A DNA stretch of 64,000 nucleotides from Parcubacteria group bacterium Gr01-1014_38. GTDB lineage: Bacteria; Patescibacteriota; Andersenbacteria; UBA10190; CAIZMI01. The stretch covers positions 70,988 to 134,987 of the forward strand of contig VMFP01000004.1 in NCBI GenBank assembly GCA_007376145.1. Reading direction: 5' to 3'. Both the position numbers and the translations under genes were made by a program. The notes beneath the pieces are model-generated. The model saw only the letters and a list, made by a program, of their open reading frames with translations, was not told the DNA's origin and did not search any database. Within the stretch, counting starts at the first letter, position 1; the number at the start of each line of letters is the position of its first letter. This document shows positions 1 through 64,000 of the stretch, one piece after another.

Positions 1-994
1 CATCTTGCGTTCCTCCAGATCGGAAGAGAAGAGCGGTTCGCGTACGTCGGAGGAGAAGCCGCAGCACGCCGAAAACTGCGAAGAGGCTCACCCACCACGA
101 TGATGCTTTTACAAGTCGTGGGAGAACGGCCTGCTGCGGGTCCTCCCGCACATCCTTCTGAAGAGCGGCGGGATGTTTCCAGAGCGTGGTCCACCCGGTA
201 ATGTCGAGCAGGCTGTACACGCGTGACGGCATATCCCGCAGGCGTGTTCCGTACCCGCAGTCTTCGAGGCAGCGAAAATATGTGGGATTCCACAGCTTGC
301 CGAATGTCTTCGTAGCGAGCACAAGCCAGGGCGACATACAGAGAATCGTCACCCCGCCGATCGCGAGAACCGTCCGCCAGGGAACACGAAGACGAAGAAG
401 TGGGAGAAGAACGACCAGCGCGAGCATGCTCTCATAGCGTGTAAGCGCAAGCGCAGCGAAAATGACGCCTGTGATCACGACCCAGGCACGCGTCTTCCGC
501 ACGGACACCGCACAGAAGTTTGCCAGACTAAGAAGAAAGAGAAACGTGGTATCGGCAAGCTCGCGGATCCCGTTGCCGAGAAGCACCGGATGCACAAGAC
601 CGACAAACAGCAGAAGCGCAAACGGAAGCGACGCAAGTTTCAAACGTCTTCCGATGGCATACAGAACGACCGGCGTCAGCATATACGCGAGCACACTGAT
701 GGTGCGGGCAACGGCAACCGGATCGTCAGAAAACGTGCGGCCGAGAAGGATGAGGACGGAATACAGCGGGAGCCGTTTCTCATCGCTGGGAAAGGTTCCC
801 TGCGCGAGAAAATCCGCCATGACAATAAAATTGAAGGTGTCGCCCGCCGGCATGACGCGCGATCGCGCCGCAAATGTTCCGGCAGCTGCAGCAGCCACCA
901 GAAAGAGCGCAATCCCGATGCAGATATCGCGCACCCATGCCGGTTGCCAGCGACGCGGATCCGCTACGCGGATGAGCACATCCGATGGTGTCAT
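1..994 (-). CDS. GT-C fold membrane glycosyltransferase, ArnT/PMT_2-like (5' part only; gene continues beyond window start)
   Basis: My own minus-strand translation from ATG at 994-992: MTPSDVLIRVADPRRWQPAWVRDICIGIALFLVAAAAAGTFAA...FPSDEKRLPLYSVLIL.... It has multiple hydrophobic helices and the first-loop DE motif typical of ArnT/PMT_2 proteins. It is absent from the ORF track because no stop lies within the window. Its ATG overlaps the stop of the upstream gene (ATGA). Confidence 0.5.
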   Translation of the reverse strand, partial: MTPSDVLIRVADPRRWQPAWVRDICIGIALFLVAAAAAGTFAARSRVMPAGDTFNFIVMADFLAQGTFPSDEKRLPLYSVLILLGRTFSDDPVAVARTISVLAYMLTPVVLYAIGRRLKLASLPFALLLFVGLVHPVLLGNGIRELADTTFLFLLSLANFCAVSVRKTRAWVVITGVIFAALALTRYESMLALVVLLPLLRLRVPWRTVLAIGGVTILCMSPWLVLATKTFGKLWNPTYFRCLEDCGYGTRLRDMPSRVYSLLDITGWTTLWKHPAALQKDVREDPQQAVLPRLVKASSWWVSLFAVFGVLRLLLRRTRTALLFRSGGTQD

Positions 995-3387
995 GCTTCC
1001 GTGAGGTGAAACGCGCGTCTGGCGCGCCACATCCACAAAGAGAGTCCAAGCGTACTTCCAAGACTTACCAGACCGGAAAGAAGCACGGCGGGCGGTGCAT
1101 AGCGGAGATGAACGGTGACCTGTCCGGCTGGTACCGGCACGGCGGTGAGAAACATATACGCGCGCTGCGGTGCTACTGCTTTTCCGTTGACCGTCGCACG
1201 AAAACCCGGATAGGAGAGTTGAGAGAACAGCAATGCACCATCCGCGGGGACCGTTCCCGAAACTCTCCATACTCCCGGAGCCGGAGAAACACTGTCGAGG
1301 CGAACATCGGACTGCAGCGCGCGCACATGGGCAACACGCTCCGGAAGTTCTTCCGGTGAAGGATCAGCAATCACTGTATCGGTAAACGAAACGCGCGGCA
1401 ACGGGTTTGGCACCGCATGAATGAACACATGCGTCACGTAGTCCGGTCGCCACTCCAGGTGACGAGCTTTCTGCAGCAATCCCGAGAAAAACCCGTAGAC
1501 CTCGAAGGAGCCGGGAAATGGATCCCACGGAATGTCCGTGAGGAGAGGAAGAGATGGAACGGGCTTTGCGGCCAACAGATACTCCACACCGGTCAGTTGA
1601 AGGAAGCGAAGAAAGAACGGTGAAAATGTTCCTGTTTCCCACGGCTGAACGGCGGCGATCGTCGGCTGGCTCTGAATCCCCGGCAGAAACCACCCCAGTT
1701 CTGCAGGGCCAACAACTGCGAGGTTGTATGCCGGCGCAAGAAAGTCCAAGCATGGTCCCGGCCACATCGCAACATCGGGAAGACAGAACACACGCGTGGG
1801 GCGATCGCGTTCCCCGAACTGTTCGCGTACGAACTGAAATTGCGGCATGCGCGTGCGCTCAATTTTCCCCGCCTTGGGAATCGTGAATTCAGACCAGGAA
1901 AGCCCGCGAGCAGGATCGCTTCGAGCCTCTTGAATACGCTCCGGCTTCCAGATGGCAGTCAGGCCGAACGCTGCGAATAACACGACGCCTCCCGCTCCCC
2001 ACGCAATGCCGCGCGTCCGCCGATGCAGTACAAGTGATTGCAGCCGCGGAAACGAGAGACGGCGTATACCCCACCGAAGCACACGTCCAGAGCACCGCAG
2101 AATGGCATCAATACCCACACCGGAAAATATCGTGAGCGGCATCAGCAAGATCGCACCAACGACCGGAAAGACCCCGGCATGATCAAACAACGGAAAGCAA
2201 CACCACGCGATGTTGAAGAACAGCCCGCGAACAAAGAGATTTGCCAGCAGCAGAAACAAGACGCTGTGATGAACGGCAAGAGTGGAGCGGCGCCATGAGG
2301 AAACAACAAGCGCAGCACTCATGCCAACAAAAGCGAGGAGAACAAATGATTCCTTTGGCGCGTACGGAACGCCAAAGTACGCTGGCGACGATTGTTCCGG
2401 AAGAAGACGCTTCCCGAGCGGCCCGGTGAGCGTCACGCGGAAAAATTCTTGCGCGGTGAGATCACGAATGCGCCATCCGCCGACCGGATTCCATCGCCCT
2501 TCCCCCACACGACCGGTGAGGCGTGACTTCTCTCCCTGCGCGCGCGCGAGTTCGACTGACGCGACATGTTCCGGAGCGACCACCAGAAAGGCAACGAGCA
2601 GGCAGACCGTACCCCCGAAAAGAAGACGCACAATTGGCCGCCACGTGCGTTGTGCCGCATGACGAATAACCTCCACCATCGCGAGAATCGTCGCGCCGAG
2701 AAGGGCAACCACGGCGACCGTCGGCACATTGATCATCAGAAAGGCTACGGGAATACCCGCGAGCGCTGCGTCTCGCACTGCGCGCGTCTTCAAAAACTGC
2801 ATGAGCATTGCCCAGAACCACGGAAGCCACGCGTAGGCAATCGCATAGGTCACATGAATCTCGAAGCCGAAGCGGCGAAAGACCCAGGGATTGAAGATGA
2901 ATGGAACAGCCGCAAGCAGCGCGCCCGGGACGGATACGCCGGCGCGCCGCACAAGAAGATACGCCCCGACGGCACCAACCACCATGTGCGCAATAACAAG
3001 AACCGTGACGCCTGTTGCGGCGTCACGAACGAAAAGCGTCAGGGTGGTCAGCGGAGAAAAATATGCAACATAGGGATTGGCGAGCGTGGGCAATCCAACG
3101 CCCAGCGTATTCATCCAGAGCGGTGCTTGGCCTGCCCGAATGCTGTCTTGGTAAGCGCCAACGTACGGCTCGAGGATGGCGTTCGCCGTCGCCTGCGTGA
3201 GCGTTTCCGTACGCGGATTCACCACATGAAGAAAAAATCCGGCGATGAGTGCGGCGAGTGCCAACAGAACAATCCATTCACGTCGCATATATTGCCAAAA
3301 CGGAACCAGAAGGAGCGTAAACAGCACCCACGGAACAAGCAGTACCGTTCCTAGGAGAAGGTGATCAAGCAGCTGCATCCACCACAT
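991..3387 (-). CDS. YfhO-family polytopic membrane protein (putative lipid-linked-sugar dependent glycosyltransferase)
   Basis: 798-aa ORF with many TM segments. The first extracytoplasmic loop reads ...PYVGAYQDSIRAGQAPLWMNTLGVGLPTLANP..., the conserved YfhO pattern Y..G.PLW...G.G.P. It lies next to a GT2 polyprenol-P sugar synthase gene. Confidence 0.65.
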   Translation of the reverse strand: MWWMQLLDHLLLGTVLLVPWVLFTLLLVPFWQYMRREWIVLLALAALIAGFFLHVVNPRTETLTQATANAILEPYVGAYQDSIRAGQAPLWMNTLGVGLPTLANPYVAYFSPLTTLTLFVRDAATGVTVLVIAHMVVGAVGAYLLVRRAGVSVPGALLAAVPFIFNPWVFRRFGFEIHVTYAIAYAWLPWFWAMLMQFLKTRAVRDAALAGIPVAFLMINVPTVAVVALLGATILAMVEVIRHAAQRTWRPIVRLLFGGTVCLLVAFLVVAPEHVASVELARAQGEKSRLTGRVGEGRWNPVGGWRIRDLTAQEFFRVTLTGPLGKRLLPEQSSPAYFGVPYAPKESFVLLAFVGMSAALVVSSWRRSTLAVHHSVLFLLLANLFVRGLFFNIAWCCFPLFDHAGVFPVVGAILLMPLTIFSGVGIDAILRCSGRVLRWGIRRLSFPRLQSLVLHRRTRGIAWGAGGVVLFAAFGLTAIWKPERIQEARSDPARGLSWSEFTIPKAGKIERTRMPQFQFVREQFGERDRPTRVFCLPDVAMWPGPCLDFLAPAYNLAVVGPAELGWFLPGIQSQPTIAAVQPWETGTFSPFFLRFLQLTGVEYLLAAKPVPSLPLLTDIPWDPFPGSFEVYGFFSGLLQKARHLEWRPDYVTHVFIHAVPNPLPRVSFTDTVIADPSPEELPERVAHVRALQSDVRLDSVSPAPGVWRVSGTVPADGALLFSQLSYPGFRATVNGKAVAPQRAYMFLTAVPVPAGQVTVHLRYAPPAVLLSGLVSLGSTLGLSLWMWRARRAFHLTEA

Positions 3388-3402
3388 CGCCGCGCGCCGC
3401 TT

Positions 3403-4155
3403 CTAGTGGCGTACCGTTTCCCTTCCCCGCACAGCATCTCGAACGGGCATGCGGAGCGGTAGAGCTGCCTCACGCTGCGCGCGCCCGAGCGTTTCGAGAC
3501 GAAGGCGAACAAGGTATGCCAAATTCTCCCATCCGTGACGGAAGGGCCGGAGTGTGCTTTCTCCACGTCGAAGAGCGTACGGAATATGCGTTTCCCCAAA
3601 TGCGCCGCCGGCAAGTACCACCTTCAGTTTGAATTCTTCCGAAAACGGCATGCTGGGCTGTGTGGGACGAATGACATCCAACAATTCCCGACGAAACACC
3701 CACATACCGGATTGCGTGTCTTGCACGCGCGCCCCAAAAAGAACGCGCGCAGCGCCGGTCAGAAGATGATTCCCGAGTCTGCGGATCCGTGGCATTGCCT
3801 TTCCCTGCAAGGGAAACCTGGAACCGGAAAGACAATCAAGATTTCGATCGAGAAACTCGTTCACAAGGCGCGGCGTGTGTTCTATAGGATATTGTCCATC
3901 ACCATCCATGGTGACAAGAATGTTCGCTCTCGCAGCACGGAATCCTGCTTGATACGCGCGCCCATACCCCGGCTCTTTCTCAAACACGACATGCGCTCCA
4001 TGCGCTCGCGCAATTTCCGCGGTTTGATCTGTCGAATTGTTGTCGACAACAATCACTTCATCCACCGAAGACGGCACCCGCGAAAAGAGACTTTCCAACC
4101 CCCGCTCTTCGTTGTGGCAGGGGATGACAATGCCGATCGTGTTCCCGCGGATCAC
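3403..4155 (-). CDS. GT2 glycosyltransferase, polyprenol-phosphate sugar synthase type (Dpm1/GtrB/ArnC-like)
   Basis: N-terminus IGIVIPCHNEE...VIVVDNNSTD...MDGDGQYP carries the GT-A DxD and DGD motifs. Length is 250 aa. Confidence 0.8.
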   Translation of the reverse strand: MIRGNTIGIVIPCHNEERGLESLFSRVPSSVDEVIVVDNNSTDQTAEIARAHGAHVVFEKEPGYGRAYQAGFRAARANILVTMDGDGQYPIEHTPRLVNEFLDRNLDCLSGSRFPLQGKAMPRIRRLGNHLLTGAARVLFGARVQDTQSGMWVFRRELLDVIRPTQPSMPFSEEFKLKVVLAGGAFGETHIPYALRRGESTLRPFRHGWENLAYLVRLRLETLGRAQREAALPLRMPVRDAVRGRETVRH

Positions 4156-4280
4156 GGTGGCACTCTATCGTATTTCCCAAATTCTCAAAAGCAGAAGTTT
4201 ACGTCGCGGCGTGCACGCGGTCAAGGCAAGCGCGTTCCGCGTGCGCAAGAAGACGAGTAAACCCTGATCCCTGATCCGAG

Positions 4281-4309
4281 TTGACTGCCGAAAAGAGACA
4301 CCGTAGGGT
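4281..4309 (+). promoter_or_regulatory. candidate sigma70-like promoter upstream of methyltransferase 4448
   Basis: TTGACT, a 17-nt spacer, then TAGGGT, in the divergent intergenic region. A tandem CCTGATC CCTGATC repeat sits just upstream. Confidence 0.2.
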
Positions 4310-4447
4310 ACAGGATACGTTCTTATGCCGTCGCCGAGTGTACTCCAGCGACCGAACCTTCTGGCATGCCGAGGTTGAGAGAGGCGGCTGTTCCGGCGGA
4401 CGCAGATACTCGAAAGTTGTAACCATTTTGGAAGAAATCAAGGAGAC

Positions 4448-5207
4448 GATGGGTGCGACATCTGCGATGACCCGGAAGCAGACCGCCGTACTGTACGACG
4501 ACCTTTTTGATCGCTTTGATGAAGGGGCATTCGCCTTCGCGGTAAAGGAATCAGAACGGTATTACGCCCTTCCGGACGTTCGAGGAAAGCGCTGCCTGGA
4601 TGTGGAGGGTGGTGCAGGAGCCTTCATCTCTCGTCTCTTCCAGGCGGGCGCTCTCGAAGTGCACGGGGTGGATATCGGCGAAAAAAACTGTGTAAGCGTC
4701 CTTCACTGGAATAAACCATGGAAGGATCGGCTCGTCGTGAAGCAGGGCTCGGTAGAGTCCTTGGAGTATCCCGACGGGTTTTTCGACTTCGTGCACAGTG
4801 GCGGTGTCGTCCATCACCTTGTGCAGCCGGAGCAAGGATTCGAAGAACTCGCGCGTGTCACGAAACCGGGCGGGCTCACGGTCATCGGCGTGTATGGTCG
4901 TGGCGGGCTCATGCCATTCACCATTTCGGTTCTCCGACGCATCGCCTCTCTTCTTCCCTACTCGCTGGTGTCACGTGTCGTCTCCTGGTTTTTCTCGAAT
5001 CCGTACAGTCAATATCTTGTGTTGGACTTTCTCTACGTGCCTATTGTGCACCGGTACCGCGAAGAAGACATCCGACGATGGTATGAAGATGCGGGATACA
5101 CAGACATCACGCGTTCGAGACTTCACGCGCGATACACGTATGGATCCCTCTCCGCCCACCTCTTCCATGGAGAGGGATACATCACCCTCCAAGGAAGAAA
5201 GCGTTAG
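4448..5207 (+). CDS. class I SAM-dependent methyltransferase
   Basis: Motif I KRCLDVEGGAGAFISRLFQAG. The start at 4448 is preceded by AAGGAG spaced 6 nt upstream. The listed ORF (4281) is extended on its 5' side. Confidence 0.6.
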
Positions 5208-5240
5208 CGGCGTTCCCGCGCACGAAACCTTACGCGCACC

Positions 5241-5789
5241 TTACTCGAACGGCGTGATCTCTGATAAGAGCGGCTGATGCGTATCTTTTTCCGAAACAAT
5301 GAACGGCTCGTTTCCCCACTGAATCCCTAGACTTGGGTCGTTAAAACGCAGGCCGCCTTCACACTCTGGCTTGTAGGGAGCGGTCAGTTTGTACTGCACG
5401 AGCGTGTCGTCTTCTAATGACAGAAACCCGTGAGCGAATCCTTCGGGCATCCATACTATTTTCTTGTTGCTGCCCAGAAGGAATGCGTCCCACTGACCAT
5501 ACGTCGGCGAGGATTTTCTTATATCCACCACTACGTCTTTTATGCTTCCTTGTATGACGCGCACGAGTTTTCCCTGGGCGTACGGTGGTTTTTGGAAGTG
5601 AAGCCCCCGGATGACATTCTTGTGCGATACTGACTCATCATCCTGAACAAACTGCGACGGTATTCCTATGCGTTCAAAATACTCTTTGTTGTAGCTTTCC
5701 AGGAAGTATCCCCGTTCATCCGCATAACTCCGTATGTCAATCTGAAACACTCCCTTCAGCCGTGATTCTTTCACCGAAAACTTTTCTTT
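5241..5789 (-). CDS. rmlC: dTDP-4-keto-6-deoxyhexose 3,5-(or 5-)epimerase, RmlC-family cupin
   Basis: ...VIRGLHFQKPPYAQGKLVRVIQGSIKDVVVDIR...WMPEGFAHGF... are hallmark RmlC motifs. The gene lies in the lower-GC block. Confidence 0.75.
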   Translation of the reverse strand, partial: KEKFSVKESRLKGVFQIDIRSYADERGYFLESYNKEYFERIGIPSQFVQDDESVSHKNVIRGLHFQKPPYAQGKLVRVIQGSIKDVVVDIRKSSPTYGQWDAFLLGSNKKIVWMPEGFAHGFLSLEDDTLVQYKLTAPYKPECEGGLRFNDPSLGIQWGNEPFIVSEKDTHQPLLSEITPFE

Positions 5790-5811
5790 CATACACAAAT
5801 GTCCCTGAATG

Positions 5812-6780
5812 TTACTCTACTTCCTTGAGCAGCACGCGTCTTCCCTCTCTGGCTGACACCCGTAAACATTCCATGACCCGTGCCTGCGATACGAGTCCGT
5901 TGTACTCCAAGGGCTTGCCGATCTTCTCAATAAAGTTTCTGAATGCTAGGTCAAACTGGTTTGCGCTTTCCGCATCAATCACTGCTTCGTTCCCTTGGGT
6001 GCTCACGGTGATGTGAGGCCGTACCTCTGGAGGTATGCCGTACGCTCTCCCGACATGAATTTTTCCCTTTGTTCCGATGACCGAATACGTACTCTGGTAG
6101 ACATGGTTGAACCCGAAGAATCCCGTTGCCGTTCTTCCCCTGTCAAATTCCATCAGGAAACTCCCTTCGGTATCGACGTGCGCGTCCCCGCTGAACAGCG
6201 TGCAGGTCGCGGCTCTTGGCTCTCCTGAAAGCATTTTTCTTGCCATGAATACGAGGTACCCTCCCGCGTCATTGAGTGCCCCTCCCCCCAGCTCACTCTT
6301 GTACCGTATGTTATCACCCGCGAATGGGGAGTAGCAGTAGAAAGAACTGAAATGTCTTGTTTCTCCGATGTCTCCGTTTCTCGTCACGGACACAACCTTT
6401 TCGTGCTGGGGGTGGTGGTCGACCACGTAATTTTCGACCAGCAACACGCCGTGTTCCCTGCATGTCTTCACCATGCTTTTCACTTCTTCGTATGATCCCG
6501 CCAACGCTTTCTCGCACAGCACATGCTTCCCTGCCCTTGCCGCTTTCTCGACCCATTCTTTGTGCAGTCCAACGGGGAGGGGAATATACACTGCGTCAAT
6601 ATCATTCCTTTGGAGAAGCGAATCATAACTCTCATGATCGCACCCATATTCTTGAGCCCACTCCTTCCCTTTTTGGCCTCGGCTCGCCAGGGCGACAAGA
6701 CTTGCGGTTCTTTGTATTGAACCAATCGCATACTTCCTTGCTATACTTGCGCACCCGAGGACGCCGAATCGTACACGCAT
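5812..6780 (-). CDS. Gfo/Idh/MocA-family NAD(P) sugar oxidoreductase (candidate NDP-hexose 3-ketoreductase, KijD10/TylC1-like)
   Basis: N-terminal Rossmann segment MRVRFGVLGCASIARKYAIGS. The family call rests on the overall Gfo/Idh/MocA pattern. The gene sits between a C-methyltransferase and an epimerase in the cassette. Confidence 0.7.
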   Translation of the reverse strand: MRVRFGVLGCASIARKYAIGSIQRTASLVALASRGQKGKEWAQEYGCDHESYDSLLQRNDIDAVYIPLPVGLHKEWVEKAARAGKHVLCEKALAGSYEEVKSMVKTCREHGVLLVENYVVDHHPQHEKVVSVTRNGDIGETRHFSSFYCYSPFAGDNIRYKSELGGGALNDAGGYLVFMARKMLSGEPRAATCTLFSGDAHVDTEGSFLMEFDRGRTATGFFGFNHVYQSTYSVIGTKGKIHVGRAYGIPPEVRPHITVSTQGNEAVIDAESANQFDLAFRNFIEKIGKPLEYNGLVSQARVMECLRVSAREGRRVLLKEVE

Positions 6781-6782
6781 TT

Positions 6783-8051
6783 TTACACTGGAACCCTCTC
6801 GATGACTCTGGGTTTTGGAATAGCGATGAGGTATTTGCCCCCCGCCTCGCTGAAATGTTTTGTCTTCCGCATGATTTCGTCAGCAAAATTCCAGGCCAGG
6901 ATGAGTAGGTAATTCGGCGGCTCTTCTGCCAGACGATCGCTGGAGACGATCGGAATGTTTGTTCCCGCATAGATGAGGCCGTGCTTGTCCTTCGTGTCAT
7001 CGACAATGTACGGCAGGTCTTGTTCCGTCAGGCGGCAATAGTTCACGAATGTGTTTCCTTTCACCGGCGCTCCGTAGCCTGCAATTGTTTCTCCGCGAGC
7101 GTGTACACGGTCAATGCATTCTCGTGTTTCCTTGCGTATCACTGCGGCATTTCGTTCCAGTTGTAGATAGCTTTCGGGATTGAGCAGCCCGTTTTCTCTC
7201 TCCTGCCGCAGATATCCTTCTACGACATCTTCCTGTACGGGCATGCGTTTGTTGCTGCTCTTCACTGCCGTTACTCGGATGCTTCCGCCATGGATGTTTG
7301 CGAATTCTTCCACGTTGCTGATGTTCATATCATGCATCGAGAACAGCCGTTCAAGCGGACTGACCAGGTAGTACGAGTGGTGTTCATGGAGGATGGTGTC
7401 GAATTCTTTGTGTTGGAGAAGATTCTTTGCGTAGCTTGCTTCCATCACGAAGACTCCATCATCGGACATGGCTTTTTTCGCTCCTTCAATGAACCCGTGA
7501 ACGCCATCGATGTGAGCGAACACATTTGTTGCGGTCACCACATCCATTGTTCCTTTTCTGCGCACGACTTCTTCCGCACTCTGGCTGTCCCAGAATGCGC
7601 AGATGGTCTCTATTCCTTCAGCTCTCGCTTTCTCAACGAGTTTTTCCGCAGGATCAACTCCGATGCACTCATAGCCCTGCTTCCTGAATTCTTTAAGCAG
7701 GCATCCGTCATTACTTGCGATGTCCAGGACTTTCAGTCCTTCCTGTCCGCCGAATAATTCTTTGAGGCTTCCCGCCATCCGGTAACAATGTTCCTGGAAC
7801 GTTTTCGATACGGATGAATTATAGGGATAGCTTGATGAGAACAAGTATGCTGGCTTAACGATGACTCCCAGCTGTGACAGCCCGCAGTCTCTACACAGGT
7901 TCACTGATAAAGGGATTTTTTTGTCGTGCTCCTCTCCCGGCTTCTTAAAAGCCGTTGCGACAGGCATCTCACCAAAGTCGATGTACTTCAGAAGATTCCG
8001 GGAATCACAAATTCTGCAGCTCGTCCGCTCCCAATACATGTTCGCATTCAT
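6783..8051 (-). CDS. NDP-hexose C-methyltransferase (TylC3/NovU/CloU family) with N-terminal Cys4 Zn ribbon
   Basis: The N-terminus has CRICDS...CRDCG. The SAM motif is LKVLDIASNDGCLL and the C-terminal domain ends ...YLLILAWNFADEIM. It is a paralog of the ORF at 61993-63282. The start may be 8051 or 8039. Confidence 0.75.
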   Translation of the reverse strand: MNANMYWERTSCRICDSRNLLKYIDFGEMPVATAFKKPGEEHDKKIPLSVNLCRDCGLSQLGVIVKPAYLFSSSYPYNSSVSKTFQEHCYRMAGSLKELFGGQEGLKVLDIASNDGCLLKEFRKQGYECIGVDPAEKLVEKARAEGIETICAFWDSQSAEEVVRRKGTMDVVTATNVFAHIDGVHGFIEGAKKAMSDDGVFVMEASYAKNLLQHKEFDTILHEHHSYYLVSPLERLFSMHDMNISNVEEFANIHGGSIRVTAVKSSNKRMPVQEDVVEGYLRQERENGLLNPESYLQLERNAAVIRKETRECIDRVHARGETIAGYGAPVKGNTFVNYCRLTEQDLPYIVDDTKDKHGLIYAGTNIPIVSSDRLAEEPPNYLLILAWNFADEIMRKTKHFSEAGGKYLIAIPKPRVIERVPV

Positions 8052-8062
8052 AGAGAACTTCT

Positions 8063-8084
8063 GTATGCTAGGATCCTAGCATAC
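8063..8084. promoter_or_regulatory. perfect 22-bp palindrome GTATGCTAGGATCCTAGCATAC between divergent start codons (candidate operator or RBS-sequestering hairpin)
   Basis: The reverse complement is identical to the sequence itself. It ends one nucleotide before the ATG of the 2,3-dehydratase (8085) and lies 12-24 nt from the divergent C-methyltransferase start. Confidence 0.4.
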
Positions 8085-9518
8085 ATGAGAGCCGACCTTT
8101 CTGCATCACCACACCTGGCAGCGACGGAACCGAGGGGAAAAACGAGGGACGGATTCCTTGGTTCCGAACTCACCCTCGATAATAGATTCCAGACGCTTGC
8201 TGATTTTCTTCGGTGGTTCGAATCGCGGAAGAAGGCTCACCCGTTCGTGGTACGGCGGGTTCCTCTTAACACGCTTGACCAGTGGCGTTTTGATTCGCGG
8301 ATGACATGTTTCGGCCATGCATCTGGGAAATTCTTCGCGATTAAGGGCTTGAGAGTTTCCCTGAACGGTGAGGAGTGGGACCAGCCAATTATTGATCAGC
8401 CGGAAATCGGCATTCTGGGAATCATCACCAAGAAATTTGATGGCGTACGATATTTCCTGATGCAGGCGAAGATGGAGCCGGGCAACATCAACTTGATGCA
8501 GCTTTCCCCCACTGTTCAGGCCACGCGGAGCAATTACACTCGGGTTCATCAGGGCTCACTCCCAAAATATCTTGAGTACTTCCTTGACGGGTCAACATCG
8601 CGGGTTCTTGTCGATCACTTGCAGACGGAGCACGGACGCCGGTTTTTGAGAAAGAGGAATAGAAACATGATTGTGGAGGTAGAGAAGGATATTCCGGTGT
8701 ATGAGGACTTCCGGTGGCTGACGCTTGGGGAACTGAAGCAGCTTGTCCGCATGGATAACTTCGTCAACATTGACTCACGGTCTGTTCTTTCCTGCATCAA
8801 CTTCCTTGATGAGAAGCGTGATACGGAAGCAATTGATGACATCTCCGATGGGTTCAAACGGGATATATTCGTTTCCATGATGCAGAGCAACGGTTCGCTC
8901 CACAATATGAATGACATCATCCACTGGTTTACGGACATGAAAGCAAGGACGGAACTCACTACGACAGAAATTCCGCTGAACGCACTGCGTGACTGGACCG
9001 TTACGGACACGGATATCCGCCATCACGCCGATCGGTTCTTCACAGTGATCGGCGTTTCCGTGGTGGCCGGTAACCGGGAAGTTGGCAGTTGGATGCAACC
9101 GCTCATCCAGTGCCATTCGCACGGACTCATCGGATTCCTTGTGAAAAAAATCAACGGCACTGCGCATGTTCTTGTCCAAGCCAAGGCGGAACCTGGAAGC
9201 TTCACGGTTGTTGAATTGGTTCCCACCGTTGAATGTGATGATACCGAGGAGAGAATAAAGCGCAGGTCCGCTCCGCCATTTGCAGAATTTCTTCTGAACG
9301 CTCCCTCGGACCGTCGGAGATTTGATGCATTCCAGAGTGAAGAGGGCGGCCGGTTCTATCACTGTCAAAACCGCTGCATGATCGTTGAGACTGATGAAGG
9401 ATTCCCTATTCCCCCGAATTACACATGGATGACGTTAAACCAAATCATGTCCCTCATCCCGCACAATTACTTCAACATTGATGCGCGGAACCTTCTCACC
9501 TACCTCCGCCTGCAATAG
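8085..9518 (+). CDS. NDP-4-keto-6-deoxyhexose 2,3-dehydratase (EvaA/TylX3/OleV family, duplicated Nudix-like halves)
   Basis: 478 aa from MRADLS. It has two repeated halves, each with ...FLMQAKMEPGN... / ...VLVQAKAEPGS... motifs typical of sugar 2,3-dehydratases. The listed ORF (7926) is extended 5' into the divergent gene. Confidence 0.75.
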   Translation: MRADLSASPHLAATEPRGKTRDGFLGSELTLDNRFQTLADFLRWFESRKKAHPFVVRRVPLNTLDQWRFDSRMTCFGHASGKFFAIKGLRVSLNGEEWDQPIIDQPEIGILGIITKKFDGVRYFLMQAKMEPGNINLMQLSPTVQATRSNYTRVHQGSLPKYLEYFLDGSTSRVLVDHLQTEHGRRFLRKRNRNMIVEVEKDIPVYEDFRWLTLGELKQLVRMDNFVNIDSRSVLSCINFLDEKRDTEAIDDISDGFKRDIFVSMMQSNGSLHNMNDIIHWFTDMKARTELTTTEIPLNALRDWTVTDTDIRHHADRFFTVIGVSVVAGNREVGSWMQPLIQCHSHGLIGFLVKKINGTAHVLVQAKAEPGSFTVVELVPTVECDDTEERIKRRSAPPFAEFLLNAPSDRRRFDAFQSEEGGRFYHCQNRCMIVETDEGFPIPPNYTWMTLNQIMSLIPHNYFNIDARNLLTYLRLQ

Positions 9519-9527
9519 AAACCGAAA

Positions 9528-10352
9528 CTACGGTGCGTGATCTGGTTTCCGAAAGACTTTGCTCGGAAATCCCAGTTTTGCAAGCAAGAACGCTGCCAGC
9601 ACCCCGAGGGTCTGGACGGTGTACAGAATACTGTTTTTCAAACTCGCACCTCGCTTTTTGCCCGTGTACTGCACTTCGACGGGCACCTGACTCACCGCAC
9701 AGCGATGAAACGCTGCCTGCGCTAATAATTGCGCACTGAAGCTAAAGTCATCCGCGTTTGCGTGGTAGTTCACCTTTTCCAGCAGTGATCTGGCATACAC
9801 ACGAAATCCCTGATGATAATCACGAATCGGGAGACGAAGAACAATTGTGCAGAGAGCATCCAGCAGCATGACGACGGGGACTTTCCAGATGAACATGCCG
9901 CTCTTGATCGGATCGTGACCATCAGAAAATCTGTTCCCCAAGACGAATTCTGCTCCCCGCTCGATTTCTTGAAGGGCCGGCGCAATTGCAGAGGTTTTAT
10001 ATTCGCCGTCCGGATGAATATCCACGATGATGTCCGCTCCCTGCTCCAACGCGATATTCAATGCGCGCTTCAGATTCCCGCCGTATCCGCGGTTCACCTC
10101 ATTCCGATACGATTCAATGCCGAGCTCTTGAGCAAGGGCAAACGTCCGATCTTTCGATGCGTCGTCCACCAAGATGACGCGGTGGAAGAGTTCTTTTGGG
10201 AACACTCTCCAGAATTCCGCGAGCGCCTTTTCTGCATTGTAGGCAATGAAGATCGCGAAGAGCTTCGGCTGACCGCGTACAGACGCCCGTGCAGAAGCTC
10301 GCATAGTCTGGAGAGACGCGCGCGATGTTCCCGCGTGTTCCGCAACAGACAT
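9528..10352 (-). CDS. GT2 glycosyltransferase (polyprenol-phosphate sugar synthase-like) with C-terminal TM segment
   Basis: ...PKLFAIFIAYNAEKAL...VILVDDASKDRT...DIHPDGEY is a GT-A fold signature. A hydrophobic segment sits at the C-terminus. The alternative start is 10304. Confidence 0.7.
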   Translation of the reverse strand: MSVAEHAGTSRASLQTMRASARASVRGQPKLFAIFIAYNAEKALAEFWRVFPKELFHRVILVDDASKDRTFALAQELGIESYRNEVNRGYGGNLKRALNIALEQGADIIVDIHPDGEYKTSAIAPALQEIERGAEFVLGNRFSDGHDPIKSGMFIWKVPVVMLLDALCTIVLRLPIRDYHQGFRVYARSLLEKVNYHANADDFSFSAQLLAQAAFHRCAVSQVPVEVQYTGKKRGASLKNSILYTVQTLGVLAAFLLAKLGFPSKVFRKPDHAP

Positions 10353-10388
10353 TGTTCCTCAATGAAATGACGAAGATGACGTAAGCGA

Positions 10389-12173
10389 TCAGCGGGCCGC
10401 CTGAACGCTTTCTGCCACACCGTGTGTAGCGCGTGAGGATTCACGAACGGGCGCACGCGCGGCAAACCCTCCGATGATGAGCGTATCCACGCCGCCGCGA
10501 AGGAATTCTTTCACTGCGTCTTCTGGCGTACACACGATAGGCTCCTCGTGCTTGTTGAAACTCGTGTTGACACAGAGCGGCAAGCCAGTGAGCTCGTTGT
10601 ACCGACGCAGAGCGTCGGCGATGAGCGGCTGACGTCTCTCACTGACTGATTGCGGACGTGCCGTTCCGTCTTTGTGCACGATACCCGGAGCTTTCTGCTT
10701 CGCCTCCTCCGTACATTCGCAACAAATGGTCATGAACTTCGTGGCGTACGCAAACTTTGAAAAGTTCTTGAAGTACCGTGGAGCCGCATCTTCCAGAATC
10801 ATGGGCGCAAACGGCATAAACTCGGTACGCGCGAGTCTCTTGTTCAACCAATCCATCATTGTGGGGTCCGCCGGCTCTGCAAGAATCGAACGGTTGCCGA
10901 GTGCACGCGGACCGTATTCCATGCGGCCTTGATACACGCCGATCACACGTTTTGCCGCAAGTTCGCACGCGATGCGTTCCGCCGGATTGTCGAGCGTTTC
11001 AAGTGCAAGCCCGTGCTTCTGCGCGGCGGCGCGAATCGCAGACTCATCATACTGCGGACCGTAATACATGTGCTCCAGCAAGAACGGATGGAGCGGCGTG
11101 CGTTCGGCGGTGGCGAAGAACGCTGCTCCCGTACACAATCCTCCGTCTCCCATATGAGGAAAGATATGGATACTGTTGACTTCCGGAAGTTCGACAAGAA
11201 GCTGGTTGAGACGCACGTTCGCAAACGTTCCGCCCGCGAGGGCAATATCGCGAATCCCTGTGCGCTGAATCGCTGCGCGGAGAACATCAATATATGCCTC
11301 CTCAAGAACCTTCTGCGCCGCATACGCGAGTTCTTCGCGCGTGGCACCGGGAAGCACGTCCCGAATACGTTTCGCTTCTCCCAGCCAGACACGCCGTTCC
11401 TTGTTTTCAAATCGCAACGCGGAAGCATTTCCTCCGTAGAGCATTCGCAGGCGCGCGTACGCCTCCGGCGAGGGTTTGTATGCGGCAAGACCGGTAATTT
11501 TGCCGGCATGACGCGTCGGCTTGAACCCGCAGAGATGCGTGATAACGTCCCAAAACCGCCCGGAGGAATGCACGACGGACGCGTGCGCGATGCGCGTCAA
11601 GCGGCCGTCGCGACCGACGGAAACGGTGCCCGACACGCCGTCTCCCGAATAATCCGCTGTGAGCACAAGAACGGGATCGGTACCGGCGGTGAAATACGCG
11701 CTCGCCGCATGGCAGGCGTGATGATCGTAAAACCGCACTGGCGCCGTGATGCCATATGATCGCAGCGTCGCGCGGACGGCCGCTCGCGGACGCTGCAGCA
11801 TCCCGACGCCTTTCACGGCACGCGCGAACAGCGGCGAATCCGTCAGCGGTCCAAGTGTACGGGCAATCGTCTCGCCATGACGCTTCCACATATTAATTTT
11901 CTGCGCATCGAACGACAGCGCCATGGTTTCACCTACCTCAAATTTCGATTGACCGGAGATCGCCACGGCGTCAATACTGGCCGGCTCGACACCGGTCGTC
12001 TCAAAAAGATTACGAAGACTTTCGTTAGGAAATCCCCAATGAAACTTCTTTCGCGAGAAGCGCTCTTCGCTTGCCGCATAGACAAAGCGCCCGTCCTCAA
12101 GCAACGTCACTCCGCTGTCGTGCGCGTCGTGAAGACCAAGGACACGGAGCGGCTGCGTGCGCATGTACGCCAC
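10389..12173 (-). CDS. carbamoyltransferase, NodU/CmcH (NovN/TobZ) family
   Basis: The N-terminus LRVLGLHDAHDSGVTLLEDGRFVYAASEERFSRKK is the classic NodU/CmcH ASKHA opening. The C-terminal Kae1/YrdC-like part has HxH-type metal ligands (YDHHACHAASAYF). Confidence 0.8.
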   Translation of the reverse strand: MAYMRTQPLRVLGLHDAHDSGVTLLEDGRFVYAASEERFSRKKFHWGFPNESLRNLFETTGVEPASIDAVAISGQSKFEVGETMALSFDAQKINMWKRHGETIARTLGPLTDSPLFARAVKGVGMLQRPRAAVRATLRSYGITAPVRFYDHHACHAASAYFTAGTDPVLVLTADYSGDGVSGTVSVGRDGRLTRIAHASVVHSSGRFWDVITHLCGFKPTRHAGKITGLAAYKPSPEAYARLRMLYGGNASALRFENKERRVWLGEAKRIRDVLPGATREELAYAAQKVLEEAYIDVLRAAIQRTGIRDIALAGGTFANVRLNQLLVELPEVNSIHIFPHMGDGGLCTGAAFFATAERTPLHPFLLEHMYYGPQYDESAIRAAAQKHGLALETLDNPAERIACELAAKRVIGVYQGRMEYGPRALGNRSILAEPADPTMMDWLNKRLARTEFMPFAPMILEDAAPRYFKNFSKFAYATKFMTICCECTEEAKQKAPGIVHKDGTARPQSVSERRQPLIADALRRYNELTGLPLCVNTSFNKHEEPIVCTPEDAVKEFLRGGVDTLIIGGFAARAPVRESSRATHGVAESVQAAR

Positions 12174-12357
12174 TCACGGACAGTAAGCAGAAGGGCTACT
12201 TCGTGCAACTGCATGGTTCGTAACCGCTCACTGATGGGAAAGTGCCCAAAGAGAGATGCACCGAGCGGGTTTCGAGCGCGCAGTTCGCGCGAGACCCCGA
12301 TCCCTGCAGGGCGAGGAAAGCGAGAGGCGCCCTTCTTGGGCGCTCGTATGCTTTCTG

Positions 12358-14577
12358 TCAGTGGTCGTGTTCGCGCAGGGTAAGATCGGCAAGATGCATG
12401 ACAGCAGACGACGGAGCGGAAGGGAGAACAGCGATACCGACACGAACGGTTTTGAAACTCTTGGTTCCGATAGAACGCGCAATGCGATCCGTACCCGGAC
12501 CGCTATACACATCAATAGCGCCATCAGGACGGAAATCAAAGGCAAAGGTCAACGCACCTGTACCGCGAACTTCCCGCGGATGCAGCGCAACGGCAATGCC
12601 CCACCATGCATCCTTTGTCAGAAACGTTACTTCGGAAAGATTTGAGGGAAGATCAGGACGTATCGTCGCATCATCAAACAGAAGAACAAGCGCGACGGTA
12701 CCTCCGATCTCTTCGCCGTTTTTCCACCGTCGTTCGATGCCTGACAGATCGAGGCGAGCCTCAAGGAGACGATCTGCAAGCTCGGCGTTTGCCCATGTCC
12801 GTCGCGTGCGGAACAATCGGGAGCGGGTGAGGTCGAATGGCGCGTGCGGATCTGCGAATAGTTCTCCTTCTGTGCTCCACGAAGCAGGAAGCGTGTTCTC
12901 TCCTTTCCGCGCTTCCGGGGTCACGCGCTCATACAGCACATACACCGGATTCCAGATTTTGCGCGGGAGCGGACGACCGAACAGGACCGGCTCCCGACCA
13001 AACACCCGGTGGACGCGATACTGTTCGAGCAGCCGCGTAAACTCCGCGCGCACGTTCGGGTCATAGACCAGCTGGCGAAGATCGGGGTCGTAGTTGTCTG
13101 GCTCTTGTTGGGCAACGAGATACCGGACAGATGTTGCTCGATAGACAGTGGTTGCATTCCCCTGCCATTTCCGCAGCAGCGGAGCTATCTGAAGACGGGA
13201 ACGATCGAGGGGAAGGCCGTGTCGCGTGCCCGGCTCAAAATCTCCCACCGCCTCTCCTTCGCTCATCGTGTCACGGAGATACGTCGCCACCTGTTCCCGA
13301 ACGTCGGCACCGACGGCAAATGAGGGAAACTGCGCGAGCGTGATGCTTGCGGTCGCGGCAACCATCACCCCGCCGAACACCGTGGCCGCCCAACGTACTG
13401 CCTGGGGAATGCGCATACCTGGCACCGCGGCAGCCGCGATCAGAGACGGAAACAGCACGACAAAAGGAATAAAGGGAATAAGATAGCGATCGGAATAGGC
13501 GGGAAAGAAACTTAAGCTCCAGAACATAAGGAACGCTGATGCAAGCACGAGCAGGTGGCGAGCGCCTAGACCCGCCCGAAGCGCGAGAAGCGTACTCCCG
13601 ATGAACGCGGCGGCCATGACCGGGAATACCCACCGAAGCGCTGGCCCGGCAACAACAGTGAGAAACATCTTATTCGGTCGCGTGAAGGCATTCCACGTCG
13701 CGCGGAGCGTTGCCACGGTCGGCGGCGGAAACTGCGGTGTGTTATTCGGCAGCGTCGTCTGGATCCCCCACCACCGCGCGAAACCCATGTAGGGGTAGGG
13801 GAAAAGGAGAAGAAAGACCACGACGGAAGTTGCGAGAGAGATGGCCAGATTTCGGAGAGCGCTCTTCCATCGCGGCTTCCGCCAGATCCAGGCACAGAGA
13901 TGCGCAAGAAGGAGAATCGCGGTGAACGGAAGCGCGGAACTTTTGAAAGCGAAGGCTGCACCGGTCAGGAGACCTCCCGCTGCTGCGGCTTTCCACCCTC
14001 CGCGCTCGATGATGCGGAATCCAGCAAGAAGCAAGAGCGTCAGAAATGTCGCAAGGGGAACTTCGCTTTTGATGAGTTGGGAATATCCCCAGTGCCCGGG
14101 GAGAAATACCAAGAGCGCCAATGTAAAGAGACCGGCGCGCGTCCCTCCCAGCGCGCGACCAAGAAGATAGATGGCAACGAGACCGAGGATGCCGAAGACG
14201 CTCACCAATAATCGAGGGATGACATACTCGACGATCTGATTCTGTCCCGCGTTGATTCCGAGTACCTGCGTGAGCGCAACCAGCGGACGACTGAACAAGC
14301 GATAGATAAAGATTCCCTGAATAATCTCGTAATCACTGTAGGTGGTCCAGTATTCTTGCCATGGAATCTGCAGCGCATAGAGCGCATGCACTTCGTCGTG
14401 GACGGGGGAAGAATGCGAGACCGTGTGAGAAACTCCCCAATCAAGACCGCCCATACGCAGAACAATGCCAACACCAAGGAGCGCCCAAAATATTGCGCGC
14501 GGAAACCGCTGTTCCGGAAGCGGAAATGCCGCCAGAACGCGCGTGATCCAGCTACTGAAGCGAACGCGTTGAGACAT
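12358..14577 (-). CDS. GT-C fold membrane glycosyltransferase, ArnT/PMT_2-like (GT39/GT83 type)
   Basis: 739 aa. The first loop has HDEVHALYALQ (DE motif). It has more than 10 predicted TM helices followed by a large C-terminal soluble domain. Confidence 0.65.
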   Translation of the reverse strand: MSQRVRFSSWITRVLAAFPLPEQRFPRAIFWALLGVGIVLRMGGLDWGVSHTVSHSSPVHDEVHALYALQIPWQEYWTTYSDYEIIQGIFIYRLFSRPLVALTQVLGINAGQNQIVEYVIPRLLVSVFGILGLVAIYLLGRALGGTRAGLFTLALLVFLPGHWGYSQLIKSEVPLATFLTLLLLAGFRIIERGGWKAAAAGGLLTGAAFAFKSSALPFTAILLLAHLCAWIWRKPRWKSALRNLAISLATSVVVFLLLFPYPYMGFARWWGIQTTLPNNTPQFPPPTVATLRATWNAFTRPNKMFLTVVAGPALRWVFPVMAAAFIGSTLLALRAGLGARHLLVLASAFLMFWSLSFFPAYSDRYLIPFIPFVVLFPSLIAAAAVPGMRIPQAVRWAATVFGGVMVAATASITLAQFPSFAVGADVREQVATYLRDTMSEGEAVGDFEPGTRHGLPLDRSRLQIAPLLRKWQGNATTVYRATSVRYLVAQQEPDNYDPDLRQLVYDPNVRAEFTRLLEQYRVHRVFGREPVLFGRPLPRKIWNPVYVLYERVTPEARKGENTLPASWSTEGELFADPHAPFDLTRSRLFRTRRTWANAELADRLLEARLDLSGIERRWKNGEEIGGTVALVLLFDDATIRPDLPSNLSEVTFLTKDAWWGIAVALHPREVRGTGALTFAFDFRPDGAIDVYSGPGTDRIARSIGTKSFKTVRVGIAVLPSAPSSAVMHLADLTLREHDH

Positions 14578-14582
14578 ACACC

Positions 14583-16112
14583 TTACTCTGTCTGGTCCTG
14601 ATTCTCGTACACCCAGGCATACGGCAAACCGTTAATGGTGACGACAGAGAGCGGAGTTACCCGTCCCAGATATCGTTGAAGGAACGCCGTCTCGTAGCTA
14701 TCGTTCGACCGTTCGAACATGCTTCGGTACAGCACCACATATCTGAACCCTGGCTCGTGAGAACGCACCAGGCGCTCAACTTGGCCATGGTAAAATTTCG
14801 CGAGAACCCGGGGATAATACGAGACCACTGGAACGCCAGCGTCAGGCTGTGCGTTCAAAAACTCGGCGGCGTGCTCCAACCCTTCACCCCATCCCAGCTT
14901 TCGGTTTTCTCTGATAGGAAACAAGCGATTGTAGTGAGCGAGAGGGTAGGGATGGAGACGCTGAACTTCCCAAGCGTTGAGAACAAGAAAGAGACCGGCG
15001 ACGACGGCACGCGCTGCCCATGGGCGAGCGGAAGGCGCCATGCGCCCCAGAAATCCCCCCAGAGCCGACGCCCCAGACATTGCAAGGAGATCAGCGGCGA
15101 GAAAGAGGATGAGAATCCAACGGTCACTCTTGGTGGAAAAAACACTGATGACCCCGGCATACCCCGCGGCGAGGAGAAAAACGGTGAGTGCGACAGCGTG
15201 CAGGTCCGAGAGGGAGTCAGATACCGCTGTTGATTGCGGTGCGCGACGCGCCCTCCGCTTCATGTGTGCGAGCGCCGTGAGCATACCAATGGGCGCGAGC
15301 ACGGTCACGACGGGAGTTGTGCGGAAGAGAAACTCTCGCGGGTAATACCACCAGCGTTCTTCGCCACCGCGACCGCGCGCCTCCCCCAGAGAAATACCTG
15401 CTTGCTTATAAAACGCGTCGATGTTGGTTTTGGTGGGAACCCACAGCGCCGGCCAAAGAGCAATAATGGTGATGATGCTCGCGAGCGCCCAGACTGCCGC
15501 GAGGCGAATCCACGACCGCAAGGATGAAGAAGAAAACCGAAGAAGCAATAGGCAGCCGACGAGGAAGATCGCGCCATGGAGTTTCGTGAGGAGTACAAAG
15601 CCGGCAGTCACGCCACTCATGACCAAATACCGACGCGCCCGCGTTCGTTGGTAGAGCATAAGAAGCAGCGTGGTGAGGAGAAGAAAAAGCGCCAGTAGCG
15701 CATCGGTATGAACCACCCGGCTATGGGCTACCAGGAACGGATCGAGGGCGAGCGCCGCGGCCATGGCAAGCCCGACCCAGAAAGAGGTGAGTTTCACCAG
15801 GAGATACGCGCTGACGAACAGCGCACAAGAAACAGCGAAAGCGATCGCTCCCTGCGAAGCGGCAAGAGACTGAAACTGATCAGCAACTCCCGCGAGCCAG
15901 GCGGTCGTGACGCCCGGATGAATATTCGTAAACGTCTTCCCAACATCGAGTGTCGCGAGTCCCTCGATAAACTTTGCGCCGCGGGCAATCCAGAGCGGTT
16001 CGTCAATTGTGAGGGAGGTTCCGAGGCCGGCAAGACGCGGCACAAGAACCATGATCGCAAAGATCCCAATCGCACACGCGCGGCGAAGGTCTACGGGAAA
16101 GTGGACGCGCAC
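14583..16112 (-). CDS. GT-C fold membrane glycosyltransferase, ArnT/PMT_2-like
   Basis: 509 aa. It has the TIDEPLWIARG motif and many TM helices. It is tandem to the previous GT-C gene. Confidence 0.6.
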   Translation of the reverse strand: MRVHFPVDLRRACAIGIFAIMVLVPRLAGLGTSLTIDEPLWIARGAKFIEGLATLDVGKTFTNIHPGVTTAWLAGVADQFQSLAASQGAIAFAVSCALFVSAYLLVKLTSFWVGLAMAAALALDPFLVAHSRVVHTDALLALFLLLTTLLLMLYQRTRARRYLVMSGVTAGFVLLTKLHGAIFLVGCLLLLRFSSSSLRSWIRLAAVWALASIITIIALWPALWVPTKTNIDAFYKQAGISLGEARGRGGEERWWYYPREFLFRTTPVVTVLAPIGMLTALAHMKRRARRAPQSTAVSDSLSDLHAVALTVFLLAAGYAGVISVFSTKSDRWILILFLAADLLAMSGASALGGFLGRMAPSARPWAARAVVAGLFLVLNAWEVQRLHPYPLAHYNRLFPIRENRKLGWGEGLEHAAEFLNAQPDAGVPVVSYYPRVLAKFYHGQVERLVRSHEPGFRYVVLYRSMFERSNDSYETAFLQRYLGRVTPLSVVTINGLPYAWVYENQDQTE

Positions 16113-16119
16113 GCCAGGA

Positions 16120-16821
16120 ATGCTACACTACCGACTCATGCGTTTCCAGGATCTCGTAAAGCACTTGCCAGTTGATTTGGGACAAGGAACGTACCGGCAC
16201 ACGACCAAAGCAAAACTCATTGCATACAGACTAGCGGGAACGGGAAACGGAAAACGCGCTCTTGATTTGGGCTGCGGGGACGGGTTTTGGTCGGCGAAAC
16301 TTCGAGAACGCGGCTGGGACGTGACTGCGGCAAACTATCAAGACACACGCTGCCCGGGTGTAATGGAAGTGAATGTGGAGTTGCCGCTGCCATTTCCCTC
16401 CAATTCGTTTGACCTTGTATGGATGGTAGAAGTTCTCGAACACGTCCAAAATATTCCTAACTGCACCCGGGAAGTCCGAAGAGTTCTTCGGCCCAACGGA
16501 CGCATTATTCTTACCACGCCGAATTCCGCATTTTGGCTGTATCGCGTTCTACAGCTGTTTGGTATTACTCCGGCGCAAATTCAAAACCCCGATCACAAGC
16601 AGTTTTTCTCACTCCGGGACATCCGGGCGCTTTTCCCGGAGGCAGACATCTACGGCTTCTTCCCCTACGCCGTGCTCAAGTTCACCATCCGCCGCGGGAT
16701 TGGCCGCCTGTCTCCCACGTTCGTGGTTATTGACCGCGCACCCCGTGCAGCTGCGTCACAGCGTCCCTCTCTCGACGAGACGGATCAGGAAGCGCACGCG
16801 TCGATGCGCGCGCCCGCCTAG
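16120..16821 (+). CDS. class I SAM-dependent methyltransferase
   Basis: ALDLGCGDGFWSAKLRERGWDV is motif I. The start is trimmed to the first ATG after the divergent gene (16120). The alternative start is 16138. Confidence 0.6.
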   Translation: MLHYRLMRFQDLVKHLPVDLGQGTYRHTTKAKLIAYRLAGTGNGKRALDLGCGDGFWSAKLRERGWDVTAANYQDTRCPGVMEVNVELPLPFPSNSFDLVWMVEVLEHVQNIPNCTREVRRVLRPNGRIILTTPNSAFWLYRVLQLFGITPAQIQNPDHKQFFSLRDIRALFPEADIYGFFPYAVLKFTIRRGIGRLSPTFVVIDRAPRAAASQRPSLDETDQEAHASMRAPA

Positions 16822-16890
16822 TGCCGCGGTGCCTGCGCCAAGGACCCGCGTCGGACTCCCTCGGACGACCGCCGCGACGAGAGTCCACCA

Positions 16891-17835
16891 TCATTCCACC
16901 GGCGGTTTAAAGCATGAAATTTCCAGGACGGAACCCATACCAGTGATATCGAACACACCGTACAGCGCATGACGCAGAGCGCGAATGCCGGCCCCCACCA
17001 GCGATCGGCGGTAGACGTGCTGGACATAGTCGTTACGAACTCGCTCTCCCGCGCGCCGAAAAATGAGTTCGAGGAGCGTTTCGGGAATCCCGTAGCTCCG
17101 AATGGAAATGTCAGCAAACCCAAGCCGTTCAAGCATGGTGCGGGCGGATCGTCGAGAAAAAAAGAGCAGATGGAGCGGCGGGTGACCGCCGATCCAACGA
17201 TCAATTCCGAGGAGAATGGTCAGAGACTGGACATTGGGAAGCCCGGAAATAAACAAGAGTCCTCCGTTTTTGAGGAGCCGCTGGAGGTACACGACATAGC
17301 GCTCTGGCTCCGCGATATGCTCCAAGACACTCGCCATAAAAACGGCATCGAACGACCCCGCCTCCAACCGAGCCTCGAACAGGGAACAGCGCTGAATACC
17401 CAGACGCTCATCCTTTTCGGATGAACGGACCCAATCTCCTGGGTCAACGCCCGCTGTTTCCCAACCCTCCGCTGCAGCGATCTCGAGAAACTGCCCTCCG
17501 CCGCACCCCAGTTCAAAAATTTTTCCCTTCCTCTGAAGGATCCGGTGCAGCCGACCAAGCTGTTCCCGCGCTTTTTCCGCGATCCATACTCTCTCGCCGC
17601 CCAGGAAGCAGTCGGTGTCCAGGTACTCCGTGTGAAAAAAATTGTCGTATTCGTCCCTGGGAAGCGCATACGCGGCGAGCAGCGACGCCTCCGACGGACG
17701 CGGGGAGACGTAAATCATCCCGCAGACGGTGCATTTCTCCAGCCGCCAGCCGTTCAACGTCTTCCACTGCCGACTGTTGTTCCGTCCGCAGGCCGGGCAT
17801 CGAAGGACGGATACCGTTTCCGTCGGGAATGTCAT
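16891..17835 (-). CDS. class I SAM-dependent methyltransferase with N-terminal Zn-ribbon
   Basis: CPACG...CTVCG ribbon, then ELGCGGGQFLEIAAAEG. The start is ambiguous: 17835, 17862 or 17970. Confidence 0.6.
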   Translation of the reverse strand: MTFPTETVSVLRCPACGRNNSRQWKTLNGWRLEKCTVCGMIYVSPRPSEASLLAAYALPRDEYDNFFHTEYLDTDCFLGGERVWIAEKAREQLGRLHRILQRKGKIFELGCGGGQFLEIAAAEGWETAGVDPGDWVRSSEKDERLGIQRCSLFEARLEAGSFDAVFMASVLEHIAEPERYVVYLQRLLKNGGLLFISGLPNVQSLTILLGIDRWIGGHPPLHLLFFSRRSARTMLERLGFADISIRSYGIPETLLELIFRRAGERVRNDYVQHVYRRSLVGAGIRALRHALYGVFDITGMGSVLEISCFKPPVE

Positions 17836-17902
17836 CCGACCCCCGCTCTGCTCGCCACACATCCTCGTCCAACCAGTGCAAAAGGTCTTGGCCCAGAGAC
17901 GC

Positions 17903-18619
17903 TCATGGCTTTCGCGCGACGGCTGCGTAGTGAAGGGCGAAGAGCTTCCGGCGATCCGTGTGCCCATCAAACCACAGTGCGAGAGCGTTGGAAGCCCGGA
18001 GGAGACCAGACGTCAGAGGCCAGATCACGGGAACTCCGTACGCGAGCCCAACCAGGAACGTCGCGGGGATCAACTGCAGAAAACAGAATATTCCCCCGGA
18101 TGGCTCCAGAGAAAGTACTGCGAACCCCCCGTCTTCGAGAAGGCGACGAAGCCCATACGTAGTATACCGATAAAAATCGTTCGGCTCGTTGTGAAGATAT
18201 CCAAGATGCGGCACGGTGATAATCAGCTTTCCGCCGGGGCGAAGGACACGGCGGATTTCCGCAAGCGCCCTTCTCGGGTCAGGGATATGTTCGAGAACCT
18301 CCGCACACAGAACCGTGTCGAAACTCCCATCCGGAAGCGGCATGGCCTGGACGTCCCCAAGGTAGTCGAGCGCTGGGTGAGTGCGGGTGACGTCGAGACT
18401 GCGATACTCCTGCACATGAGGGAGAAGCACCGATCGGTAGGTGAGCGTTCCAGCACCGGCATCAAGTGCACGCCCGCGGGCATGGGCGGCGGCTGCGCGG
18501 CGCACATCCCGGAGAAGCGCCAGACCCGCGGCGCTTCGCGCCCAAAATGCCTCCGTCCCCGCAAGGTCCGTGGAGGACTGCGCCCACTGTCGCTTGATGC
18601 GCTCGTGTAACGAACTCAT
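17903..18619 (-). CDS. class I SAM-dependent methyltransferase (Methyltransf_11-like)
   Basis: RALDAGAGTLTYRS...VLCAEVLEHIPDP...LRPGGKLII. Confidence 0.7.
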   Translation of the reverse strand: MSSLHERIKRQWAQSSTDLAGTEAFWARSAAGLALLRDVRRAAAAHARGRALDAGAGTLTYRSVLLPHVQEYRSLDVTRTHPALDYLGDVQAMPLPDGSFDTVLCAEVLEHIPDPRRALAEIRRVLRPGGKLIITVPHLGYLHNEPNDFYRYTTYGLRRLLEDGGFAVLSLEPSGGIFCFLQLIPATFLVGLAYGVPVIWPLTSGLLRASNALALWFDGHTDRRKLFALHYAAVARKP

Positions 18620-20517
18620 GAAATCCTCCGGTCCACGGCGTGCTGGAACCAGAGCTCGAGCATCAACAACAGCCAGAGGAACTTCCCACGGTTCACGCCG
18701 CCGGAGACATGCTGATCAACGAGCGCCTTGACTGCGGCTTGGTGGAGGAACCCGCGGCGCCGGGCGCGCTCCGAGAGAAGCGTCTCGCGAAGCAGAGGCT
18801 GCAACGCACCACGAAACCACCAATCCAGCGGAAGGGAAAACCCCTGCTTGGGCCGCGAGAGAATTTCGTCGGGAACGAGTCCGCGCGCGACGTTTTTAAG
18901 AAGAGCCTTGCGTCCGGTAATTCCGCGGATCTTCAGCGCGCTCGGCATCGTGGCGGTCAGCTCCAACAGATGATGATCGAGCAACGGGGAGCGTACTTCA
19001 AGTGAGACGGCCATGCTCGCAAGGTCCATCTTTACCAGAAGATCATCCGGCAGGTACGTGTGAAGATCCGCCTCCAGCGCTTGGTCAACGGGATCGTCGG
19101 TGCCTGATGCGCGGATGCGCTCTGCGACCGCCGCGAACGGATCGCCCGTGCCGACTGCCCGCGCCCCGTCGGGCGTGAGCAGGTGTCGCTGCTCATCGCG
19201 GAGGAAGTACCCGATATACGCGGCGTACCGTTCCGGCGACGGCGCGGAAAGACTCTGCAAGAAACGTCGGAGGCGAAATCCGGCAGTCTGTGGAACGCGG
19301 CGCGCGAGTGCGTGCACTCCTGCGGACGTGAGGAGCGTTCGGAGCAGCTGGACACGATCAATGGCGGAAGCGAGCTTCTGCACGGAATACCGTGGATACC
19401 CGCCAAAGTTCTCATCGCCTCCGTCGCCCGTGAGCGCGACGGTCACGTGCGATCGCGCGCTGCGGCAGACGAGCAGTGTCGGCAACGCGCTGCTATCGCC
19501 GAAGGGCTCCTCAAACTGGCGAACGAGCGTGGTGAGTTCCCGCACCGCCCCAGGCTCGACGACGCATTCCGTATGCACGGTTCCGTAGCGTTCTGCGACG
19601 AGGCGCGCGTACGGAAGCTCGTCGTGGGAAAACTCCGGAAAGCCGACGGAGAATGTCCGAATCGGATTCGTGCTCGCGCGTGCCATGAGTGCCGTCACCA
19701 GACTTGAATCAATGCCGCCCGAGAGCAATGTGCCGACGGGAACGTCGGCAACGAGGCGGACACCGACCGCCTCATCAAGAGCGCTGCGCACGCGATCGCG
19801 CCACTCCTGTGCCCCGAAGGACTGTTTCGGCGCAAGTCGGAGCGACCAGTATCGCCGCTTCTGTACGCGCCCGGAAGGGACATCGAGGGTGAGCAGATGC
19901 CCCGGCTCGAGCTTCTGGATGTTGCGAAACCCGGTCCGTGGGGATGGCACGTACTGGAGCGCGAGGTATTCGCCGAGAGCGGGGAAATCCGGCTCGCGCG
20001 GGCATTCGGCCTGTGTAAAGAGCGCCTTGAGCTCGGACGCGAAGAGGAACACCCGGCCATCATGATAATACTTGAACGGCTTCTTTCCTATCCGATCACG
20101 AGCGCAGAACAACACGCGCTCCTGTTCGTCGTAGAGGGCGAACGCGAACATCCCGCGCACGCGCTCCAGGCATCCGGGCCCGTCCCGGTGATAGAGCGCG
20201 AGAAGAACTTCCGTGTCGGTCTGCGACCGGAACCGTTCTCCTGTCGCTTCTAGTTCGGCGCGAAGCGCACGGAAGTTGTAGAGTTCGCCATTGAAAACGA
20301 TGCTGTATCGTTCCCGAAAACGCATGGGTTGATGGCCCGCGGGCGTGAGATCAACGATGGCAAGTCGCTGCGCACCGAGACCGACGCGGCCGTCGCGACT
20401 GACATATGTGCCGGTATCATCGGGACCGCGATGGACAATCGCCGCGTTCATCCGCGCGATGTCCGCGGCGGTCACGGGCTGCCCGTCAAACCGAATCTTC
20501 CCGGTGATCCCGCACAT
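18616..20517 (-). CDS. asnB: asparagine synthase (glutamine-hydrolysing) family amidotransferase
   Basis: MCGITG N-terminal nucleophile Cys2. The central PP-loop is SGGIDSS. Length is 633 aa. It overlaps the downstream methyltransferase start by 4 nt. Confidence 0.85.
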   Translation of the reverse strand: MCGITGKIRFDGQPVTAADIARMNAAIVHRGPDDTGTYVSRDGRVGLGAQRLAIVDLTPAGHQPMRFRERYSIVFNGELYNFRALRAELEATGERFRSQTDTEVLLALYHRDGPGCLERVRGMFAFALYDEQERVLFCARDRIGKKPFKYYHDGRVFLFASELKALFTQAECPREPDFPALGEYLALQYVPSPRTGFRNIQKLEPGHLLTLDVPSGRVQKRRYWSLRLAPKQSFGAQEWRDRVRSALDEAVGVRLVADVPVGTLLSGGIDSSLVTALMARASTNPIRTFSVGFPEFSHDELPYARLVAERYGTVHTECVVEPGAVRELTTLVRQFEEPFGDSSALPTLLVCRSARSHVTVALTGDGGDENFGGYPRYSVQKLASAIDRVQLLRTLLTSAGVHALARRVPQTAGFRLRRFLQSLSAPSPERYAAYIGYFLRDEQRHLLTPDGARAVGTGDPFAAVAERIRASGTDDPVDQALEADLHTYLPDDLLVKMDLASMAVSLEVRSPLLDHHLLELTATMPSALKIRGITGRKALLKNVARGLVPDEILSRPKQGFSLPLDWWFRGALQPLLRETLLSERARRRGFLHQAAVKALVDQHVSGGVNRGKFLWLLLMLELWFQHAVDRRIS

Positions 20518-21358
20518 GGGAGCGGAAGAGATACCAATTGTTCTCGAGACCAGGCGCCTCTCGAAGCTTCACGAGAGAGAACTCGGAAAAATGGTGCTGC
20601 ACATGCGAAAGTACGTCGTTGGCCGTGGCGTACTCGTAGGGGAACCCACCGAGCCAGTCATGAACGTCCGTCTTGAGCGCCATGCCGCGCTTCTCCGCGG
20701 CGTACACGTCTCCGTGCTGCACCGACGGTTTGCCGCGGAGAACGTTGCGCACTCCGTAGAGTAGCCGAAACACTTGGCGGGCTCGCGTCTGCTGCCAGTG
20801 CGGCGCCGTGACGTACCATCGTTTGACATGCCACCAGAACTTCGAGCCGAAAGGACCTCCCACGCGATTATACAGCGCGAGGTAGAGAACGCCGCCGGGA
20901 GCGACAAGGCGCGCAGTCCGGTCGAGTGCTTCCCACATGCTGCCCGTGTGATGCAAAACGCCCCAAGCGTACACAATATCCGCCGTTCCGAGAGATGCAA
21001 CGAATGCCGGATCGAGGATCGAGCCGTGCCGGATTGTCCAGTTCCTCGGCTCCCCCGCACGGCGCCAGAGTTCGCGCGCGCACGCAACTGCCTTCGCATC
21101 CGCATCCAGACTCAATACCTCGGACGTACCCAGGACGACCGCCGCGGCGTACGAGAAGAGGCCACTCCCGCACCCCACGTCGAGGAAACGTTTCCCGCGG
21201 AGGCACTCCTCCCCGAGAAAGCTCCGCAACGAGGCCGCGGCCGCATCGATCTGCTCCGGCGTCAGTTGAGAGAGGAAACGCCGCCAGTTTTCACCAAACG
21301 GGAACACCGCATCGCTGCTGGTCGCCGGAGATCGCGCTTCCGGTAGCGGCACAGTGCT
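20486..21358 (-). CDS. class I SAM-dependent methyltransferase
   Basis: FLDVGCGSGLFSYAAAV is motif I. The start MSTVPLP at 21358 overlaps the stop of the upstream GT4 gene (ATGA). Confidence 0.6.
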   Translation of the reverse strand, partial: STVPLPEARSPATSSDAVFPFGENWRRFLSQLTPEQIDAAAASLRSFLGEECLRGKRFLDVGCGSGLFSYAAAVVLGTSEVLSLDADAKAVACARELWRRAGEPRNWTIRHGSILDPAFVASLGTADIVYAWGVLHHTGSMWEALDRTARLVAPGGVLYLALYNRVGGPFGSKFWWHVKRWYVTAPHWQQTRARQVFRLLYGVRNVLRGKPSVQHGDVYAAEKRGMALKTDVHDWLGGFPYEYATANDVLSHVQHHFSEFSLVKLREAPGLENNWYLFRSHVRDHREDSV

Positions 21359-22512
21359 CATGCGGACGCGCGGTGTCGGATTTTTTCGTACAGAGTCTCC
21401 GTCCGCCGCGCAATATCTGCCCAAGAGAACTGCTGCGCACGCTCGCGGCTCTTCCGCCCGAAGGCGGCGCGCTGGGCCGGGTCTTCAAGAAGCATCTGCA
21501 AATGTTCGGCAAGGGCATCGGGGCTTTCCTTCTGAACGACAAACCCGTTTACCCCAGGAAGGATAAGTTCAGCCGAGCCACCAGTATTTGTCGCGATGAG
21601 CGGCAGGCCGCTCGCGAGGGCTTCCAAGAGCACGTTCGGCATGCCCTCCGCGAGGGACGTGAGGACGAAGATGTCCGCTTCCTGGTACACGGAAGGAAGA
21701 CGATCATGTTCAACATCCCCTTGGAAACGGACGATATCGGTTACTCCTACTGTGGCGGCAAAGGTGGCGAGGTACGGACGATCAACGCCGTCGCCGACAA
21801 TCTCCACCCGGAACGGCATGGACATTTTTTCCTTCAGACGTGCGGCAGCAACGAGAAGAACGTCAATGCGTTTCCGGCTGATGAGCCGGCTCACCGTGAG
21901 GATCGTGAGCGGGCCGCGTGCCGTCGGAGATGCTCCCGGCCGGAACTCATCGAGATCAACCCCATTCGGGATGACGGCCGCGGTGACGCTCGCATCAATG
22001 CGGCGGACACGCTCCTCAAGATCTGCGCTCACGACAATGAGACCGTCGGCATCCCGCCAGAGCCGTTTCACGAGCGGAGTGGCCCACTGATAGTGCCGCT
22101 CATATCCATAGGGCTTGAACCCCGGAATGTCTCCACCCCCCATGCGGATGAGATACGGGAGCCCGTGCGTCCGCTTGAGCAGCCACCCGATCGGTCCGCA
22201 GGGAACGCCGAAGAAGACGTGGACAAGATCGTACCGATGAAGCGACGCGAGCTGGAGCGCCTTTGGAGGAGCAGAAAGGAGGAACGTCGACATCTCGCGG
22301 ACGGAGCAAAAGTCCATGCGCCGGCGCCGCACAGGCACGCGGTAGACCGTCACGCCGTCCACGACCTCGCGCGCCGCAAGGCCGAAGCACCGCGACGTGA
22401 GCACGTCGACGACGTGGCCGCGGCGCTTAAGCTCGCGCGTGAGGTACCGGGTCGCCGTTGACCCCCCGCCGCCGATCGGGGGAAACTCGTAGTTAACCAC
22501 GAGGATACGCAT
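21358..22512 (-). CDS. GT4-family (GT-B) glycosyltransferase
   Basis: MRILVVNYEFPPIGGGGSTATRYL... The C-terminus has ...SLAEGMPNVLLEALASGLPLIATNTGG... (the E-x7-E-like Glycos_transf_1 region). Confidence 0.8.
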   Translation of the reverse strand: MRILVVNYEFPPIGGGGSTATRYLTRELKRRGHVVDVLTSRCFGLAAREVVDGVTVYRVPVRRRRMDFCSVREMSTFLLSAPPKALQLASLHRYDLVHVFFGVPCGPIGWLLKRTHGLPYLIRMGGGDIPGFKPYGYERHYQWATPLVKRLWRDADGLIVVSADLEERVRRIDASVTAAVIPNGVDLDEFRPGASPTARGPLTILTVSRLISRKRIDVLLVAAARLKEKMSMPFRVEIVGDGVDRPYLATFAATVGVTDIVRFQGDVEHDRLPSVYQEADIFVLTSLAEGMPNVLLEALASGLPLIATNTGGSAELILPGVNGFVVQKESPDALAEHLQMLLEDPAQRAAFGRKSRERAQQFSWADIARRTETLYEKIRHRASA

Positions 22513-22551
22513 GCTGCCCACACACTACGGGAATCCCTCCCCAATGCACAA

Positions 22552-24102
22552 ATGAACCGTGGGTACGACTCTCCAGTGAACGGCGCACACGCATCGCCGC
22601 CGACGGCGCTTCCCCGCTTGCTCCGTTTCGACGTGTCGGAACGGTCACTCACCACGCGGACGGTCCACGCCCTCACGCAGTACGGGGCGCTCGGCACCCT
22701 CGGCCTGCTGACCCTTCCGCTGTTTTCTCGACTTCTCGGGTCGGCCGGCGTCGGGCGGATGTTCCTCTACCTGACCATGCGGAGTTTCGTGCGTCACCTC
22801 TGCCTCGTAAACGTCCGGGAAGGAACACTCCCTCTCCTTCCGCACCTCACGGACCGAGCGGCGATTCGCGCACAGTACCTCGCCAGTCTCACGACGGGTC
22901 TCCTGTCCGCGGCGGTCTGGAGCCTGGTCGTCGCGACCCTCGGACCGTGGATCCTCCCTGCCGTCCTCCGGGATGCGAGCCCGGCGCTTAGCCTGCTGCT
23001 CTTCTCGACGGCGGTCGCCGACCTCGGGATCATGCTCCCCCAAGCCTTCCAGCGCACCCGTATCCTCGCCCTGGCGAATACCGCCGTGGAAGTTGGCGGA
23101 GTGACACTGGCTCTGGCGCTCGTTTTCGCAGGCCGGGGCCCCGAGGCGATCATCTGGGGATTGAGCGCCTCTGCTCTGCTGACGGGCATCGTCCTGCACG
23201 CGCTCGCGCTCCGAGCCGTCGGCGGATTCGCGCGCCCGCAACCGGCGCTCGCCCGGCACGCAATCCATTTCGGCGTACGTCTCTTGCCGATAACCTTCCT
23301 CCCGAAATTCCTCGACGGCATCGGGAGGATCACCGCCGCGGTCCTTCTCGACGAACGCGCCGTGGGCATTCTCGCCACGGCGTACCTCGTCGCGAGCCCT
23401 CTCCTCGCCACTCTCACGGTGCTCGGGTTCGTCTGGCTTCCCACCGCGAAATACCTCCTCGTCCACGACCGCGACCGGTTTGCGCGGCTCCTCGCGACGG
23501 CGCCGCGAGTCTTGGGAAGCGTTCTTGGTATCGGGATCATTCTCATCACGGCCATCGCTCCCGCCGTGATCCCGGCTGTGTCCACGCCGGATTTCGCCGC
23601 CGCGGCGACCGCGGTGCCGCTCATTGCCGCCGGACTCGCGTCCTTCGTCTTCGCGGCACTCCTCCAAGGACTCTTCCTCGCCATGGGAACGGTCCGCCCC
23701 GTCCTCCAGTCAGCACTTCTCTCACTCCTCGCCAGCGCGACACTCGCCTTTCCGCTGACGCGGTCCGCGGGGATGCTCGGCGCGGCGGCCGCCGGCACCA
23801 TCGGCTACGCGGTTCATGTCGGTGTTCTCCTCTTCCGCTGGCAGCAACTCGGTGCCGTGCCGCTCCCGTGGGCGCAGCTGCGGCTGATTGCCGGTCTTTC
23901 GACGCTCTTCGTTCTCGTCGCCGTTGGCGCCGGGCGACATCTGAGCGCGGCCGCCAGCGCGGCAGGCGGAGTCCTCCTCGCCGGCGGGCTGGTCTTCCTC
24001 CTCGGCCTGTTCGGCGTTTTCTCCTGGAGAGAACTCCGGCGCTTTACTCTTCTGCTGATGAAAGCGGGCGCACGCGCGTGGGCCCCGCGCGATCCTCTGT
24101 AG
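22552..24102 (+). CDS. polysaccharide flippase, Wzx-like (MOP superfamily), start uncertain
   Basis: About 12-14 predicted TM helices. The N-terminus LTLPLFSRLLGSAGVGRMF resembles the Polysacc_synt N-terminus. It is divergent from the GT4 gene. The true start is probably downstream of 22552. Confidence 0.5.
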   Translation: MNRGYDSPVNGAHASPPTALPRLLRFDVSERSLTTRTVHALTQYGALGTLGLLTLPLFSRLLGSAGVGRMFLYLTMRSFVRHLCLVNVREGTLPLLPHLTDRAAIRAQYLASLTTGLLSAAVWSLVVATLGPWILPAVLRDASPALSLLLFSTAVADLGIMLPQAFQRTRILALANTAVEVGGVTLALALVFAGRGPEAIIWGLSASALLTGIVLHALALRAVGGFARPQPALARHAIHFGVRLLPITFLPKFLDGIGRITAAVLLDERAVGILATAYLVASPLLATLTVLGFVWLPTAKYLLVHDRDRFARLLATAPRVLGSVLGIGIILITAIAPAVIPAVSTPDFAAAATAVPLIAAGLASFVFAALLQGLFLAMGTVRPVLQSALLSLLASATLAFPLTRSAGMLGAAAAGTIGYAVHVGVLLFRWQQLGAVPLPWAQLRLIAGLSTLFVLVAVGAGRHLSAAASAAGGVLLAGGLVFLLGLFGVFSWRELRRFTLLLMKAGARAWAPRDPL

Positions 24103-24159
24103 GCGTGTCCGCTTTTAAGAAACGGCCGCAAACGTGAGGCTTGGAGAGCATTCACCGAC

Positions 24160-25344
24160 TCAAAGAGCCGCTCGACCCGCGGCGGCAGGGAGAGCATCCA
24201 CTGGCACACCGCAGGCCGCGTACGCCGTGCGAACGACGTCGGCGACGTCTTCTTCGGTCATCCCCGCCCAGAGCGGCAAACGGACGAGCGTTTCTCCCAC
24301 CGTCGTGGTCACCGGGAGCGCCCCGTGCGACCGGCTGAACCTCTGGCCCGCCGGTGACGCGTGGAGCGGAACGTAATGGAAGACCGCGTAGATGCCACGC
24401 GCATTTAGGTGGGCGAGGAACGCATCCCGAGCCTCGTGCGTGGGGAGCAGCAGAGAGTACAGGTGAGCGTTGTGGACGCAGTGGGGCGGGACCACGGGCC
24501 GCCGGACCCTTCCCGCCGCCTCGAGGGGCGCCAGTGCAGCATGGTACCGCTCCCAGATGGCACGGCGGCGCGCGGTCACGGACTCGGCGCCTTCGAGCTG
24601 CGCGGCGAGGAACGCCGCCGTGACTTCGCTCGGCTGGAAGGAGGAACCGAGATCGACCCACGTGTACTTCTCCGTCTCCCCTCGCGCAAACGCACTCCGG
24701 TTGGTCCCCTTCTGCCAGAGGGTGTCGGCTCGCTCCCGGTAGCGGTCGTCATTGATGAGGAGCGCCCCGCCTTCACCCGAGGTGATGTTCTTCGTCTCGT
24801 GGAAGCTTAGCGCGGCGAGATGCCCGATGCTCCCGAGTTCGCGCCCCCGATACGTGGCCAACATCCCGTGCGCCGCATCCTCGATGACGACCAGTCGGTG
24901 TCGCCGTGCGATGTCTACGATCGCGTCCATCTCACATCCGATTCCCCCATAGTGGACGACGACGATCGCCCGGGTGCGCGCGCTGATCGCGGCCTCGATT
25001 CTTGTTTCGTCAAGATTGAGGGTGTCCGGACGAATATCCACGAACACCGGGGTTGCACCCCGCACGGCGAAGGCGTTCGCCGTCGAGACGAACGTGAACG
25101 AGGGCATGATGACTTCGTCGCCTGGCTGCAGATCCAGGAGGAGAGCGCAGAACTCGAGCGCCGCGGTACAGGAGTGGGTGAGCAGAACTTTCCCGCAGCC
25201 AAGATGCTCCTTAAGCCACGCGTGACACCGCTGCGTGAACATCCCGTTGCCTGACAGTTGACCGCGATCGAAGGCCTCCCTGATGTAGTCGAACTCTTTT
25301 CCGGAGAGCGACGGGCGGTTGAAGGGAATCCGGTACGGAGACAT
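24160..25344 (-). CDS. DegT/DnrJ/EryC1/StrS-family PLP aminotransferase, closest in motif pattern to dTDP-4-keto-6-deoxyhexose 4-aminotransferase (WecE/RffA type)
   Basis: From MSPYRIPFNRP: ...GKEFDYIREAFDRGQLSGNGMFTQRCHAWLKEHLGCGKVLLTHSCTAALE...FSFHETKNITSGEGGALLIND tracks the E. coli WecE sequence closely as I recall it. The Schiff-base Lys is retained. Confidence 0.75.
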   Translation of the reverse strand: MSPYRIPFNRPSLSGKEFDYIREAFDRGQLSGNGMFTQRCHAWLKEHLGCGKVLLTHSCTAALEFCALLLDLQPGDEVIMPSFTFVSTANAFAVRGATPVFVDIRPDTLNLDETRIEAAISARTRAIVVVHYGGIGCEMDAIVDIARRHRLVVIEDAAHGMLATYRGRELGSIGHLAALSFHETKNITSGEGGALLINDDRYRERADTLWQKGTNRSAFARGETEKYTWVDLGSSFQPSEVTAAFLAAQLEGAESVTARRRAIWERYHAALAPLEAAGRVRRPVVPPHCVHNAHLYSLLLPTHEARDAFLAHLNARGIYAVFHYVPLHASPAGQRFSRSHGALPVTTTVGETLVRLPLWAGMTEEDVADVVRTAYAACGVPVDALPAAAGRAAL

Positions 25345-25348
25345 AGAA

Positions 25349-26272
25349 TCACCCGAGCCGAACCGTGATGCTCTTGATGAGGTCGGCAGCGCAGGCGTCG
25401 GGTCCACCCTCGAGCTGAACACGCCGGAGAAGGATCACGCCGTCACCGGTCAGCACCCAGATCCCCTCGCCGGGCCGGACCTCTACCACGCGACCAGGGA
25501 TTCGGCCCGCGTACCGCCGCGGCGTAGGGAGCGGCTGCGCCGACCACACCGTGAGCCGCTTTCCCTCAAACCACGTGTATGCGCCGGTGTACGGTCTCGT
25601 GACGGCACGAATACAATTCCAGATGACGCTGGTCGGCTCGCTCCACACGATCCGGTTGTCCTCCGGTGTCCGTTTGCAGGTATACGTCGCGCGGGAGTGG
25701 TCCTGCGATCGCCGCGGCGCCCGACCCTCCCACAGAAGCGCGAGGTTTCGCTCAAGAAGCTGTACGTACCCCTCCGTAATGCGGGGCAACACATCGGCAA
25801 TCGTCTCCTCGAGCCGGAGAGGAGTTTCCCACTGGTCGATGATGTCCCCGGCGTCAACCTCCTCCGCGACATAAATCAGCGACACGCCGCCACGCGTCTC
25901 ACCGTTGACCAGAGCCCAGACCGTGGGCGAGAAGCCACGATAGGCGGGAAGAAGGGAATCATGAAAGACGACGGACGCGCGGCGGACGGCGCGGAGCAGC
26001 GGAAAAGAAACCAGATACCGCCAATGGACCATCAAAACGAGGTCAATCGGGTTCTGCCAGATTTCCGCCGCCTTGGGAGAGGAAACATTCTTGGTCTCGA
26101 AGAACCGCGCGCCGTGCGCCTCCGAGAACCGACGGATCTCCTCGAGGTAGGGCGGCTCCCACGGTTCCTCGCGGAAACTACAGACCGTGAGATCGTCGGC
26201 CGGACAGAGTTCACGCAACCGCCGGAGAACGACGAGACCGCGCGGCGTCGCGCAGAGGAGAACGATGGACAC
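25349..26272 (-). CDS. formyltransferase (Fmt/ArnA-N-terminal-like); candidate sugar N-formyltransferase
   Basis: VVFHDSLLPAYRGFSPTVWALVNGE is the Formyl_trans_N SLLP..RG motif. It is immediately downstream of folD/glyA and upstream of the 4-aminotransferase. Confidence 0.75.
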   Translation of the reverse strand: MSIVLLCATPRGLVVLRRLRELCPADDLTVCSFREEPWEPPYLEEIRRFSEAHGARFFETKNVSSPKAAEIWQNPIDLVLMVHWRYLVSFPLLRAVRRASVVFHDSLLPAYRGFSPTVWALVNGETRGGVSLIYVAEEVDAGDIIDQWETPLRLEETIADVLPRITEGYVQLLERNLALLWEGRAPRRSQDHSRATYTCKRTPEDNRIVWSEPTSVIWNCIRAVTRPYTGAYTWFEGKRLTVWSAQPLPTPRRYAGRIPGRVVEVRPGEGIWVLTGDGVILLRRVQLEGGPDACAADLIKSITVRLG

Positions 26273-26274
26273 GG

Positions 26275-27504
26275 TTACCGTGGGGAAGTTCGTGAGGGCG
26301 CGGAGGACGCCGACCCGACAACCAGTTGGGGGAAACGCTGCATCGTCTCCGACATGTCGCGGACGCTCTCGAGGTCCAGCCGCTGCTTCGCTGCAGTATA
26401 GAGCCGTTCATGAAAAGAGACCACGGCGTCAAGATCAAAGTAGCGGCGGATACCATCTCGCCCAGCGCGGCCGATTCGCTCCATCTGGGCGCGGTCTGCG
26501 CACAGCCGCCGGATGGCAGAACCCAGTGCGCGAACGTCTCTTGGGGGGACGAGGAGACCGTTCACGCCGTCGCGAAGAACTTCCTTCCGCATGTCGACGC
26601 GGAATCCGACGAGCGGCAAGCCTGCCGCGAGCGCATGGATGACCGTCATGTTGATTCCTTCGTTGACGGACGTACGGAGCACCAGGTCGGCACGACGGAA
26701 GAGCCGGTCGAGATCCCGGCGGTAGCCGGCGAAGAGGACGGCGTGGCCCACACGGCACGCCCGGACGAGCGAGCGAAGCCGGCGTTCCTCCGGACCCTCG
26801 CCGACGAGAAGGAGACGAGCGTGCGGCCATTCCGCAAGGACATGCTGCCAGGCTTGGATGGCATACTGGTGGCCCTTGTCGACATGGAGCCGCCCGATGG
26901 AGAGCGCGACGGGGTACGCGCCCGCGAGATCAAACGGTGGAAGCGTGAACTCTGGGTCCCTCCGGAGCGCGAACATCGGCGCCAGATCCCCCACGATCTC
27001 GACCGCTTTCACTTTCCTCGACGCAATCCCCGTCCCCTCCAGCTCCCACGGAGAAAAGGTGAGATAGAGCGTGACCCAGCGTTGGAGGAGGACGAGGGCA
27101 CGGAGGTACCACGACGCCGACTGCGCTCGCGTCGCCACGATCGTGTGTACGAACGGAACGCGGGCGAGACGCGCCCCGAGCGTTCCCAGAAGGAAGGAGA
27201 CGGGGAGGAAGGCGTGAACGATATCTGGCTGCTCACGCCGAAGAAGCAGACAGAGCCGAAGGAGAACGGGAAAGACTCGGAGAAGGCTTCTCCGGGGACT
27301 CAACGTCACGACCCGCAGTCCGCACTCCGGCAACATGGTCTCATACGCCCCGCCCGCGTGAAGCGCCACCACCGCGATCCGTACACCGCGGGAAACGAGA
27401 CACCTGCCGAGCTGCGCGATGTACTCCTGGGCACCACCAGCAACGAGCGTATCAATGAGGATCACGACTCGTGGATTCTGGCGCATGTTGTTTAGGACCC
27501 TCAC
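26275..27504 (-). CDS. GT4-family (GT-B) glycosyltransferase
   Basis: VVILIDTLVAGGAQEY..., then C-terminal ...SVNEGINMTVIHALAAGLPLVGFRVD... Confidence 0.7.
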   Translation of the reverse strand: MRVLNNMRQNPRVVILIDTLVAGGAQEYIAQLGRCLVSRGVRIAVVALHAGGAYETMLPECGLRVVTLSPRRSLLRVFPVLLRLCLLLRREQPDIVHAFLPVSFLLGTLGARLARVPFVHTIVATRAQSASWYLRALVLLQRWVTLYLTFSPWELEGTGIASRKVKAVEIVGDLAPMFALRRDPEFTLPPFDLAGAYPVALSIGRLHVDKGHQYAIQAWQHVLAEWPHARLLLVGEGPEERRLRSLVRACRVGHAVLFAGYRRDLDRLFRRADLVLRTSVNEGINMTVIHALAAGLPLVGFRVDMRKEVLRDGVNGLLVPPRDVRALGSAIRRLCADRAQMERIGRAGRDGIRRYFDLDAVVSFHERLYTAAKQRLDLESVRDMSETMQRFPQLVVGSASSAPSRTSPR

Positions 27505-27510
27505 GCGAGG

Positions 27511-28470
27511 TCAGTCTCGCGGTGCACGCAGTGTGATCGGCGGTGTGTTCGTGCTCGACGTCTCGCGCACGGGACGGTTGGCCCCCGGCACGAGAGGAGA
27601 AGACGGAGCTCCTGCTTCGGCCTGTTCCGCTGCCTGCACGACGTTTTCCAGGAGCAGACAGACGGTCATGGGACCGACGCCGCCCGGGACAGGCGTCAGC
27701 GCACCGGCGATCGGCCGAACCGACACTTCGTCGACGTCACCGTGCCACCCCTCGGCGGTGTGGTGCGCTCCGGCATCAACCACGATTGCTCCCGGACGGA
27801 CATGCGCGGCCGTGATGCCGCGGGGCATTCCTGTAGCAGCGACGAGCACGTCAGCGGACCGCGTGAGCGAGGCCAAGTCGCGCGTGCCCCGGTGGCAGAC
27901 GGTCACCGTTGCGTTCGCGTCGGGACGTTTCTGCAGCAGAAGAAGCGCCAGCGGCCTGCCGACGAGCCGCCCCCGTCCCACGACGACGACGTGCCGACCG
28001 GCGATGGTGATGCCGCTCCGGAGCAGGAGCTGATGGATTCCCGCCGGCGTCGGGGGGGGGAAGCGCGGTACGCCAAGCGCGAGGAGACCGAGGTTCTCCG
28101 GATGGAGACAGTCGACGTCCTTCAACGGCGCGATGTGCGCGAGGAGATCCGCCTCCGCATGTCCAGCCGGGAGGGGAAGCTGAAGGACGATCCCGTGGAT
28201 GTCTGGTGCGGTGCTCCACGCCGTCAGGAGATCGCGGAGCTCATCGTCGGAGGTCGCGGCTCCTCGCTGCTCGACAATCGTTCGAATGGCGAGGCGGCGG
28301 GCGGCATATTCCTTGTTCTTCACAAAGACGTGGATGACGGGATCCGTTCCCACCACGAGAAGCGCCAGCGTCGGTATCACGCCGCGCCGGACGAGCCCGT
28401 CGACGCGCGGAGCCAACTCCGCGTGGAGCGCGCGCGCAACCTGCCGGCCATCGAGGAGACGGGCGGACAT
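27511..28470 (-). CDS. folD: bifunctional methylene-THF dehydrogenase / methenyl-THF cyclohydrolase
   Basis: From MSARLLDG: ...KNKEYAARRLAI...GIVLQLPLP...VVVVGRGRLVGRPLALLL...PVPGGVGPMTV. It has a Pro-rich C-terminal tail. It contains a G8/C8 run at 28052-28059. Confidence 0.8.
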   Translation of the reverse strand: MSARLLDGRQVARALHAELAPRVDGLVRRGVIPTLALLVVGTDPVIHVFVKNKEYAARRLAIRTIVEQRGAATSDDELRDLLTAWSTAPDIHGIVLQLPLPAGHAEADLLAHIAPLKDVDCLHPENLGLLALGVPRFPPPTPAGIHQLLLRSGITIAGRHVVVVGRGRLVGRPLALLLLQKRPDANATVTVCHRGTRDLASLTRSADVLVAATGMPRGITAAHVRPGAIVVDAGAHHTAEGWHGDVDEVSVRPIAGALTPVPGGVGPMTVCLLLENVVQAAEQAEAGAPSSPLVPGANRPVRETSSTNTPPITLRAPRD

Positions 28471-28472
28471 GC

Positions 28473-29795
28473 TCAAGGTGGCGGGAACGCGCGGGCAAAC
28501 GCGCGGACCTCCTCCCGAAGGCGCGTGAGACGATCGGTGTCCGAGCGATGCAGGAGCGTCTCTGCAATCCAATCTGCGATTCTCCGCATCGCGTCCTCTC
28601 GCATGCCGCGGGTCGTGAGCGGCGGCGTACCCAGGCGCAGTCCGGAAGGATCCTTGGGCGGCCGCGGGTCATCGGGAATCGTGTTTTTATTCGCGGTGAT
28701 GCCGACCAAGTCGAGGGCGGCTTCTGCCTCGGTCCCCGTCAGACCGTGCGGACGCAGGTCAAGAAGGAGAAGGTGCGTGTCTGTTCCGCCGGTGACGAGC
28801 CGGAAGCCGTGCTCCGCGAGACGCTCGGCAAGGGACCGGGCGTTGGCAACAACCTGCCGCGCATAGACGGAGAACTCCGGCTGCAGCGCTTCCTGAAAGC
28901 ACACGGCTTTCGCCGCCGTGACGTGGTCGTGCGGCCCCCCCTGGATTCCGGGGAACACGGCGCGGGCGATCGCCGCGCTGTGCTCCCGCCGGCTGACAAT
29001 GACGCCGCCGCGCGGCCCGCGAAGCGTCTTGTGCGTCGTGAACGTCACGACCGGCGTGAAGGGAAATGGCGAGGGGTGAGCACCACCGACGATGAGGCCA
29101 GCGACGTGGGCGATATCCGCGACGTGGAGAGCACCGACCTCGTCGGCAATGGACTGCAGGGCGCGGAAGTCGATCGCACGCGGATAGGCACTTGCCCCGG
29201 AGAACAGGATGGCGGGACGGACGCGCCGCGCCAGCGCGCGGATCGCGTCGAAGTCGAGGTGCTCGGTCGTCGGATCGAGTGCGTACTGATGCGCCTCATA
29301 GGCGATGCCGGAAAACGCCACCCGATGCCCGTGGGAGAGGTGACCACCGTGTGTCAGCTGAAGCCCAAGGAGGCGACTCCCAAGCGGCGCGAGGCCCAAA
29401 AGAACCGCAATGTTTGCGGACGTGCCGGAATACGGCTGGACATTCGCATCCCATTCCAAGCACTCCTTTCCACGGAGGAACAAACGAAGCGCGCGGGCGC
29501 AGGCAAGATCTTCGACCGCGTCGATCACTTCCTGCCCCCCGTAGTAGCGCTGGCCAGAGTACCCCTCCGAATACTTATTCGTGAGAACCGACGACAGCGC
29601 CGCCCGTACCGCCGGCGATGCGTAGTTTTCTGAAGGGATGAGTTCAAGCCCATCACGCTGGCGCTCTTCCTCCGCGATCAGAAGTCTCTCGACCTCCGGA
29701 TCGGTCCGGACGAGAGGGTCTGCCGACACCTCGTGCAGGGCCGCGCGGGCATCACGCGGGCCTACCGGCTCTCCGAACGTGGCTGCGGAAATCAT
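28473..29795 (-). CDS. glyA: serine hydroxymethyltransferase
   Basis: ...LELIPSENYASPAVRAALSSVLTNKYSEGY...TTHKTLRGPRGG... has the PLP-lysine motif. Confidence 0.9.
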   Translation of the reverse strand: MISAATFGEPVGPRDARAALHEVSADPLVRTDPEVERLLIAEEERQRDGLELIPSENYASPAVRAALSSVLTNKYSEGYSGQRYYGGQEVIDAVEDLACARALRLFLRGKECLEWDANVQPYSGTSANIAVLLGLAPLGSRLLGLQLTHGGHLSHGHRVAFSGIAYEAHQYALDPTTEHLDFDAIRALARRVRPAILFSGASAYPRAIDFRALQSIADEVGALHVADIAHVAGLIVGGAHPSPFPFTPVVTFTTHKTLRGPRGGVIVSRREHSAAIARAVFPGIQGGPHDHVTAAKAVCFQEALQPEFSVYARQVVANARSLAERLAEHGFRLVTGGTDTHLLLLDLRPHGLTGTEAEAALDLVGITANKNTIPDDPRPPKDPSGLRLGTPPLTTRGMREDAMRRIADWIAETLLHRSDTDRLTRLREEVRAFARAFPPP

Positions 29796-29951
29796 GAGCC
29801 TAAAAGAGCATAGGATTGGAAAATCCTAAACGCAAGTGCGCGGACTGCGTTTGGGATACCGAGCGTCGCGCAAACCCCCACGGGAACGTCAGCGCCGGCT
29901 CCGACGTGGGAACCACGCAGACGACGCGGGCAACGAGCGCACGGCAAACGT

Positions 29952-32270
29952 CTATCGCGCCCGACGGAGGTAGACCCGGATGGGAGTCCCGTTCCCACTG
30001 CCGATTTCTCGCTCGAGCCGGTACTTGGCCTCGAGCGCCGACGGGATGCGCGGGTACCGCCCATACGTGTCGTCGAAAAGCTTCTCGGTCACGACTGCCG
30101 CGATGTCGCCACGCTCGAGCATGTCGGCAAGGGGACCAAAATGTCCGTGGTACCCCGGATTCGGCCGGCCGCGCCACGTAGGCTGATCGGCGGACGGGTG
30201 CGCCAGCCTCCCGGGAACAGACCGGTCGGCAAACAGCGGAATCAACACCGCCGCTGCGAGCACCTGGTCATCCGGCGCCGTGAGCGAGCGAACGGCCGTG
30301 ATGGATTCCCGGACGGCGTGCATCGCGAGCGTGCCAGCGTAGGGACGAGCGTGAAGCACCGGGTACCACGCCGCGGTGAGTATCAGGATAAGCCCAGCAA
30401 CAACGGCCGCTCGCGCCGCCAGCCGTTCCGTGGAGCCCCATGGGCTGACGCTTGGGGACTCCGGGCGAAGCTTGGTGAAAAGCGCCTCCAGCACGCGCCC
30501 GAACCCTACGCCCGCAAGCAGGACAAGCCCCGGAAGGAACTCCGCGGCATACTTCTCGTTCGTCTTATAGAAAACGGCGTACGCGAGCGCAGGAGGAATG
30601 AGGAACGAAACGACTTCGAGCGTTTGCGTGCCGCGAAGCCCTCCGGGGAATCCCCGCCCAAGAATCCAGATGGCGAGTGGAACGGAACCGACCACGGCGG
30701 GGACCCACGCATACGCCGACCGCCACTCCCCAGAAAGATAGGGGAAAAAGAATGCTGCCGCAATTCCTCCCGCGACGATGGTGCCCGTCACGCGCCCGCG
30801 GGATGTTCGCCCAGGATACGCCAGTCCCGCAAGCGTCAGCAGTGGAACGAAGTCGCCGAAGATGCGACGCCAGCGACTGATCTTTTGGAGCACGCTTCCC
30901 CTGGACCGTTCGATAAACTCCTGGAGAAGCTCGACGAGAATGCGGGCCCCGTAAACGGCCTCTGGAACGAGTGCCGATGCGGCGAGCCCGAGGAAAACGG
31001 GAACGGATACCAGGGTAGCCGCACGCCGGAAAAACTCTCGAGGGGAGCGCGTCCGAAGCAGGAGCGCGCCTTGGAGAAACCAGAAGATCGCGCTCCAACG
31101 CGTGAGTACACCGAGTCCAAGGAGACCGCTCGCAATCACCAACAGGGAGAACGGAGCAGGTGTCTGCTGGCGCGCGCGAAGAATGCAGATGATCCCGAGG
31201 AGGATGGGAACGGCCATCAGTTGTTCGGTCAGCACCAGGACGCTGTGTGCCGCGGGTGCCGGCGCCAGAAAACCGATCAGAAGCACACCGAGCGCTGCAG
31301 ACGGTCCTACCAGCTGGCGCGCCACGCGCGCCAGGAGTACGGTGCTGAACAGTCCTGCCGCGATGATCAGCAGGCGTGGCTGCAGCGGGTCGGTAAAGGG
31401 CCGGAGTTGATGCGCAAGACCGACGAGCCCGATCAGCACCGGCGATTTCCAGAAATACGGCTGGTGAATATTCCACGTGACACCGTTGTACACGTACGAC
31501 TGCTCGTCGTTCACGAGCGGGTGCTGCACCGCAAACCACCACCGCGCGGCTGCACCGGCAATGAGAAGACCGCACACGATGGCAATCCGCCCCCACCGGG
31601 AATTGAAACGCGTGAAGAGGTGCGCAGTTCTGCGGAGCAGAAATACGGCCACGGAAAGAAGCGCGCCGACACCAACGATGCTTGCGCCGGTCGCAACGGT
31701 CCTCCCAATGTTCGGCGAGAGTGCTTCCCATCGCGGACGCGGTGTGAGGAGTTGAGAAGAAAGCGCGAATGGACGGCGCCCGTCACGCAACGAGCGCCCC
31801 TTTCCCACGCGAAGCAGATGCGCATTCGTGTCTCCTTTCTCATCGCGTTCGTCCACCCACAGACGTACTGGTTGGTCCGGCGATACTCCCCGCGTCGCCA
31901 CCTCGATTGCGACTGTCCGCCCGGCCAGGTTCTGTGGCAAGGCAATACTGAGTTCGACAACATCTCCAGCACCCCGTACCCTCGGCGCCTTGGACGCAAC
32001 AAGTGAATCGCCAGCGACGCCGCTGCGGACCGCGATCCATACCCGTCCCTTCCGAGGCCGATGGTCAGTAAAAAGAGCGAGCCGACCAGTAAATTCCTTT
32101 GGGACTTTCAGGGGCTGCACCAATCGTTCATCGTCAGAGACGAACGCAAACATGCCACTTCGTCCCACCTCTTCCATAACCACTCCAAGAGGACGCGTCA
32201 GCCACCACACTCCGTACCCGACTGCAACAGCGACGAGAAGTGCGATGCCACCGTGCAGGCGTCGAGTCAT
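29952..32270 (-). CDS. GT-C fold membrane glycosyltransferase, ArnT/PMT_2-like, with extra N-terminal extracytoplasmic domain
   Basis: 772 aa. It has LVNDEQSYVYNGVTW (DE motif) and many TM helices. Confidence 0.6.
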   Translation of the reverse strand: MTRRLHGGIALLVAVAVGYGVWWLTRPLGVVMEEVGRSGMFAFVSDDERLVQPLKVPKEFTGRLALFTDHRPRKGRVWIAVRSGVAGDSLVASKAPRVRGAGDVVELSIALPQNLAGRTVAIEVATRGVSPDQPVRLWVDERDEKGDTNAHLLRVGKGRSLRDGRRPFALSSQLLTPRPRWEALSPNIGRTVATGASIVGVGALLSVAVFLLRRTAHLFTRFNSRWGRIAIVCGLLIAGAAARWWFAVQHPLVNDEQSYVYNGVTWNIHQPYFWKSPVLIGLVGLAHQLRPFTDPLQPRLLIIAAGLFSTVLLARVARQLVGPSAALGVLLIGFLAPAPAAHSVLVLTEQLMAVPILLGIICILRARQQTPAPFSLLVIASGLLGLGVLTRWSAIFWFLQGALLLRTRSPREFFRRAATLVSVPVFLGLAASALVPEAVYGARILVELLQEFIERSRGSVLQKISRWRRIFGDFVPLLTLAGLAYPGRTSRGRVTGTIVAGGIAAAFFFPYLSGEWRSAYAWVPAVVGSVPLAIWILGRGFPGGLRGTQTLEVVSFLIPPALAYAVFYKTNEKYAAEFLPGLVLLAGVGFGRVLEALFTKLRPESPSVSPWGSTERLAARAAVVAGLILILTAAWYPVLHARPYAGTLAMHAVRESITAVRSLTAPDDQVLAAAVLIPLFADRSVPGRLAHPSADQPTWRGRPNPGYHGHFGPLADMLERGDIAAVVTEKLFDDTYGRYPRIPSALEAKYRLEREIGSGNGTPIRVYLRRAR

Positions 32271-32322
32271 CGTTGCTTTAAGACCTACGGCAGGCGCGGC
32301 ACAATGCTGGACACGTCAGCGT

Positions 32323-33120
32323 TCACGACTCTTTAGGAACAGTCCGAACAACGACGGCCTCTGTTGCTTTCAGGGTCGCCGACATCCCGCGTCTGTCACG
32401 CAGCGCGGCATGGTGGCGCCACACGTGTCGCGCGAACGCGCGCAAGAACTTCGGTATCTCTCGTGTCAGACGCAGTTTCGAGCCCCCAAAGCGCCGGTCG
32501 TGAAATGCCACCGGAACTTCACTCACCGCATACCCGCGCACATAGGCGAGGAGGATCATTTCAAACAGCAGCGCATTCGTTTTTTCCGTCGTCGCAATCG
32601 CGTGCCAGGTCTCGCGCCGCATGAATCGAAAATTCGCGGAAAAGTCTCCGATGGGGATACCCGTGATCGTGCGCACGATACGATTGCCCAACCTGCTGAC
32701 GAATCGCTTGATCCAGATCTGACGATTCGACGCCTCGTAGACGCTGCCGGCAATATGCCGACTGCCGACAACGAGGTGGTATCCTTCACGTATCCGGGCG
32801 TACAGACGAAGGAGGTCCCAAGGATCAAACGAGAGATCCGCGTCCATCGAGGCAATCACCTTCCCGCGGCTTTCGTCATAGCCAACGCGGAGAGCGGCGC
32901 CGATGCCTTCTTTCCGTTCCTTTGTCACGAGACGGACCGGATATCCAGCGTCGCACAATGCCTGCGCCAGTGCTCCCGTACCGTCCGGCGATCGGTCATC
33001 AACAATCACGATCTCGTAGGAAAGCCCATGAAGAGCGTCTGCAACCGCCGGCACAAGACGCGCGATGTTTTCTCTTTCGTTGTACGTGGGGATAACGAGC
33101 GACAGTTCGAGAGCATTCAT
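32323..33120 (-). CDS. GT2 polyprenol-phosphate sugar synthase (Dpm1/GtrB-like)
   Basis: LSLVIPTYNERENI...IVIVDDRSPDGT...MDADLSFDP. Confidence 0.8.
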   Translation of the reverse strand: MNALELSLVIPTYNERENIARLVPAVADALHGLSYEIVIVDDRSPDGTGALAQALCDAGYPVRLVTKERKEGIGAALRVGYDESRGKVIASMDADLSFDPWDLLRLYARIREGYHLVVGSRHIAGSVYEASNRQIWIKRFVSRLGNRIVRTITGIPIGDFSANFRFMRRETWHAIATTEKTNALLFEMILLAYVRGYAVSEVPVAFHDRRFGGSKLRLTREIPKFLRAFARHVWRHHAALRDRRGMSATLKATEAVVVRTVPKES

Positions 33121-34361
33121 GACGTGCCTTGGAGAGACTTGGTAACACGAAGATTCTGCGCACCCACGCCAGCCATTTCAGGAGCAGTAAAGACATCGAC
33201 GATTTCCTTCATTTCTTCCTCGGTCAATTCAGGATTATTGCCGACATACAACCCTTGCGCGTGAATGAGCGCGGCATTTGATCGAGACAAGCTCCCCGCA
33301 AGTTGGCCCATGTATTTTCGAAAAAATGGTTGCTGCGTCATGTCGCCCCCCACGATCGGACGAGTTTCAATGCGCCCCTCGCAAGCGGTGACCAGCGAAC
33401 GATGGAGACTCTCCGACTGACAGATAACAGGCAACGCGAAATTAGAAAATGTCTCAAGATGATCATGGCGAAGCGGATAATAGCGATCTGTCAGTCCGTA
33501 GATTGCCGACGCCATGCGATGAAAATTCTTCTCGCGCGTGTGTACAATCTCGGAAAGGTACGGAAGCCCCGCGTTGCCGAGAAATCCCGCAATCTCCGTG
33601 GGACGGAGATTGTACCCAAGGTCGTAAAACGTGTAGCGGGAGTAAAACGTTGAGGCAACCCGATGCTTTTCTCGCAGCGCTGTTTGCGTGGTTCGATCGA
33701 GATTCCGATCCCACCCGTGGGCGCGTACAATGCGCACCATGTTTGCGAGCTCTTGGTCATCCGTGCAGACCGCTCCTCCCTCAATCGTCGAGAACTGATG
33801 CCCGACATAGAATGAGAATGTACTCGCAAGTCCAAAATTCCCAAGGCGCGTTCCCTGGTAGACGGTGCCGAGCGATTCACACGCGTCTTCCAGAAGAACA
33901 ATGCCCCGCTCCGCGCACACATCGCGAATGCGATCAATGTCATCGCACCATCCGAGTACATCGGTAAGAAACAACAGACGCAGCGGATAGGCTTCAAGCT
34001 GATCGAGGAGAGTGCGGCTCGAAACATTCAAGGTATCGAGTTCGCAGTCGATCGGCACGGCGGTGAGTCCCAGTTGCAGTAACGGCATGACATTGGTGGA
34101 CCACGTGAGTGCGGAAAAGCCGACGCGATCGCCCGCGCGAATCCGTTCAAGATTGAACAGCGCCTGCATGAGCGCAAGATTTGCTGAACTTCCGCTGTTG
34201 ACCATCACGCAGTGCTTTCGTTCTTGGAAGATCGCAAAGTTCTTCTCGAACGTCTCGCACGCCGGACCCATGCTGAGCTTTTCGGTGTGGAGGAGAAAAT
34301 CGGCGAGTGCTTCCCGCACCTCCTGCTCGCGATAGAAGCTTGACTTGACGAGGGGAATCAT
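33117..34361 (-). CDS. DegT-family PMP-dependent sugar 3-dehydrase-like enzyme (ColD/E1/SpnQ type: active-site His replaces the PLP-binding Lys)
   Basis: ...VMVNSGSSANLA...FGLASTFSFYVGHQFSTIEGGAV... A His stands where aminotransferases of this fold (e.g. FSFHETKNITSGEGG in the ORF at 24160) have Lys. There is no C-terminal Cys cluster, which makes it ColD/SpnQ-like rather than E1-like. Confidence 0.6.
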   Translation of the reverse strand: MIPLVKSSFYREQEVREALADFLLHTEKLSMGPACETFEKNFAIFQERKHCVMVNSGSSANLALMQALFNLERIRAGDRVGFSALTWSTNVMPLLQLGLTAVPIDCELDTLNVSSRTLLDQLEAYPLRLLFLTDVLGWCDDIDRIRDVCAERGIVLLEDACESLGTVYQGTRLGNFGLASTFSFYVGHQFSTIEGGAVCTDDQELANMVRIVRAHGWDRNLDRTTQTALREKHRVASTFYSRYTFYDLGYNLRPTEIAGFLGNAGLPYLSEIVHTREKNFHRMASAIYGLTDRYYPLRHDHLETFSNFALPVICQSESLHRSLVTACEGRIETRPIVGGDMTQQPFFRKYMGQLAGSLSRSNAALIHAQGLYVGNNPELTEEEMKEIVDVFTAPEMAGVGAQNLRVTKSLQGTS

Positions 34362-34489
34362 ACGATGTGTACGCTCACCGATATGCGGCTAGTGTCCGCG
34401 GAGAGAGAGGATACGTCAATGTTCGTCTCGTGGGTGGGCCCTGACGGCACGTTGCCACGTTCGGCGTTTGTTCCCATGCTGCGTACCAC

Positions 34490-36988
34490 GTGCGCATGAC
34501 ACCCGAACCTTCCTTCCCATGGCCGCGCATATCCGTGGCGGTCATCGTCGCCGTGGCGGTGCTCCTCGGCGTCGTCGCGCTTCGTCTTTCCCTCGTGCAG
34601 ACGGTCCTCAAAACGACGGCGCCGCACACGGACACGGATATCGAGCGCTTCGGTGGCTTGAAGACAGTCGGCCAGTCGTTTGTAAGCCCTTCAGACGGAC
34701 TCGCGGAAATTTCGTTCCGGCTCCGGTCGCCGCTTCCCGTACGATGGTTCCCGCTCTTCTTCCACCTTCGACACGGCCGCTTTGCCACGCGTGACCTCCG
34801 GACCGTCGTGCTCTTGCGGACGGACGTTGAACCGGACGGGGTCGTCACGACGCGTTTCGCCCCGCTCACGAAAAGCAGAGGGAAACCATACGCGTTCGTG
34901 CTTGACGCGCCGTACGCCCCGAGCGGGACATTCGCCGCCTCCCGGCAAATCGACGGATCACTTTACGGGGACGGAACACTGTTCCGGGGAACCGCCGTCC
35001 GCCAGGGAGATTTGGAATTTTCCCTGGGCACGCAATCCGCACTTGGGCGTGTGCTCTGGACCCGTTTCCTTGCGTGGGCAGCGGAGGTGCGCCGCGTCCC
35101 TGGGTTGATGGTGGCACTGTTGCTTGGCAGTACCGTGACGTTGCTTCTGACGATGGCGACAGTGTTTGGCGGCATCGTGACGCTCCTTGCGCTCTGGGCT
35201 CCTTGGTGGACGCAACGCCTCCACCGCACACGCGCGTGGCTTCTTCCGGTCGCACTGGGCACGCTCGCTGTTCTCCACATCGCGCTTCATCTCCCCTTCG
35301 CCCTCTCCTATCCGATTTCGAACGATGAGGGGGCATACCTCATGGACATCCAAAACCTCCGCGTTGGCGCATGGCCGTTTCTCCACACACTCGCGAAGGG
35401 ACCGCTGTTTCTTACGCTGTTCGCGCCGGTTGCATTCAGCTTTCCCGAAGCACTCCTCCCGGCGCGCTTGTTCATTGCCGTGACTTCGGCGTTGATCATT
35501 GTGCCGCTCTACCTCCTCGGCGTCCGCCACAGCGACAGAACTGCCGGGCTTTTCGCCGCTGCGCTGTGGGCGTTTTCTCCCGCCGTCATCGGGCAGACGA
35601 CACACGTCCTTCTCCAACCGCTCGCAGTGCTCCTGGTCGCACTGGCGCTTCTTACCATTTCTCGACAGCGCGATGACACTCCTTGGAGAACGAGATGGGC
35701 GTATGGCGGGGGCGCGCTGCTCGCCGCCGCCTACCTGACCCGTGTCTCTTCCGTCGCGTTCCTCCCCAGTGCGCTTCTCCTCCCGTTCGTGATGCATCCC
35801 CGGCGCGCGGCTTGGCGCACGGCTGCCCGCACTGGTCTCGGTTTCGCACTGACCCTTCTCGTCGCCGCCCTGCTTTTTCTCCCCATCCTCGGTGCGGTCC
35901 GAACGGCCATCACATTCAACGTGGAGGCGGTGCTCATCGGCCAGGCCCGAAACGCGGGTGGGCCCGACGTCGCCGCATTCTGGCCACCACGTGAACTCCT
36001 CGAGCGAATCAGTGCCTATGGAAGCACCCTGTTCCGGACGGGACTCCCGGTCGTGATACTCTGGTGGGCATTTCTCTTAAGTCAGGTCCGCACCGTACTC
36101 CGCCTGCCCGGATGGACCGCGGCGCTGGCATTTCTTGGTGGAGCGCTTCCCCTCCTTTTGGAACTCCAGCGCAACACATACTTCTTCACGGACGACAGCA
36201 ACGCGCCATTCGCGGCACTCGCTCGCATCGCCGCACCGGCGTTCGTCCTTCTGGTGGCCGCACGCCTCCTGACCCTACGCCGCGAGTCGGGAGACCCCGC
36301 CACACTGCGCCGCGCGTGGCGGGGTCTCCTCCTTGGGGGTGGAAGCTGGCTGGCGCTGACCGTCGTCTATGCATATTTCGGGCGTTTCCGGCAGCACTAC
36401 CACATGGAATTTCTTCTTCCGTATATCCTCGGTGCAGCACTCTTCCTTCGGGAGATTCTTGTGGCCGAGAGCGGGCAGGCGCGGGCGCGCTGGCGCACGT
36501 TCGCCCGCCGGGTGCTTGGGCCGCTCGTCGCCGGGGCGCTCGCCGCCGCGACCTTTCTCCTCTACACGCCGACGAAAACGCAATCACACACGGGATCGAT
36601 CGCTGTCGCGACCGCCCACCGCGTCGCGGACATCATCGCATCCGTTTCGGGACCGAGGGAAGAAATCCTCACCGCCCAGGGAATCTTTCCCTTCCTCGCT
36701 GGCCGTTTTCTCCCGTTCGGCGCCTCGCACCCCGGCTGGTACCTCGAAGAACGCGTTGGAACAGTGACGCCCGCCATGCGCCGTCTGTTCCTGCCTGACA
36801 AATCTGTCTTGAGGACGTATGTTCGCGACAAGCCGATCCGCCTCGTCGCGATCGACCGCCGGACGTGGGAAGTCTACTTCCAATTCGACGCAGACATGCG
36901 TGCGCTCGTCGCGGAGTACTTCAAGCTCCTCGCGGAAGTTCCGAATCCGTCCGAGGAACAACCGGTGGAAATTTGGATCCGAAAATGA
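34490..36988 (+). CDS. GT-C fold membrane glycosyltransferase, ArnT/PMT_2-like
   Basis: 832 aa. It has YPISNDEGAYLMDIQN (DE motif) and many TM helices. Confidence 0.6.
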   Translation: MRMTPEPSFPWPRISVAVIVAVAVLLGVVALRLSLVQTVLKTTAPHTDTDIERFGGLKTVGQSFVSPSDGLAEISFRLRSPLPVRWFPLFFHLRHGRFATRDLRTVVLLRTDVEPDGVVTTRFAPLTKSRGKPYAFVLDAPYAPSGTFAASRQIDGSLYGDGTLFRGTAVRQGDLEFSLGTQSALGRVLWTRFLAWAAEVRRVPGLMVALLLGSTVTLLLTMATVFGGIVTLLALWAPWWTQRLHRTRAWLLPVALGTLAVLHIALHLPFALSYPISNDEGAYLMDIQNLRVGAWPFLHTLAKGPLFLTLFAPVAFSFPEALLPARLFIAVTSALIIVPLYLLGVRHSDRTAGLFAAALWAFSPAVIGQTTHVLLQPLAVLLVALALLTISRQRDDTPWRTRWAYGGGALLAAAYLTRVSSVAFLPSALLLPFVMHPRRAAWRTAARTGLGFALTLLVAALLFLPILGAVRTAITFNVEAVLIGQARNAGGPDVAAFWPPRELLERISAYGSTLFRTGLPVVILWWAFLLSQVRTVLRLPGWTAALAFLGGALPLLLELQRNTYFFTDDSNAPFAALARIAAPAFVLLVAARLLTLRRESGDPATLRRAWRGLLLGGGSWLALTVVYAYFGRFRQHYHMEFLLPYILGAALFLREILVAESGQARARWRTFARRVLGPLVAGALAAATFLLYTPTKTQSHTGSIAVATAHRVADIIASVSGPREEILTAQGIFPFLAGRFLPFGASHPGWYLEERVGTVTPAMRRLFLPDKSVLRTYVRDKPIRLVAIDRRTWEVYFQFDADMRALVAEYFKLLAEVPNPSEEQPVEIWIRK

Positions 36989-36992
36989 AGCT

Positions 36993-37100
36993 CCACGGGC
37001 AAGCCCGTGGTATCCCCCGCATACGGTCGCGCCCGAAGGCTTAAGCCCGTGGAGCGGAATCCCGCTCCAGAAGACCATTCATCCACGGGTAAACCCGTGG
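36993..37100. repeat. three tandem stem-loops (REP-like palindromic units) in the gap between convergent genes; probable bidirectional terminator
   Basis: CCACGGGC-AA-GCCCGTGG (36993-37010), TGGAGCGG-AATC-CCGCTCCA (37050-37069) and CCACGGGT-AA-ACCCGTGG (37083-37100). Units 1 and 3 are near-identical. A further ATCCACG/CGTGGAT outer arm lies around unit 3. Confidence 0.5.
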
Positions 37101-37125
37101 TCTTCTGGGGCGTGGATAAACCGCG

Positions 37126-37992
37126 CTAGCCCCGGCTGCGCACGATGAGATCGGCGATCAGACCCATGAGTCCAATTTGAATTCCGACGACGACAAGCAC
37201 GATGCTGGCATCGGAGATGTTTCGCTCGAGCGTGAGGGTGCGAGCCATGTTGGCGATGCCGAGTCCCAAAAACAGGAGGCTGGGGACCGCGAAGAATCTT
37301 AAGGGGCGAAAATACGTCACGATGCGAACGATGAGCGTCAAGAAGTTCGGAAACTCCTGGAACAGACCGCGTCGAAGGGTGATGGTGGATTTCCCGACGC
37401 GCGGCGCGTAGACGACGGGCACCCACCGAACGCCGAGTTTGTTTGTCAGCGCGGCGAGCGTCGCCGTCGTCGTGAACGAGAAGCCGTCGGGAAACAGATG
37501 GAAGAATCGCTCAACGAATTCTCGTCGCATCACGCGCATGCCGGAGTTGAGATCCGGAATGCGCCGACCGACGAGAAACGCCGCCAGTGCGGAAACGATC
37601 ACCTTTCCGGGACGCCGCAGCAGCGGAAACGCCGCGACGTTCCCAACGCGAACGCCGACGACCATCTCGACACCGTCGGTCAACGTCTCCAGGAGGCGTG
37701 GGAAGTCATCCACCGGATACGTACCGTCCGAGTCAATGATGCCAAGGAGGTCGCCGCGCGCAGCGCGGATACCGGTTTTCAGCGCCGCCCCATACCCGCG
37801 GTTCTCCGGGTGGCGGACGACCATCACCGCCGAATGCCGACGAAGAATTTCTGGAGTGTTGTCGGTAGAACCGTCGTCCACGACAAGAATCTCCGACGGC
37901 ATGGAAAGCCTCTCGCGCATACGGAGAAGCCCCGCCAGACTTTTCTCGAGTCCTTGGGCCTCGTTGTAGGTCGGCACGATAATGCTGAGCAC
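37126..37992 (-). CDS. GT2 polyprenol-phosphate glycosyltransferase (GtrB/CsbB-like) with C-terminal TM helices
   Basis: LSIIVPTYNEAQG...ILVVDDGSTDNT...IDSDGTYP, plus two C-terminal hydrophobic helices. Confidence 0.8.
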   Translation of the reverse strand: MLSIIVPTYNEAQGLEKSLAGLLRMRERLSMPSEILVVDDGSTDNTPEILRRHSAVMVVRHPENRGYGAALKTGIRAARGDLLGIIDSDGTYPVDDFPRLLETLTDGVEMVVGVRVGNVAAFPLLRRPGKVIVSALAAFLVGRRIPDLNSGMRVMRREFVERFFHLFPDGFSFTTTATLAALTNKLGVRWVPVVYAPRVGKSTITLRRGLFQEFPNFLTLIVRIVTYFRPLRFFAVPSLLFLGLGIANMARTLTLERNISDASIVLVVVGIQIGLMGLIADLIVRSRG

Positions 37993-40951
37993 GAACGCAG
38001 TCTATGCGAGGGGCCGCAGTTCGTCGAGACGTCTCTTGGAACCCGCTCGGCCTTCCAAGCAACTCTCCCGCGCGGTTGCGCTCGAAGATGATCGCCGGGA
38101 TGATACGAGAGTCGTGAGCATCCGAGGATGGAACGGAGTGGCCTGGTGGCGTGGGCGCGTGCGGATCCTGACGCGACGAGAATCCATCAAAGCGGCGGCG
38201 TGTTTTTCCCTCCTCGTCAGTCTCTTCTTCGGTGCCACCTGGCTCCAAGGCCGGCTTCTCCTCTTCTTCGACCTTCTGTTCATCACCGCGCCCTTTGAAG
38301 ACATCTTTGCGCGGTACCAACGGGCCGGCCAGCTCCCGATCTGGGTTCCCGAGATGCAGAGCGGGTACCCCCTTCTCGGAGCACCGCACATGAACTTCTT
38401 TTACCCCGTGCACCTGTTGCTTCGGCAGTTCCTTCCCGGCGTGGTCACTCTCAACCTCTCGCTCGCGTTTCACCTCTTCATCGCCGGGTACGGGATGTGG
38501 CTCTTCCTTCGCGCACACCGACTTTCGTGGGCAAGTGCGCTGACCGGTGGCATCCTCTACGCCCTCGGCGCGCATCTCACGGGGCGCTTCGGCCTCCTCA
38601 ACATTGTCTTGCCTGTCTCCTGGCTGCCGTTGCTCCTCTGGACATTCCAGCGTCTCTGGGACCGGCCGACGCTCCCGCGCGCGATCGCCTTGGCCGCCAT
38701 CGCCTCGCTCCACGTCCTCTCCGGCTCACCGCAGATGTCGGTGATCGCTGCGAGCGTGGTGGGCCTGTACGCCCTCGGTCTCCTTGCCACGTCGCGCCGA
38801 GAGCCGCGGCGTCACGCACGCCGCGGCGCCCTGCTCTTGGTGAGCGTGGCGGCAACCCTCGGACTCGTGGCGGTGCAGCTGGTCCCTGGGCTTTCAAACC
38901 TGCGATTCACCGATCGGAATGAACCGCTCTCGCGGCGCGAACTCCTCGAATTCGGGTACCCGCCGTGGCAGACGTTGACCTGGGCATTCCCAGACGCCTT
39001 TGGCCATGATCGGCAGTACTTCGGCGCGAAAAACGAAACGGAACTCGCGTTCTCGTTCGGCGCCGTCGGCTGGCTCCTCGTATTTGGCGGAACGTTGTTC
39101 ATCCGCCGCCTGGACAGGCCACTGCGCGTGTTCCTCGTGCTGCTCGCGATCGTCGGCGTGTCGCTCGCTCCCGGAGAACATTCGCCGGTGTACCGCTGGC
39201 TCGTCGAACATCGTCTCATCCAGCACTTCGCGCAACCGGCGCGCGTCCTGATCATGCTCCACTTCGCGGGGAGTGTGGCCGGCGCCGCGTTCGTCGCTGC
39301 GCTGCCGACACTCCGCTCACGCCACCGTGCGCTTCTCACCATTATTGCGGCCGCCGTCCTTTTCAGCACCCTCGCCGGCGCGGTCACGCTCCTTCCTTCG
39401 TCCATCGCGGAACGAACTACTGCAGCACTTCGTCACTCTCCCTGGCGGGTCGTCACGCCGCTCGCCGCGTTCCTCGGCGTGGCCCTGCTCCTGCTGCCCG
39501 GGTCTTGGCGGTCGTGGCGGACAGCCCTGCTCCTCGGCGTGAGCAGCGCAGAACTCCTCGGTGTCGCCTGGTGGTTCAACACGAGCGAAGACGCGGCGGT
39601 GGCACTCCAACGCCCCTGGGTTCTCCAATACCTCGGTGGTCCTCCACCACAACCCCGACTCTACGAACGCAGTAACCTCATCGTCACTCGCCCGGCAGAC
39701 TATACGCCCACCCTCTGGCACCGTCCCACGAACCTGCGCTCCGCACGTCAATCCTTCATTGCGCAGCAAGACGGACTGAAGGGAGTGACCGTTCAGTTCT
39801 CCTGGGACCGGCAGGTGGTCCACCGCGGCACGCTCCGGCTGACCCTGGAAGATGCCGAGGGCGTTCCGTTGGCGACTGCGGAGCGCGCGTATGCCGACGC
39901 CCAAGACGCTCAACCGCTCGAATTCCCTTTCGCGCGCCAGCCGCACTCCTTGGATCGTGCGTACCGCCTGGTGCTCGCGTGGCAAGACGCGACCGGTCCC
40001 GGACCAAGTCTCTACCTCTACGGAAACCTGTCAGGAGACTACGACCCGACGGGAGCGTTCGAGACCTGTTCTCCGCACTGTGCTCCCCTGGCCTCCCCCG
40101 AACACGTATACGGCTTCGACCTGAATTTTGTTCCGCGGTATGCCCCACCCACGGCGAACCGGCACCTCCAGCGGCAGCTTCTCCTCCCGCACATGGGAGC
40201 CGCCCTCGGCATCGAAACGACGCGGTGGGCGGGAGCCCTCGCGCTCGCGCATCAGAAACAGTACCTCCGCGAAATCGGTGAAGACCACGAAGGCTACCCA
40301 ACGCGCTTCAATCCGCTGCCCCAGATCAACCGTCCGCTCTTGGATCGCTACAGCATCGGGTACCTTCTCGTCTCCCACCCGTTCCACGAAGGTCCTCTTA
40401 CTTTGGAAGGCATCGAACGCATCAGCGAAACGCGGATTGATGATCGGCGGGTCGCCCTGTACCGGAACCGGCACGCCTTTCCGCGGTTTCACTTTGCGGC
40501 ACAGACCGTCGTCGCCGGCGATAACCCGGAAGCACTCCGTCGTCTTACCGGAAAGCACGCACTGCCCAAAGAGGCGGTGACCGTCCAAGGACCGGGTATT
40601 ACTGCCTGGCCGCCGGTGGAAACGTTCGATACGTCGGGGAGGGTGACGCTGCAGTCATACCGTCCAACCGAGGTGGTCTTCACCGTCGACACCGCCGCGC
40701 GTGCCTTCCTTGTTCAGAGAGACGCCTACCACCCGGGGTGGCACGTGTTCGTGGATACTGACGAGGCACCATTGATTCCTGTCGACGTTATCTTCCGTGG
40801 CGTGGTGGTTCCCCCCGGCATGCATACGATCCGGTTTGCCTTCGACACACGCTCGGTCTACGCCGGACTCGGCATCACCCTCGCCACGATCGCCTTCCTC
40901 GCGCTTTTGGGAATTCCGCGTCTCTGGCACCGATTGACGTTCTTCCGCTGA
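37982..40951 (+). CDS. YfhO-family polytopic membrane protein (start probably downstream of 37982)
   Basis: ...DLLFITAPFEDIFARYQRAGQLPIWVPEMQSGYPLLGAPH... is the YfhO first-loop pattern. It has a large C-terminal extracytoplasmic domain. The listed start overlaps the 5' end of the divergent GT2 gene by 11 nt, so the true start is likely later. Confidence 0.6.
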   Translation: MLSTNAVYARGRSSSRRLLEPARPSKQLSRAVALEDDRRDDTRVVSIRGWNGVAWWRGRVRILTRRESIKAAACFSLLVSLFFGATWLQGRLLLFFDLLFITAPFEDIFARYQRAGQLPIWVPEMQSGYPLLGAPHMNFFYPVHLLLRQFLPGVVTLNLSLAFHLFIAGYGMWLFLRAHRLSWASALTGGILYALGAHLTGRFGLLNIVLPVSWLPLLLWTFQRLWDRPTLPRAIALAAIASLHVLSGSPQMSVIAASVVGLYALGLLATSRREPRRHARRGALLLVSVAATLGLVAVQLVPGLSNLRFTDRNEPLSRRELLEFGYPPWQTLTWAFPDAFGHDRQYFGAKNETELAFSFGAVGWLLVFGGTLFIRRLDRPLRVFLVLLAIVGVSLAPGEHSPVYRWLVEHRLIQHFAQPARVLIMLHFAGSVAGAAFVAALPTLRSRHRALLTIIAAAVLFSTLAGAVTLLPSSIAERTTAALRHSPWRVVTPLAAFLGVALLLLPGSWRSWRTALLLGVSSAELLGVAWWFNTSEDAAVALQRPWVLQYLGGPPPQPRLYERSNLIVTRPADYTPTLWHRPTNLRSARQSFIAQQDGLKGVTVQFSWDRQVVHRGTLRLTLEDAEGVPLATAERAYADAQDAQPLEFPFARQPHSLDRAYRLVLAWQDATGPGPSLYLYGNLSGDYDPTGAFETCSPHCAPLASPEHVYGFDLNFVPRYAPPTANRHLQRQLLLPHMGAALGIETTRWAGALALAHQKQYLREIGEDHEGYPTRFNPLPQINRPLLDRYSIGYLLVSHPFHEGPLTLEGIERISETRIDDRRVALYRNRHAFPRFHFAAQTVVAGDNPEALRRLTGKHALPKEAVTVQGPGITAWPPVETFDTSGRVTLQSYRPTEVVFTVDTAARAFLVQRDAYHPGWHVFVDTDEAPLIPVDVIFRGVVVPPGMHTIRFAFDTRSVYAGLGITLATIAFLALLGIPRLWHRLTFFR

Positions 40952-43287
40952 TGGGCACACTCCCGGCCCGGTGGATGCCACTCGTGCTCGCGATGGTCTT
41001 CGGAAGTGCCATCGCGATCAATGCACACACGCTCCAAGTCGGGCGCGCCGACCATCACGTTGTCCCGCGCACGCGGGCAGACGACCGCGTCATCGTCCCG
41101 CCGGGAGGACGCGTTCGTCAAACCGCCCGTCCGAGCGGGGAATTACTGAACGCCTTCACCGTCCTCCTCATTCCTGACGATCTTCCCCCGCACCGACCAC
41201 GAGCACGGCTCACGGTCGAGGACCGCCGCGGCACCATCCTCGCGGAATCCTCCTCGGCCAGACAGCAAACCGATCAACAGGGCGCGACGCTGGAATTCCA
41301 GCTCGTTCCGCCGGTCGCCCTTCCGAAGACCTTCGTGACATTCATCATCGAAAACCGCGGGCCGAAGGCCTTCCACCTCGCGACGGCACCGGACGATGCG
41401 TACGAAAATGGCACGCTGGAGCAGGCGGACGGCGAGCCCCAGCACCGGGATCTCGTCTGGGGCTTTGCCACACCGACACGGGCTTCCCTCCCCACACGCA
41501 TTGGTGCTTCTCTGGCGGCGGCCCTGACGTTGGCCTGGGGCGTGCTCGAGAGTACCCGCTGGAAAACGCCCGGCATCTGGCGGGCCGCCGGCGTCCTGGC
41601 AGTGCTCGCGGTTCCTGCGGGCATGCTCGGTGTCCTCGCTGACCCTGCGGCGTGGGGAATTTCGGACTGGGACCTGTACTTCACCACGCATGACCTGTAC
41701 CGCGCGGCTCTCCTCCGCTTCCACCAAATTCCTTTCTGGAATCCCGCGGTATGCGGTGGAACCGCCGGCCTCGCCGATCCCGAATTTCCGGTCTTCGGGC
41801 CTGGGTTTCTGCTTGAGCTCCTCGCGGGCGTTCCGTGGGGACTCCGGCTGTCGCTCCTCGGCCACCTGGCGACCGGAGGACTCGGGATGCTGCTGCTCGG
41901 ACGCGCCGTGGGACTGTCCGCACGAGGGTCCTTCCTGGCGGCGCTCGTGGCGTTCACGAGCTCATCCATCCCTCTGCGATTCGTGGAGGGACACGTTTCG
42001 TGGTTCGCGGTGACCTGGATCCCGTGGGTGGTGTGGGCGTGGATCAGAGCCTATCGTCGCCAGTCGGGGACGGTTCTCCCGGCAGTGTTCCTCGTGCTGA
42101 TGTTGTTCGAAGGAGGCATCTATCCGCTCTTCTATCTGCTCGGCGGCTTCGCCCTCTGGCCGTGGCTCTTGAAAGACCGCCGGGCGGCGCTCCTCACGTC
42201 CGTACGCGCGGTGCTGTGGACGACGGGCCTCGCAGGAATCAAGCTCCTTCCCACGCTGCAATGGGTACAGACCTACCAAGACCAGGTGTTTGCGACCTCC
42301 GCCTTCACCTTCCCCCACCTGTGGCAGATCTTTCTCGGTCGGCACCTCCATGGGGCCGACGTTTTCCCGCACCAGGGCGGCGGCTGGCACGAGTATGGGT
42401 CGTACCTGGGCCCGATGGTGCTCATCCTGCTCGCGCTCGGGAGTACGCGCGCGAAGACCTCACGGATCGTCCGGGCACTCTTCGTGGTGGCGCTCTTCGG
42501 TCTGATCGTTTCCTCGCTTGGGCCCTGGCTGGCACCAGTCCTCGATACGCTTTCGATCCTTCCCCGGTCGAATCTTTCCCGACTCGTCCTGGTGGTGACC
42601 TTGACAGGAGCCCTGCTTGCCGGATTCGGGTTCGACCGACTCCTGCGCTTCTTCCCGCACCGACAGGCGAGACTCGTCAGCGTCGTCGTCGTCAGTCTCA
42701 TTGCCCTTGACCTCTTCACGCTTGCCGTCCCCATCTCTTTCCAAGCATTCCGTGTCCCACCGCTCGGACTCTCCGTGCGCGCGCCGTCGCCGCTTCTGCA
42801 TACCAAGGATCGCCACGAGATCCGGATTGACGGCACGGATTACCCGCGGATGTACGCCAACGCCCGCGCGGGCTTCGGCTCTCTCGCTGCGTGTACACCG
42901 ATCGGACCACGGCCGGCAGTCGCGGATTGGCGAGAGCTCGCGACACCGACCGGCGTGACGGTCGCCGACGCGGACGCTCGGGCGACCCTCGATGCCTGGA
43001 CACCCAACCGCATGGTCGTTCGCGTGACGACACCACGACCCACGACGGTGACGCTCCAGACCAACGCTGCCCAAGGTTGGCAGGTCAATGGGAAACCACT
43101 CCCGGAAACGCGCGGCCTTCTCCGGACCACCGTCCCCGCTGGCGAACAGGCACTCGTGTTCACCTACCGACCACCGGGGCTTCCGACAGGCATCGCGGTA
43201 AGTGTCATCACGCTTCTTCTGGCGCTCAAGTCTCACCACCCTAACACCAAAAATTCGGGAGCCACTGCGCTACACTCTCGCGTATGA
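40951..43287 (+). CDS. YfhO-like polytopic membrane protein
   Basis: ...DWDLYFTTHDLYRAALLRFHQIPFWNPAVCGGTAGLADPEF... The same loop motif occurs in the ORF at 51057. There are many TM helices. Confidence 0.5.
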   Translation: MGTLPARWMPLVLAMVFGSAIAINAHTLQVGRADHHVVPRTRADDRVIVPPGGRVRQTARPSGELLNAFTVLLIPDDLPPHRPRARLTVEDRRGTILAESSSARQQTDQQGATLEFQLVPPVALPKTFVTFIIENRGPKAFHLATAPDDAYENGTLEQADGEPQHRDLVWGFATPTRASLPTRIGASLAAALTLAWGVLESTRWKTPGIWRAAGVLAVLAVPAGMLGVLADPAAWGISDWDLYFTTHDLYRAALLRFHQIPFWNPAVCGGTAGLADPEFPVFGPGFLLELLAGVPWGLRLSLLGHLATGGLGMLLLGRAVGLSARGSFLAALVAFTSSSIPLRFVEGHVSWFAVTWIPWVVWAWIRAYRRQSGTVLPAVFLVLMLFEGGIYPLFYLLGGFALWPWLLKDRRAALLTSVRAVLWTTGLAGIKLLPTLQWVQTYQDQVFATSAFTFPHLWQIFLGRHLHGADVFPHQGGGWHEYGSYLGPMVLILLALGSTRAKTSRIVRALFVVALFGLIVSSLGPWLAPVLDTLSILPRSNLSRLVLVVTLTGALLAGFGFDRLLRFFPHRQARLVSVVVVSLIALDLFTLAVPISFQAFRVPPLGLSVRAPSPLLHTKDRHEIRIDGTDYPRMYANARAGFGSLAACTPIGPRPAVADWRELATPTGVTVADADARATLDAWTPNRMVVRVTTPRPTTVTLQTNAAQGWQVNGKPLPETRGLLRTTVPAGEQALVFTYRPPGLPTGIAVSVITLLLALKSHHPNTKNSGATALHSRV

Positions 43288-43508
43288 CCGCCTCGCACCC
43301 TGTCGCGGAGACGCGCGCGGGGTCAACCGACCGCTTTGGGATGGAATGGTCCCGCTATGCTGAACTCCGGTCCGCATATCGTGCGCAGCTCCTCGACTGG
43401 ATCACGCCGCTCACGCTTGCGGACTTCCGAGACACGACCGTCCTTGACGCCGGCTGAGGTATTCTCACAACAGCTCGGCGTTGCGATTCCGATTAGAATC
43501 TAGGACGT

Positions 43509-45107
43509 ATGACGAGCCCCGTACTCCCTGCTCCCTTCTTGGCATTGAGTCGTGTCCCATGGACCCGAGCTCGAAAAGCTTCGTTCCGACTGTTCTCTAC
43601 GGTACTCCCGTGGATGACGATCGCGGCCTTCGCGTACGCGTATGGGCGCCTTGCTCTGCTGAACGAGGCACACCTCAACAATGGGCTCGATCTCGGGATC
43701 CTCCACCAACTTGTCTGGCGCATCAGCCGGGGATCGCTGCCCGAGAGCAGTCTGAAGGGATTTATCCTCTGGGGCGACCATGCCAACTTCCTTCTGTACG
43801 TCCTCGTCCCCTTCTACCGACTCTTTCCGGACGTTCGGACCTTGCTCGTGTCGCAAGCGGTCGCCGGCACCATCGCCGCCTGGCCGCTCTTCCGCGTTGC
43901 GTGGGCGGCCACGCGGAACGCATTCTTCGCTTACGTGATCCTGTTCGCATCGCTGCTGTTCTGGGGCCTGCAAAATGCGTTGGACTTCGACGTTCACGCG
44001 CCCATCTTTGTCATCGCCCCCTTGGCATGGTTTCTCTACGGACTCTACTTTCGCCGCCCGGTACTCACCGGAGGCGCACTGGCGGCGGGCCTGTTGGCAC
44101 AGGAGGACGCGGCAGCCATGTTTGCCGCCACTGGTATCTTTCTCCTCTTCACGCGACGCCGTCGCTGGGGCGTCTGGATCGCGCTGACGTCAGTCGTCTA
44201 CCTCCTCGTCATTGGCTACCTCGTCATGCCCCGCTACACCCCAGGCGGAACGCCCTTGGTGCATTTCGACATCGGCGAATACCCGGGCGGGCCGGTCCGG
44301 AGGACGTTCGGTGCACTCACTCACCCCGCGCGAACGTTCCGGATGGCAACTGACCATCCCGAAAAAGTAGACACGCTGAAGAGTCTCTTTCGGGCGTGGG
44401 GCTACCTCCCGCTTTTTTCGCCGTTCACCCTCGTCTCGTTTCTTCCATCCTTCATCTCGCGCTTTCTCTCCCTCGAAGACCTGCGCTGGGTCCGCGCCTA
44501 TCACTACAATGCGCCCACCTTTCCCTTGTTCGCGTTCGGCGCCATCTTGGTGACCGCGCGGATTTCCCGTTGGGTCACGAAAGGTATTGCCCAGCGCCTG
44601 ACCCCGTTGGTCGCAAGCACCGCGTGCGCACTCCTCGTCGCCGCCGGAACCTACGCCTCCTCAATCCGGAATCGAGATCTGCCGTTGTGGAAGCTCGCCA
44701 ACGCGCGTTTCACCGATCGCCCCTACTTCCCGGAACATGCGGCGCACTTGGTCCGCGGAATACGAGGAGTGATTCCACCGAACGCTGCCGTCTCTGTCGC
44801 CAGCGGCTTTGTCGGCATGTTTAGCAACAGAAAGCGCGTCCATGTTTTCCCGAACCTCCCGTCTACCGGCGTACCCACGTGGATCGTGACGAGTGACCAA
44901 TTTAATACGTGGCCCTTGGCGAAGGGAGAAATGGCCGAGGCCATTGATCGTCTCCGGTCCGATCCCGCGTATGAAGTTATTTGGGACGAGTACGCCATCG
45001 TCGTCGCTAAGCCGCGCCCGCGGGACAGAGGGGCGCAACGTCCGCCGTCGGCACCCTCGCTTCGCGCGGCCCCGAATGCCGACCGCCCGCCAAGCGCTGA
45101 AGAGTGA
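43509..45107 (+). CDS. DUF2079-like polytopic membrane protein (putative GT-C-type glycosyltransferase)
   Basis: The N-terminus ...LNEAHLNNGLDLGILHQLVWRISRGSLPES matches the DLGI..Q..W signature I associate with DUF2079. There are about 10 TM helices. Confidence 0.45.
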   Translation: MTSPVLPAPFLALSRVPWTRARKASFRLFSTVLPWMTIAAFAYAYGRLALLNEAHLNNGLDLGILHQLVWRISRGSLPESSLKGFILWGDHANFLLYVLVPFYRLFPDVRTLLVSQAVAGTIAAWPLFRVAWAATRNAFFAYVILFASLLFWGLQNALDFDVHAPIFVIAPLAWFLYGLYFRRPVLTGGALAAGLLAQEDAAAMFAATGIFLLFTRRRRWGVWIALTSVVYLLVIGYLVMPRYTPGGTPLVHFDIGEYPGGPVRRTFGALTHPARTFRMATDHPEKVDTLKSLFRAWGYLPLFSPFTLVSFLPSFISRFLSLEDLRWVRAYHYNAPTFPLFAFGAILVTARISRWVTKGIAQRLTPLVASTACALLVAAGTYASSIRNRDLPLWKLANARFTDRPYFPEHAAHLVRGIRGVIPPNAAVSVASGFVGMFSNRKRVHVFPNLPSTGVPTWIVTSDQFNTWPLAKGEMAEAIDRLRSDPAYEVIWDEYAIVVAKPRPRDRGAQRPPSAPSLRAAPNADRPPSAEE

Positions 45108-45259
45108 GAGAAAGCCTTGGGTACTCGACGGCTCACGTGGCAAAGAAAATAGTATGGACCACGGGATGTGCTATTTTTTACTCCTCGCGCCCGGCGGCGG
45201 AGGCACTCCTCGCTACTGCGCACGCTCCGTGCTAGCGTGAGACGTCAGTCGTTTTGCTC

Positions 45260-46975
45260 ATGCCCGACGCGCGCGCCATCTACGCGGTATCCGCCTTCCG
45301 GAGCCTGCCGCGGCTCTTGAGCCTCCTGGACCGGAACCCGCTCTCCCCCACCTACGGCTGCTTCCACCGCGACTACTGGCTGTACCGGACGTCGGACTTT
45401 CCGGACGCCGTTCGGCAATTCGGCGTGCATGCACTCGCACTCGCGTACGCAGCGGATCTTCCGCCGAATCCGTACCGAGGCAATGCGCAAATCCGCAGAT
45501 GGGCGATTGCCGCGCTCGACTTCTGGGCAACGATCCAGCATGCGGACGGCTCGTGTGATGAGTTTTATCCCTTTGAGCGCGGATGGGTCGGACCAACGGC
45601 GTTCACCACGTATACCAGCAGCGAGTCCCTCCGCCTGTTGGGCGCGGAAGTTCCGACCGCTGTTGGGAAGCGCGTGAAGACTGCGATCCGCCGCGCGGCG
45701 CAGTTCATCGCGGCGGGTGAAGCGGAGCACGACCATCTCGCGAACCATCATGCGATGGCATTTCTCGCGGTCTCCACGGCCGCCGATGTGCTCAACGACG
45801 ACGAGATTCGCGCCGGGCTTCCGAAACTCTTCGACGGATTTCTCCGGTACTGCACCGCGGAGGGATGGTGCCTGGAGTACGACGGTGCTGATCCGGGGTA
45901 TCTCTCTGCCACGGTTTCGTTTCTCGGAAAAGTCTATGCGCGGCATCCTTCTCCCGAACTCCGAGAGGTTCTGGAGAAGGCCGTTGAGTTCTGCAGCTAT
46001 TTTGTCTACCCGGACGGCTCGTACGCCGGCATGCTTGGGAGCCGAAACACCCTGCATTTCTACCCCCATGGCTTCGAGCTCCTCGCGCCGGAGATACCGC
46101 TTGCGGCGAGCGTGGCGAACCGGATGGCTTCCGCACTCGCCGAGGGGAAACTCGTGCCTCCAGAGATCATGTCCGATCGGTACGTACACTACCGTGTTCC
46201 GGAATTCCTTTTGGCGGCGCTGGAGACCCGCCCGCGGCCAGCAACGCTCACGCCACTCCCCTACCAACGCGCGCCATTCGTCCGGGTGTTTCCCCACGCC
46301 GGCATGACCGCTGCTGCTCACGGACCGGCGTACACCGTTGCGAACCTTGCAAAGGGTGGCGTCGTCAAGAGCTTCGAACGAGAACAGGGACGCCTACTCA
46401 TCAACGACAGCGGCTGGGTGGGAACGCTGGAAGACGGGCGCACGGTGACGTCGCAGTGGATCGATCCGCACTACACGCAGAACATCCAGGAAAACTCCTG
46501 GACGGTGCGCGGACAGTTGCGGGTGGTCCCATCGGCAAAGCCCTTCACACTCTGGACGCACCTCGCCTTTCGCCTGGCCCTCGCGCTGGTCGGCTGGTCG
46601 CCGCGCGCCGCGCACTGGCTCAAAACTTGGATCCGCAAAAGTCTTATTCTCGACAGCCGTCCCGTTGCCTGTATGTTCGAGCGGCGCATTGAACTCTCAA
46701 AAACGCAGCTGAAGATCACCGACGAACTACAGAGTGACGTGCAATTCCGGCAACTCCTCCTCGGCGGAGAACTTCCGGTGCGCTACGTCCCCCAGAGTCG
46801 CTTCTTCCAACCGCACGAACTGGAAAGCCGCAGTCGCATTCTCTCCGACGAAGAACTTGCGCGGGTGAATGCGGGAGAACTCTTCCAGAGTGTGCGTACG
46901 ATTGATGTCGAGACACCGCAGGAGCGCACGGCTGCCGAAGAGGAGCCTGCGAATCTTCACGTTCCCTCTTTCTAG
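45260..46975 (+). CDS. hypothetical soluble protein, 572 aa, no TM or signal peptide, family not recognised
   Basis: The long ORF matches the local codon bias. Internal segments read HADGSCDEFYPFERGW, EYDGADPGYLSATVSFL and YFVYPDGSYAGMLGSRNT. ATG at 45260; TTG at 45254 is an alternative start. Confidence 0.5.
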   Translation: MPDARAIYAVSAFRSLPRLLSLLDRNPLSPTYGCFHRDYWLYRTSDFPDAVRQFGVHALALAYAADLPPNPYRGNAQIRRWAIAALDFWATIQHADGSCDEFYPFERGWVGPTAFTTYTSSESLRLLGAEVPTAVGKRVKTAIRRAAQFIAAGEAEHDHLANHHAMAFLAVSTAADVLNDDEIRAGLPKLFDGFLRYCTAEGWCLEYDGADPGYLSATVSFLGKVYARHPSPELREVLEKAVEFCSYFVYPDGSYAGMLGSRNTLHFYPHGFELLAPEIPLAASVANRMASALAEGKLVPPEIMSDRYVHYRVPEFLLAALETRPRPATLTPLPYQRAPFVRVFPHAGMTAAAHGPAYTVANLAKGGVVKSFEREQGRLLINDSGWVGTLEDGRTVTSQWIDPHYTQNIQENSWTVRGQLRVVPSAKPFTLWTHLAFRLALALVGWSPRAAHWLKTWIRKSLILDSRPVACMFERRIELSKTQLKITDELQSDVQFRQLLLGGELPVRYVPQSRFFQPHELESRSRILSDEELARVNAGELFQSVRTIDVETPQERTAAEEEPANLHVPSF

Positions 46976-46980
46976 CGTCC

Positions 46981-47934
46981 GTGGCCGACGTTCGACTTGC
47001 CACAATCAGCGGGTGGTCCGAGCGCCGCGGACAACTGCGCGGGGTTGTTCTTCTTGTCATCACTGCGCTCATTTTTTATCTCCTGTTCCGTCGCATTGAC
47101 CTCATGTCAGTGCTCCAAACACTCGCAACAATTCCGTTCCGAACCTGGCGTGCGGCGTTTCTTCTCACGATTTCCTTTCCCATGCTCTCCGCGCTTCGGT
47201 GGCACTACACACTGAAGGCAATCGGCCATCGCGTCTCGATACTCCGCTGCTTGAAAATCATCTTGGGGACCTCACCGATCAGCGCGATTGCGCCCTCGAA
47301 AGCCGGCGATCTCTTGAAAGCGTTGAGCCTGCGCGGAGAAATCAGTCTCCTCGAGGTGGGCGGAACAGTGTTGGCAGAGCGTGTACTGGACGTGATTGTT
47401 CTCGCGGCCCTCGCACTGGCTGGCGGCATCGTCGTTGGAAACTCGCTCATCACGCGGCTCGCAGTCGCGATCGTCGGAGCTGGCATCGCGGGACTGCTTC
47501 TCCTCCCCATGCTTGTCGCCTCAATCAAAAAGCCGAAGCTCCGCGAAAAACTTGAGCGGTTGATTCGCGTCCTTCACGCGCTCCGCGCACAACCATCTAA
47601 AGCGTTCGCTATCGCGCTTTTTACCGTTCTCAATTGGCTGGCGTCCATCGTCCAGACACACTTGCTTCTTCTCGCCGTCGGCGCGCATCCGCCCTTTTGG
47701 CTCACGGCAGCGGCACTTCCCATCGCCATCTTCATCGGGCTCATCCCCATCACCATCGGCGGCATGGGGACGCGCGATGCCGCGCTCGTCACGCTTCTTG
47801 CGTCAGCCGCAACTGCACCACAAGCACTGTCTGTCGGATTGCTCTACTCCTTCTTCGGCTATTGGCTTCTTGCGATTCTCGGCCTGCCGTTCATGAAGAG
47901 CGCGCTATTCAGAAACCGGAACCAGCGTTCTTGA
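46981..47934 (+). CDS. UPF0104 / lysylphosphatidylglycerol-synthase-TM-domain family membrane protein ('flippase-like domain')
   Basis: 317 aa with about 8 TM helices. The ...WRAAFLLTISFPMLSALRWHYTLKAIG... and GIGLIPITIGGMGTRDAALV segments match this family's pattern. Confidence 0.55.
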   Translation: MADVRLATISGWSERRGQLRGVVLLVITALIFYLLFRRIDLMSVLQTLATIPFRTWRAAFLLTISFPMLSALRWHYTLKAIGHRVSILRCLKIILGTSPISAIAPSKAGDLLKALSLRGEISLLEVGGTVLAERVLDVIVLAALALAGGIVVGNSLITRLAVAIVGAGIAGLLLLPMLVASIKKPKLREKLERLIRVLHALRAQPSKAFAIALFTVLNWLASIVQTHLLLLAVGAHPPFWLTAAALPIAIFIGLIPITIGGMGTRDAALVTLLASAATAPQALSVGLLYSFFGYWLLAILGLPFMKSALFRNRNQRS

Positions 47935-48000
47935 ACACACTCGTTATGTACTCCCGCGCGTAGACTGGCATACGGAGTATACTCTGTACATGTCCGACTA

Positions 48001-48029
48001 TTGACGAAACGCGGGCCTCGCTGTATTGT
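48001..48029 (+). promoter_or_regulatory. candidate sigma70-like promoter for the two-gene unit
   Basis: TTGACG (48001-48006), a 17-nt spacer, then TATTGT (48024-48029). It lies 60-90 nt upstream of the ATG at 48092. Confidence 0.25.
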
Positions 48030-48091
48030 ACCGGGTCGTTCCTTAACAACCATTCCGTCACCGCACTTTGCGACGAGCGAGGAGGTCAGAC

Positions 48092-48856
48092 ATGCCGGTA
48101 CCAGAAACCAGATATCTCTTCAGCCGCAGCGAGCGAGGTATCTTCGCGGAAATTTACTTTCCCAAGCGAGCGGCCTATTACGGCGCGATCTTCAATGCCC
48201 TGCGGCATGGGTATGATGAGCATGAGGTCAAAACGTATTTGCGGCGCCACGTAGTCGCATTGCTGAACGAGTTTCAGACCTTTCCCGACCTGTTCAATCC
48301 CCACCGATACACTGCGGCTAGGCCTCGGCGCACGCCACCCTCGACTGCCGAAGCGCTGGAGCGTATCGACATGTACCAGTCCCCCTTCAAGGGCTGGTCG
48401 GTGTACTCGGTTGATGGCGTCTTTTTCGACGCCCAAGGGGAACCTACCGAGGAAGCTACCCAGGTAGTGCGGGTCATGTTCCGGTTCGATAGCTCGTTTA
48501 CGGAACAGGCAGCTGCCGCTGGTTGCCCGGATGTGCTGCGGTCGATTCTGTTTTGGGTCATCAGCCAGCAAGGCCGCCTGGACGAGCATAAAGTATGGAG
48601 CAAAGCCGAACAGGCGCAGTTCATAGCCCGGCACAGACCGTGGCCGAAAAGGAAACGGCTGTTTGCCCAGCAGCACTTCCAAGCCATTGCCTCCGAAGCC
48701 GCCAAGTGGGTGGATGACCGCGCCCTATTCGTTTTTGCCTACCTCGTCCGCAAGTTCTGGGGGCAGGTGGTGGAAGAACGCCTCTATGAAGAGGAGATCT
48801 GGGTGATCAACCTCTTTGATCTGGTGGTAAATGTTGTGAAGCGGACTGAACAGTAA
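48092..48856 (+). CDS. hypothetical protein (254 aa), no recognisable family, lower-GC
   Basis: A strong GAGGAGG Shine-Dalgarno sits 7 nt upstream of the ATG. The protein has no TM segments. Its sequence reads MPVPETRYLFSRSERGIFAEIYFPKRAAYYGAIFNALRHGYDEHEV.... Confidence 0.5.
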   Translation: MPVPETRYLFSRSERGIFAEIYFPKRAAYYGAIFNALRHGYDEHEVKTYLRRHVVALLNEFQTFPDLFNPHRYTAARPRRTPPSTAEALERIDMYQSPFKGWSVYSVDGVFFDAQGEPTEEATQVVRVMFRFDSSFTEQAAAAGCPDVLRSILFWVISQQGRLDEHKVWSKAEQAQFIARHRPWPKRKRLFAQQHFQAIASEAAKWVDDRALFVFAYLVRKFWGQVVEERLYEEEIWVINLFDLVVNVVKRTEQ

Positions 48857-48882
48857 CCATGTACTTTGAAAGGAGAATAGCC

Positions 48883-49110
48883 ATGCTTGCCAAGGCAACC
48901 GCGCAATTGGTGGAGGAGGTATTTGCCCACTTTGGAGCAGATGCCAAGCAGAAGGCAAAGGAGAACCCCGAGGCCTGTCTGATCTCGATGCTTACGTTGA
49001 TCAAGAAAGAGCTTCCACATGTTTACGCTACGCTGCGCATGAGCATTGAGTTGGCTCCGTACGACGGCTATCTTCAGGAAGCGCGGGAGAAACTGGAGCA
49101 GACTTCTTGA
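48883..49110 (+). CDS. hypothetical small helical protein (75 aa)
   Basis: An AAGGAG Shine-Dalgarno sits 8 nt upstream of the ATG at 48883. It is followed by an intrinsic terminator. The sequence is MLAKATAQLVEEVFAHFGADAKQKAKENPEACLISMLTLIKKELPHVYATL.... Confidence 0.4.
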   Translation: MLAKATAQLVEEVFAHFGADAKQKAKENPEACLISMLTLIKKELPHVYATLRMSIELAPYDGYLQEAREKLEQTS

Positions 49111-49138
49111 CCTGGTACACGCCTCCGTCTACTCTTTC

Positions 49139-49172
49139 GGCGGCATCATCAACGATGGTGCCGCCTTTTTAT
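49139..49172 (+). terminator. Rho-independent terminator
   Basis: GGCGGCATCATC-AAC-GATGGTGCCGCC stem (12 bp, one G.U pair) followed by TTTTTAT. Confidence 0.55.
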
Positions 49173-49333
49173 AAGGGGAAAGTCATCGTCAGCCGCGAAG
49201 GGACCGATAGTTTGACTCCCAAACTCCATGTACCCGCATCGTGGGTAAATGTCGCACCCTGCCGCTGCACCCAGACAGCGGAAGCTTCGCTGCCTGTTCC
49301 GTTTATTCACACGGTGCTGGTGCCTTTGACGAA

Positions 49334-50158
49334 TCACTTTTCGAACCGCGCGAACTTGACGCCGCGGAAGCGGACGCGGCGGAATCCGGTGCGCGCGGCG
49401 ATGAAACGCATGGCCGTCTCGCTGTAAATGCTCACGTGGGTCTCCGGTTCCTGGAGATAGAACCAATGGTCCTGCTCGCGCTGATAGTCGGGATCCTCCA
49501 AGCGGCGCGTTTGCACCAACAGAACGCCGCCGGGACGGAGAACTCGATGAAGCTCGCGGAACGTTTCCAAAACGTTCGGAATGTGCTCCAGCGTCTCAAT
49601 GGAAAAAATCCCATCAAGGTCTTCTGCCGGGAGATTGGCTTCGGAAATAGGAACTCGAAGAATATACTGGCTTTCTACCGGACTAAACGGGTCGAGGCCG
49701 ATGCAATCGAAGCCTTCCTTCCGAAGCTCCGACACGATGGTCCCATGCCCGCAGCCGAAATCGAGGAGCTTGGGAAAACGTTTTCGGGCGCTGTGCTGGT
49801 ACCAGCGTTCATACAGAGGCACGTGCTTCAGCGCGGTGTGGACGTGACGAGAGGCCCATGCCACCGGTGAGGACATGAGCCCGAGCATTTCCCACCCCTT
49901 TGCGCGCATCTCCTGCGGATCGCCCGACGGCCAGAGGCGCTCCCGCGCGTCCGCATTCGCTGCGTCCTGCGCTACCAATACGTGGGGATGATCTTCCCAG
50001 TGAAAGTTCTGCAAGAAATCGCAGGAGCCACAGTGATAATAGGAAACGCTGTCCACCGTGTGGCGGAGAGACACGGGCGCTCCGCAGAGTTTACAGCCGC
50101 GCTCGGTGCGTGTCGGTGCTTCGGCTACACGGGAAGAAACGGCGAGTTGGTGTTGCAT
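49334..50158 (-). CDS. class I SAM-dependent methyltransferase with N-terminal Zn-ribbon
   Basis: CKLCG...CGSC ribbon, LLDFGCGHGTIVSEL as motif I, then LRPGGVLLV. The start is taken at MQHQLAV (50158). Confidence 0.6.
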   Translation of the reverse strand: MQHQLAVSSRVAEAPTRTERGCKLCGAPVSLRHTVDSVSYYHCGSCDFLQNFHWEDHPHVLVAQDAANADARERLWPSGDPQEMRAKGWEMLGLMSSPVAWASRHVHTALKHVPLYERWYQHSARKRFPKLLDFGCGHGTIVSELRKEGFDCIGLDPFSPVESQYILRVPISEANLPAEDLDGIFSIETLEHIPNVLETFRELHRVLRPGGVLLVQTRRLEDPDYQREQDHWFYLQEPETHVSIYSETAMRFIAARTGFRRVRFRGVKFARFEK

Positions 50159-50346
50159 GTCGGAAGCATACCAGAACCACGCGCCACCAAAGAGACAGGC
50201 ACGAGATACGTTTTCCTTGTCGCCCGAGGCAATTTCGCGTACCATGCGCGCGTGTCAACCCCGTTACCACGGAGTCACGTACTGTGGCCGAACGTACGTA
50301 TCCCTTCCGTCTGCAGTGGGACCGTTCCGCTAATCCCCACACTCTG

Positions 50347-51060
50347 ATGCGAAACGTGGTAACGGGGTCAACCGGTTCGGGTACGGACGACCGCACGCCG
50401 TCTGGGGAACCTTCGTTCCTGCTTCGAGGGATCTTTCACGTTCATACGAGCGCGTCGAAAGACTGCCGAATGTCGGCCGAAGCGGTCGTTTCCAAATGCA
50501 TTGATGAGGGCGTGGACGTCCTGGCAGTGACGGACCACCACGAGATTTCCGGCGCACAAGCCCTCCAACGGCGTGCGCCCTTCCAAGTGATTGTCGGAGA
50601 GGAAATCCGCGCGGCCGAAGGAGGAGAAATCATCGGTCTCTTTTTGAAGGAGAAAATCTCTCAAGGACAACACGCGCGAGACGTGGTGCGGGAAATCCGC
50701 GCCCAAGGCGGCCTCGTCTATCTCCCGCACCCTTTTGATCGAATCCGAACAAAACAGTGGCCTGACGCTCTCCGCGCAGCGCTTCTTGAGACTGCGGACA
50801 TTATGGAAGTCTTCAATGCGCGGAGCATGACGCGCACGTCGGAACGAAAAGCGCGGGAAGCCGCCGAGCGACTCGGGAAGGTCGCGTGCGTCGGCGCGGA
50901 TGCACACTTCCCCAGAGAAATCGGCCCAACGGCGGTGCTGCTTCCTCCCTTCTCCACGCCGGAGTCACTCCTCGTCAGTCTCCGAACGGCGCGCTTCCGG
51001 TGCCAGCGAAGTCCGCGCTGGGTGTTTCCGGCCACCAAACTTGTTGAGCTCCTGCGATGA
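50347..51060 (+). CDS. PHP-domain metal-dependent phosphoesterase
   Basis: ...RGIFHVHTSASKDC...LAVTDHHE...GLVYLPHPFD...GADAHFPREIG is a PHP His/Asp ligand pattern. The 5' part of the listed ORF (49900-50346) is antisense to the methyltransferase and was discarded. Confidence 0.6.
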   Translation: MRNVVTGSTGSGTDDRTPSGEPSFLLRGIFHVHTSASKDCRMSAEAVVSKCIDEGVDVLAVTDHHEISGAQALQRRAPFQVIVGEEIRAAEGGEIIGLFLKEKISQGQHARDVVREIRAQGGLVYLPHPFDRIRTKQWPDALRAALLETADIMEVFNARSMTRTSERKAREAAERLGKVACVGADAHFPREIGPTAVLLPPFSTPESLLVSLRTARFRCQRSPRWVFPATKLVELLR

Positions 51061-53636
51061 GAAACACCCTGCAGTGGTTCGGTGGAGCGGCGGTACTCCT
51101 TATCGCTGGCATTGTTCTGCACGCGCTCATCCTCGTTGATGATCTTCCGGATTTGACGCACGATGTTGCTGACGACCCGGAAAATTTCGTCGAGGTGTGG
51201 GGGACACGCACGCTTGGTCAGACGATTCGGCCTCCGCTGCCAAGCATGAGCGGCATTGCGCTGTCTCTCCACCGCCGACCGGGAGTGCATCTCTCCGGGT
51301 ACATTATCCTCCACATTCGGGAATCCCCAGACGCCACAAACGATCTCCGCATTGTCCGGCTCCCGGTCGTGTTTGTCCGAGGAGATCGCTTCACCGAGTT
51401 CCCCTTTCCTCCTCTGAACACGCGATCTCGAGAAGCCCTCTATCTCTTCATTGAATACCCCGACGGGACCAACGATCGTCCGCTGCTTCTCCGCGCGGAG
51501 CAGCGGGAGGTGGATCGGTCCAAGATCGAAAGAATCGTCGATTATGCGGGCGGAACACTCATCCGCGACCACCGGGCTGCCGCCGGCGATCTCGCCTTTC
51601 AACTCTTGAAGCGCGCACGTCGGCCCTTCGGTCTTCAAGTCATCGGCGCAGCACTCCTCGGAGGGATCAGCCTGCTGATCGGGGGCATGCTGTCCATTGC
51701 TGCACGTCGGCAGTGGGTAAAAACATCATGGATCGTCCCCGCGGTTCTTCTCGTCCTCGGCGCCGGACTGCCGCTCATCTTTTACCTCCCCCTCCTTCTG
51801 CAACCCTCCTTTCTCGGCGTGGGAGACTGGGATATGAACACCACGCTCCACGCGGCGGCGGAACGCGCACTCCTCCGCGAGCAGACGTTCCCGGGGTGGA
51901 ACCCGTATCTCTGCGGAGGGACGCCCCTCGCCGCGTTCCCGGAGGCACCGGTCTTCTCTCCCTTCTTCACCACTGTGCTGCTCGGAGGACCGGTAATCGG
52001 TTTTAAGATGAATGTTCTTCTGCACGGTGCGCTCGGGTTCTTGGGCATGCTCTTGTGGCTGCGAAAGGGGTGGAACCTGTCGTGGCTCGCGGCCTTCGTG
52101 GGTGCGGCCGTCGTCGTTTTTTCTTCTTTTATGGGACTGCATCTCGCCGCCGGCCACTCGCGGAAAGTCGCGGCCGCATGGATCCCATGGATTCTCTTGT
52201 TCTTCCAACGCGCCTGCGCGTCGGAGAACCCGCCGACGGGAGCTCGCGAGCAACACCGCGCGCATCGCTGGCGGTCCCTCCGCTTCGCCGCGCCCGCCGG
52301 AGGATTTCTCGCTCTCATGCTTCTGGACGGAAGCGTGTACCTGTCCATCTACTCCGCGACCTTCGTCGTCTTGGTGGGCATCTTGGCGAGTCTCAATGAG
52401 CGACGTGTACTTCCGATCGCCGCCAGTCTCGTCACCGTCCTCCTCGGTGGACTCCTCGCGGGAGTACACCTCGTGCCGACCGCATATTCCCAAGCCACGC
52501 TCCAGACGGTCTTAACCAACGAAACGGCGCCGGTGCCTCTCCAGGCGTTGTGGCACGTGTTCCTCGATCCCAATCAGCGTGACGACGCGCAGAAATTTGC
52601 CGGTCAGACGCAGCCCTGGCTTGAGTATGGCGCGTACGTCGGTGTCGTCCCCGCGCTCTTGAGCGTGCTCGGGATCTTCACCGCGTGGCGCGCGGTGCGC
52701 CCGTGGGCCGGCGCCAGCCTCTTCTTCCTTCTGGTCCTGGTTTCGTCATCGGTGCAGCGCGGGATCGAGGCAGTGCCAATACTCGGCGATCTCCGCAATC
52801 CGCAGCGCATGGCGGGAATGGTGACGATCGCCATCGGTCTCACCGCCGCACTGGGAACCGAGCGCGTGATGCGGTGGCTTCTCGGGACCGACCGCGCGGG
52901 TTCCCTCTCGTCCTCACCGCCGTCGCTCCATCGCGCCGTTGGCGCCGCTCTCGGCGTCCTCACCACCATCACCATTGGGCATCTCATCTTCGTGAACACG
53001 GAAACGTTGGCGGGAACCTTCGTCGTCCCGCCACCTCCGGCACAGGAGGAACCATTTCGCCAGGGGTGGGCGCGGAATCGCCTCGTGGGGATCGAAGACT
53101 CATTTGTCTTCACTATGGAAAATACGTTGCGAAACCGCGGTTCCATCAACCGCTGCTCGGTCGCGGGCATTCGACCAACGGGCGCGCTCCGCATGCCACC
53201 ACCACGTGACCCCGGGGGAGAAGTTGCCGCGGAGTTCCAGGACGCTCCGTATCGTGGAGAGGCATTTCTTCTCGAAGGGCAAGGCACCGCCGCAGTCGAA
53301 GAGCAAACCACGAATCGCGTCCGCGTCCGGTACCAGACGTCCTCGCCCGCTCTGCTCGCGCTCAACCAGAATTACCATCCAGGGTGGAGAACCTCGCGCC
53401 GATCCACGGAGCAGGATCGTCCCCGAGAAGAACCGGCCACCTTCGTTCAGGGTCTGGTGGCCACCGTGCTCCCACCGGGATCGGGAACGGTGACTTTCTC
53501 GTACACCACGCCAGCATTGAGAGCAGGCATGCTCACCACGGCGTTCGGGATGCTCGCTGCGCTGTGGCTGTGGCATCGCAGCACACTCCCGCGGACTCGA
53601 CGAGCAGAGGGTCGCGATCCTTCTGCACACCGGTGA
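51057..53636 (+). CDS. YfhO-like polytopic membrane protein
   Basis: ...GDWDMNTTLHAAAERALLREQTFPGWNPYLCGGTPLAAFPEAPVF... is a loop motif shared with the ORF at 40951. Its start overlaps the PHP gene stop by 4 nt. Confidence 0.55.
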   Translation: MRNTLQWFGGAAVLLIAGIVLHALILVDDLPDLTHDVADDPENFVEVWGTRTLGQTIRPPLPSMSGIALSLHRRPGVHLSGYIILHIRESPDATNDLRIVRLPVVFVRGDRFTEFPFPPLNTRSREALYLFIEYPDGTNDRPLLLRAEQREVDRSKIERIVDYAGGTLIRDHRAAAGDLAFQLLKRARRPFGLQVIGAALLGGISLLIGGMLSIAARRQWVKTSWIVPAVLLVLGAGLPLIFYLPLLLQPSFLGVGDWDMNTTLHAAAERALLREQTFPGWNPYLCGGTPLAAFPEAPVFSPFFTTVLLGGPVIGFKMNVLLHGALGFLGMLLWLRKGWNLSWLAAFVGAAVVVFSSFMGLHLAAGHSRKVAAAWIPWILLFFQRACASENPPTGAREQHRAHRWRSLRFAAPAGGFLALMLLDGSVYLSIYSATFVVLVGILASLNERRVLPIAASLVTVLLGGLLAGVHLVPTAYSQATLQTVLTNETAPVPLQALWHVFLDPNQRDDAQKFAGQTQPWLEYGAYVGVVPALLSVLGIFTAWRAVRPWAGASLFFLLVLVSSSVQRGIEAVPILGDLRNPQRMAGMVTIAIGLTAALGTERVMRWLLGTDRAGSLSSSPPSLHRAVGAALGVLTTITIGHLIFVNTETLAGTFVVPPPPAQEEPFRQGWARNRLVGIEDSFVFTMENTLRNRGSINRCSVAGIRPTGALRMPPPRDPGGEVAAEFQDAPYRGEAFLLEGQGTAAVEEQTTNRVRVRYQTSSPALLALNQNYHPGWRTSRRSTEQDRPREEPATFVQGLVATVLPPGSGTVTFSYTTPALRAGMLTTAFGMLAALWLWHRSTLPRTRRAEGRDPSAHR

Positions 53637-55240
53637 TGGAAACGGCTCCCGCGCTCTCCCACGCCGCACGGTCAGGCACGGCAATCGGCGCCGCGCAGCT
53701 CCTGAGCTATGGAGCGAGCTTCCTGCTGAATATCGCGATCGCGGCGACATTCGGTGCTGCCCGAACCACCGACGCGTATTTCATGGCGACCTCAACCGCG
53801 GAACTCCTGGCGAAAATTCTCCTTGGCGGCGCCCTGACCTCCGTTCTTCTTCCGCTCTTCGTCGAGCACCTCGCAAAGAATGACGCGCGCCGCGCGTGGG
53901 CGCTCTTCTCCTCGCTGCTTTCCCTGGCGGTGATCGCCTTCTTCGTTCTCGGCAGCATCCTCCAGGTGTTTGCGGAACCCCTGGTGACGTTCCTGGCTCC
54001 AGGATTTTCGGGAGAAACTCGCAGCCTGACCACGCTCCTCCTGCGCCTGGTGTTCCCCGCCTACCTTCTCTCATTTCTCGCTGACCTCGCCATGGTTCCT
54101 TTGCACGCGCAACGGCGCTTTGGTCTTCCGGCGCTGTCACGCCTGGTGGTGCCAACGATCACGCTCCTAGCTCTTCTCACCCTCGCCGGCCATGTCGGAA
54201 TCCGGGTGCTGGTCTGGGGAACATTCTCGGGGACGGTCGTGCAGCTTTCGATTCTTCTCATTGCGCTTCGCCGCTTCGGGTATGTGCCGACGTTTCTCCC
54301 ACACGTGAAGAACCCTGATGTACGACGCGCCCTCCTCCTCACGCTTCCGTTTGTCCTGTCGATCTTGGCCGCGCACGGAGCCGGAATCGTCTACCGCATC
54401 CTGGTGTCATTGGAGCCGGAAGGGTCCTTGGCGAGTTTGAAATTCGGCGAGAGAATCTTTCAAATGGCAAACGTGCTCTTCATCGGAACGATTGTTCAGG
54501 TGGCGTTTCCCGCCTTCGCGCGCGCGGTGTCCACGTCACCAGAAGAAGCACAGCAGCGACTGCAGACCGCGATCCGACTGGTGACCTTCGTCGGTATCCC
54601 GCTCACCATCGGCCTTATCCTCCTTCGCACACCCCTCGTCCGCGTGCTCTATGAACGCGGTGCGTTCACGGCGGAAGACACGGCGGCCACCGCTGCGCTC
54701 GTCCCGTTCTTTGTTCTCGGACTGTTAGGAAACGGGTGGAGTTCACTCCTCGGTCACTTCGTTCTCGCCTTTCAGGAAACGCGGATGGCGGTCGCGGTGT
54801 CCGTCGCTCTCCAAGCCGTGGCGGCAGCGTGCTTCGTCCTCCTCGTCCCTCCGCTTGGCGTGACGGGGTTAGCCCTCGTCTCCGGTCTCGGGCCGTTTGT
54901 GCTCACCGCGCTGTACCTCTGGGTTTTTCGCCACCGAACTCCTCGACCCGGAACGTTATTCTTCAACGCGCGGACGTTTCGGTTGATACTGGCGGGGGGA
55001 ATCTGCGCCCTCGCCGTGACCGCCATTCGCGTACTCGCACAGTCTTTCCCGCTCACCAAGGCACGCGACGCCAGCATGCTGATCGCGGCTGGCGCCTTCG
55101 GCGGGACCGCGTATGTCCTTGCCGCCTGGTTGCTCCGCGTTCCCGAAACTGGTATCGTGCTCCGTCTCCTGCGCCATGAATTCACACGCATCCTGGGGTT
55201 CCGCTTTGGAAGAAAAGCGCGTCCAGCGAACGCCGCATGA
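53636..55240 (+). CDS. MurJ/MviN-family MOP flippase
   Basis: From METAPALSH: ...LLSYGASFLLNIAIAATFGAARTTDAYFMATSTAELLAKIL... is the MurJ N-terminal signature. There are about 14 TM helices. The start overlaps the upstream stop (TGATG). Confidence 0.65.
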   Translation: METAPALSHAARSGTAIGAAQLLSYGASFLLNIAIAATFGAARTTDAYFMATSTAELLAKILLGGALTSVLLPLFVEHLAKNDARRAWALFSSLLSLAVIAFFVLGSILQVFAEPLVTFLAPGFSGETRSLTTLLLRLVFPAYLLSFLADLAMVPLHAQRRFGLPALSRLVVPTITLLALLTLAGHVGIRVLVWGTFSGTVVQLSILLIALRRFGYVPTFLPHVKNPDVRRALLLTLPFVLSILAAHGAGIVYRILVSLEPEGSLASLKFGERIFQMANVLFIGTIVQVAFPAFARAVSTSPEEAQQRLQTAIRLVTFVGIPLTIGLILLRTPLVRVLYERGAFTAEDTAATAALVPFFVLGLLGNGWSSLLGHFVLAFQETRMAVAVSVALQAVAAACFVLLVPPLGVTGLALVSGLGPFVLTALYLWVFRHRTPRPGTLFFNARTFRLILAGGICALAVTAIRVLAQSFPLTKARDASMLIAAGAFGGTAYVLAAWLLRVPETGIVLRLLRHEFTRILGFRFGRKARPANAA

Positions 55241-55296
55241 CACACCCGTCACGGAGTACGCGGAAGCCCTAACTTGGGCCTGACATCGAGACCCCC

Positions 55297-56472
55297 GTGC
55301 GGTTTGCGTGTATTGAATTCACGACCAAGGCTGGAAAGATCTGGCGTCCGACGCCGGAGCGGCCAAACTACCTCTGCGATCCGGAGAGGGAAATTGACCC
55401 GACCAGCTTTGGGTGTTACACCTCCGCGCTGCATGGCGAGCACGTGCCTCTCACCGGCCTGATCTACGGGTCACTCGACCGTCCGCCCTCCCGGTTCCAG
55501 CGAGCCCGACATAATCTCGCCCGGCGCACGCGCGGGACCTTTGCCCCGTACGATCTCTCCTACCTGAAACAGTTCGATGTGCTCCTGGTCATCTACCAGC
55601 TCAGCAACGATGGCGAACTCGTCCGTTTCGTGCAGCGGGTCCGAACGGAACTGCCGAACATTCTCCTCGTGAGCTGCTCGTCACCACCCTTCGGCCGCCT
55701 GCGGGAGTACTGGAAGGATCACCCCGAGACCATCGTTCGGTACCAGACATTCCTGAACTCTACGCACCTGAACATGAATGTCTGCCGCGCGACCGTCCCG
55801 TTCACCCGACTCCTCACCACGACGCCGTCCGTCTACTTGCCGCAACCGTATCCGGTGGAATACGCCGTGGCATGCGCGCAGAAGACCTCGAAGCGTCGTC
55901 CGATCGTGTACGTGGCGGGCGACACGGTCCGACCCGATATCGTGACGGGTCACCTCATCGCCAACGTGCTGCAGCAGCACCACCCGGAGCTCCACATCCG
56001 GGTCACAAAGACGCCTGGGTTCTCCTTGAACACCGCGTTCCTGAAGGGGACACGTTTCGAGGTCGTACCGTTTCGGCCCTGGGCAGACCAAGTGCACGAA
56101 CTCGCCAGTGTCCGCCTCGTGATCAACACCGATCTCTGGTGGACGCGCGGCCGTGTTCCCGTGGACTGTGCCGCCGCCGGAGTCCCGTGCGTGGGGACCA
56201 CGAGCGACGGACAGACGGAACTCTGGCCCGAGCTCGCTTCTTCAGAGAGCACGGACGTCGACCGCCTGATTGCGCTTGCCGAGCGAGCGCTCACCGACGA
56301 CGCCTTTCGAGCAGCGGTGGTGTCGAAAGCCCAGCGCCGCCTCACCCAGTATGCCTATGGTCCGACCATCCAGCGCTTTGCTGGTGCGGTCGAACTCACG
56401 CGCGCCGGACGGTTGGCCGCATGGCGGGATCCGGTCTGGAAAGACGATATGCTCGTATGGCCGACTCCATGA
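55297..56472 (+). CDS. hypothetical protein; C-terminal half weakly GT-B-like (possible divergent glycosyltransferase)
   Basis: The ORF has a GTG start. ...PVDCAAAGVPCVGTTSDGQTELWPEL... resembles the donor-binding region of GT4 enzymes. The N-terminal half has no recognisable family. Confidence 0.35.
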   Translation: MRFACIEFTTKAGKIWRPTPERPNYLCDPEREIDPTSFGCYTSALHGEHVPLTGLIYGSLDRPPSRFQRARHNLARRTRGTFAPYDLSYLKQFDVLLVIYQLSNDGELVRFVQRVRTELPNILLVSCSSPPFGRLREYWKDHPETIVRYQTFLNSTHLNMNVCRATVPFTRLLTTTPSVYLPQPYPVEYAVACAQKTSKRRPIVYVAGDTVRPDIVTGHLIANVLQQHHPELHIRVTKTPGFSLNTAFLKGTRFEVVPFRPWADQVHELASVRLVINTDLWWTRGRVPVDCAAAGVPCVGTTSDGQTELWPELASSESTDVDRLIALAERALTDDAFRAAVVSKAQRRLTQYAYGPTIQRFAGAVELTRAGRLAAWRDPVWKDDMLVWPTP

Positions 56473-57047
56473 CGGTCACACACTCCCTGCGGCGCGTCCT
56501 CCGATTCCCGCAGACACCGGAAACGCGCGCCGAGGCACTGGTCTTCAGTACGCTCATCGTGGTGTTTCTCGTCTTCTTGGGTGGAGCCCTGAACTACGCC
56601 GCACGTGAGCACCGCGATGGCGTCCGACGACAGCAACTCCGAGAAATCAAGACGGAACTCGAACGCTGGTACAACAGTACGAACGGGTTCCCGCTCCATC
56701 CTTCGGGAGATCTCGGCTGGTGCGGTTCCACGGACGATCCGGAAGACTGGTTCTTTACGTCGTTTCTGAAGCGCGAACGGCAATGGAGCGCGTTGGTCCG
56801 CGACCCCAAGGCGTCGCGCAGCTTGAAGTACCGTTACTGTCCGACGGTGCTGGAAGCAAAGAAGGGGGAAGGAACGCCCTTGGCTGCGGGGTTCTTCCTC
56901 GAAGCCACCTTGGAGAACCGCCGCCCAGGGTCTGCGGGGTTCAATGCCGAGCACAACGTCTTTGAGCGCACCTTCACCCCGAATGGCCGCACGCGCTACT
57001 GGCTTTGCGGGGGGCGAGAGACCCAGTGTGGGACAGAGCAGCCGTAA
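56457..57047 (+). CDS. hypothetical membrane-anchored protein (single N-terminal TM)
   Basis: MADSMTVT...EALVFSTLIVVFLVFLGGALNYAA then a soluble region with 4 Cys. It overlaps the upstream gene end. The alternative start is 56469. Confidence 0.4.
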   Translation: MADSMTVTHSLRRVLRFPQTPETRAEALVFSTLIVVFLVFLGGALNYAAREHRDGVRRQQLREIKTELERWYNSTNGFPLHPSGDLGWCGSTDDPEDWFFTSFLKRERQWSALVRDPKASRSLKYRYCPTVLEAKKGEGTPLAAGFFLEATLENRRPGSAGFNAEHNVFERTFTPNGRTRYWLCGGRETQCGTEQP

Positions 57048-57055
57048 GGAACACC

Positions 57056-58120
57056 ATGTCGCGGACTCCGTCACGAATCCTGCTGAAGCATGTCGGGAAC
57101 CTTGGGGACCATCTCTTCCTCGTCGGTGCGCTCCTCGAAGGGGTGGCACGGGTATGGCCGCACGCTACCGTGACGCTCGTGACCGCCTGGGGGTACAAAG
57201 ATCGGCAGGGACGGTGGGGGAAACGGAATCAGGACGGGTACGGCATTGCCCTGATGAAAGAAAACCCCCACGTTGATCACCTCGTTCACTGGAGTGATGC
57301 TCTGTGTTCTCCGGAGGGACGCATCTGCGTGGAAGAAGGGAAACGCTTTCCCACCTGGAATCGCGCGTACTTTGAGCACGTCAAGCCGACCTACGACATC
57401 GTGGCCGAGCTGGAATTTGGACTCCAGATTGAGGAGAACCCTCTCGAGCGCATCGCAGCGGCCGCAGGGCTCCCCTACGTGTCCATCGGACCGTACCCCT
57501 TCTACGGATCGCCGCAGGACGGGGACGTTGGCCGACAGGTGGCCGACCGTTTCCCGCGACCACGCGTTGTGTTCCTGGAAGGGTTAAACAGCACGACCAT
57601 GCGCGGGTGGGATCCGCGGAAAGTTACTGCTCTCGCGCAGCGCTTCCGGGACGTTGGCGTCACACCGCTCTGGTGGGGCGCATCGTTCACACCGCTGTTC
57701 CGCGGTCGAAAACTCACCCTGCGAGAGAACATTGCCCTCCTCGGCCAGTGCGATCTCGCCATTGGCGTCCTTGGCGCACCGATGCACTTTGCGGCCGCCG
57801 CCGGCGTCCAAACTCTGTGCCTGTATGGTGCCCAGTTCTACGCTCGTGCCGCGCCGGGATTCTTCTTCAACCAGACCATTCCAGACAGCCGCCGGCACCA
57901 CAGCACCGTGTTTGGTCCGACGTGTGATGAACCGTGCGCCTTAAAACGGGTATTGCCGTGCAAAAATCTCACCGGTGAGGCCCGGATTACCACGGGCTTT
58001 CGAAGCTGGCAGGCCCCCGGGCGCCAACACGACAAGTCTTGTATTGCCACCATTGCTGCCGAGACGGTCTTCGCAACCGCAGCGGAGGCTCTGGAGCGTC
58101 GAGGGCTCTGGCCGAAATAA
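57056..58120 (+). CDS. GT9-family glycosyltransferase (heptosyltransferase RfaF/WaaC-like)
   Basis: N-terminal ILLKHVGNLGDHLFLVGALLE and C-terminal ...LGQCDLAIGVLGAPMHFAAAAGVQTLCLYG. Confidence 0.65.
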   Translation: MSRTPSRILLKHVGNLGDHLFLVGALLEGVARVWPHATVTLVTAWGYKDRQGRWGKRNQDGYGIALMKENPHVDHLVHWSDALCSPEGRICVEEGKRFPTWNRAYFEHVKPTYDIVAELEFGLQIEENPLERIAAAAGLPYVSIGPYPFYGSPQDGDVGRQVADRFPRPRVVFLEGLNSTTMRGWDPRKVTALAQRFRDVGVTPLWWGASFTPLFRGRKLTLRENIALLGQCDLAIGVLGAPMHFAAAAGVQTLCLYGAQFYARAAPGFFFNQTIPDSRRHHSTVFGPTCDEPCALKRVLPCKNLTGEARITTGFRSWQAPGRQHDKSCIATIAAETVFATAAEALERRGLWPK

Positions 58121-58127
58121 CTGTGAT

Positions 58128-58844
58128 ATGCACAGCGTCGTCATCATCCCCACATACAATGAGCGGGAAAACATTCTCTCGCTCCTCGACGCATTGGAAC
58201 GTCGGTGCGGACCCGAGGTCTCCTTCCTCGTCGTTGATGATTCGTCCCCCGACGGGACGGGAAACCTCGTGCACCAGCGTGCGGTGAACGATCCGAGAGT
58301 TCGACTGTTCTCACGACCGAAGAAGGAGGGCTTGGGTCCGGCCTACACCGCGGCGTTCGAACATGTCCTCACCGCATCGGGCGATCCGGTTCCAGAAAGC
58401 ATTGTGCAGATGGATGCCGATTTTTCCCATCATCCCGACGATGTCCCCCGCCTTCTCGCGACCCTCGAACACGCCGATCTGGTGGTCGGCTCGCGGTACT
58501 GTCCGAGCGGTTCCGTGGCCAATTGGAACTGGCGTCGGCGCTTCTTGAGTCGGGTGGCAAACGAGTATGCTCGCCTCCTCACGCGAGTTTCCGTTCGGGA
58601 TCTCACGGCAGGGTTCTGCGCGTGGCGGGCAGACGTGCTCCGGCGTGTCGCGCCAAGCACCATCCGCGCCGATGGGTACGGGTACCTTCTCGCCATGAAA
58701 GTACGGGCGGCGCGGCTCGGCACGCGCATTGCGGAAGTCCCCATCATCTTCCGTGAACGCCGAGGCGGCGTGTCCAAAATTAGCTCCCACGTCATCGGCG
58801 AAGCGGCGTTGCTGGTCCTGCGCTTGGCGATTCGACGGTGGTGA
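58128..58844 (+). CDS. GT2 polyprenol-phosphate sugar synthase (Dpm1/Ppm1-like)
   Basis: MHSVVIIPTYNERENI...FLVVDDSSPDGT...MDADFSHHP. Confidence 0.8.
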   Translation: MHSVVIIPTYNERENILSLLDALERRCGPEVSFLVVDDSSPDGTGNLVHQRAVNDPRVRLFSRPKKEGLGPAYTAAFEHVLTASGDPVPESIVQMDADFSHHPDDVPRLLATLEHADLVVGSRYCPSGSVANWNWRRRFLSRVANEYARLLTRVSVRDLTAGFCAWRADVLRRVAPSTIRADGYGYLLAMKVRAARLGTRIAEVPIIFRERRGGVSKISSHVIGEAALLVLRLAIRRW

Positions 58845-61255
58845 CGTTGGTCTCTCCGATGAACCGCGCGTGGGATCTCCTCGTCCTCGCACTCGTTGCG
58901 GTTGCACTGCTGACCCCCTACACCGTCTCATCGTTTCTCCTCGCGGGAGACATCCGCGATCTCTACCTCCCGATCGAGGATTTCTTTCGCGCCGAGATGG
59001 CCGAAGGACGCGTGCCAAGCTGGGACCCTGATACGGCCTTAGGATTTCCGGTTCTCGCCTCCGCGCAAACGGGATTCTGGTATCCTCCGCTCTTCCTGCT
59101 CCGCCCCTTCCTTCCTCCCGAATATCTGTACGCCGTGACCTACCTTCTCCACGGCCTGGTCCTGGCGCTGGGCATGTACTCCTATGCGCGTTCCCTCGGT
59201 CTCTCGCGCGCGGGGTCAATGCTCACCGCACTCGCATGTACCGGAAGCGGGTTTACGGTCGGACACTTCACGCACGCCAATATTGTTTTTGGAATCGCCT
59301 GGCTTCCCTGGGTGCTCCTCGTCTCTGACGCCCTGGCCGCCTCGCTTCGACCCCGGCTTCTTGTCCTCCTAAGCATCCTCCTCGCGCTCACCGCGCTCCC
59401 CGGTCATTTCCACATCGCCGCGATCATCGCTGCGCTCAGCGCATGCCGCTTTCTCTTTCAGCTCCGCGTACGGCAGCCGGGCGTCCCGGCTTCGCACACC
59501 TTCTGGACATTCGGAGCGCTCTTTCTCCCGGTTCTGGTCGGCATGCTGGCACTCACGGCAGCGCAGCTCTTCCCCACACTCGAACTCGTTCGCGAGTCGA
59601 CGCGCGGTCCCGGTGGAGGATTTGATCTTGCGCGCGCCAATCAGCACTCCTTTCCACCGTGGCAAGCCATCACGTTCTTCCTTCCTGCCTTCTTCGGCTT
59701 CCCCGACCTGTCCGAATACTGGGGAACGCGCCCCCAAATCGAAATGGCCGCCTGGATCGGAACACTCCCGTTCCTCTTCGCCTTGGTCGGCATCGGTTCG
59801 CTTCGTGCACGCACGCGGGAGCGAGTGTCCCCGAACTTCTGGGTGATCCTCGCGCTCGTCGGGTTCCTCTTCGCGCTCGGCCGGTGGTCGCCTCTCCGTC
59901 TCCTGGGCCTGGAACCAACGTTGGGGATCTTTTCCTCACCAGCGCGGTACCTGGTGCTCACCCAGTGGTCTCTGGCACTCCTCGCAGGCATCGGCTTTGA
60001 CCGCGTGCAACGCCAGCAACGCGCAGGGCGGCTGAGCGGACTGTTTGGGATTGGTGCAGCGCTCGCTGTGGGAGGTGGATTCGTCCTCCTCAAGACCGCA
60101 CCAGACACGCTTCGTCGCCTCGGTGCTCTTGCTATCGAGCAGGTCATTTTGGGAAAGCCGGGGCATGTGCTCTCCAAGACGCAGTACCTCGAAAAACTGG
60201 ATTATCTCCTGGAACGCGTGGGTACCTGGGGCTTCAATCTCAAGAACCCGCTCATTCTTCTGTCCACCGTTCTTCTGTTGTTCGGGGGGATCTGGCTCGT
60301 TCGCTCCGCGCGCCGACCGAGAAATGCAGCTCCGAGTCCGCGGAGCCTCCTGCTGCGTGCTTCTCTCGTGCTCGGGGCGACGGCCGTCGAGCTCCTGGCG
60401 ATGGCGTGGCAGGCGCATCCGCGCGTTGCCTGGGCCGACGTGCGGAAAGAATCTCCTGTGACCCAGGTAATTCGGGATCGTCCACGGGGGCGGCTCTACG
60501 TCGTCCACCCACAAGGCGACACCGGGCTGTACTTCGCGAATCCCACCACCATCAATCGAGAAGAACATGAGCGACTCCTCCGCGATCTCGCCGTCGCCAA
60601 CATCTTCACCCGGAGCGGGATTCCCGGCATCGAGTGGACAGCATCACTCGACTTGGCGCGGGCATCTCATATTCTCTCGCGCGCGCGCGATGACCAGGGA
60701 CGACCGGTGAACGAGAATCTCCTTGATCGCCTCGGCGTCCGCTATGTCGCGGGGAGTACGCGAACACCGGCGCTGCACCTTCCGCTACCCGCGCGCGGGA
60801 TTCTCAACTTCGAAAGCGCGGAGCAGGCCACGGTGCGCGTCTGGGAGCGCCCGACAGCTCGGCCGCGTGTCGAGCTTCTCACTGCCATGCCGCAGGAAAT
60901 TACCGAGCCGCTGCCGCCGACGGCGGGAACAGCGACCATCGTTTCGGAAAACCCGCACCACCTCGCCATCAGAGCCGAGAACCGAACCGGACATCCCGCC
61001 GCACTGGTGCTGCGTGATTCGTTCTATCCAGGCTGGCAGGCAACGCTTGATGGCGTATCGGTTCCGATCGCGCGCGCGGAGAGCGTTTTCCGCGGGGTAC
61101 TGATCCCGCCGGGAACGCACACGCTGATGTTTCGATACCAACCACGGGCGCTGTACGCCGGCATTGTGGTATCGAGTATCGTCCTCATGGCGCTCGGCGG
61201 AATGCTCCTCCGCCCAGCACTACTCCGTTCCACGAACGGAGCGGCGCACGCGTGA
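58838..61255 (+). CDS. YfhO-family polytopic membrane protein
   Basis: ...DIRDLYLPIEDFFRAEMAEGRVPSWDPDTALGFPVLASAQ... is the YfhO first-loop pattern. It is 805 aa with many TM helices and a C-terminal extracytoplasmic domain. Confidence 0.65.
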   Translation: MVTLVSPMNRAWDLLVLALVAVALLTPYTVSSFLLAGDIRDLYLPIEDFFRAEMAEGRVPSWDPDTALGFPVLASAQTGFWYPPLFLLRPFLPPEYLYAVTYLLHGLVLALGMYSYARSLGLSRAGSMLTALACTGSGFTVGHFTHANIVFGIAWLPWVLLVSDALAASLRPRLLVLLSILLALTALPGHFHIAAIIAALSACRFLFQLRVRQPGVPASHTFWTFGALFLPVLVGMLALTAAQLFPTLELVRESTRGPGGGFDLARANQHSFPPWQAITFFLPAFFGFPDLSEYWGTRPQIEMAAWIGTLPFLFALVGIGSLRARTRERVSPNFWVILALVGFLFALGRWSPLRLLGLEPTLGIFSSPARYLVLTQWSLALLAGIGFDRVQRQQRAGRLSGLFGIGAALAVGGGFVLLKTAPDTLRRLGALAIEQVILGKPGHVLSKTQYLEKLDYLLERVGTWGFNLKNPLILLSTVLLLFGGIWLVRSARRPRNAAPSPRSLLLRASLVLGATAVELLAMAWQAHPRVAWADVRKESPVTQVIRDRPRGRLYVVHPQGDTGLYFANPTTINREEHERLLRDLAVANIFTRSGIPGIEWTASLDLARASHILSRARDDQGRPVNENLLDRLGVRYVAGSTRTPALHLPLPARGILNFESAEQATVRVWERPTARPRVELLTAMPQEITEPLPPTAGTATIVSENPHHLAIRAENRTGHPAALVLRDSFYPGWQATLDGVSVPIARAESVFRGVLIPPGTHTLMFRYQPRALYAGIVVSSIVLMALGGMLLRPALLRSTNGAAHA

Positions 61256-61600
61256 AAAAGCCAGGCGGGGCGACGCCTGGCTAGACGAAGGTTGTGGGAC
61301 GTTTAGGCGAGGTAGACCACAATGCCGCAGGCTCCTGCCCGCCCACACCGGTCCCAATCCGACCATGAAACACGCCATGCCTGGCCCACTCGGCAGCGGC
61401 CTGTTCATTCCAACCGTGCATGCTTGAACCTCCCGCCGCGTCGTACGCGGACAATTCGAGAACGTTGAGAAAGAACGAAACGGAGATTCACCATACAGGA
61501 TCGGCGACTCCGCGTCAACACCGTTGCCAACAGATGGAGCGTGGGCTATGCTGCCATCATGGATCAGCGAGCCAAGCAGGAAGCTCAGACCCACGCCCAG

Positions 61601-61996
61601 ATGGCCGACGACGTGCTCCGGAAGTCCGAGATCGTCGAGAACAGCGCCCGCGGGATTATCGAGAAACTGGTCGAGGGAGAGTTCCATAGTGTCCTCCGCA
61701 TTACGTCGAAGGCAGGAACCGTCCGCGCGAACCACTATCATAAGCGGGACTCTCATCTCTGCTACCTCGTCCGCGGGAAAATCGAGTACGTGTATCGCGA
61801 TGCGCTCGACGAACGCGCACCGCTCCAGCGCATGATCATCGAACCCGGGCAGCTCTTCTACAGCCCACCGATGGTGGCGCACGCGATGGTGTTCCTCGAG
61901 GATTCGGAGTTCTACTGCTTCACGACGAGCCCCCGCCACACGCAGAAGGACTACGAGGACGACGTCGTCCGGGTCACGCTTGTCCCGTCTTCGTGA
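61601..61996 (+). CDS. small cupin, FdtA/QdtA (WxcM)-like NDP-4-keto-6-deoxyhexose 3,4-ketoisomerase
   Basis: From MADDVL: ...SARGIIEKL...GTVRANHYHKRDSHLCYLVRGKIEY...SPPMVAHAMVFLE. It has the HxH metal/active-site pair and the WH.M-like motif. The upstream in-frame ATGs at 61541 and 61559 are alternatives. Confidence 0.5.
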   Translation: MADDVLRKSEIVENSARGIIEKLVEGEFHSVLRITSKAGTVRANHYHKRDSHLCYLVRGKIEYVYRDALDERAPLQRMIIEPGQLFYSPPMVAHAMVFLEDSEFYCFTTSPRHTQKDYEDDVVRVTLVPSS

Positions 61997-63282
61997 GCAT
62001 GCAGGCACCCTCGATCCTTCACACATCGCTTCGGACCAAGAGCATCATCACGAAGACCACCGCCTGCCGACTGTGCGGAAGTCAGCGGCGTACCGATGTG
62101 TGGTCGTTCGGGGAAACACCGCTGGCGAACGCCTACCGCACGGTGGAAGAACTCGGGCAGCCCGAGTTCGTGGCGCCACTCACGGTCGCACGCTGTGAAG
62201 CATGCCAGCTCGTCCAGCTGCGAGAAACGGTCGATCCAACGGTTCTTTTCCGGGACTATCTCTACGTGTCGTCAACCTCACCGACGTTCGTCGCGCACTT
62301 CGACGCGTACGCCGCGCATCTCACGGAGCGTTTCCACCTCCGTGCGGGCACCTTCGTCATCGATATCGGGAGTAACGATGGGATTCTGTTGAAACCCCTC
62401 CGCGCCCGTGGCGTTCGCGCACTCGGGGTGGAGCCAGTCGCACACATCGCGGACAGAGCGAATGCGGAAGGCGCCGAAACTCTCCCGGCGTTCTTCTCCC
62501 GAAGTCTCGCCAGGGAGATTCGCTCGCGGTACGGACCGGCGACGGTGATCACCGCAAATAATGTCTTTGCACACATGCCGGATCTGGACGACGCTCTCCA
62601 AGGCGTGCAGGAACTCCTCGCAGAGGACGGCGTGTGTGCCTTCGAAGTGCAGTACCTTGGCGATCTGCTGGAGAAGAACCTGTTTGACATCGTGTACCAC
62701 GAACACCTCTGCTACTATCACGTCGCACCGCTCGTTCCCTTCTTTGCTCGGCACGGCTTTGAACTCTTCGATGTCCAACGCGTTCCCGTCCACGGTGGTT
62801 CTATCCGTGTTTTCGTCCAGCGAGCGAACGGGCCGCATCCCACGGAGACCCGGATCCAGGAACTGTTGGATGCGGAACGCGCTCAAGGCCTGCATACCCT
62901 CGAACCGTACCGGGCGTTCTGGCAACGGGTGCAAACGAATAAAGAGTCCTTGGTCCGTCTTCTCTCTCACCTCCGCGCCTCGGGGAAACGCCTTGCTGGC
63001 TACGGAGCACCGGCCAAAGCCACGACGCTACTGCAGACCTTCGGTATCGGTCCCGAAACGCTCGAGTACATCGTGGATGACGACACGAAGTTCAAGCAGG
63101 GCCGCTATATGCCGGGGTCGCACATTCCCATCGTGGCGCCAGAGCGTCTCTACCGCGACCGGCCGGACGCCTGCCTCATCCTCGCGTGGAATTTCGCCGA
63201 ACCGCTCATGCACACGCACCGACGCTTCACACAACAAGGCGGACGTTTTATTGTTCCCGTACCCGAACCCCGGATCGTGTGA
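61993..63282 (+). CDS. NDP-hexose C-methyltransferase (TylC3/NovU family), second paralog
   Basis: CRLCGS...CEACQ Zn ribbon, FVIDIGSNDGILL SAM motif, and C-terminus ACLILAWNFAEPLM. It is co-linear with the ORF at 6783-8051. Confidence 0.75.
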   Translation: MSMQAPSILHTSLRTKSIITKTTACRLCGSQRRTDVWSFGETPLANAYRTVEELGQPEFVAPLTVARCEACQLVQLRETVDPTVLFRDYLYVSSTSPTFVAHFDAYAAHLTERFHLRAGTFVIDIGSNDGILLKPLRARGVRALGVEPVAHIADRANAEGAETLPAFFSRSLAREIRSRYGPATVITANNVFAHMPDLDDALQGVQELLAEDGVCAFEVQYLGDLLEKNLFDIVYHEHLCYYHVAPLVPFFARHGFELFDVQRVPVHGGSIRVFVQRANGPHPTETRIQELLDAERAQGLHTLEPYRAFWQRVQTNKESLVRLLSHLRASGKRLAGYGAPAKATTLLQTFGIGPETLEYIVDDDTKFKQGRYMPGSHIPIVAPERLYRDRPDACLILAWNFAEPLMHTHRRFTQQGGRFIVPVPEPRIV

Positions 63283-63287
63283 GCGAT

Positions 63288-64000
63288 ATGCGACCCCCGC
63301 CCGTCATCCAAGAAGATCTGGCGGCGATTGCCGAGACCATCGGCAGCGCCGCGCAGGAACTCGCCGGGAAGACGGTGCTGATCAGCGGTGGCGCCGGGTT
63401 CCTCGGACGGTACTTCCTCGGCGTCTTCGCGCACCTGAACCGGCGAACGCTTGGCCAGCCGTGCCGCGTCATCTCCGCTGACAACTACATCACCGGAGAT
63501 CGGGACGGTGCGTTCGGGGTCAACGATGATCCGAACGTGCTCTCGCTCTGGGCGGATGTGACACTGCCGCTTCCCGTCCGCGAACCCGTTGACTACATCA
63601 TTCACGCCGCCGGCCTTGCTTCGCCCGTCTACTACCAACGGTACCCGCTCGAAACGATTGAGAGCGCCGTCCTAGGCGCCAAAAATCTTCTCGAGTTGGG
63701 CAGGCGAAACGCGCTCAAGAGTTTCCTGCTTTTCAGCTCGAGCGAAATCTACGGCGACCCCGACCCGCGCTCCGTCCCCACGCCGGAAACGTACTGTGGG
63801 AACGTCTCGAGCGTCGGTCCCCGCGCGTGCTACGACGAGTCGAAGCGGCTGGCGGAAACGCTTTCGATCGTCTACCACCAGCAATTCGGCGTGCCCGTGA
63901 AGATTGTCCGACCGTTCAACGTGTACGGTCCGGGAATGCGGCCGGACGACCGTCGCGTCATGCCGACGTTCGGGCTGCGCACGCTCCGCGGCGAGTCGCT
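63288..64000 (+). CDS. NAD-dependent SDR epimerase/dehydratase, UDP-glucuronate decarboxylase (UXS/ArnA-C)-like; 3' end outside window
   Basis: Manual translation: TVLISGGAGFLGRYF...LFSSSEIYGDPDPRSVPTPETYCGNVSSVGPRACYDESKRLAETL. The SSEIYGDP and CYDESKR motifs are characteristic of UXS-type decarboxylases. Confidence 0.65.
   Translation, partial: MRPPPVIQEDLAAIAETIGSAAQELAGKTVLISGGAGFLGRYFLGVFAHLNRRTLGQPCRVISADNYITGDRDGAFGVNDDPNVLSLWADVTLPLPVREPVDYIIHAAGLASPVYYQRYPLETIESAVLGAKNLLELGRRNALKSFLLFSSSEIYGDPDPRSVPTPETYCGNVSSVGPRACYDESKRLAETLSIVYHQQFGVPVKIVRPFNVYGPGMRPDDRRVMPTFGLRTLRGES

Follow-up and report, generated by a model that had tools for sequence, protein, structure and literature searches.

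The window analysed here, a 64,000-nucleotide stretch of DNA from Parcubacteria group bacterium Gr01-1014_38, contains an intact gene for a 414-residue protein of the DegT fold in which histidine occupies the position of the usual Schiff-base lysine. The protein, which we refer to as DegT(His), is probably a PMP-dependent 3-dehydratase of nucleotide sugars that works in the manner of ColD, and its gene is tightly linked to one for a GT2 glycosyltransferase. Enzymes of this type are already known, and some homologs are labelled as 3-dehydrases by automatic pipelines; the branch to which DegT(His) belongs is itself uncharacterised. The gene and its active-site motif are as follows.

33117-34361, minus strand: DegT(His) gene, intact with an ATG start, 414 aa; predicted NDP-4-keto-6-deoxyhexose 3-dehydratase of ColD type (PMP-dependent, Fe-S-independent)
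33774-33818, minus strand: active-site motif FSFYVGHQFSTIEGG, residues 182-196, with His188 (codon 33798-33800) at the position of the Schiff-base Lys

Fold, family and active site

The translated product is the hypothetical protein annotated as G01um101438_567 in Parcubacteria group bacterium Gr01-1014_38 (100% identity) and matches Pfam DegT (PF01041; DegT_DnrJ_EryC1) over residues 20-390 (8.8e-60). Its best match in the PDB by HMMER is ColD (6.8e-52), and among solved proteins the bit scores descend from ColD (180) through E1 (135) and the '3-dehydratase' 9wvy (114) to the best Lys-type aminotransferase (82), a ranking that is unchanged when the family profile is used as the query (245, 181 and 142, with Lys-type aminotransferases at 110 or below). 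An AF2 model (pLDDT 80, with the active-site loop at low confidence) has ColD as every one of its first 12 Foldseek matches in the PDB, with TM values to ColD chains of 0.72-0.79; by both Pfam and AF2/Foldseek the protein thus has the aspartate-aminotransferase-type (DegT) fold. All His-type sequences stay together in an NJ tree rooted on the WecE of the window, and by bit scores and tree alike the protein is nearer to the 3-dehydratases that have been characterised than to sugar aminotransferases of the Lys type. The original prediction had placed it in the ColD/E1/SpnQ class of 3-dehydrases, and this placement is supported by the Pfam match, the ColD-first bit scores, the ColD-only Foldseek matches and a fourth, genomic, feature: in 18 of 80 loci of a CPR clade (58-63% identity) an SDR closest to GDP-L-fucose synthase, a ColC relative, is located within 3 kb downstream, so that a ColC/Fcl-like reductase partner accompanies part of the family.

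The histidine predicted to stand in for the Schiff-base lysine does lie at the catalytic position. In the HMMER alignment it is opposite the residue altered in the ColD mutant chains H188N (3b8x) and H188K (2r0t), and it therefore corresponds to ColD His188; in a MAFFT alignment it is opposite E1 His220. It is invariant both in 120 of 120 homologs (57-100% identity) and in 114 of 114 full-length 50%-cluster representatives (28-58% identity), and is therefore no chance substitution. The residue preceding it is Gly187 (Ser187 in ColD) and that following it is, in the closest clade, Gln189 (His189 in ColD). The cofactor residue Asp159 and the pair Arg219/Arg334 (ColD Arg219/Arg331) are conserved in the alignments and among relatives, and ColD and DegT(His) have in common the conserved motifs HGW(D/T)RN and RP(I)V, which include the Arg219 and Arg331 equivalents; the residue-level ligand contacts are taken in part from a review (PMC8987622). 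The protein with which the active site had originally been compared is indeed a Lys-type aminotransferase, and the sole other DegT gene in the window, although its motif reads LSFHETKNITSGEGG and not FSFHETKN..., and it was wrongly described as neighbouring: at 24160-25422 it lies about 7.7 kb from DegT(His) and is not adjacent.

There are two reasons to infer a mechanism like that of ColD. First, the [2Fe-2S] cysteines of E1 are absent, as had been proposed: Cys251, Cys253 and Cys261 align with R219, L221 and L229 in the MAFFT alignment, and the only E1-ligand equivalent present is C161, which corresponds to Cys193 and is also Cys in ColD. Second, a Pfam scan of 56 ORFs of the window showed no E3-like or ferredoxin-reductase-type protein. 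E1 and SpnQ both have a [2Fe-2S] cluster and ColD does not, and ColD works by hydrolysis and glutamate, SpnQ requiring ferredoxin or flavodoxin reductases (PMC8987622). The earlier description 'ColD/SpnQ-like' is thus right in its ColD-type part and wrong in its SpnQ-like part, because SpnQ, like E1, carries the cluster (PMC8987622). In its DegT fold, its histidine and its lack of Fe-S ligands DegT(His) resembles ColD/WbdK of E. coli O55 and Y. pseudotuberculosis, along with the heptose homologs of C. jejuni; with E1 (AscC/DdhC/RfbH) it shares the fold, the His220 equivalent and possibly a gluco-configured sugar moiety.

Eight cysteines are near-invariant in the family (C35, C51, C139, C149, C161, C199, C314 and C327), and a metal or Fe-S site unlike that of E1 was considered for them. 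It was rejected, because six of the eight give way to A, S, V, T, L, F or P among representatives with 30-58% identity; only C161, common to ColD and E1, and for the most part C149 persist. We read them as core residues that hold no cluster.

The protein is nonetheless a distant relative of the enzymes that it most resembles, with 31-33% identity to ColD and 28% to E1. Characterised ColD-type enzymes are 62-67% identical among themselves, so that similarity to ColD is well short of the ortholog level, and ColD orthologs (P0229, P0268 and P0272, 60-65% identical to ColD) fall in a different clade of the NJ tree. With identities this low and a separate clade, details of the reaction could differ from those in ColD and E1.

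The conserved cassette and its neighbours

The genes discussed below are arranged as follows.

34490-36988, plus strand: GT-C glycosyltransferase of PMT_2/ArnT type, 832 aa, divergently transcribed, 11 predicted TM segments (Pfam PMT_2 1.7e-7, 32.0 bits, above 26.1)
32323-33120, minus strand: GT2 glycosyltransferase, putatively of polyprenyl-phosphate sugar synthase type, 265 aa, no predicted TM segment (Pfam GT2 2.6e-31)
29952-32270, minus strand: polytopic membrane protein with an ORF of 772 aa (annotated length 741 aa), 12 TM segments by hydropathy; candidate GT-C-type transferase
28473-29795, minus strand: SHMT (Pfam)
27511-28572, minus strand: FolD (Pfam)
26275-27504, minus strand: GT4 (Pfam)
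25349-26272, minus strand: ArnA-FT-like formyltransferase (Fmt score 129, below 201.5; closest to NF005414/ArnA)
24160-25422, minus strand: WecE-type dTDP-4-keto-6-deoxyhexose 4-aminotransferase, with Lys (NCBIfam dTDP-4-amino-4,6-dideoxygalactose transaminase, 572, above 375)
7926-9518: NDP-hexose 2,3-dehydratase
5812-6780: GFO/IDH/MocA oxidoreductase

The start codon of the GT2 gene overlaps the stop codon of DegT(His) in the sequence ATGA. The best NCBIfam matches of the GT2 protein (residues 6-222) are ArnC (82 bits), PgfS, dolichyl-P hexose transferase, AglJ and PpgS, all far below their cut-offs. The pairing of the two genes is conserved in all nine closest-clade loci: GT2 orthologs (56-60% identity) follow DegT(His) in six of these by tblastn and the other two have a GT2 by Pfam, and in seven of eight the gene next after GT2 encodes a polytopic membrane protein. 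The closest relative (locus L092, 76% identity) is syntenic, and there too SHMT follows the cassette. At a larger scale, a member of the DegT(His) family is present in 517 or more species genomes, the majority from Patescibacteria, and the unit of DegT(His), GT2 and membrane protein is found in Parcubacteria, Binatia, a 'Dormibacteraeota' MAG and unassigned metagenome contigs, with unrelated surroundings each time. A scan for promoters and terminators around the operon returned counts near those expected from shuffled sequence.

The 772-aa membrane protein has no match in Pfam, NCBIfam or the PDB (the last by phmmer) and just two homologs in a set of 5.8 billion proteins, one of them on the L092 contig; its AF2 model, built on a three-sequence alignment, has a pLDDT of 37. 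Its C-terminal 190 aa align with the PMT_2 protein at 34490-36988 (hhalign probability 59%, E 9e-5), and an NDExxY motif is common to the two. These similarities weakly suggest that it, too, may be a GT-C protein.

The genes at 24160-29795 are co-directional with the cassette and downstream of it, and could form one operon and pathway with it. Together, the DegT enzyme, the ArnA-FT-like formyltransferase, the ArnC-like GT2 and the PMT_2/ArnT-type GT-C protein are reminiscent of the Arn pathway (ArnB aminotransferase, ArnA formyltransferase, ArnC GT2 and ArnT GT-C) and of further three-component systems for glycosylation by way of polyprenyl phosphate, those with GtrB/CsbB plus GT-C. There are several differences from Arn, however. 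First, the sugar would be a 6-deoxyhexose and not a pentose. Second, the DegT enzyme that is linked to GT2 has His and not Lys. Third, neither an ArnD-like deformylase nor an ArnE/F flippase was identified among the window ORFs scanned, which were the larger ones, and none of these has a polysaccharide-deacetylase domain. Fourth, the model scores in this comparison are all far below the equivalog cut-offs.

A 2,3-dehydratase and a 3-ketoreductase of the window had been proposed to allow, together with DegT(His), a 2,3,6-trideoxy or 3,6-dideoxy sugar, and the window does encode the 2,3-dehydratase and the GFO/IDH/MocA oxidoreductase. A SpnQ-like role of this kind, C3 deoxygenation of dTDP-4-keto-2,6-dideoxyhexose leading to a 2,3,6-trideoxy sugar, could make use of the nucleotide on which SpnQ-type enzymes act, these being His-type DegT enzymes on dTDP sugars (PMC8987622), and DegT(His) possibly shares that nucleotide with them. 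We nevertheless regard it as very unlikely. The 2,3-dehydratase module is located 24-28 kb away and has its own C-methyltransferase, epimerase, GT2, carbamoyltransferase and GT-C genes; DegT(His) is not linked to it, has GT2 as its conserved partner and lacks the [2Fe-2S] motif of SpnQ-type enzymes; and the called-gene tables of seven closest-clade loci (L010 left out) list no 2,3-dehydratase. The gene arrangement does not support the trideoxy partnership, and the 3,6-dideoxy sugar stays plausible.

Proposed reaction, substrate and fate of the product

In the reaction that we propose for DegT(His), PMP would form a ketimine with C4 of an NDP-4-keto-6-deoxyhexose, His188, in place of the usual Lys, would take the C4' proton, and the 3-OH would be expelled. 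Hydrolysis of the enamine would then give NDP-4-keto-3,6-dideoxyhexose and ammonia, with PMP regenerated by L-glutamate and neither an iron-sulfur cluster nor an E3-type reductase taking part. The product would be reduced at C4 by an enzyme encoded elsewhere, or else receive an amino group at C4 from the WecE-type aminotransferase and then an N-formyl group from the formyltransferase, and either a 3,6-dideoxy or a 4-amino-3,4,6-trideoxy sugar is plausible as the outcome. The translationally coupled GT2 probably puts the product on polyprenyl phosphate, from which the GT-C-type membrane protein would pass the sugar to an envelope acceptor outside the membrane.

It counts against this scheme that no 4,6-dehydratase, nucleotidyltransferase or 4-ketoreductase adjoins DegT(His) in the window. 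No RmlB, Gmd or reductase is present in the left flank of the window (L090), and the right flank (a 4.9-kb contig) has an unrelated SDR and oxidoreductase. Three features favor dTDP-4-keto-6-deoxyglucose. First, RmlB is encoded directly upstream of the cassette in L092, where it passes TIGR01181 (411, above 365.1). Second, a glucose-1-phosphate nucleotidylyltransferase-like gene is upstream in another close locus. Third, the window encodes three users of this sugar nucleotide, namely the WecE-type aminotransferase, RmlC and the 2,3-dehydratase. We therefore put forward dTDP-4-keto-6-deoxy-D-glucose, tentatively, as the likeliest substrate, with GDP- and CDP-linked sugars as the alternatives; the likely product is dTDP-4-keto-3,6-dideoxyhexose, which would end up in a lipid-linked glycan of the envelope. 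An assignment of the nucleotide from the protein sequence itself was also attempted and was rejected: segment 236-256 is equally like ColD and E1 (8 of 21 identities to each), and other segments give mixed signals.

The GDP-linked alternative would make DegT(His) a true ColD, that is, a GDP-4-keto-6-deoxy-D-mannose 3-dehydratase in a GDP-colitose-like route. ColD is the top solved-structure match both by sequence and by fold, the Fe-S ligands are absent as they are in ColD, and the downstream SDR of the CPR clade, being closest to GDP-L-fucose synthase, points to GDP sugars for that clade. Yet the identity to ColD is about half that among characterised ColD-type enzymes, the ColD orthologs lie in another clade, and the gene context differs: neither Gmd nor a mannose-1-P guanylyltransferase (ManC) is found in the window, in the left flank or in any closest-clade locus, the closest relative instead having RmlB upstream and another close locus its glucose-1-phosphate nucleotidylyltransferase-like gene. 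Moreover, ColD is encoded in an O-antigen NDP-sugar operon, whereas DegT(His) is coupled to a putative polyprenyl-phosphate GT2. On balance it is unlikely that DegT(His) is such an enzyme.

The CDP-linked alternative would make it an E1 equivalent, a CDP-6-deoxy-D-xylo-4-hexulose 3-dehydrase, which is how JGI/IMG names several homologs (P0006, P0008, P0010 and others). RfbH (NF011936) is the best NCBIfam model for DegT(His), but its score of 198.3 bits is far below the cut-off of 423; a 'TxQPxF' segment resembles E1, but the three cluster cysteines are absent, the identity is 28% and no E3-type reductase is seen among the window ORFs scanned. In 10 of 80 CPR loci there is an upstream SDR for which CDP-glucose 4,6-dehydratase is the best or nearly the best match, and these SDRs were considered as the 4,6-dehydratase of the pathway and rejected, since they score far under the cut-offs and have STSHVYG instead of the Asp-Glu/Asp-Lys dyad. 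Nucleotidyltransferase genes are rare near DegT(His), with one within 10 kb in four of 80 CPR loci. The CDP-linked reading appears improbable.

A different possibility concerns the reaction and not the nucleotide: the enzyme might be an aminotransferase, or a dehydratase and then an aminotransferase, that yields an NDP-4-amino-(3,)4,6-(tri)dideoxyhexose. On this account the conserved cassette has no 4-ketoreductase because the enzyme aminates, and in the flanking sequence retrieved (at most 10 kb, and shorter where a contig ends) an SDR is indeed absent from eight of the nine closest-clade loci, the ninth, L092, having only RmlB. The best model for GT2 is ArnC, which handles a 4-amino-sugar derivative, and wild-type ColD reportedly aminates its own 3-deoxy product, slowly. 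SpnQ transaminates if its reductase is withheld, but ColD and E1 have no such activity under comparable conditions (PMC8987622). A separate Lys-type 4-aminotransferase is also present in the same string of genes, and a reductase partner is common in CPR relatives. We consider amination by DegT(His) to be improbable as well, and retain the hydrolytic 3-dehydratase.

A more far-reaching reading is that DegT(His), GT2 and the membrane protein constitute a self-contained, horizontally mobile cassette that taps dTDP-4-keto-6-deoxyglucose, a ubiquitous intermediate, dispenses with a dedicated reductase and hands an unusual sugar to polyprenyl phosphate so that the envelope is decorated outside the cytoplasm. 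This is a speculative proposal that we hold to be unlikely. The sugar may in that event be a 4-keto-3,6-dideoxyhexose, or a 4-amino-3,4,6-trideoxyhexose should DegT(His) carry out transamination as well as dehydration. In the window, N-formylation of the sugar might follow, which would amount to a system that modifies charge as Arn does.

Possible envelope sugars of ultra-small bacteria

If dTDP-4-keto-6-deoxyglucose is the substrate of DegT(His), the enzyme would combine a dTDP sugar with a ColD-type hydrolytic route, a combination that is not among the characterised cases, and it could serve glyco-engineering, since it would require neither an Fe-S cluster nor a partner reductase. Should the cassette also prove to be mobile and self-contained, it would contain an Fe-S-independent 3-dehydratase for dTDP sugars and follow a new logic in its downstream steps.

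The 3,6-dideoxyhexoses are rare sugars whose classical examples are antigenic determinants in a handful of Gram-negative pathogens. The occurrence of the DegT(His) family in at least 517 species-level genomes, mostly of Patescibacteria, suggests that they are common on ultra-small, host-attached bacteria, the envelopes of which are almost unstudied. The tight coupling of DegT(His) to GT2, with no reductase nearby, provides a concrete and testable handle on how the CPR envelope is decorated.

A histidine at the Schiff-base position

The target is a minus-strand ORF (33117..34361) with an ATG start, encoding a 414 aa protein whose N-terminus agrees with the family consensus and which matches a 'hypothetical protein' of Parcubacteria group bacterium Gr01-1014_38 at 100% identity; the GC content of the window is 60.7%. 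It matches DegT_DnrJ_EryC1 (Pfam, 8.8e-60) and carries the active-site motif FSFYVGHQFSTIEGG at residues 182–196. The original prediction that a His replaces the Schiff-base Lys is borne out in three ways. First, in a HMMER alignment the His lies opposite the ColD-chain residue that differs between the wild type (H) and the mutant chains 3b8x (H188N) and 2r0t (H188K), and it therefore equals ColD His188. Second, it lies opposite E1 His220 in a MAFFT alignment. Third, it is kept in 120 of 120 homologs (57–100% identity) and in all 114 full-length representatives (28–58% identity) that rank highest when 1.84 billion cluster representatives are searched exhaustively with HMMER. The window has just one other DegT gene, at 24160–25422 and about 7.7 kb from the target. 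It is of the Lys type as had been proposed, although the motif quoted for it was slightly off, the true sequence being LSFHETKNITSGEGG.

Among solved proteins ColD is the best match by sequence (180 bits), ahead of E1 (135) and 9wvy (114; deposited as 'NDP-4-keto-6-deoxyglucose-3-dehydratase'), with all Lys-type sugar aminotransferases at 82 bits or below; a family profile built from 16 sequences gives the same ranking (245, 181 and 142, the rest at most 110). The 12 best PDB matches of an AlphaFold2 model (mean pLDDT 80, pTM 0.81) are likewise ColD chains (Foldseek), which corroborates the predicted fold without discriminating, since TM-scores are similar throughout the DegT family. Invariant residues include the cofactor Asp D159, the GSS loop, and R219 and R334, the equivalents of ColD Arg219 and Arg331. 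The core claim of a sugar 3-dehydrase of the ColD/E1/SpnQ class is thus supported.

Mechanistic subtype and relation to ColD

The E1 cluster ligands Cys251, Cys253 and Cys261 lie opposite R219, L221 and L229 of the target, which keeps only the Cys193 equivalent (C161), a residue whose equivalent is also present in ColD. A Pfam scan of the 56 window ORFs revealed no ferredoxin-reductase-type (E3-like) protein. A 2022 review on nucleotide-sugar dehydratases reports a [2Fe-2S] cluster in E1 and in SpnQ; ColD, which has none, hydrolyses the enamine intermediate and regenerates PMP from glutamate (PMC8987622). Because the E1 cluster ligands are absent, the target is predicted to be ColD-type in mechanism; of the earlier description as 'ColD/SpnQ-like', the first half stands and the second does not, SpnQ being a cluster-bearing enzyme.

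Eight near-invariant Cys residues (C35, C51, C139, C149, C161, C199, C314 and C327) are peculiar to the close family. An alternative metal site formed by them was considered and dropped, six of the eight giving way to small or hydrophobic residues once identity falls below about 55%. Since A, V, T, L or F takes the place of most of them in remoter relatives, they are probably core residues.

The likeness to ColD in the missing ligands and the Arg equivalents does not extend to overall identity or to clade. The target is 31–33% identical to ColD and 28% to E1, ColD and E1 being 32% identical to each other, whereas characterised ColD-type enzymes are 62–67% identical among themselves (PMC10440746). 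The best NCBIfam model is RfbH, at 198 versus a cut-off of 423. A rough neighbor-joining tree with no bootstrap, for which the Lys-type aminotransferase of the window served as root, has E1 as its first branch and places the query family in a clade distant from that of the true ColD orthologs. We therefore reject the target as a ColD ortholog.

Gene neighbourhoods in the window and in relatives

The genes surrounding the target are as follows.

34490–36988, plus: PMT_2/ArnT-type GT-C, divergent and upstream of the target
32323–33120, minus: GT2 with no predicted TM segment
29952–32270, minus: 772-aa protein with 12 predicted TM segments, first after the GT2
within 24160–29795, minus: SHMT, FolD and GT4, in that order, after the 772-aa protein
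within 24160–29795, minus: formyltransferase, after the GT4, nearer ArnA-FT-type models than Fmt (129 versus the 201.5 Fmt cut-off)
24160–25422, minus: WecE-type Lys aminotransferase, passing the dTDP-4-amino-4,6-dideoxygalactose transaminase equivalog (572 > 375)

The target stop and GT2 start codons overlap (ATGA), implying translational coupling, and the genes from the GT2 through the aminotransferase are co-directional with short gaps. The best full-length NCBIfam matches of the GT2, all far below cut-offs, are polyprenyl-phosphate sugar synthases (ArnC, PgfS, dolichyl-phosphate hexose transferase, AglJ and PpgS). The GT-C and the 772-aa protein are weakly similar in a C-terminal domain (hhalign probability 59%, E 9e-5), and an NDExxY motif occurs in both. 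From the gene order we infer that the neighbourhood follows an Arn-like scheme, in which a sugar aminotransferase, a formyltransferase, a Pol-P GT2 and a GT-C are interspersed with one-carbon enzymes. These housekeeping-type enzymes, SHMT and FolD, lie co-directionally amid glycan genes and may serve specifically to provide N10-formyl-THF for making an N-formylated amino sugar.

Nine loci make up the closest clade (at least 69% identity), the window and relatives L092, L005, L007–L010, L093 and L094, from Parcubacteria, Binatia, a 'Dormibacteraeota' MAG and unassigned metagenome contigs. A GT2 of ~230–265 aa directly follows the DegT(His) gene in all nine, six of these being 56–60% identical to the window's GT2 (tblastn), and a polytopic membrane protein of 520–770 aa comes next in seven of the eight where the contig continues. 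Beyond this cassette the surroundings are unrelated from locus to locus, and no SDR occurs in the flanks, retrieved to as much as 10 kb, except in L092. That locus, the closest relative (76% identity), has the same membrane protein (767 aa) and SHMT downstream, and directly upstream a gene that passes the dTDP-glucose 4,6-dehydratase equivalog (411 > 365.1) with RmlB hallmark motifs. Upstream of the gene in L005 is an apparent 487-aa fusion (2438–3901) of a glucose-1-phosphate nucleotidylyltransferase-like domain (residues 5–245) and a GT2/AglJ-like segment (residues 316–452).

The CPR clade (58–63% identity, 80 loci counted) is arranged differently. In eighteen loci an SDR is encoded on the same strand no more than 3 kb downstream, and its best matches are GDP-L-fucose synthases (155 bits to 7ll6; 199–220 bits to the Fcl model, below its cut-off of 500); ColC belongs to this Fcl family. 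In 10 of the 80 a second SDR of ~310 aa lies directly upstream (e.g. L063 9022–9951 and L038 9049–9990, with eight others). CDP- and dTDP-glucose 4,6-dehydratase models score best for it, far below cut-offs, and STSHVYG stands in place of the dehydratase Asp-Glu or Asp-Lys dyad, so that the acid/base dyad is absent. The downstream arrangement fits the expectation for a pathway in which a 3-dehydratase and then an epimerase/reductase lead to a 3,6-dideoxyhexose, and no other contextual evidence supports the family function as strongly.

Proposed role and other sugar modules

The target is most likely a PMP-dependent, Fe-S-independent 3-dehydratase, which would convert an NDP-4-keto-6-deoxyhexose to the NDP-4-keto-3,6-dideoxyhexose with His188 as acid/base and glutamate regenerating PMP. 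Sequence comparison of the target does not settle the nucleotide. We tentatively favor dTDP-4-keto-6-deoxy-D-glucose, at somewhat short of even chances, because RmlB adjoins the gene in L092, L005 has a Glc-1-P nucleotidylyltransferase-like gene, and the window encodes three other enzymes using that intermediate; for the CPR clade, with its Fcl-like downstream partner, the substrate may instead be GDP-linked. Either a 4-reductase encoded elsewhere or the aminotransferase and formyltransferase further downstream would finish the product. The finished sugar would then go onto polyprenyl phosphate through the GT2, and from there to an envelope acceptor through a GT-C-type protein. No reductase accompanies the conserved cassette in the retrieved flanks of the closest-clade loci, and a more novel but less probable reading is consequently that a keto- or amino-sugar is delivered directly.

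The 2,3-dehydratase and 3-ketoreductase proposed as partners of the target lie at 5.8–9.5 kb, in a separate module that nothing ties to it. This module (5241–16112) contains:

RmlC-type epimerase (passes TIGR01221) and a GFO/IDH/MocA candidate 3-ketoreductase
TylC3-type sugar C-methyltransferase and NDP-hexose 2,3-dehydratase
its own GT2, a NodU-type carbamoyltransferase and two PMT_2 GT-C proteins

We take it to resemble the dTDP-mycarose (2,6-dideoxy-3-C-methylhexose) gene set; sugars this deoxygenated and C-methylated are familiar mainly from antibiotic pathways rather than from envelope glycans. A further module (61541–64000, continuing past the window end on flanking contig L091) contains:

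61541–61996: small cupin
61999–63282: second TylC3-type C-methyltransferase
next: extended SDR, 375 aa, whose SSSEIYG motif resembles the STSEVYG of UDP-xylose synthases
beyond the window: GFO/IDH/MocA oxidoreductase

An AsnB-type asparagine-synthase amidotransferase (18616–20517), flanked by four SAM-methyltransferase genes (16009–21424) in the glycan region, may act on a sugar acid, for instance by amidating it. Overall the window forms an island in which a small polyprenyl-phosphate sugar synthase-like GT2 is paired at least five times with one or two large GT-C proteins of YfhO or PMT_2 type (991–4155; 9528–16112; 29952–36988; 37126–43287; 51057–53636; 57975–61255), each pair adjoining different sugar-modifying genes, which suggests many parallel lipid-linked envelope decorations.

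Scanning one genome per GTDB species located relatives at no fewer than 517 loci, overwhelmingly Patescibacteria among the matches listed (Levy-, Roizman-, Gottesman-, Woese-, Saccharibacteria and others). NCBI names the homologs DegT-family aminotransferases or hypothetical proteins, and IMG names some 'CDP-6-deoxy-D-xylo-4-hexulose-3-dehydrase'; our literature search found no paper tying Patescibacteria to 3-dehydrases or dideoxyhexoses. The enzyme class of the target is known, and the branch to which the target belongs is widespread and uncharacterised.

Follow-up and report, generated by a model that had tools for sequence, protein, structure and literature searches.

Protein X, encoded in a window of 64,000 nucleotides (the whole stretch of DNA analyzed here), is modeled with the fold of polysaccharide lyases and epimerases, and in genomes from many phyla its gene is flanked by genes for a lipid-phosphate sugar transferase and a flippase. 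Since X is nearly always encoded between these two, its probable role is to modify a sugar anchored in the membrane ahead of export and not to degrade polysaccharides. The balance of evidence tips slightly toward a role for X as a cytoplasmic modifying enzyme of a lipid-linked-sugar pathway.

The gene for X is a real and intact open reading frame (ORF), far beyond chance expectation and free of frameshifts. A TTG at 45254, two codons 5′ of the ATG, is an alternative start in the ORF listing. The 571-amino-acid product is 100% identical to the NCBI entry [quoted passage not shown] On the reverse strand, the matching frame is crowded with stops. A 358-amino-acid antisense ORF at 45245-46321(-) was rejected as a high-GC shadow ORF, and antisense "conserved" ORF clusters within X (52 loci) and within the GT2 gene (29 loci) were likewise set aside as shadow ORFs. 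A promoter and terminator scan around the gene gave nothing above shuffled expectation. X is predicted to be soluble and cytoplasmic. Its Kyte-Doolittle 19-residue mean peaks at 1.16 (the usual threshold for a transmembrane [TM] segment is 1.6), and its N terminus does not resemble a signal peptide; residues 4 to 20 are instead modeled as the first toroid helix, with a pLDDT of about 90. A preliminary description of this DNA had likewise reported a protein without a signal peptide or TM segment, and the motifs that it quoted are all present: HADGSCDEFYPFERGW at residues 94 to 109, EYDGADPGYL at 206 to 215, and YFVYPDGSYAGMLGSRNT at 247 to 264. Its placement of X among DUF2079, UPF0104, and YfhO-like neighbors was also correct (Table 1).

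Table 1. Positions in the window of the gene for protein X, its modeled domains, and neighboring genes
Feature	Position	Strand	Basis or remark
Gene for protein X	45260-46975	+	571 codons + stop; ATG at 45260, TAG at 46973-46975
X, predicted toroid domain	45260-46225	+	AF2 model; domain folded alone, pLDDT 91
X, predicted C-terminal antiparallel β-sandwich (residues about 335-558)	46262-46933	+	AF2 secondary structure
X, predicted helical hairpin of ~40 aa (residues 427-466) inserted in the β-sandwich	46538-46657	+	AF2 helices 431-444, 448-464
UPF0104/LPG_synthase_TM (MprF-flippase-like, "PplT")	46981-47934	+	PF03706, E 2.1e-40; starts 5 nt after X stop
DUF2079 polytopic membrane protein, directly upstream of X	43509-45107	+	PF09852, E 1.4e-46
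Two tandem YfhO-like GT-C membrane proteins between GT2 and DUF2079	37982-40951, 40951-43287	+	PF09586, E 6e-9 and 2.5e-4
GT2 glycosyltransferase, C-terminal TM at 261-279	37126-37992	-	Glycos_transf_2, E 1.8e-34
PMT_2-type GT-C membrane glycosyltransferase	34490-36988	+	PF13231, E 1.7e-7

X belongs to a large family of at least 1,766 clusters at 50% identity (exhaustive search). There were 1,517 database relatives at an E value of ≤1e-3; the best 120 of these all had E values of <1e-197 and were about 55 to 73% identical to X across phyla. The family spans many phyla, and the source names are all "hypothetical protein." Scans of local copies of Pfam-A and NCBIfam gave no meaningful match and no polysaccharide lyase (PL) family, in keeping with the preliminary description, which could not place the protein in a family. 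In a newer Pfam release, precomputed matches tag the family as PF25840 (Ulvan_lyase_N); most members carry the tag unmarked, P0119 and P0258 carry it as "weak," and the alphaproteobacterial branch lacks it. Among 64 divergent homologs, Pec_lyase matched weakly in 36 (best E value, 1.9e-7) and Lyase_8_N in 2 (E value, 0.06), with other weak matches to LANC_like, TED, GH127, and C5-epim_C. A single-sequence search and two profile searches of PDB sequences returned only nonsignificant matches of toroid type, namely, complement C4 TED, PL10 pectate lyase, squalene-hopene cyclase, and dermatan-sulfate epimerase 1 (DS-epi1). The last of these was the only lyase-fold PDB entry reached by a sequence profile (nonsignificant E value of 0.062; profile positions 110 to 195), and it disappeared when the profile was trimmed to residues 136 to 330. 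Literature searches on PF25840, and on heparinase with undecaprenyl phosphate and flippase, found nothing.

The AF2 model of X (pLDDT, 85; pTM, 0.88) comprises an (α/α)6 toroid (residues 1 to 322) followed by a β-sandwich, with helices at 4 to 322 and strands at 340 to 558. The best whole-protein Foldseek matches in the PDB were lyases of families PL8, PL12, PL15, PL17, PL33, and PL35 together with DS-epi1 (E values of about 1e-9 to 1e-5; probability, 1.0; matches included 1rwa, 8khv, 8r6z, 6f2p, 6lja, 4mmi, 4nei, and 6jp4). All two-domain matches were lyases or an epimerase. The model thus bears out the toroid fold, of heparinase II/III type or related, that the preliminary description had guessed at and proposed to check by Foldseek, and X matched no noncarbohydrate family. 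The toroid alone matched PL8, the GH154 uronate dehydratase, AGE/cellobiose 2-epimerases, GH88/GH105, and linalool dehydratase about equally, with GH9 also among the matches; the GH154 entries 9nwf and 9o4u appeared in both the whole-protein and the toroid-only searches. Folding the toroid alone did not sharpen the assignment, and the modeled fold is compatible with more than one chemistry.

Conservation was scored over the 64 homologs, which extend down to 26% identity. Almost all family-wide invariant residues sit in the toroid domain: G33, W40, N162, E206, and D211 are invariant, and R37, D46, Q53, Q93, Y103, E106, W203, Y207 (62/64), Y214 (63/64), R262 (63/64), and T264 are nearly so; position 163 is H or Q. 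In the AF2 model, N162, H163, Y207, Y214, and R262 all lie at helix starts or on toroid loops, and the invariant polar residues form a pocket set on those loops. N162, Y207, Y214, and R262 are reminiscent of lyase catalytic residues and are candidate counterparts of them. In the β-sandwich, conserved positions are few (K365, G366/G367, D383, G385, R438, K455, and R475), and no His column is conserved within residues 335 to 558; H452 is kept only among close relatives, with Y, N, E, K, or R across the family. The hairpin inserted in the β-sandwich is cationic and amphipathic (median net charge of +7, minimum of +3, and 53% hydrophobic residues over the 64 homologs), whereas the whole protein has a net charge of -4. 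It is the most hydrophobic stretch of X, yet below the TM threshold, and is a candidate membrane-interface docking element.

In the window, X is followed directly by a UPF0104 gene whose product has six hydrophobic segments and matches the NCBIfam flippase-like domain TIGR00374 (MprF); it is the predicted flippase for the lipid-linked product of X. The window departs from the canonical gene order described below: no methyltransferase or sulfotransferase gene adjoins X, and the GT2 gene lies 7 kb away on the opposite strand. That GT2 scored 225 to 232 bits against GT2s linked to X in other genomes, compared with 25 to 95 bits for the other four GT2s of the window, and by this measure is the ortholog of the GT2 that sits directly upstream of X elsewhere. 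The window is also packed with GT-C proteins; for the two YfhO-like proteins, the PF09586 match covers only the C-terminal end of the profile. DUF2079 could be one of several candidate GT-C-type transferases for the flipped lipid-linked sugar.

Gene order was compared across 80 genome loci from more than 15 phyla, a check on conserved neighbors that the preliminary description had suggested, and revealed a GT2-X-flippase(-GT-C) cassette that it had missed. An orthologous GT2 gene lay directly upstream of X on the same strand in 61 of the 70 loci with enough flanking sequence. UPF0104 was downstream of X in 46 of 68 loci, and nine more had a divergent UPF0104 after a sulfotransferase gene, giving at least 55 of 68; DedA/VTT took its place in L002 and L007. 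In an all-versus-all clustering of neighbors, only X, GT2, UPF0104/methyltransferase, and PMT_2 were widely shared. GT2 and X genes are separated by 3 to 4 nucleotides or overlap by 8 to 11; together with the 5 nucleotides between X and UPF0104 in the window, this spacing indicates an operon. The conserved cassette argues that the substrate of X would be a lipid-linked sugar at the cytoplasmic face. The X-linked GT2s combine Glycos_transf_2 with one to three C-terminal TM helices, and their best NCBIfam matches (AglJ, Dol-P-hexose transferase [DPhHxTase], PpgS, and ArnC) all fall below equivalog cutoffs, so that they assign the class and not the specificity.

Some cassettes also carry, as optional extras, methyltransferase, sulfotransferase, or PMT_2-type GT-C genes. 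PMT_2 genes come after the cassette in at least 11 of 49 loci (L003, L007, L024, L054, L056, L065, L068, L077, L082, L084, and others), and L004 carries a minimal stand-alone operon, GT2-X::MT-UPF0104, where MT is methyltransferase. In the cultured alphaproteobacteria Phyllobacterium, Caenibius tardaugens, and Antarcticirhabdus, GT2, X, and UPF0104 form an operon that closes with a gene for an unclassified 7- to 11-TM protein bearing a C-terminal soluble domain. A tblastn search of plasmids with X gave one match, unannotated on a Phyllobacterium chromid, where the same cassette is present. X is fused to a class I methyltransferase in 32 of the 120 best matches, to UPF0104 in P0091, and to a GNAT domain in P0258; the enzymatic activities of fused or adjacent partners all use cytoplasmic cofactors (S-adenosylmethionine [SAM], PAPS, or acetyl-CoA). 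The cassette occurs in CPR bacteria, Chloroflexota, Deinococcota, Bacteroidales, Deltaproteobacteria, SAR202, Pelagibacteraceae, and cultured Alphaproteobacteria.

Enzymes of the AsnB-like amidotransferase class amidate uronates in O-antigen clusters. In 11 of 86 loci, a gene of this class lies no more than 8 kb from X and shares its orientation (in L089 it immediately precedes X::GNAT), which was counted in favor of uronate chemistry. UDP-glucose dehydrogenase, sought with E. coli Ugd as the query, is absent from the window, and only 2 of about 87 loci have it in the neighborhood of X, a scarcity counted against such chemistry.

We propose a route of five steps. The membrane-anchored GT2 would place a monosaccharide on a lipid phosphate in the inner leaflet. 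X would dock through its cationic amphipathic hairpin and alter the sugar head group in the conserved toroid pocket. The product may then be decorated, in certain lineages, by a methyltransferase, sulfotransferase, or GNAT domain that is either fused to X or encoded next to it. The UPF0104/MprF-type protein would carry it to the outer leaflet, where GT-C enzymes (PMT_2, YfhO, or DUF2079) would pass the sugar to an envelope acceptor. Flippase activity of UPF0104 is experimentally supported only for MprF-type lipids (10.1101/2022.03.11.483950), and we infer it for the X cassettes by analogy with MprF. The leading candidate for the chemistry, drawn solely from fold and chemical logic and conceivable yet short of probable, is that X abstracts the C-5 proton of a lipid-linked hexuronate, leading to C-5 epimerization or 4,5-elimination. 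The toroid enzyme GH154 BT_3677 dehydrates 1-O-methyl-β-d-glucuronate using Tyr/Arg/Tyr (PMC12269599), which is a direct precedent for such chemistry on a monosaccharide glycoside such as lipid-P-GlcA. A more far-reaching reading is more tentative still: X might be the first lyase-fold enzyme to act on a lipid-phosphate-linked sugar, as a polyprenyl-phosphate hexuronate C5-epimerase or 4,5-dehydratase at the cytoplasmic membrane face, and might define a widespread, unrecognized envelope glycosylation route of five parts (GT2, X, an optional methyl, sulfo, or acyl decorator, a UPF0104 flippase, and GT-C).

Many cassettes have no adjacent GT-C gene, so their product could be a final membrane glycolipid. 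Its modified glycosyl head group would be carried by a phospholipid, diacylglycerol, or polyprenyl phosphate, and it would stay in the outer leaflet and not serve as a GT-C donor. Many loci indeed hold only GT2-X(-MT)-UPF0104 between unrelated flanks (L004, L008, L010, L013, and L016 to L018). UPF0104 has been linked so far to phospholipid translocation (10.1101/2022.03.11.483950), and the studied operons that combine a glycosyltransferase, a modifier, and UPF0104 yield the end-product lipids GlcN-PG (gpgSDF) and HNHDRG (hexSDF) (PMC12713373, PMC10128005). We nevertheless consider this outcome rather unlikely: the X-linked GT2 resembles polyprenyl- and dolichyl-phosphate sugar synthases and not the GT4/GT28 synthases of gpgS and hexS, PMT_2 genes follow a number of cassettes, the window is full of GT-C proteins, and the alphaproteobacterial operons end with a multi-TM protein bearing a soluble domain. 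That DedA can stand in for UPF0104 points the same way, DedA being a polyprenyl-phosphate-linked family. A different chemistry for X would make it a hydrolase, either an amidase or N-deacetylase of lipid-linked HexNAc (the amine then being N-modified by methyltransferase, sulfotransferase, or GNAT) or a glycosidase or proofreading hydrolase on lipid-linked sugars. ArnD and NaxD are deacetylase/deformylase enzymes in the modifier slot of their pathways. In every analog known to be characterized, this slot belongs to a deacetylase or deformylase, GpgD and HexD included (PMC12713373, PMC10128005). The GNAT fusion suggests an amino group in the substrate; conserved E106, E206, D211, E273, and H94/H163 could bind metal or serve as a GH-type acid/base, and the toroid matches GH88, GH105, GH9, and GH154, with GH127 matching weakly. 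Hydrolysis is still improbable in our judgment, because every two-domain match was a lyase or an epimerase, because we know of no toroid-fold sugar N-deacetylase, and because an enzyme that destroyed what GT2 makes would serve no purpose in so tightly coupled an operon; moreover, the single GNAT fusion stands in a different context (AsnB-like upstream and CE4-like downstream).

X might also be an epimerase or dehydratase that works ahead of GT2 and prepares its donor from a soluble nucleotide sugar, in which case the link to the flippase would be indirect. X is predicted to be soluble, and genes that modify sugar nucleotides are common in the surrounding islands. Yet the order GT2, X, decorators, and flippase is kept across loci, minimal cassettes lack other sugar-nucleotide genes, and X can be fused to UPF0104 and keeps its cationic amphipathic hairpin; we also know of no nucleotide-sugar enzyme with this fold, and we give this reading even less credence than hydrolysis. 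X could also be noncatalytic, binding the sugar made by GT2 as an adaptor and passing it on to decorators and flippase; its fusions to both would suit a scaffold, and its catalytic residues are as yet candidates. This we consider very improbable, since some 25 polar and aromatic positions (N, Y, Y, R, E, and D among them) are invariant or nearly so in homologs as distant as 26% identity and lie together on the toroid loops, as is typical of active sites, and cassettes without decorators still retain X. Finally, the fold matches and the Ulvan_lyase_N tag would suit a conventional degradative lyase (heparinase II/III-, PL8-, or ulvan-lyase-like) lying by chance in a glycan island. That idea is hardly credible. 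X lacks a signal peptide or TM segment and so is not extracytoplasmic; members of its family are fused to cytoplasmic SAM-dependent methyltransferase and GNAT domains and to a flippase N terminus; its linkage is strictly to GT2 and flippase genes and not to polysaccharide utilization locus (PUL), transport, or GH88-type catabolic genes; and such high identity between phyla is not usual among degradative lyases that have diversified by substrate. The β-domain His/metal site is missing, and PF25840 is weak in some members and absent from one branch. We therefore rejected a classical secreted lyase on the basis of location, fusions, and context, and we retain the modification of a lipid-linked sugar as the preferred role of X.

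No database gives the X family a name or a function, although its linkage to GT2 and flippase is as tight as that of operon partners. A function for X would explain a common "hypothetical protein," reveal the sugar modification on the envelopes of numerous uncultivated lineages (the small-genomed CPR bacteria among them), and supply UPF0104/PplT flippases with a defined substrate. X would possibly be the second case, after dermatan-sulfate epimerase, of a lyase fold recruited to biosynthesis. Hosts are available in culture (Caenibius tardaugens NBRC 16725, Phyllobacterium spp., Pararhizobium, and Aureimonas), which makes the question directly testable.

Among known enzymes, X shares domain order and overall fold with the toroid plus β-sandwich lyases (PL8 chondroitin AC, hyaluronate, and xanthan lyases, PL12 heparinase III, PL15, PL17, PL33, PL35, PL39, and PL40 Uly1040). 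The order and spacing of its toroid Asn, Tyr, and Arg are reminiscent of the Asn/His/Tyr/Arg set of PL8. X differs from these lyases in being only about 10 to 14% identical to them and, at 571 residues, smaller than their 580 to 1,040, in its cytoplasmic location, in its place in a biosynthetic GT2-flippase cassette and not a catabolic locus, and in its likely substrate, a lipid-linked monosaccharide and not a polymer. PL40 shares the two-domain architecture (PMC12915356), and a β-sandwich catalytic His with an adjacent metal-binding His/Asp defines the PL12/15/17/21/39/40-type lyases. Neither this His and metal site nor the β-domain His of DS-epi1 is conserved in the X family. DS-epi1 (PDB 6hzn; Foldseek E value of 1.1e-7 to X) is a lyase-fold enzyme of biosynthesis and not degradation; it works on a polymer in the Golgi lumen. 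Its His/Tyr/His triad includes the β-domain His. The toroid match of highest identity (15 to 16%; E value, 1.6e-4) is the GH154/BcGDH β-d-glucuronate 4,5-dehydratase, whose substrate is a terminal or simple glucuronide in which the 4-OH is free (PMC12269599). Unlike X, GH154 is single domain, catabolic, and PUL encoded, and X offers no conserved equivalent of its third catalytic Tyr (H, Y, N, or F in column 266).

At the level of pathways, the X cassette follows the logic of ArnC-ArnD-ArnE/F-ArnT, Francisella FlmF2-NaxD-FlmK, mycobacterial DprE1/E2 with GT-C arabinosyltransferases, and archaeal AglD/AglS. Each of these routes starts with a polyprenyl-P-sugar from a GT2, which is altered by an enzyme at the cytoplasmic face, translocated by a flippase, and then consumed by a GT-C. 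X would fill the modifier slot held there by a deformylase, deacetylase, or oxidoreductase, and UPF0104 takes the place of the ArnE/F or GtrA of known lipid-carrier pathways. Features of Arn, Gtr, and AglD type are present (a GT2 with a C-terminal TM and a predicted flippase gene encoded alongside), and the remaining component class, GT-C, was found in the window and downstream of part of the cassettes. An archaeal neighborhood of GT2, UPF0104, and PMT/STT3-like genes is on record (PMC5898192). The three-gene layout of synthase, modifier, and UPF0104 flippase is shared with gpgSDF of P. aeruginosa (GlcN-PG) and hexSDF of C. difficile (HNHDRG) (PMC12713373, PMC10128005). These operons have glycosyltransferases of GT4/MGDG synthase type (GT4/GT28) and CE4/COG3233 deacetylases, lack an X homolog, and make end-point lipids, so that only UPF0104 and the three-part layout are common to them and to the X cassette, which has GT2 and X. 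We conclude that the X cassette is a variant of a known pathway logic, with a modifier of predicted lyase fold.

The gene encoding the 571-aa protein, here called X together with its family of relatives, is an unbroken reading frame of 571 codons plus a stop, beginning with ATG. The preliminary description had quoted three motifs from a soluble hypothetical protein, and all three lie in this frame, at residues 94 to 109, 206 to 215, and 247 to 264. Its readings on location and neighbors held as well: X has no transmembrane (TM) segment (highest Kyte-Doolittle mean over 19 residues, 1.16) and no signal-peptide-like N terminus, since residues 4 to 20 make the first helix of the fold, and the neighbors it had named (YfhO, DUF2079, and UPF0104) were all located in the window with Pfam. 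The protein database has an entry with 100% identity to X: "hypothetical protein G01um101438_574" from Parcubacteria group bacterium Gr01-1014_38. Among the matches listed, all 120 relatives have 55 to 73% identity (E < 1e-197). An exhaustive HMMER search recovered 1,766 clusters, formed at 50% identity, that had E values of ≤1e-3; for 709 of them the value was ≤1e-30. The gene is certainly real. An antisense 358-aa ORF was rejected as a high-GC shadow.

Local copies of Pfam-A and NCBIfam contained no family match for X, and sequence searches of PDB entries returned nothing significant. A newer Pfam release, as precomputed in protein database annotation, labels the family PF25840 (Ulvan_lyase_N); database sources give it no name beyond hypothetical protein, and no mention of PF25840 or of the X cassette was found in the literature searched. 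The structure predicted from an alignment of 32 relatives (mean pLDDT, 85; pTM, 0.88) consists of an all-helical toroid (residues 1 to 322) and a beta-sandwich (residues about 335 to 558). Foldseek matched this model to two-domain lyases in the PDB at probability 1.0 (E, 2e-9 to 1e-5), including PL8 (chondroitin AC, xanthan, and hyaluronate lyases), PL35 GAGases, PL33, PL15 exoHep, PL12 heparinase III, PL17 Alg17c, and PL39 Dp0100, and to human dermatan-sulfate epimerase 1 (6hzn; E, 1e-7). The toroidal carbohydrate-active fold that had been weakly guessed from sequence is therefore correct. Modeled by itself, the toroid (pLDDT, 91) matched PL8, GH154 beta-D-glucuronate dehydratase, AGE/cellobiose 2-epimerases, GH88/GH105, and linalool dehydratase about equally (E, 1e-4 to 1e-3); thus, the fold does not fix the chemistry, and only the two-domain arrangement of the model points specifically to the lyase/epimerase group. 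X is related by fold to these toroid-plus-beta-sandwich enzymes. We assign it to no PL family, because neither one of the defining features, a His and metal site in the beta domain, nor an extracytoplasmic location was found for X.

Across 64 homologues, with identity down to 26%, G33, W40, N162, E206, and D211 are invariant and R37, D46, Q53, Q93, Y103, E106, W203, Y207, Y214, R262, and T264 nearly so; position 163 is His or Gln. In the model, every one of these residues maps to the toroid, either in a loop or where a helix begins. A helical hairpin of ~40 residues (427 to 466) is inserted in the beta-sandwich and is more hydrophobic than any other part of X. Family-wide, the hairpin is 53% hydrophobic and its net charge is +7 at the median and +3 at the lowest, compared with -4 for the whole protein, and it is a putative peripheral membrane-docking element.

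We compared 80 X loci from GTDB species genomes, with ORFs scored by phmmer. The loci span Saccharibacteria, Falkowbacteria, Paceibacterota, Anaerolineae, Dehalococcoidia, SAR202, Chloroflexaceae, Truepera, Bacteroidales, Deltaproteobacteria, Myxococcales, Gemmatimonadota, Acidobacteriota, Nitrospirota, Verrucomicrobiota, Latescibacterota, Pelagibacteraceae, Marinimicrobia, and others. The search for conserved neighbors showed that a polyprenyl-phosphate-type glycosyltransferase (GT2) upstream of X and the predicted flippase UPF0104 downstream recur. Of 70 loci with sufficient flanking sequence, 61 have an orthologous GT2 directly 5′ of X in the same orientation, and UPF0104 follows X in 46 of 68. 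Nine more loci, mostly Bacteroidales, have GT2, X, a Sulfotransfer_1 protein (E, 1.9e-27; PAPS motifs YPKCGRTW and RDPRD), and a divergent UPF0104 (E, 4.6e-26), bringing the UPF0104 total to at least 55 of 68; this variant implies a sulfated product. Among the 120 best database matches, 32 have a class I SAM methyltransferase (MT) fused to the C terminus of X; elsewhere, the MT is encoded adjacently. At least 11 of 49 loci continue with a PMT_2-type polytopic membrane glycosyltransferase (GT-C). In two Dehalococcoidia-type loci, a DedA/VTT protein stands in for UPF0104, with X (or X plus MT) on one side and the PMT_2 GT-C on the other, which fits a lipid-carrier translocase in this slot. Unbiased all-versus-all clustering of neighboring ORFs found only the cassette families to be widely shared.

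Called-gene tables place GT2/X and X/UPF0104 at gaps of 3 to 4 nt or overlaps of 8 to 11 nt. One locus (L004) has a stand-alone GT2-X::MT-UPF0104 operon with unrelated genes on both sides, and a GT2-X-UPF0104-polytopic membrane protein operon occurs in cultured Alphaproteobacteria (a Phyllobacterium chromid, Caenibius tardaugens NBRC 16725, and Antarcticirhabdus). X is also found fused to UPF0104 (P0091) and to a GNAT acetyltransferase (P0258). The alphaproteobacterial fourth gene encodes about 430 to 570 aa with 5 to 11 hydrophobic segments, an acidic motif (DDAR/NDAL) conserved after the first TM segment, and, in the longer two proteins, a C-terminal soluble part; it matches no Pfam family and is possibly an unrecognised GT-C-like transferase. 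The PAPS-metabolism genes beside the C. tardaugens cassette may be a coincidence, notable beside the sulfotransferase variants elsewhere. A divergent X (32% identity) with a C-terminal GNAT fusion has a setting unlike the GT2-flippase cassette: the gene for an AsnB-like amidotransferase runs into its start, and after it comes a CE4-like N terminus (polysaccharide deacetylase-type).

X-linked GT2s combine a GT-A domain with one to three C-terminal TM helices, and in NCBIfam they score best against AglJ, Dol-P-hexose transferase, PpgS, and ArnC, in every case below the equivalog threshold. These features place GT2, by sequence, in the polyprenyl-phosphate sugar synthase class, at the level of class and not of specificity. 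The window and its closest relative (L005) are both rearranged versions of the cassette. In the window, DUF2079 occupies the upstream slot of X, and one GT2 elsewhere is the orthologue, the other four scoring 25 to 95 bits against X-linked GT2s. The whole 64-kb window of this CPR genome forms a single glycan island that encodes no fewer than nine GT-C-type membrane proteins, five GT2s, one GT4, two DegT aminotransferases, and MurJ and Polysacc_synt flippases; it has no tRNA genes. The MurJ ORF as listed overlaps a YfhO/PTPS_related ORF by ~250 nt, and its true start probably lies beyond the listed GTG, in the downstream direction, since only from residue 119 on does it match Pfam. Each end of the island has a sugar C-methyltransferase (Methyltransf_13/14 type), the two being paralogues, and an enzyme of this type also occurs near X in L001, L003, L005, and L081.

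Coordinates of features in the window and in fetched loci with X homologues (L numbers)
Feature	Sequence	Position	Strand	Remark
X	window	45260-46975	+	
Antisense ORF	window	45245-46321	antisense to X	rejected
Glycan island	window	991-61255		
DUF2079	window	43509-45107	+	upstream neighbor of X
UPF0104/LPG_synthase_TM	window	46981-47934	+	5 nt 3′ of X
YfhO-like	window	37982-40951, 40951-43287	+	further upstream of X
YfhO-like	window	991-3387	-	
YfhO-like (YfhO/PTPS_related)	window	51057-53636	+	
YfhO-like	window	58838-61255		
MurJ	window	53384-55240	+	as listed
PMT_2	window	12358-14577, 14583-16112	-	
PMT_2	window	34490-36988		
GT2 orthologue	window	37126-37992	-	225-232 bits versus X-linked GT2s
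Carbamoyltransferase	window	10389-12173	-	
Asn-synthase-like amidotransferase	window	18616-20517	-	
Sugar C-methyltransferase	window	6783-8051	-	
Sugar C-methyltransferase	window	61993-63282	+	
Weak promoter-like site	window	48001-48029		
262-aa soluble ORF	window	48068-48856	+	directly after UPF0104 gene; no Pfam/NCBIfam match, no TM segment
Overlapping 391-aa ORFs	window	55297-56472, 55872-57047	+	different frames; neither has a family match
Sulfotransferase variant cassette	L006	3110-5036		also L023, L026, L028, L035, L037, L049, L058, L063
DedA/VTT-domain protein	L002	10766-11422		UPF0104 slot
DedA/VTT-domain protein	L007	10448-11125		UPF0104 slot
Alphaproteobacterial fourth gene	L086	10582-12285		C-terminal soluble part
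Alphaproteobacterial fourth gene	L087	10578-12254		C-terminal soluble part
Alphaproteobacterial fourth gene	L085	11465-12751		
PAPS-metabolism genes, sulfatase, PhoX	L086	12338-17239		CysN/APS kinase, PAPS_reduct/CysD-like, Inositol_P/CysQ-like phosphatase
X::GNAT and neighbors	L089	1-4314		

We favor, with moderate confidence, a role for X as the modifier of GT2's lipid-linked sugar before export, in which it would act at the cytoplasmic face of the membrane. Three features argue for that location: the genes come in the order GT2, X, decorator, flippase, GT-C; the decorators need cofactors that are cytoplasmic (SAM, PAPS, and acetyl-CoA); and X occurs fused to the flippase N terminus. Location, fusions, and gene context, together with the absent beta-domain His, contradict an ordinary secreted lyase, which the two-domain matches might bring to mind and which is scarcely credible. 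It is rather unlikely that the same cassette makes a glycolipid as its end product, as gpgSDF does. A nucleotide-sugar enzyme acting upstream of GT2 is quite improbable, and a noncatalytic adaptor slightly more so.

If X modifies the lipid-linked sugar, the anomeric carbon is blocked by phosphate, and C5-proton abstraction or hydrolysis is therefore plausible for a cofactor-free toroid enzyme. X might deprotonate a uronate at its acidic C5, with epimerization or 4,5-elimination as the outcome; we hold this chemistry to be possible and somewhat doubtful. In 11 of 86 loci, an AsnB-like amidotransferase, of a class that amidates uronates in O-antigen clusters, is encoded within 8 kb of X in the same orientation, and in L089 one immediately precedes X::GNAT. 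This lends the uronate option mild contextual support, whereas the scarcity of UDP-glucose dehydrogenase near X (2 of about 87 loci) counts against it. Precedents for C5-proton abstraction are DS-epi1 and the GH154 dehydratase, of which BT_3677 acts on a simple glycoside, 1-O-methyl-beta-D-glucuronate (PMC12269599). X might instead hydrolyze its substrate; that it is a hydrolase, amidase, or N-deacetylase is improbable.

The conserved cassette makes X a good, testable lead. The same logic as in the proposed modification of GT2's lipid-linked sugar by X is found in ArnC-ArnD-ArnEF-ArnT, in FlmF2-NaxD-FlmK, and in DprE1/E2 with GT-C enzymes. Modification before export would likewise unite the X cassette with the archaeal AglD-type neighborhood of GT2, UPF0104, and PMT/STT3 (PMC5898192) and with the synthase-modifier-UPF0104 operons gpgSDF (PMC12713373) and hexSDF (PMC10128005). 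The X system would be a lipid-carrier sugar modification pathway of known type, with an uncharacterised modifier as its new element.

Follow-up and report, generated by a model that had tools for sequence, protein, structure and literature searches.

Reverse-order type II toxin-antitoxin (TA) and abortive-infection (Abi) pairs of the RnlA-RnlB, LsoA-LsoB and HigB-HigA type begin with the gene for the larger protein, followed by that for a small partner that evolves faster; they have their own promoter and occur patchily, at variable insertion sites and as diverged paralogs within a genome. The large gene decays and the small one persists; indeed, an inactivated toxin beside a surviving antitoxin is common where TA modules decay. 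These features recur in a two-gene cassette located at positions 48001–49172 (+) of the window, the whole 64-kb stretch of DNA from Parcubacteria bacterium Gr01-1014_38 that was analysed, and here the promoter is accompanied by a conserved element where transcription is predicted to begin. The cassette differs from these pairs in that its two proteins, ORF1 and ORF2, bear no sequence or fold similarity to known toxins or antitoxins, ORF2 has no recognisable DNA-binding domain, the leader element is non-palindromic, and ORF1 homologs in other phyla stand without a partner.

Bacteria of the CPR (Patescibacteria) have tiny genomes in which very few defence or TA systems have been recognised and a large share of the proteins is without known function. 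As a small autonomous gene pair, the cassette is comparable to the PADLOC 'PDC' candidates and Septu-type pairs, and distant ORF1 homologs adjoin Septu, GmrSD, HEPN, TIR and PDC-S01 genes at two of three loci, whereas the CPR cassettes themselves are found outside defence islands. The genes ldgA, ddgA ('Dallas') and tdgA have been reported as defence genes whose products resemble no known protein in sequence or structure (PMC12366544). By the account given there, ldgA and ddgA are restricted to Patescibacteria and tdgA comes from a Planctomycete (Cell Host Microbe 2025, PMC12366544), as described the same unusual pairing of lineages as in the ORF1 family. At least three Patescibacteria inserts listed in that source are from Saccharimonadia, in contrast to the ORF1 family, which is found mainly in Parcubacteria/Paceibacteria and Peregrinibacteria, and ddgA is presented in the preprint as a single gene, unlike the two-gene cassette.

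The cassette also resembles IS200/IS605 elements and integron cassettes in being a compact unit of 1.1–1.3 kb with a conserved 3' hairpin, many sites of residence and no inverted terminal repeats. However, it carries neither the HUH/tyrosine transposase nor the TnpB of IS200/IS605 elements, and, in contrast to integron cassettes, it has its own promoter, no attC and no nearby integron integrase. Moreover, its hairpin is an ordinary intrinsic terminator with a T-run.

Expression signals and boundaries of the two-gene unit

The cassette is a two-gene operon with one promoter, a start element, two canonical Shine-Dalgarno (SD) sites and one terminator, in which a 26-nt gap separates two co-oriented genes. 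ORF1 (G01um101438_576, 48092–48856, +) extends from an ATG at 48092 to a TAA at 48856 and encodes 254 amino acids, while ORF2 (G01um101438_577, 48883–49110, +) extends from an ATG at 48883 to a TGA at 49110 and encodes 75 amino acids. These are the coordinates of the earlier note, and alignments of homologs favour the two ATG codons over the alternative starts further upstream, TTG 48068 and ATG 48859. The pair therefore has the arrangement of adjacent, co-oriented small genes in one operon that is looked for in type II TA systems.

The predicted sigma-70-type promoter (48001–48029, +) was located by a consensus scan and consists of TTGACG (-35, 48001–48006), a 17-nt spacer and TATTGT (-10, 48024–48029). 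On its own the match is at chance level, since the scan of 4 kb returned two sites where 1.2 are expected. It becomes credible through comparison, because an equivalent, TTGACx-N16–18-TAxxxT, is placed alike in 13 homologous cassettes from unrelated contexts, with the -10 ending 42–65 nt upstream of the ATG. A TTGACA within the leader was considered as a second -35 and rejected, as no consistent -10 was found 16–18 nt downstream of it.

Immediately downstream of the promoter, at the predicted transcription start, lies the conserved element (48034–48051, +; GGTCGTTCCTTAACAACC; family consensus nnAGTTCTTTGACA), which matches that of the cassette upstream of rpsL (L040) at 19 of 20 positions while the remainder of the UTR diverges. 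The motif (11.5 bits) is present in 24–25 of 26 cassettes and occurs once in the window; 11 of the 12 top matches across 709 kb fall in cassette leaders, for a matrix that was trained on those very leaders. The element is non-palindromic and may function either as an operator in the DNA or as part of the 5' RNA. Across the family, promoters are near-consensus and leaders are CA-rich and unstructured; pairing between leader and SD site as a translational switch found no support, the minimum-free-energy folds differing from one cassette to the next.

Both genes are preceded by canonical SD sites, GAGGAGG (48079–48085, +) 6 nt upstream of the ATG of ORF1 and AAGGAG (48870–48875, +) 7 nt upstream of that of ORF2. 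When 36 window genes were scanned, with any in-frame start permitted within the first quarter of each ORF, these two were the only ones with a canonical SD at the start, which strongly bears out the earlier observation that the pair is unlike most genes here; SD sites are also present in the homologous cassettes. The unit ends in an intrinsic terminator (49139–49172, +), in which the stem GGCGGCATCATC/GATGGTGCCGCC (12 bp, 3-nt loop) is followed by TTTTT. The hairpin at 49139–49165 has 12 pairs, eight of them GC, with a fold energy of -19.9 kcal/mol; a counterpart is found in 23 of 24 cassettes, and its sequence is homologous to those of the cassettes L040, L012 and L043, so that the terminator assigned at first reading stands. 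Rfam and tRNA scans of the 64-kb window gave no matches. The segment 48001–49172 is an autonomous, strongly signalled transcription unit, outside the glycan pathway.

The earlier note had described the unit as an inserted autonomous module of visibly lower GC. The dip exists, the cassette segment having a GC of 0.553 where the window averages 0.607 (sd 0.042) and the flanking genes have 0.585 and 0.590, but it is modest, as 10.8% of same-size intervals are equally low. The deficit sits in GC2, whereas GC3 (0.68 for ORF1, 0.645 for ORF2) is at the level of the neighbouring genes, and thus reflects amino-acid composition rather than recent transfer. Because GC3 equals that of the host, low GC is no evidence for recent insertion; what holds of the description is the autonomy of the unit.

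Two orphan proteins and their pairing

ORF1 belongs to an orphan family and is predicted to be a soluble protein of alpha/beta type. It has 114 close homologs, clustering at 50% identity gives 315 representatives, and the protein is 50–76% identical across CPR classes. Its AlphaFold2 model (pLDDT 86, pTM 0.85) gave a best TM-score of 0.17 in a Foldseek search of the PDB, below which there was only Cys-loop receptor noise, and had no match at E ≤ 0.001 in a viral structure library. PDB sequence-profile searches for the two proteins, with three alignments, likewise returned noise only, and among the 315 representatives and 147 profile matches there were no domain fusions, all matches being annotated 'hypothetical'. 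Residues conserved in the broad family comprise E20, Y22, P24, K25, G101, S103, D108, G109, E120 and E121, as well as Q124, R127, W206, E235 and W237, of which the invariant E20, K25, D108, E120, E121, Q124, R127 and E235 lie on predicted strands of the central sheet. The protein is 15% aromatic and contains a basic PWPKRKR patch. We infer that ORF1 is a putative enzyme-like effector whose alpha/beta architecture, beta-alpha-beta-beta-alpha-beta-like, is new.

A single weak profile match recurred, to DUF3574 (PF12098), to our knowledge itself a domain without known function. In a Pfam scan it was seen in six of 71 family members, over approximately 55 residues covering the conserved GYSxYEVDGVF...EERTQVIR beta-hairpin, at 17–18 bits and thus below the 25-bit gathering cut-off (best E-value 0.0018); ORF1 of the window had no match to it.

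ORF2 is a small, mildly acidic protein whose AlphaFold2 model (pLDDT 75.5) is all-helical, with five helices; it has 17 close homologs, and neither profile searches nor fold searches of the model found a match in the PDB. In nearly all CPR cassettes the next gene after ORF1 encodes an ORF2 homolog, the pair being kept in about 25 CPR loci, and the two proteins diverge in step with each other (r = 0.86). The dN/dS ratios of 0.06–0.10 for ORF1 and 0.10–0.30 for ORF2, the faster-evolving of the two, point to real genes under purifying selection. ORF2 is probably the cognate small helical binding partner of ORF1, evolving 2–4 times faster. In some subfamilies the C terminus of the partner is basic and bears ...LEKVAA, KIAA or KVSA, which may resemble an ssrA-type degron.

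That neither protein has a recognisable family was already apparent at first reading and is borne out by Pfam, NCBIfam and PHROGs, which gave no match for either, and by the 5,027 models of PADLOC-DB 2.0, which gave no credible one; a match of ORF2 to RT_III-A in PADLOC (E = 0.028, 11.5 bits) was discarded as noise. The structure searches recommended in the earlier note likewise left both models without a Foldseek match in the PDB, and the homology to a sugar-metabolism enzyme that would have spoken against its proposal was not seen in Pfam, NCBIfam or the PDB. Neither protein belongs to a recognised toxin or antitoxin superfamily by Pfam, NCBIfam, PADLOC, PHROGs, PDB profiles or Foldseek, and ORF2 shows no recognisable DNA-binding domain. 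The ORF1/ORF2 family was not encountered in the literature searched.

Distribution and genomic contexts of the cassette

Promoter position, start element, both genes and terminator are kept together in about 30 homologous CPR cassettes, and on these comparisons the whole cassette is inherited or relocated as one piece. Among 185,579 species-representative genomes the family was found at 28 loci, in CPR bacteria as well as in Gemmataceae and other Planctomycetales; the homologs of Gemmataceae and of a distant subfamily stand without an ORF2-like partner. Searches of IMG/VR, INPHARED and PLSDB returned no homolog on viral contigs, phages or plasmids. Five genomes, Gr01-1014_38 among them, contain two diverged copies, and near-identical copies within one genome were not found. 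Rather, the window copy is 76% identical to that of another organism, compared with 62% to its own paralog.

The surroundings vary from locus to locus. The paralog in the window's genome (L001) is situated between tRNA-Ala genes, others lie between pheS and a Zip-family gene (L006), next to an integrase (L009), upstream of rpsL (L040), beside an IS1595 transposase and an HTH_38 protein (L041), near pilus genes, or in a further differing context (L054), and ORF2 is the sole recurring neighbour of ORF1. Clade-wide synteny, which would have contradicted the module proposed in the earlier note, is thus not observed. Relatives that retain the upstream orf573–LPG_synthase_TM synteny were found without the cassette, in line with the absence at related loci that it had proposed to look for, although the comparison is weak in that the LPG_synthase_TM relatives are only about 50% identical and the genes downstream also differ. 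The cassette is accessory, as seen from its patchy distribution and repeated ORF1 pseudogenes.

Candidate roles of ORF1 and ORF2

We give somewhat under an even chance to the reading that the cassette is an accessory effector-plus-neutraliser conflict module of TA- or Abi-like type. In such a module, ORF1 would act as an enzyme-like effector and ORF2 would neutralise or regulate it, the pair forming a reverse-order TA or abortive-infection system. Loss or displacement of the partner, as might follow from proteolysis or phage infection, would free the activity of ORF1, and the element at 48034–48051 would be a site of autoregulation. The autonomous two-gene architecture is consistent with this, as are the shared layout in differing contexts with no recurring neighbour but ORF2, the patchy distribution, the multi-copy, non-species-like phylogeny, and the purifying selection on both genes together with their co-divergence. 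Among about 31 loci, ORF1 has been broken independently in four, twice by a nonsense mutation, once by a frameshift and once by loss of its 5' end, and ORF2 is intact in three of the four. Furthermore, two of three distant solo ORF1 homologs examined are located in defence islands, one (L056) beside Septu (PtuA, E = 4e-77; PtuB, E = 2.5e-20), two GmrSD genes, HEPN, HipA_2 and IS elements, the other (L046) beside a TIR protein, a PDC-S01 ATPase and a mad2-like methyltransferase. The possibly ssrA-like tails of some partners would also fit.

Several observations weigh against a conflict module. No sequence or fold likeness links either protein to a known toxin, antitoxin or defence protein, and the lack of a DNA-binding domain in ORF2 and of a palindrome in the start element is unlike typical TA operators. 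Partnerless ORF1 homologs are hard to square with an intrinsically toxic ORF1, whose conservation (50–76% identity, dN/dS below 0.1) is in addition unusually high for a conflict gene. The link to defence islands concerns three distant loci only, whereas the CPR cassettes are situated among housekeeping genes, with none of about ten annotated contexts in a defence island, and homologs on plasmids, phages or viral contigs were not found. A strong promoter, CA-rich leader and strong SD sites would suit an abundant structural or physiological protein equally well. We are more doubtful still that the cassette represents a new class of conflict module, CPR-centred, with an ORF1 fold absent from the PDB, a dedicated neutraliser in ORF2, and relocation of the whole unit, start element and sequence-conserved 3' hairpin included, without a known recombinase of its own. 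The same reading takes in the relatives from Gemmataceae and from defence islands of other phyla.

A possible, though rather doubtful, alternative is that abundant cytoplasmic ORF1 and ORF2 form a lineage-specific complex, regulatory, nucleic-acid-associated or structural, that serves normal CPR physiology. Duplication into paralogs and scattering through the poor synteny of CPR genomes belong to this explanation. The near-consensus promoters, unstructured leaders, strong SD sites and terminators would be those of well-expressed proteins, and the strong purifying selection with high conservation across CPR classes, the housekeeping-gene surroundings, the absence of the family from phages, plasmids and viral contigs, and the partnerless ORF1 of other phyla are all in keeping with a physiological role; the aromatic content and basic patch of ORF1 are compatible with polymer binding. 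What speaks against it is that the family is rare and patchy, that ORF1 was pseudogenised independently in four lineages, and that the two copies of one genome resemble each other less than copies from different organisms do. In addition, distant homologs reside in defence islands, and no recurring neighbour points to a pathway.

It is improbable that the unit is a selfish, non-autonomous mobile cassette with the 5' element and 3' hairpin as recognition sites. Mobilisation would proceed by recombination at hairpins or terminators, in trans or with ORF1 as a new recombinase or nuclease. In its favour, long direct repeats flank two cassettes, a perfect 46-nt repeat including a terminator hairpin at L003 and a 69-nt repeat of 83% identity at L014; the two repeats are placed differently and are of unequal length, and local duplication could account for them. 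Around the window copy, candidate terminal repeats proved to be chance-level matches of 10–19 nt, no mobility gene is adjacent to it, and most other copies also lack flanking repeats. The location of the paralog inside a tRNA array, the IS1595/HTH_38 elements or integrase adjoining some copies, the conserved 5' element, and the invariant acidic residues and tyrosines of ORF1 would suit mobility, as would the hairpin GACCCCAGTCGTCCTTYGGACTTCTGGGGC, which is identical at 36 of 37 positions between cassettes with ORF1 proteins only 43.7% identical and, within the loci retrieved, is confined to cassette ends. We note that this hairpin is better conserved than the cassette proteins. However, ORF1 has no homology to transposases or recombinases in Pfam, NCBIfam or the fold search, and no HUH, DDE or tyrosine/serine-recombinase motif; GC3 is fully host-adapted, and the lack of near-identical intragenomic copies leaves no sign of recent transposition.

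Least probable is an accessory role in making surface glycans, in which glycan loci would have recruited, for instance, a novel sugar-modifying enzyme together with a small carrier or adaptor. Although six of about 30 cassettes (window, L003, L043, L012, L024 and L027) lie inside sugar or glycan loci and ORF2 is carrier-like in size and helical character, neither protein matches a sugar-enzyme or carrier family, the unit brings a promoter and a terminator of its own instead of sitting within an operon, most cassettes are elsewhere (tRNA genes, pheS, rpsL, IS elements, pilus genes), and glycan loci are so large (more than 60 kb here) that some chance co-location is expected. An acyl-carrier-like ORF2 was rejected, there being no PP-binding match, DSL motif or fold match. 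The entire 64-kb window consists of glycan genes, and the position of the cassette may reflect the insertion tolerance of large, variable loci and thus be incidental.

The analysis defines a portable module with strong expression signals, purifying selection, exact boundaries and conserved cis-elements, in which ORF1 is a confident structure prediction without a known structural relative. Should the cassette be a conflict system, it would bring to light an effector fold and a toxin/neutraliser pair that are both new, and would help to explain how these episymbionts deal with phages and mobile DNA. If ORF1 and ORF2 instead form a physiological complex, they would be a small and clearly delimited system to which the new genetic tools of Patescibacteria could be applied.

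Genes and expression signals of the pair

The cassette (48001–49172) carries two co-oriented genes on the forward strand, the start codons of which are both fixed by homolog alignments. ORF1 extends from the ATG at 48092 to the TAA at 48856 (254 aa) and ORF2 from the ATG at 48883 to the TGA at 49110 (75 aa), the products being identical to G01um101438_576 and G01um101438_577, respectively, of Parcubacteria group bacterium Gr01-1014_38. Strong Shine-Dalgarno (SD) sequences precede ORF1 (GAGGAGG, 48079–48085) and ORF2 (AAGGAG, 48870–48875), which is conspicuous because the other window genes scanned lack a canonical SD. Indeed, the difference from most window genes claimed in the earlier note holds more strongly than stated, since only these two starts carried a canonical SD among 36 window genes, even with each in-frame start within the first quarter of the ORF allowed. 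In the host, translation seems to begin mostly without the help of an SD site.

A consensus scan placed the promoter TTGACG-17-TATTGT at 48001–48029 on the forward strand. Taken alone, the site is at chance level (two promoter-like matches versus 1.2 expected), and it is credible only because of the comparison with other cassettes, 13 of which carry TTGACx-N16–18-TAxxxT ending 42–65 nt before the ATG. The intrinsic terminator after ORF2, likewise found by consensus scan, consists of a 12-bp stem with 8 GC pairs (49139–49165) followed by TTTTT, and has equivalents in other cassettes. The two-gene unit first noticed from the sequence, with its ORFs, SD sites, promoter and terminator, is therefore confirmed overall. 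The -35 box is preceded, at a distance of 13 nt, by an imperfect palindrome, TACGGAGTATACTCTGTA (47971–47988). In the closest cassette, at locus L040, GGTATACTA occupies a comparable place, and other cassettes have no counterpart.

The GC content of the cassette segment is 0.553 versus a window mean of 0.607 (s.d. 0.042), 10.8% of equal-size windows being as low, and the flanking genes lie at 0.585 and 0.590. The deficit sits in second codon positions (0.40 for ORF1 and 0.355 for ORF2), whereas GC3 (0.68 and 0.645) is the same as in the neighbours, so that the dip reflects amino-acid composition. Thus, the visibly lower GC that had been claimed is real but modest, and is no evidence for recent acquisition. 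We note that GC falls to 0.50–0.55 at 3.2–10 kb of the window, far below that of the cassette.

The pair is passed on whole and occurs in unrelated contexts

The loci with ORF1 homologs (L001 onwards; positions are locus-internal) differ widely in their surroundings. The paralog in the same genome (L001, G01um101438_716) resides on the opposite strand within a tRNA array (5503–5656 and 7241–7315) in the order tRNA-Pro, tRNA-Ala(ggc), cassette, tRNA-Ala(cgc). Other copies are found in sugar/glycan loci (L003, L043), between pheS and a Zip-family gene (L006), after a Xer-like integrase (L009), upstream of rpsL-rpsG (L040), adjoining an IS1595 transposase and an HTH_38 protein (L041), or near OMP decarboxylase and pilus genes (L054). 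When all ORFs flanking 35 loci were clustered, the small partner alone emerged as a recurrent neighbour, and an ORF2 homolog lies 10–35 nt downstream of ORF1 in most loci of Patescibacteria (CPR).

The non-coding elements are shared as well. A non-palindromic element just past the -10 box (consensus nnAGTTCTTTGACA, 11.5 bits) is conserved in 24–25 of 26 cassettes; from L001 to L054, almost all cassettes have it where transcription is predicted to start. Its window counterpart, GGTCGTTCCTTAACAACC (48034–48051, forward strand), likewise lies at the predicted transcription start, is unique within the window and matches L040 at 19 of 20 positions, although the remaining UTR differs. The nnAGTTCTTTGACA element also contains TTGACA, a -35-like sequence positioned ~42 nt past the genuine -35 box. 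At the opposite end, 23 of 24 cassettes have an intrinsic terminator within about 20–70 nt, and the terminator sequences are homologous between cassettes, with GCGGYATCA...CCGC common to the window, L040, L012 and L043. The terminator hairpin GACCCCAGTCGTCCTTYGGACTTCTGGGGC (L014 5068–5094, L028 5071–5097, L034 5068–5094 and L054 7276–7302), which is confined to cassette ends within the loci compared, is identical at 36 of 37 positions between L028 and L014, where the ORF1 proteins are just 43.7% identical; this near-identity reflects either sequence constraint or gene conversion. The regulatory parts travel together with ORF1 and ORF2, and the pair is an autonomous two-gene operon. This supports in substance the earlier view of an autonomous inserted module, to which GC content lends no support.

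Searching 185,579 species-representative genomes by set sequence patterns returned 28 loci, in metagenome-assembled genomes labelled Parcubacteria, Staskawiczbacteria, Taylorbacteria, Giovannonibacteria, Paceibacterota, Peregrinibacteria, Peribacteria and ‘Saccharibacteria’, with Gemmataceae and other Planctomycetales as non-CPR members. Five genomes have two copies, and phylogenetically the window copy clusters with one from another organism (76% identity), whereas its own-genome paralog (62% identity) falls into a separate clade. ORF1 is independently disrupted in 4 of ~31 loci, by TAG nonsense at codon 31 (L024) or codon 156 (L037), a 1-nt frameshift at ~4340 (L034) or a 5′ (N-terminal) truncation (L027), with ORF2 intact in L024, L034 and L027. 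The cassette is therefore multi-copy, patchy and dispensable. No homolog was present in IMG/VR viral contigs, GenBank phages or PLSDB plasmids. Relatives (~50% identity) that retain the upstream orf573-LPG_synthase_TM synteny do not have the cassette, but their downstream genes differ too, and this empty-site evidence is consequently weak. Direct repeats flank the cassettes of L003 (46 nt, 100% identity, 5857–5902 and 7012–7057, including the ORF2 stop codon and terminator) and L014 (69 nt, 83% identity, 3843–3911 and 5153–5221), which may be scars left by insertion or duplication; no comparable repeats flank the window copy.

Two orphan protein families

Searches of Pfam, NCBIfam and PHROGs gave no match to either protein and PADLOC no credible one, upholding the initial impression that neither belongs to a recognisable family. 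ORF1 has 114 close homologs (43–76% identity), nearly all from CPR metagenome-assembled genomes or metagenomes, and profile searching across 1.84 billion representative proteins extended the family to 315 relatives, including a distant subfamily at 22–30% identity, with no Pfam domain, name or domain fusion among them. The sole recurrent weak profile match, DUF3574, was seen in six of the 71 members scanned (best E = 0.0018, ~17–18 bits versus a cut-off of 25) and spans only the conserved hairpin of the family. Profile searches of the PDB gave noise only for both families.

The AlphaFold2 model of ORF1, built from the family alignment, is confident and single-domain (pLDDT 86.2, pTM 0.85), with the order β1 (15–24), helices, α (85–94), β2 (99–112), β3 (118–132), helices including one of 43 residues (186–228), β4 (235–240) and β5 (245–250). 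Foldseek found no credible match to it in either the PDB, where the best TM-score was 0.17, or a viral structure library, nor did the ORF2 model (five short predicted helices, pLDDT 75.5) match the PDB. The residues conserved across the broad ORF1 family (E20, Y22, P24, K25, G101, S103, Y105, D108, G109, E120, E121, Q124, R127, W206, G216, E235, I236 and W237) map mostly to the predicted sheet, a pattern that would suit an active site or ligand site. ORF1 is soluble, with a pI of 8.6 and 15% aromatic residues, and ORF2 has a pI of 5.6. Both are under purifying selection (dN/dS 0.06–0.10 for ORF1 and 0.10–0.30 for ORF2, with synonymous sites near saturation in these comparisons), and their distances co-vary (r = 0.86, 210 pairs).

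The partner itself varies. In one clade (L020, L021, L022, L024) it bears a basic C-terminal extension, and in L018 (4787–5155) and L026 (1575–1955) it is replaced by an unrelated 122–126-aa protein with the same tail. These tails end in ...HLEKVAA, KIAA, KVSA, KTAA or KASA, which may resemble an ssrA-type degron. These cassettes also share CTTCTTGTTGTGTTC directly after the stop codon.

Possible functions of the pair

We tentatively favour a conflict module of the reverse-order toxin-antitoxin (TA) or abortive-infection type, in which ORF1 would be an enzyme-like effector, ORF2 its cognate neutraliser and the element at the transcription start an autoregulatory site. In gene organization the cassette resembles reverse-order TA and abortive-infection pairs such as RnlAB and HigBA; on homology it fails membership of these systems. 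The distant ORF1 subfamily lies in defence islands in two of the three contexts that could be read: L056 (2726–4710 and 9587–13623) with a Septu system (PtuA E = 4e-77, PtuB E = 2.5e-20) accompanied by a HEPN candidate, two GmrSD genes, HipA_2 and IS elements, and L046 (8743–14564) with a TIR protein, a PDC-S01 ATPase, a 456-aa protein without known function and a mad2-like methyltransferase overlapping the ORF1 homolog by 26 nt; the remaining context, L045, has SEC-C and WGR genes as well as a prophage protease nearby. These distant homologs are solo, as are those of Gemmataceae, which are followed by a gene for a GNAT acetyltransferase or for a YhgA-like protein, or by no gene. Solo homologs argue against a conflict module, as do the high conservation of ORF1, an ORF2 without a DNA-binding domain, CPR cassettes beside housekeeping genes and the lack of any link found to a known toxin or defence family. 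A defence or TA function is plausible, but unproven.

Alternatively, the very strong expression signals favour a lineage-specific, abundant physiological complex, which we consider doubtful. A selfish cassette mobilized via its conserved ends appears improbable, its support being limited to the L003 and L014 repeats, the siting of copies near tRNA, IS and integrase genes, and the excess conservation of the hairpin. Nearly the whole window (1–64000) is a surface-glycan/deoxysugar region (for example 991–3387, 3403–4155, 5241–5798, 7926–9518, 9528–10352, 32323–34361 and 43509–53636), encoding two YfhO-like proteins, several GT2 glycosyltransferases, a dTDP-sugar 3,5-epimerase, an NDP-hexose 2,3-dehydratase, a DegT aminotransferase, DUF2079, LPG_synthase_TM and methyltransferases. 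An accessory function in a glycan pathway is most improbable, since 6 of ~30 cassettes lie in glycan loci but most reside elsewhere, and co-location here is partly expected because the entire 64 kb consists of glycan genes. Within this region, the gene at 45254–46975, the 573-aa product of which falls into no Pfam family, lies 6 nt from the downstream LPG_synthase_TM gene, a pairing conserved at 48–60% identity on several metagenome contigs; judged from sequence, its product is probably a conserved, uncharacterised protein partnering the flippase-like LPG_synthase_TM protein.

A 2025 functional metagenomics study describes the Patescibacteria-restricted defence genes ldgA and ddgA (‘Dallas’ system), the latter acting by abortive infection against T4, and the Planctomycete-derived tdgA, none with known homology as far as its description of them extends (PMC12366544). 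The same phyletic pairing in the ORF1/ORF2 family is notable as a likeness of descriptions and a possible lead, but the Patescibacteria inserts among those listed in that survey are Saccharimonadia in three of three cases (PMC12366544). The finding itself is a sharply bounded pair of orphan genes accompanied by unusual non-coding elements that are conserved; it is of moderate interest at present and would be of more if toxicity, defence or mobility were demonstrated.
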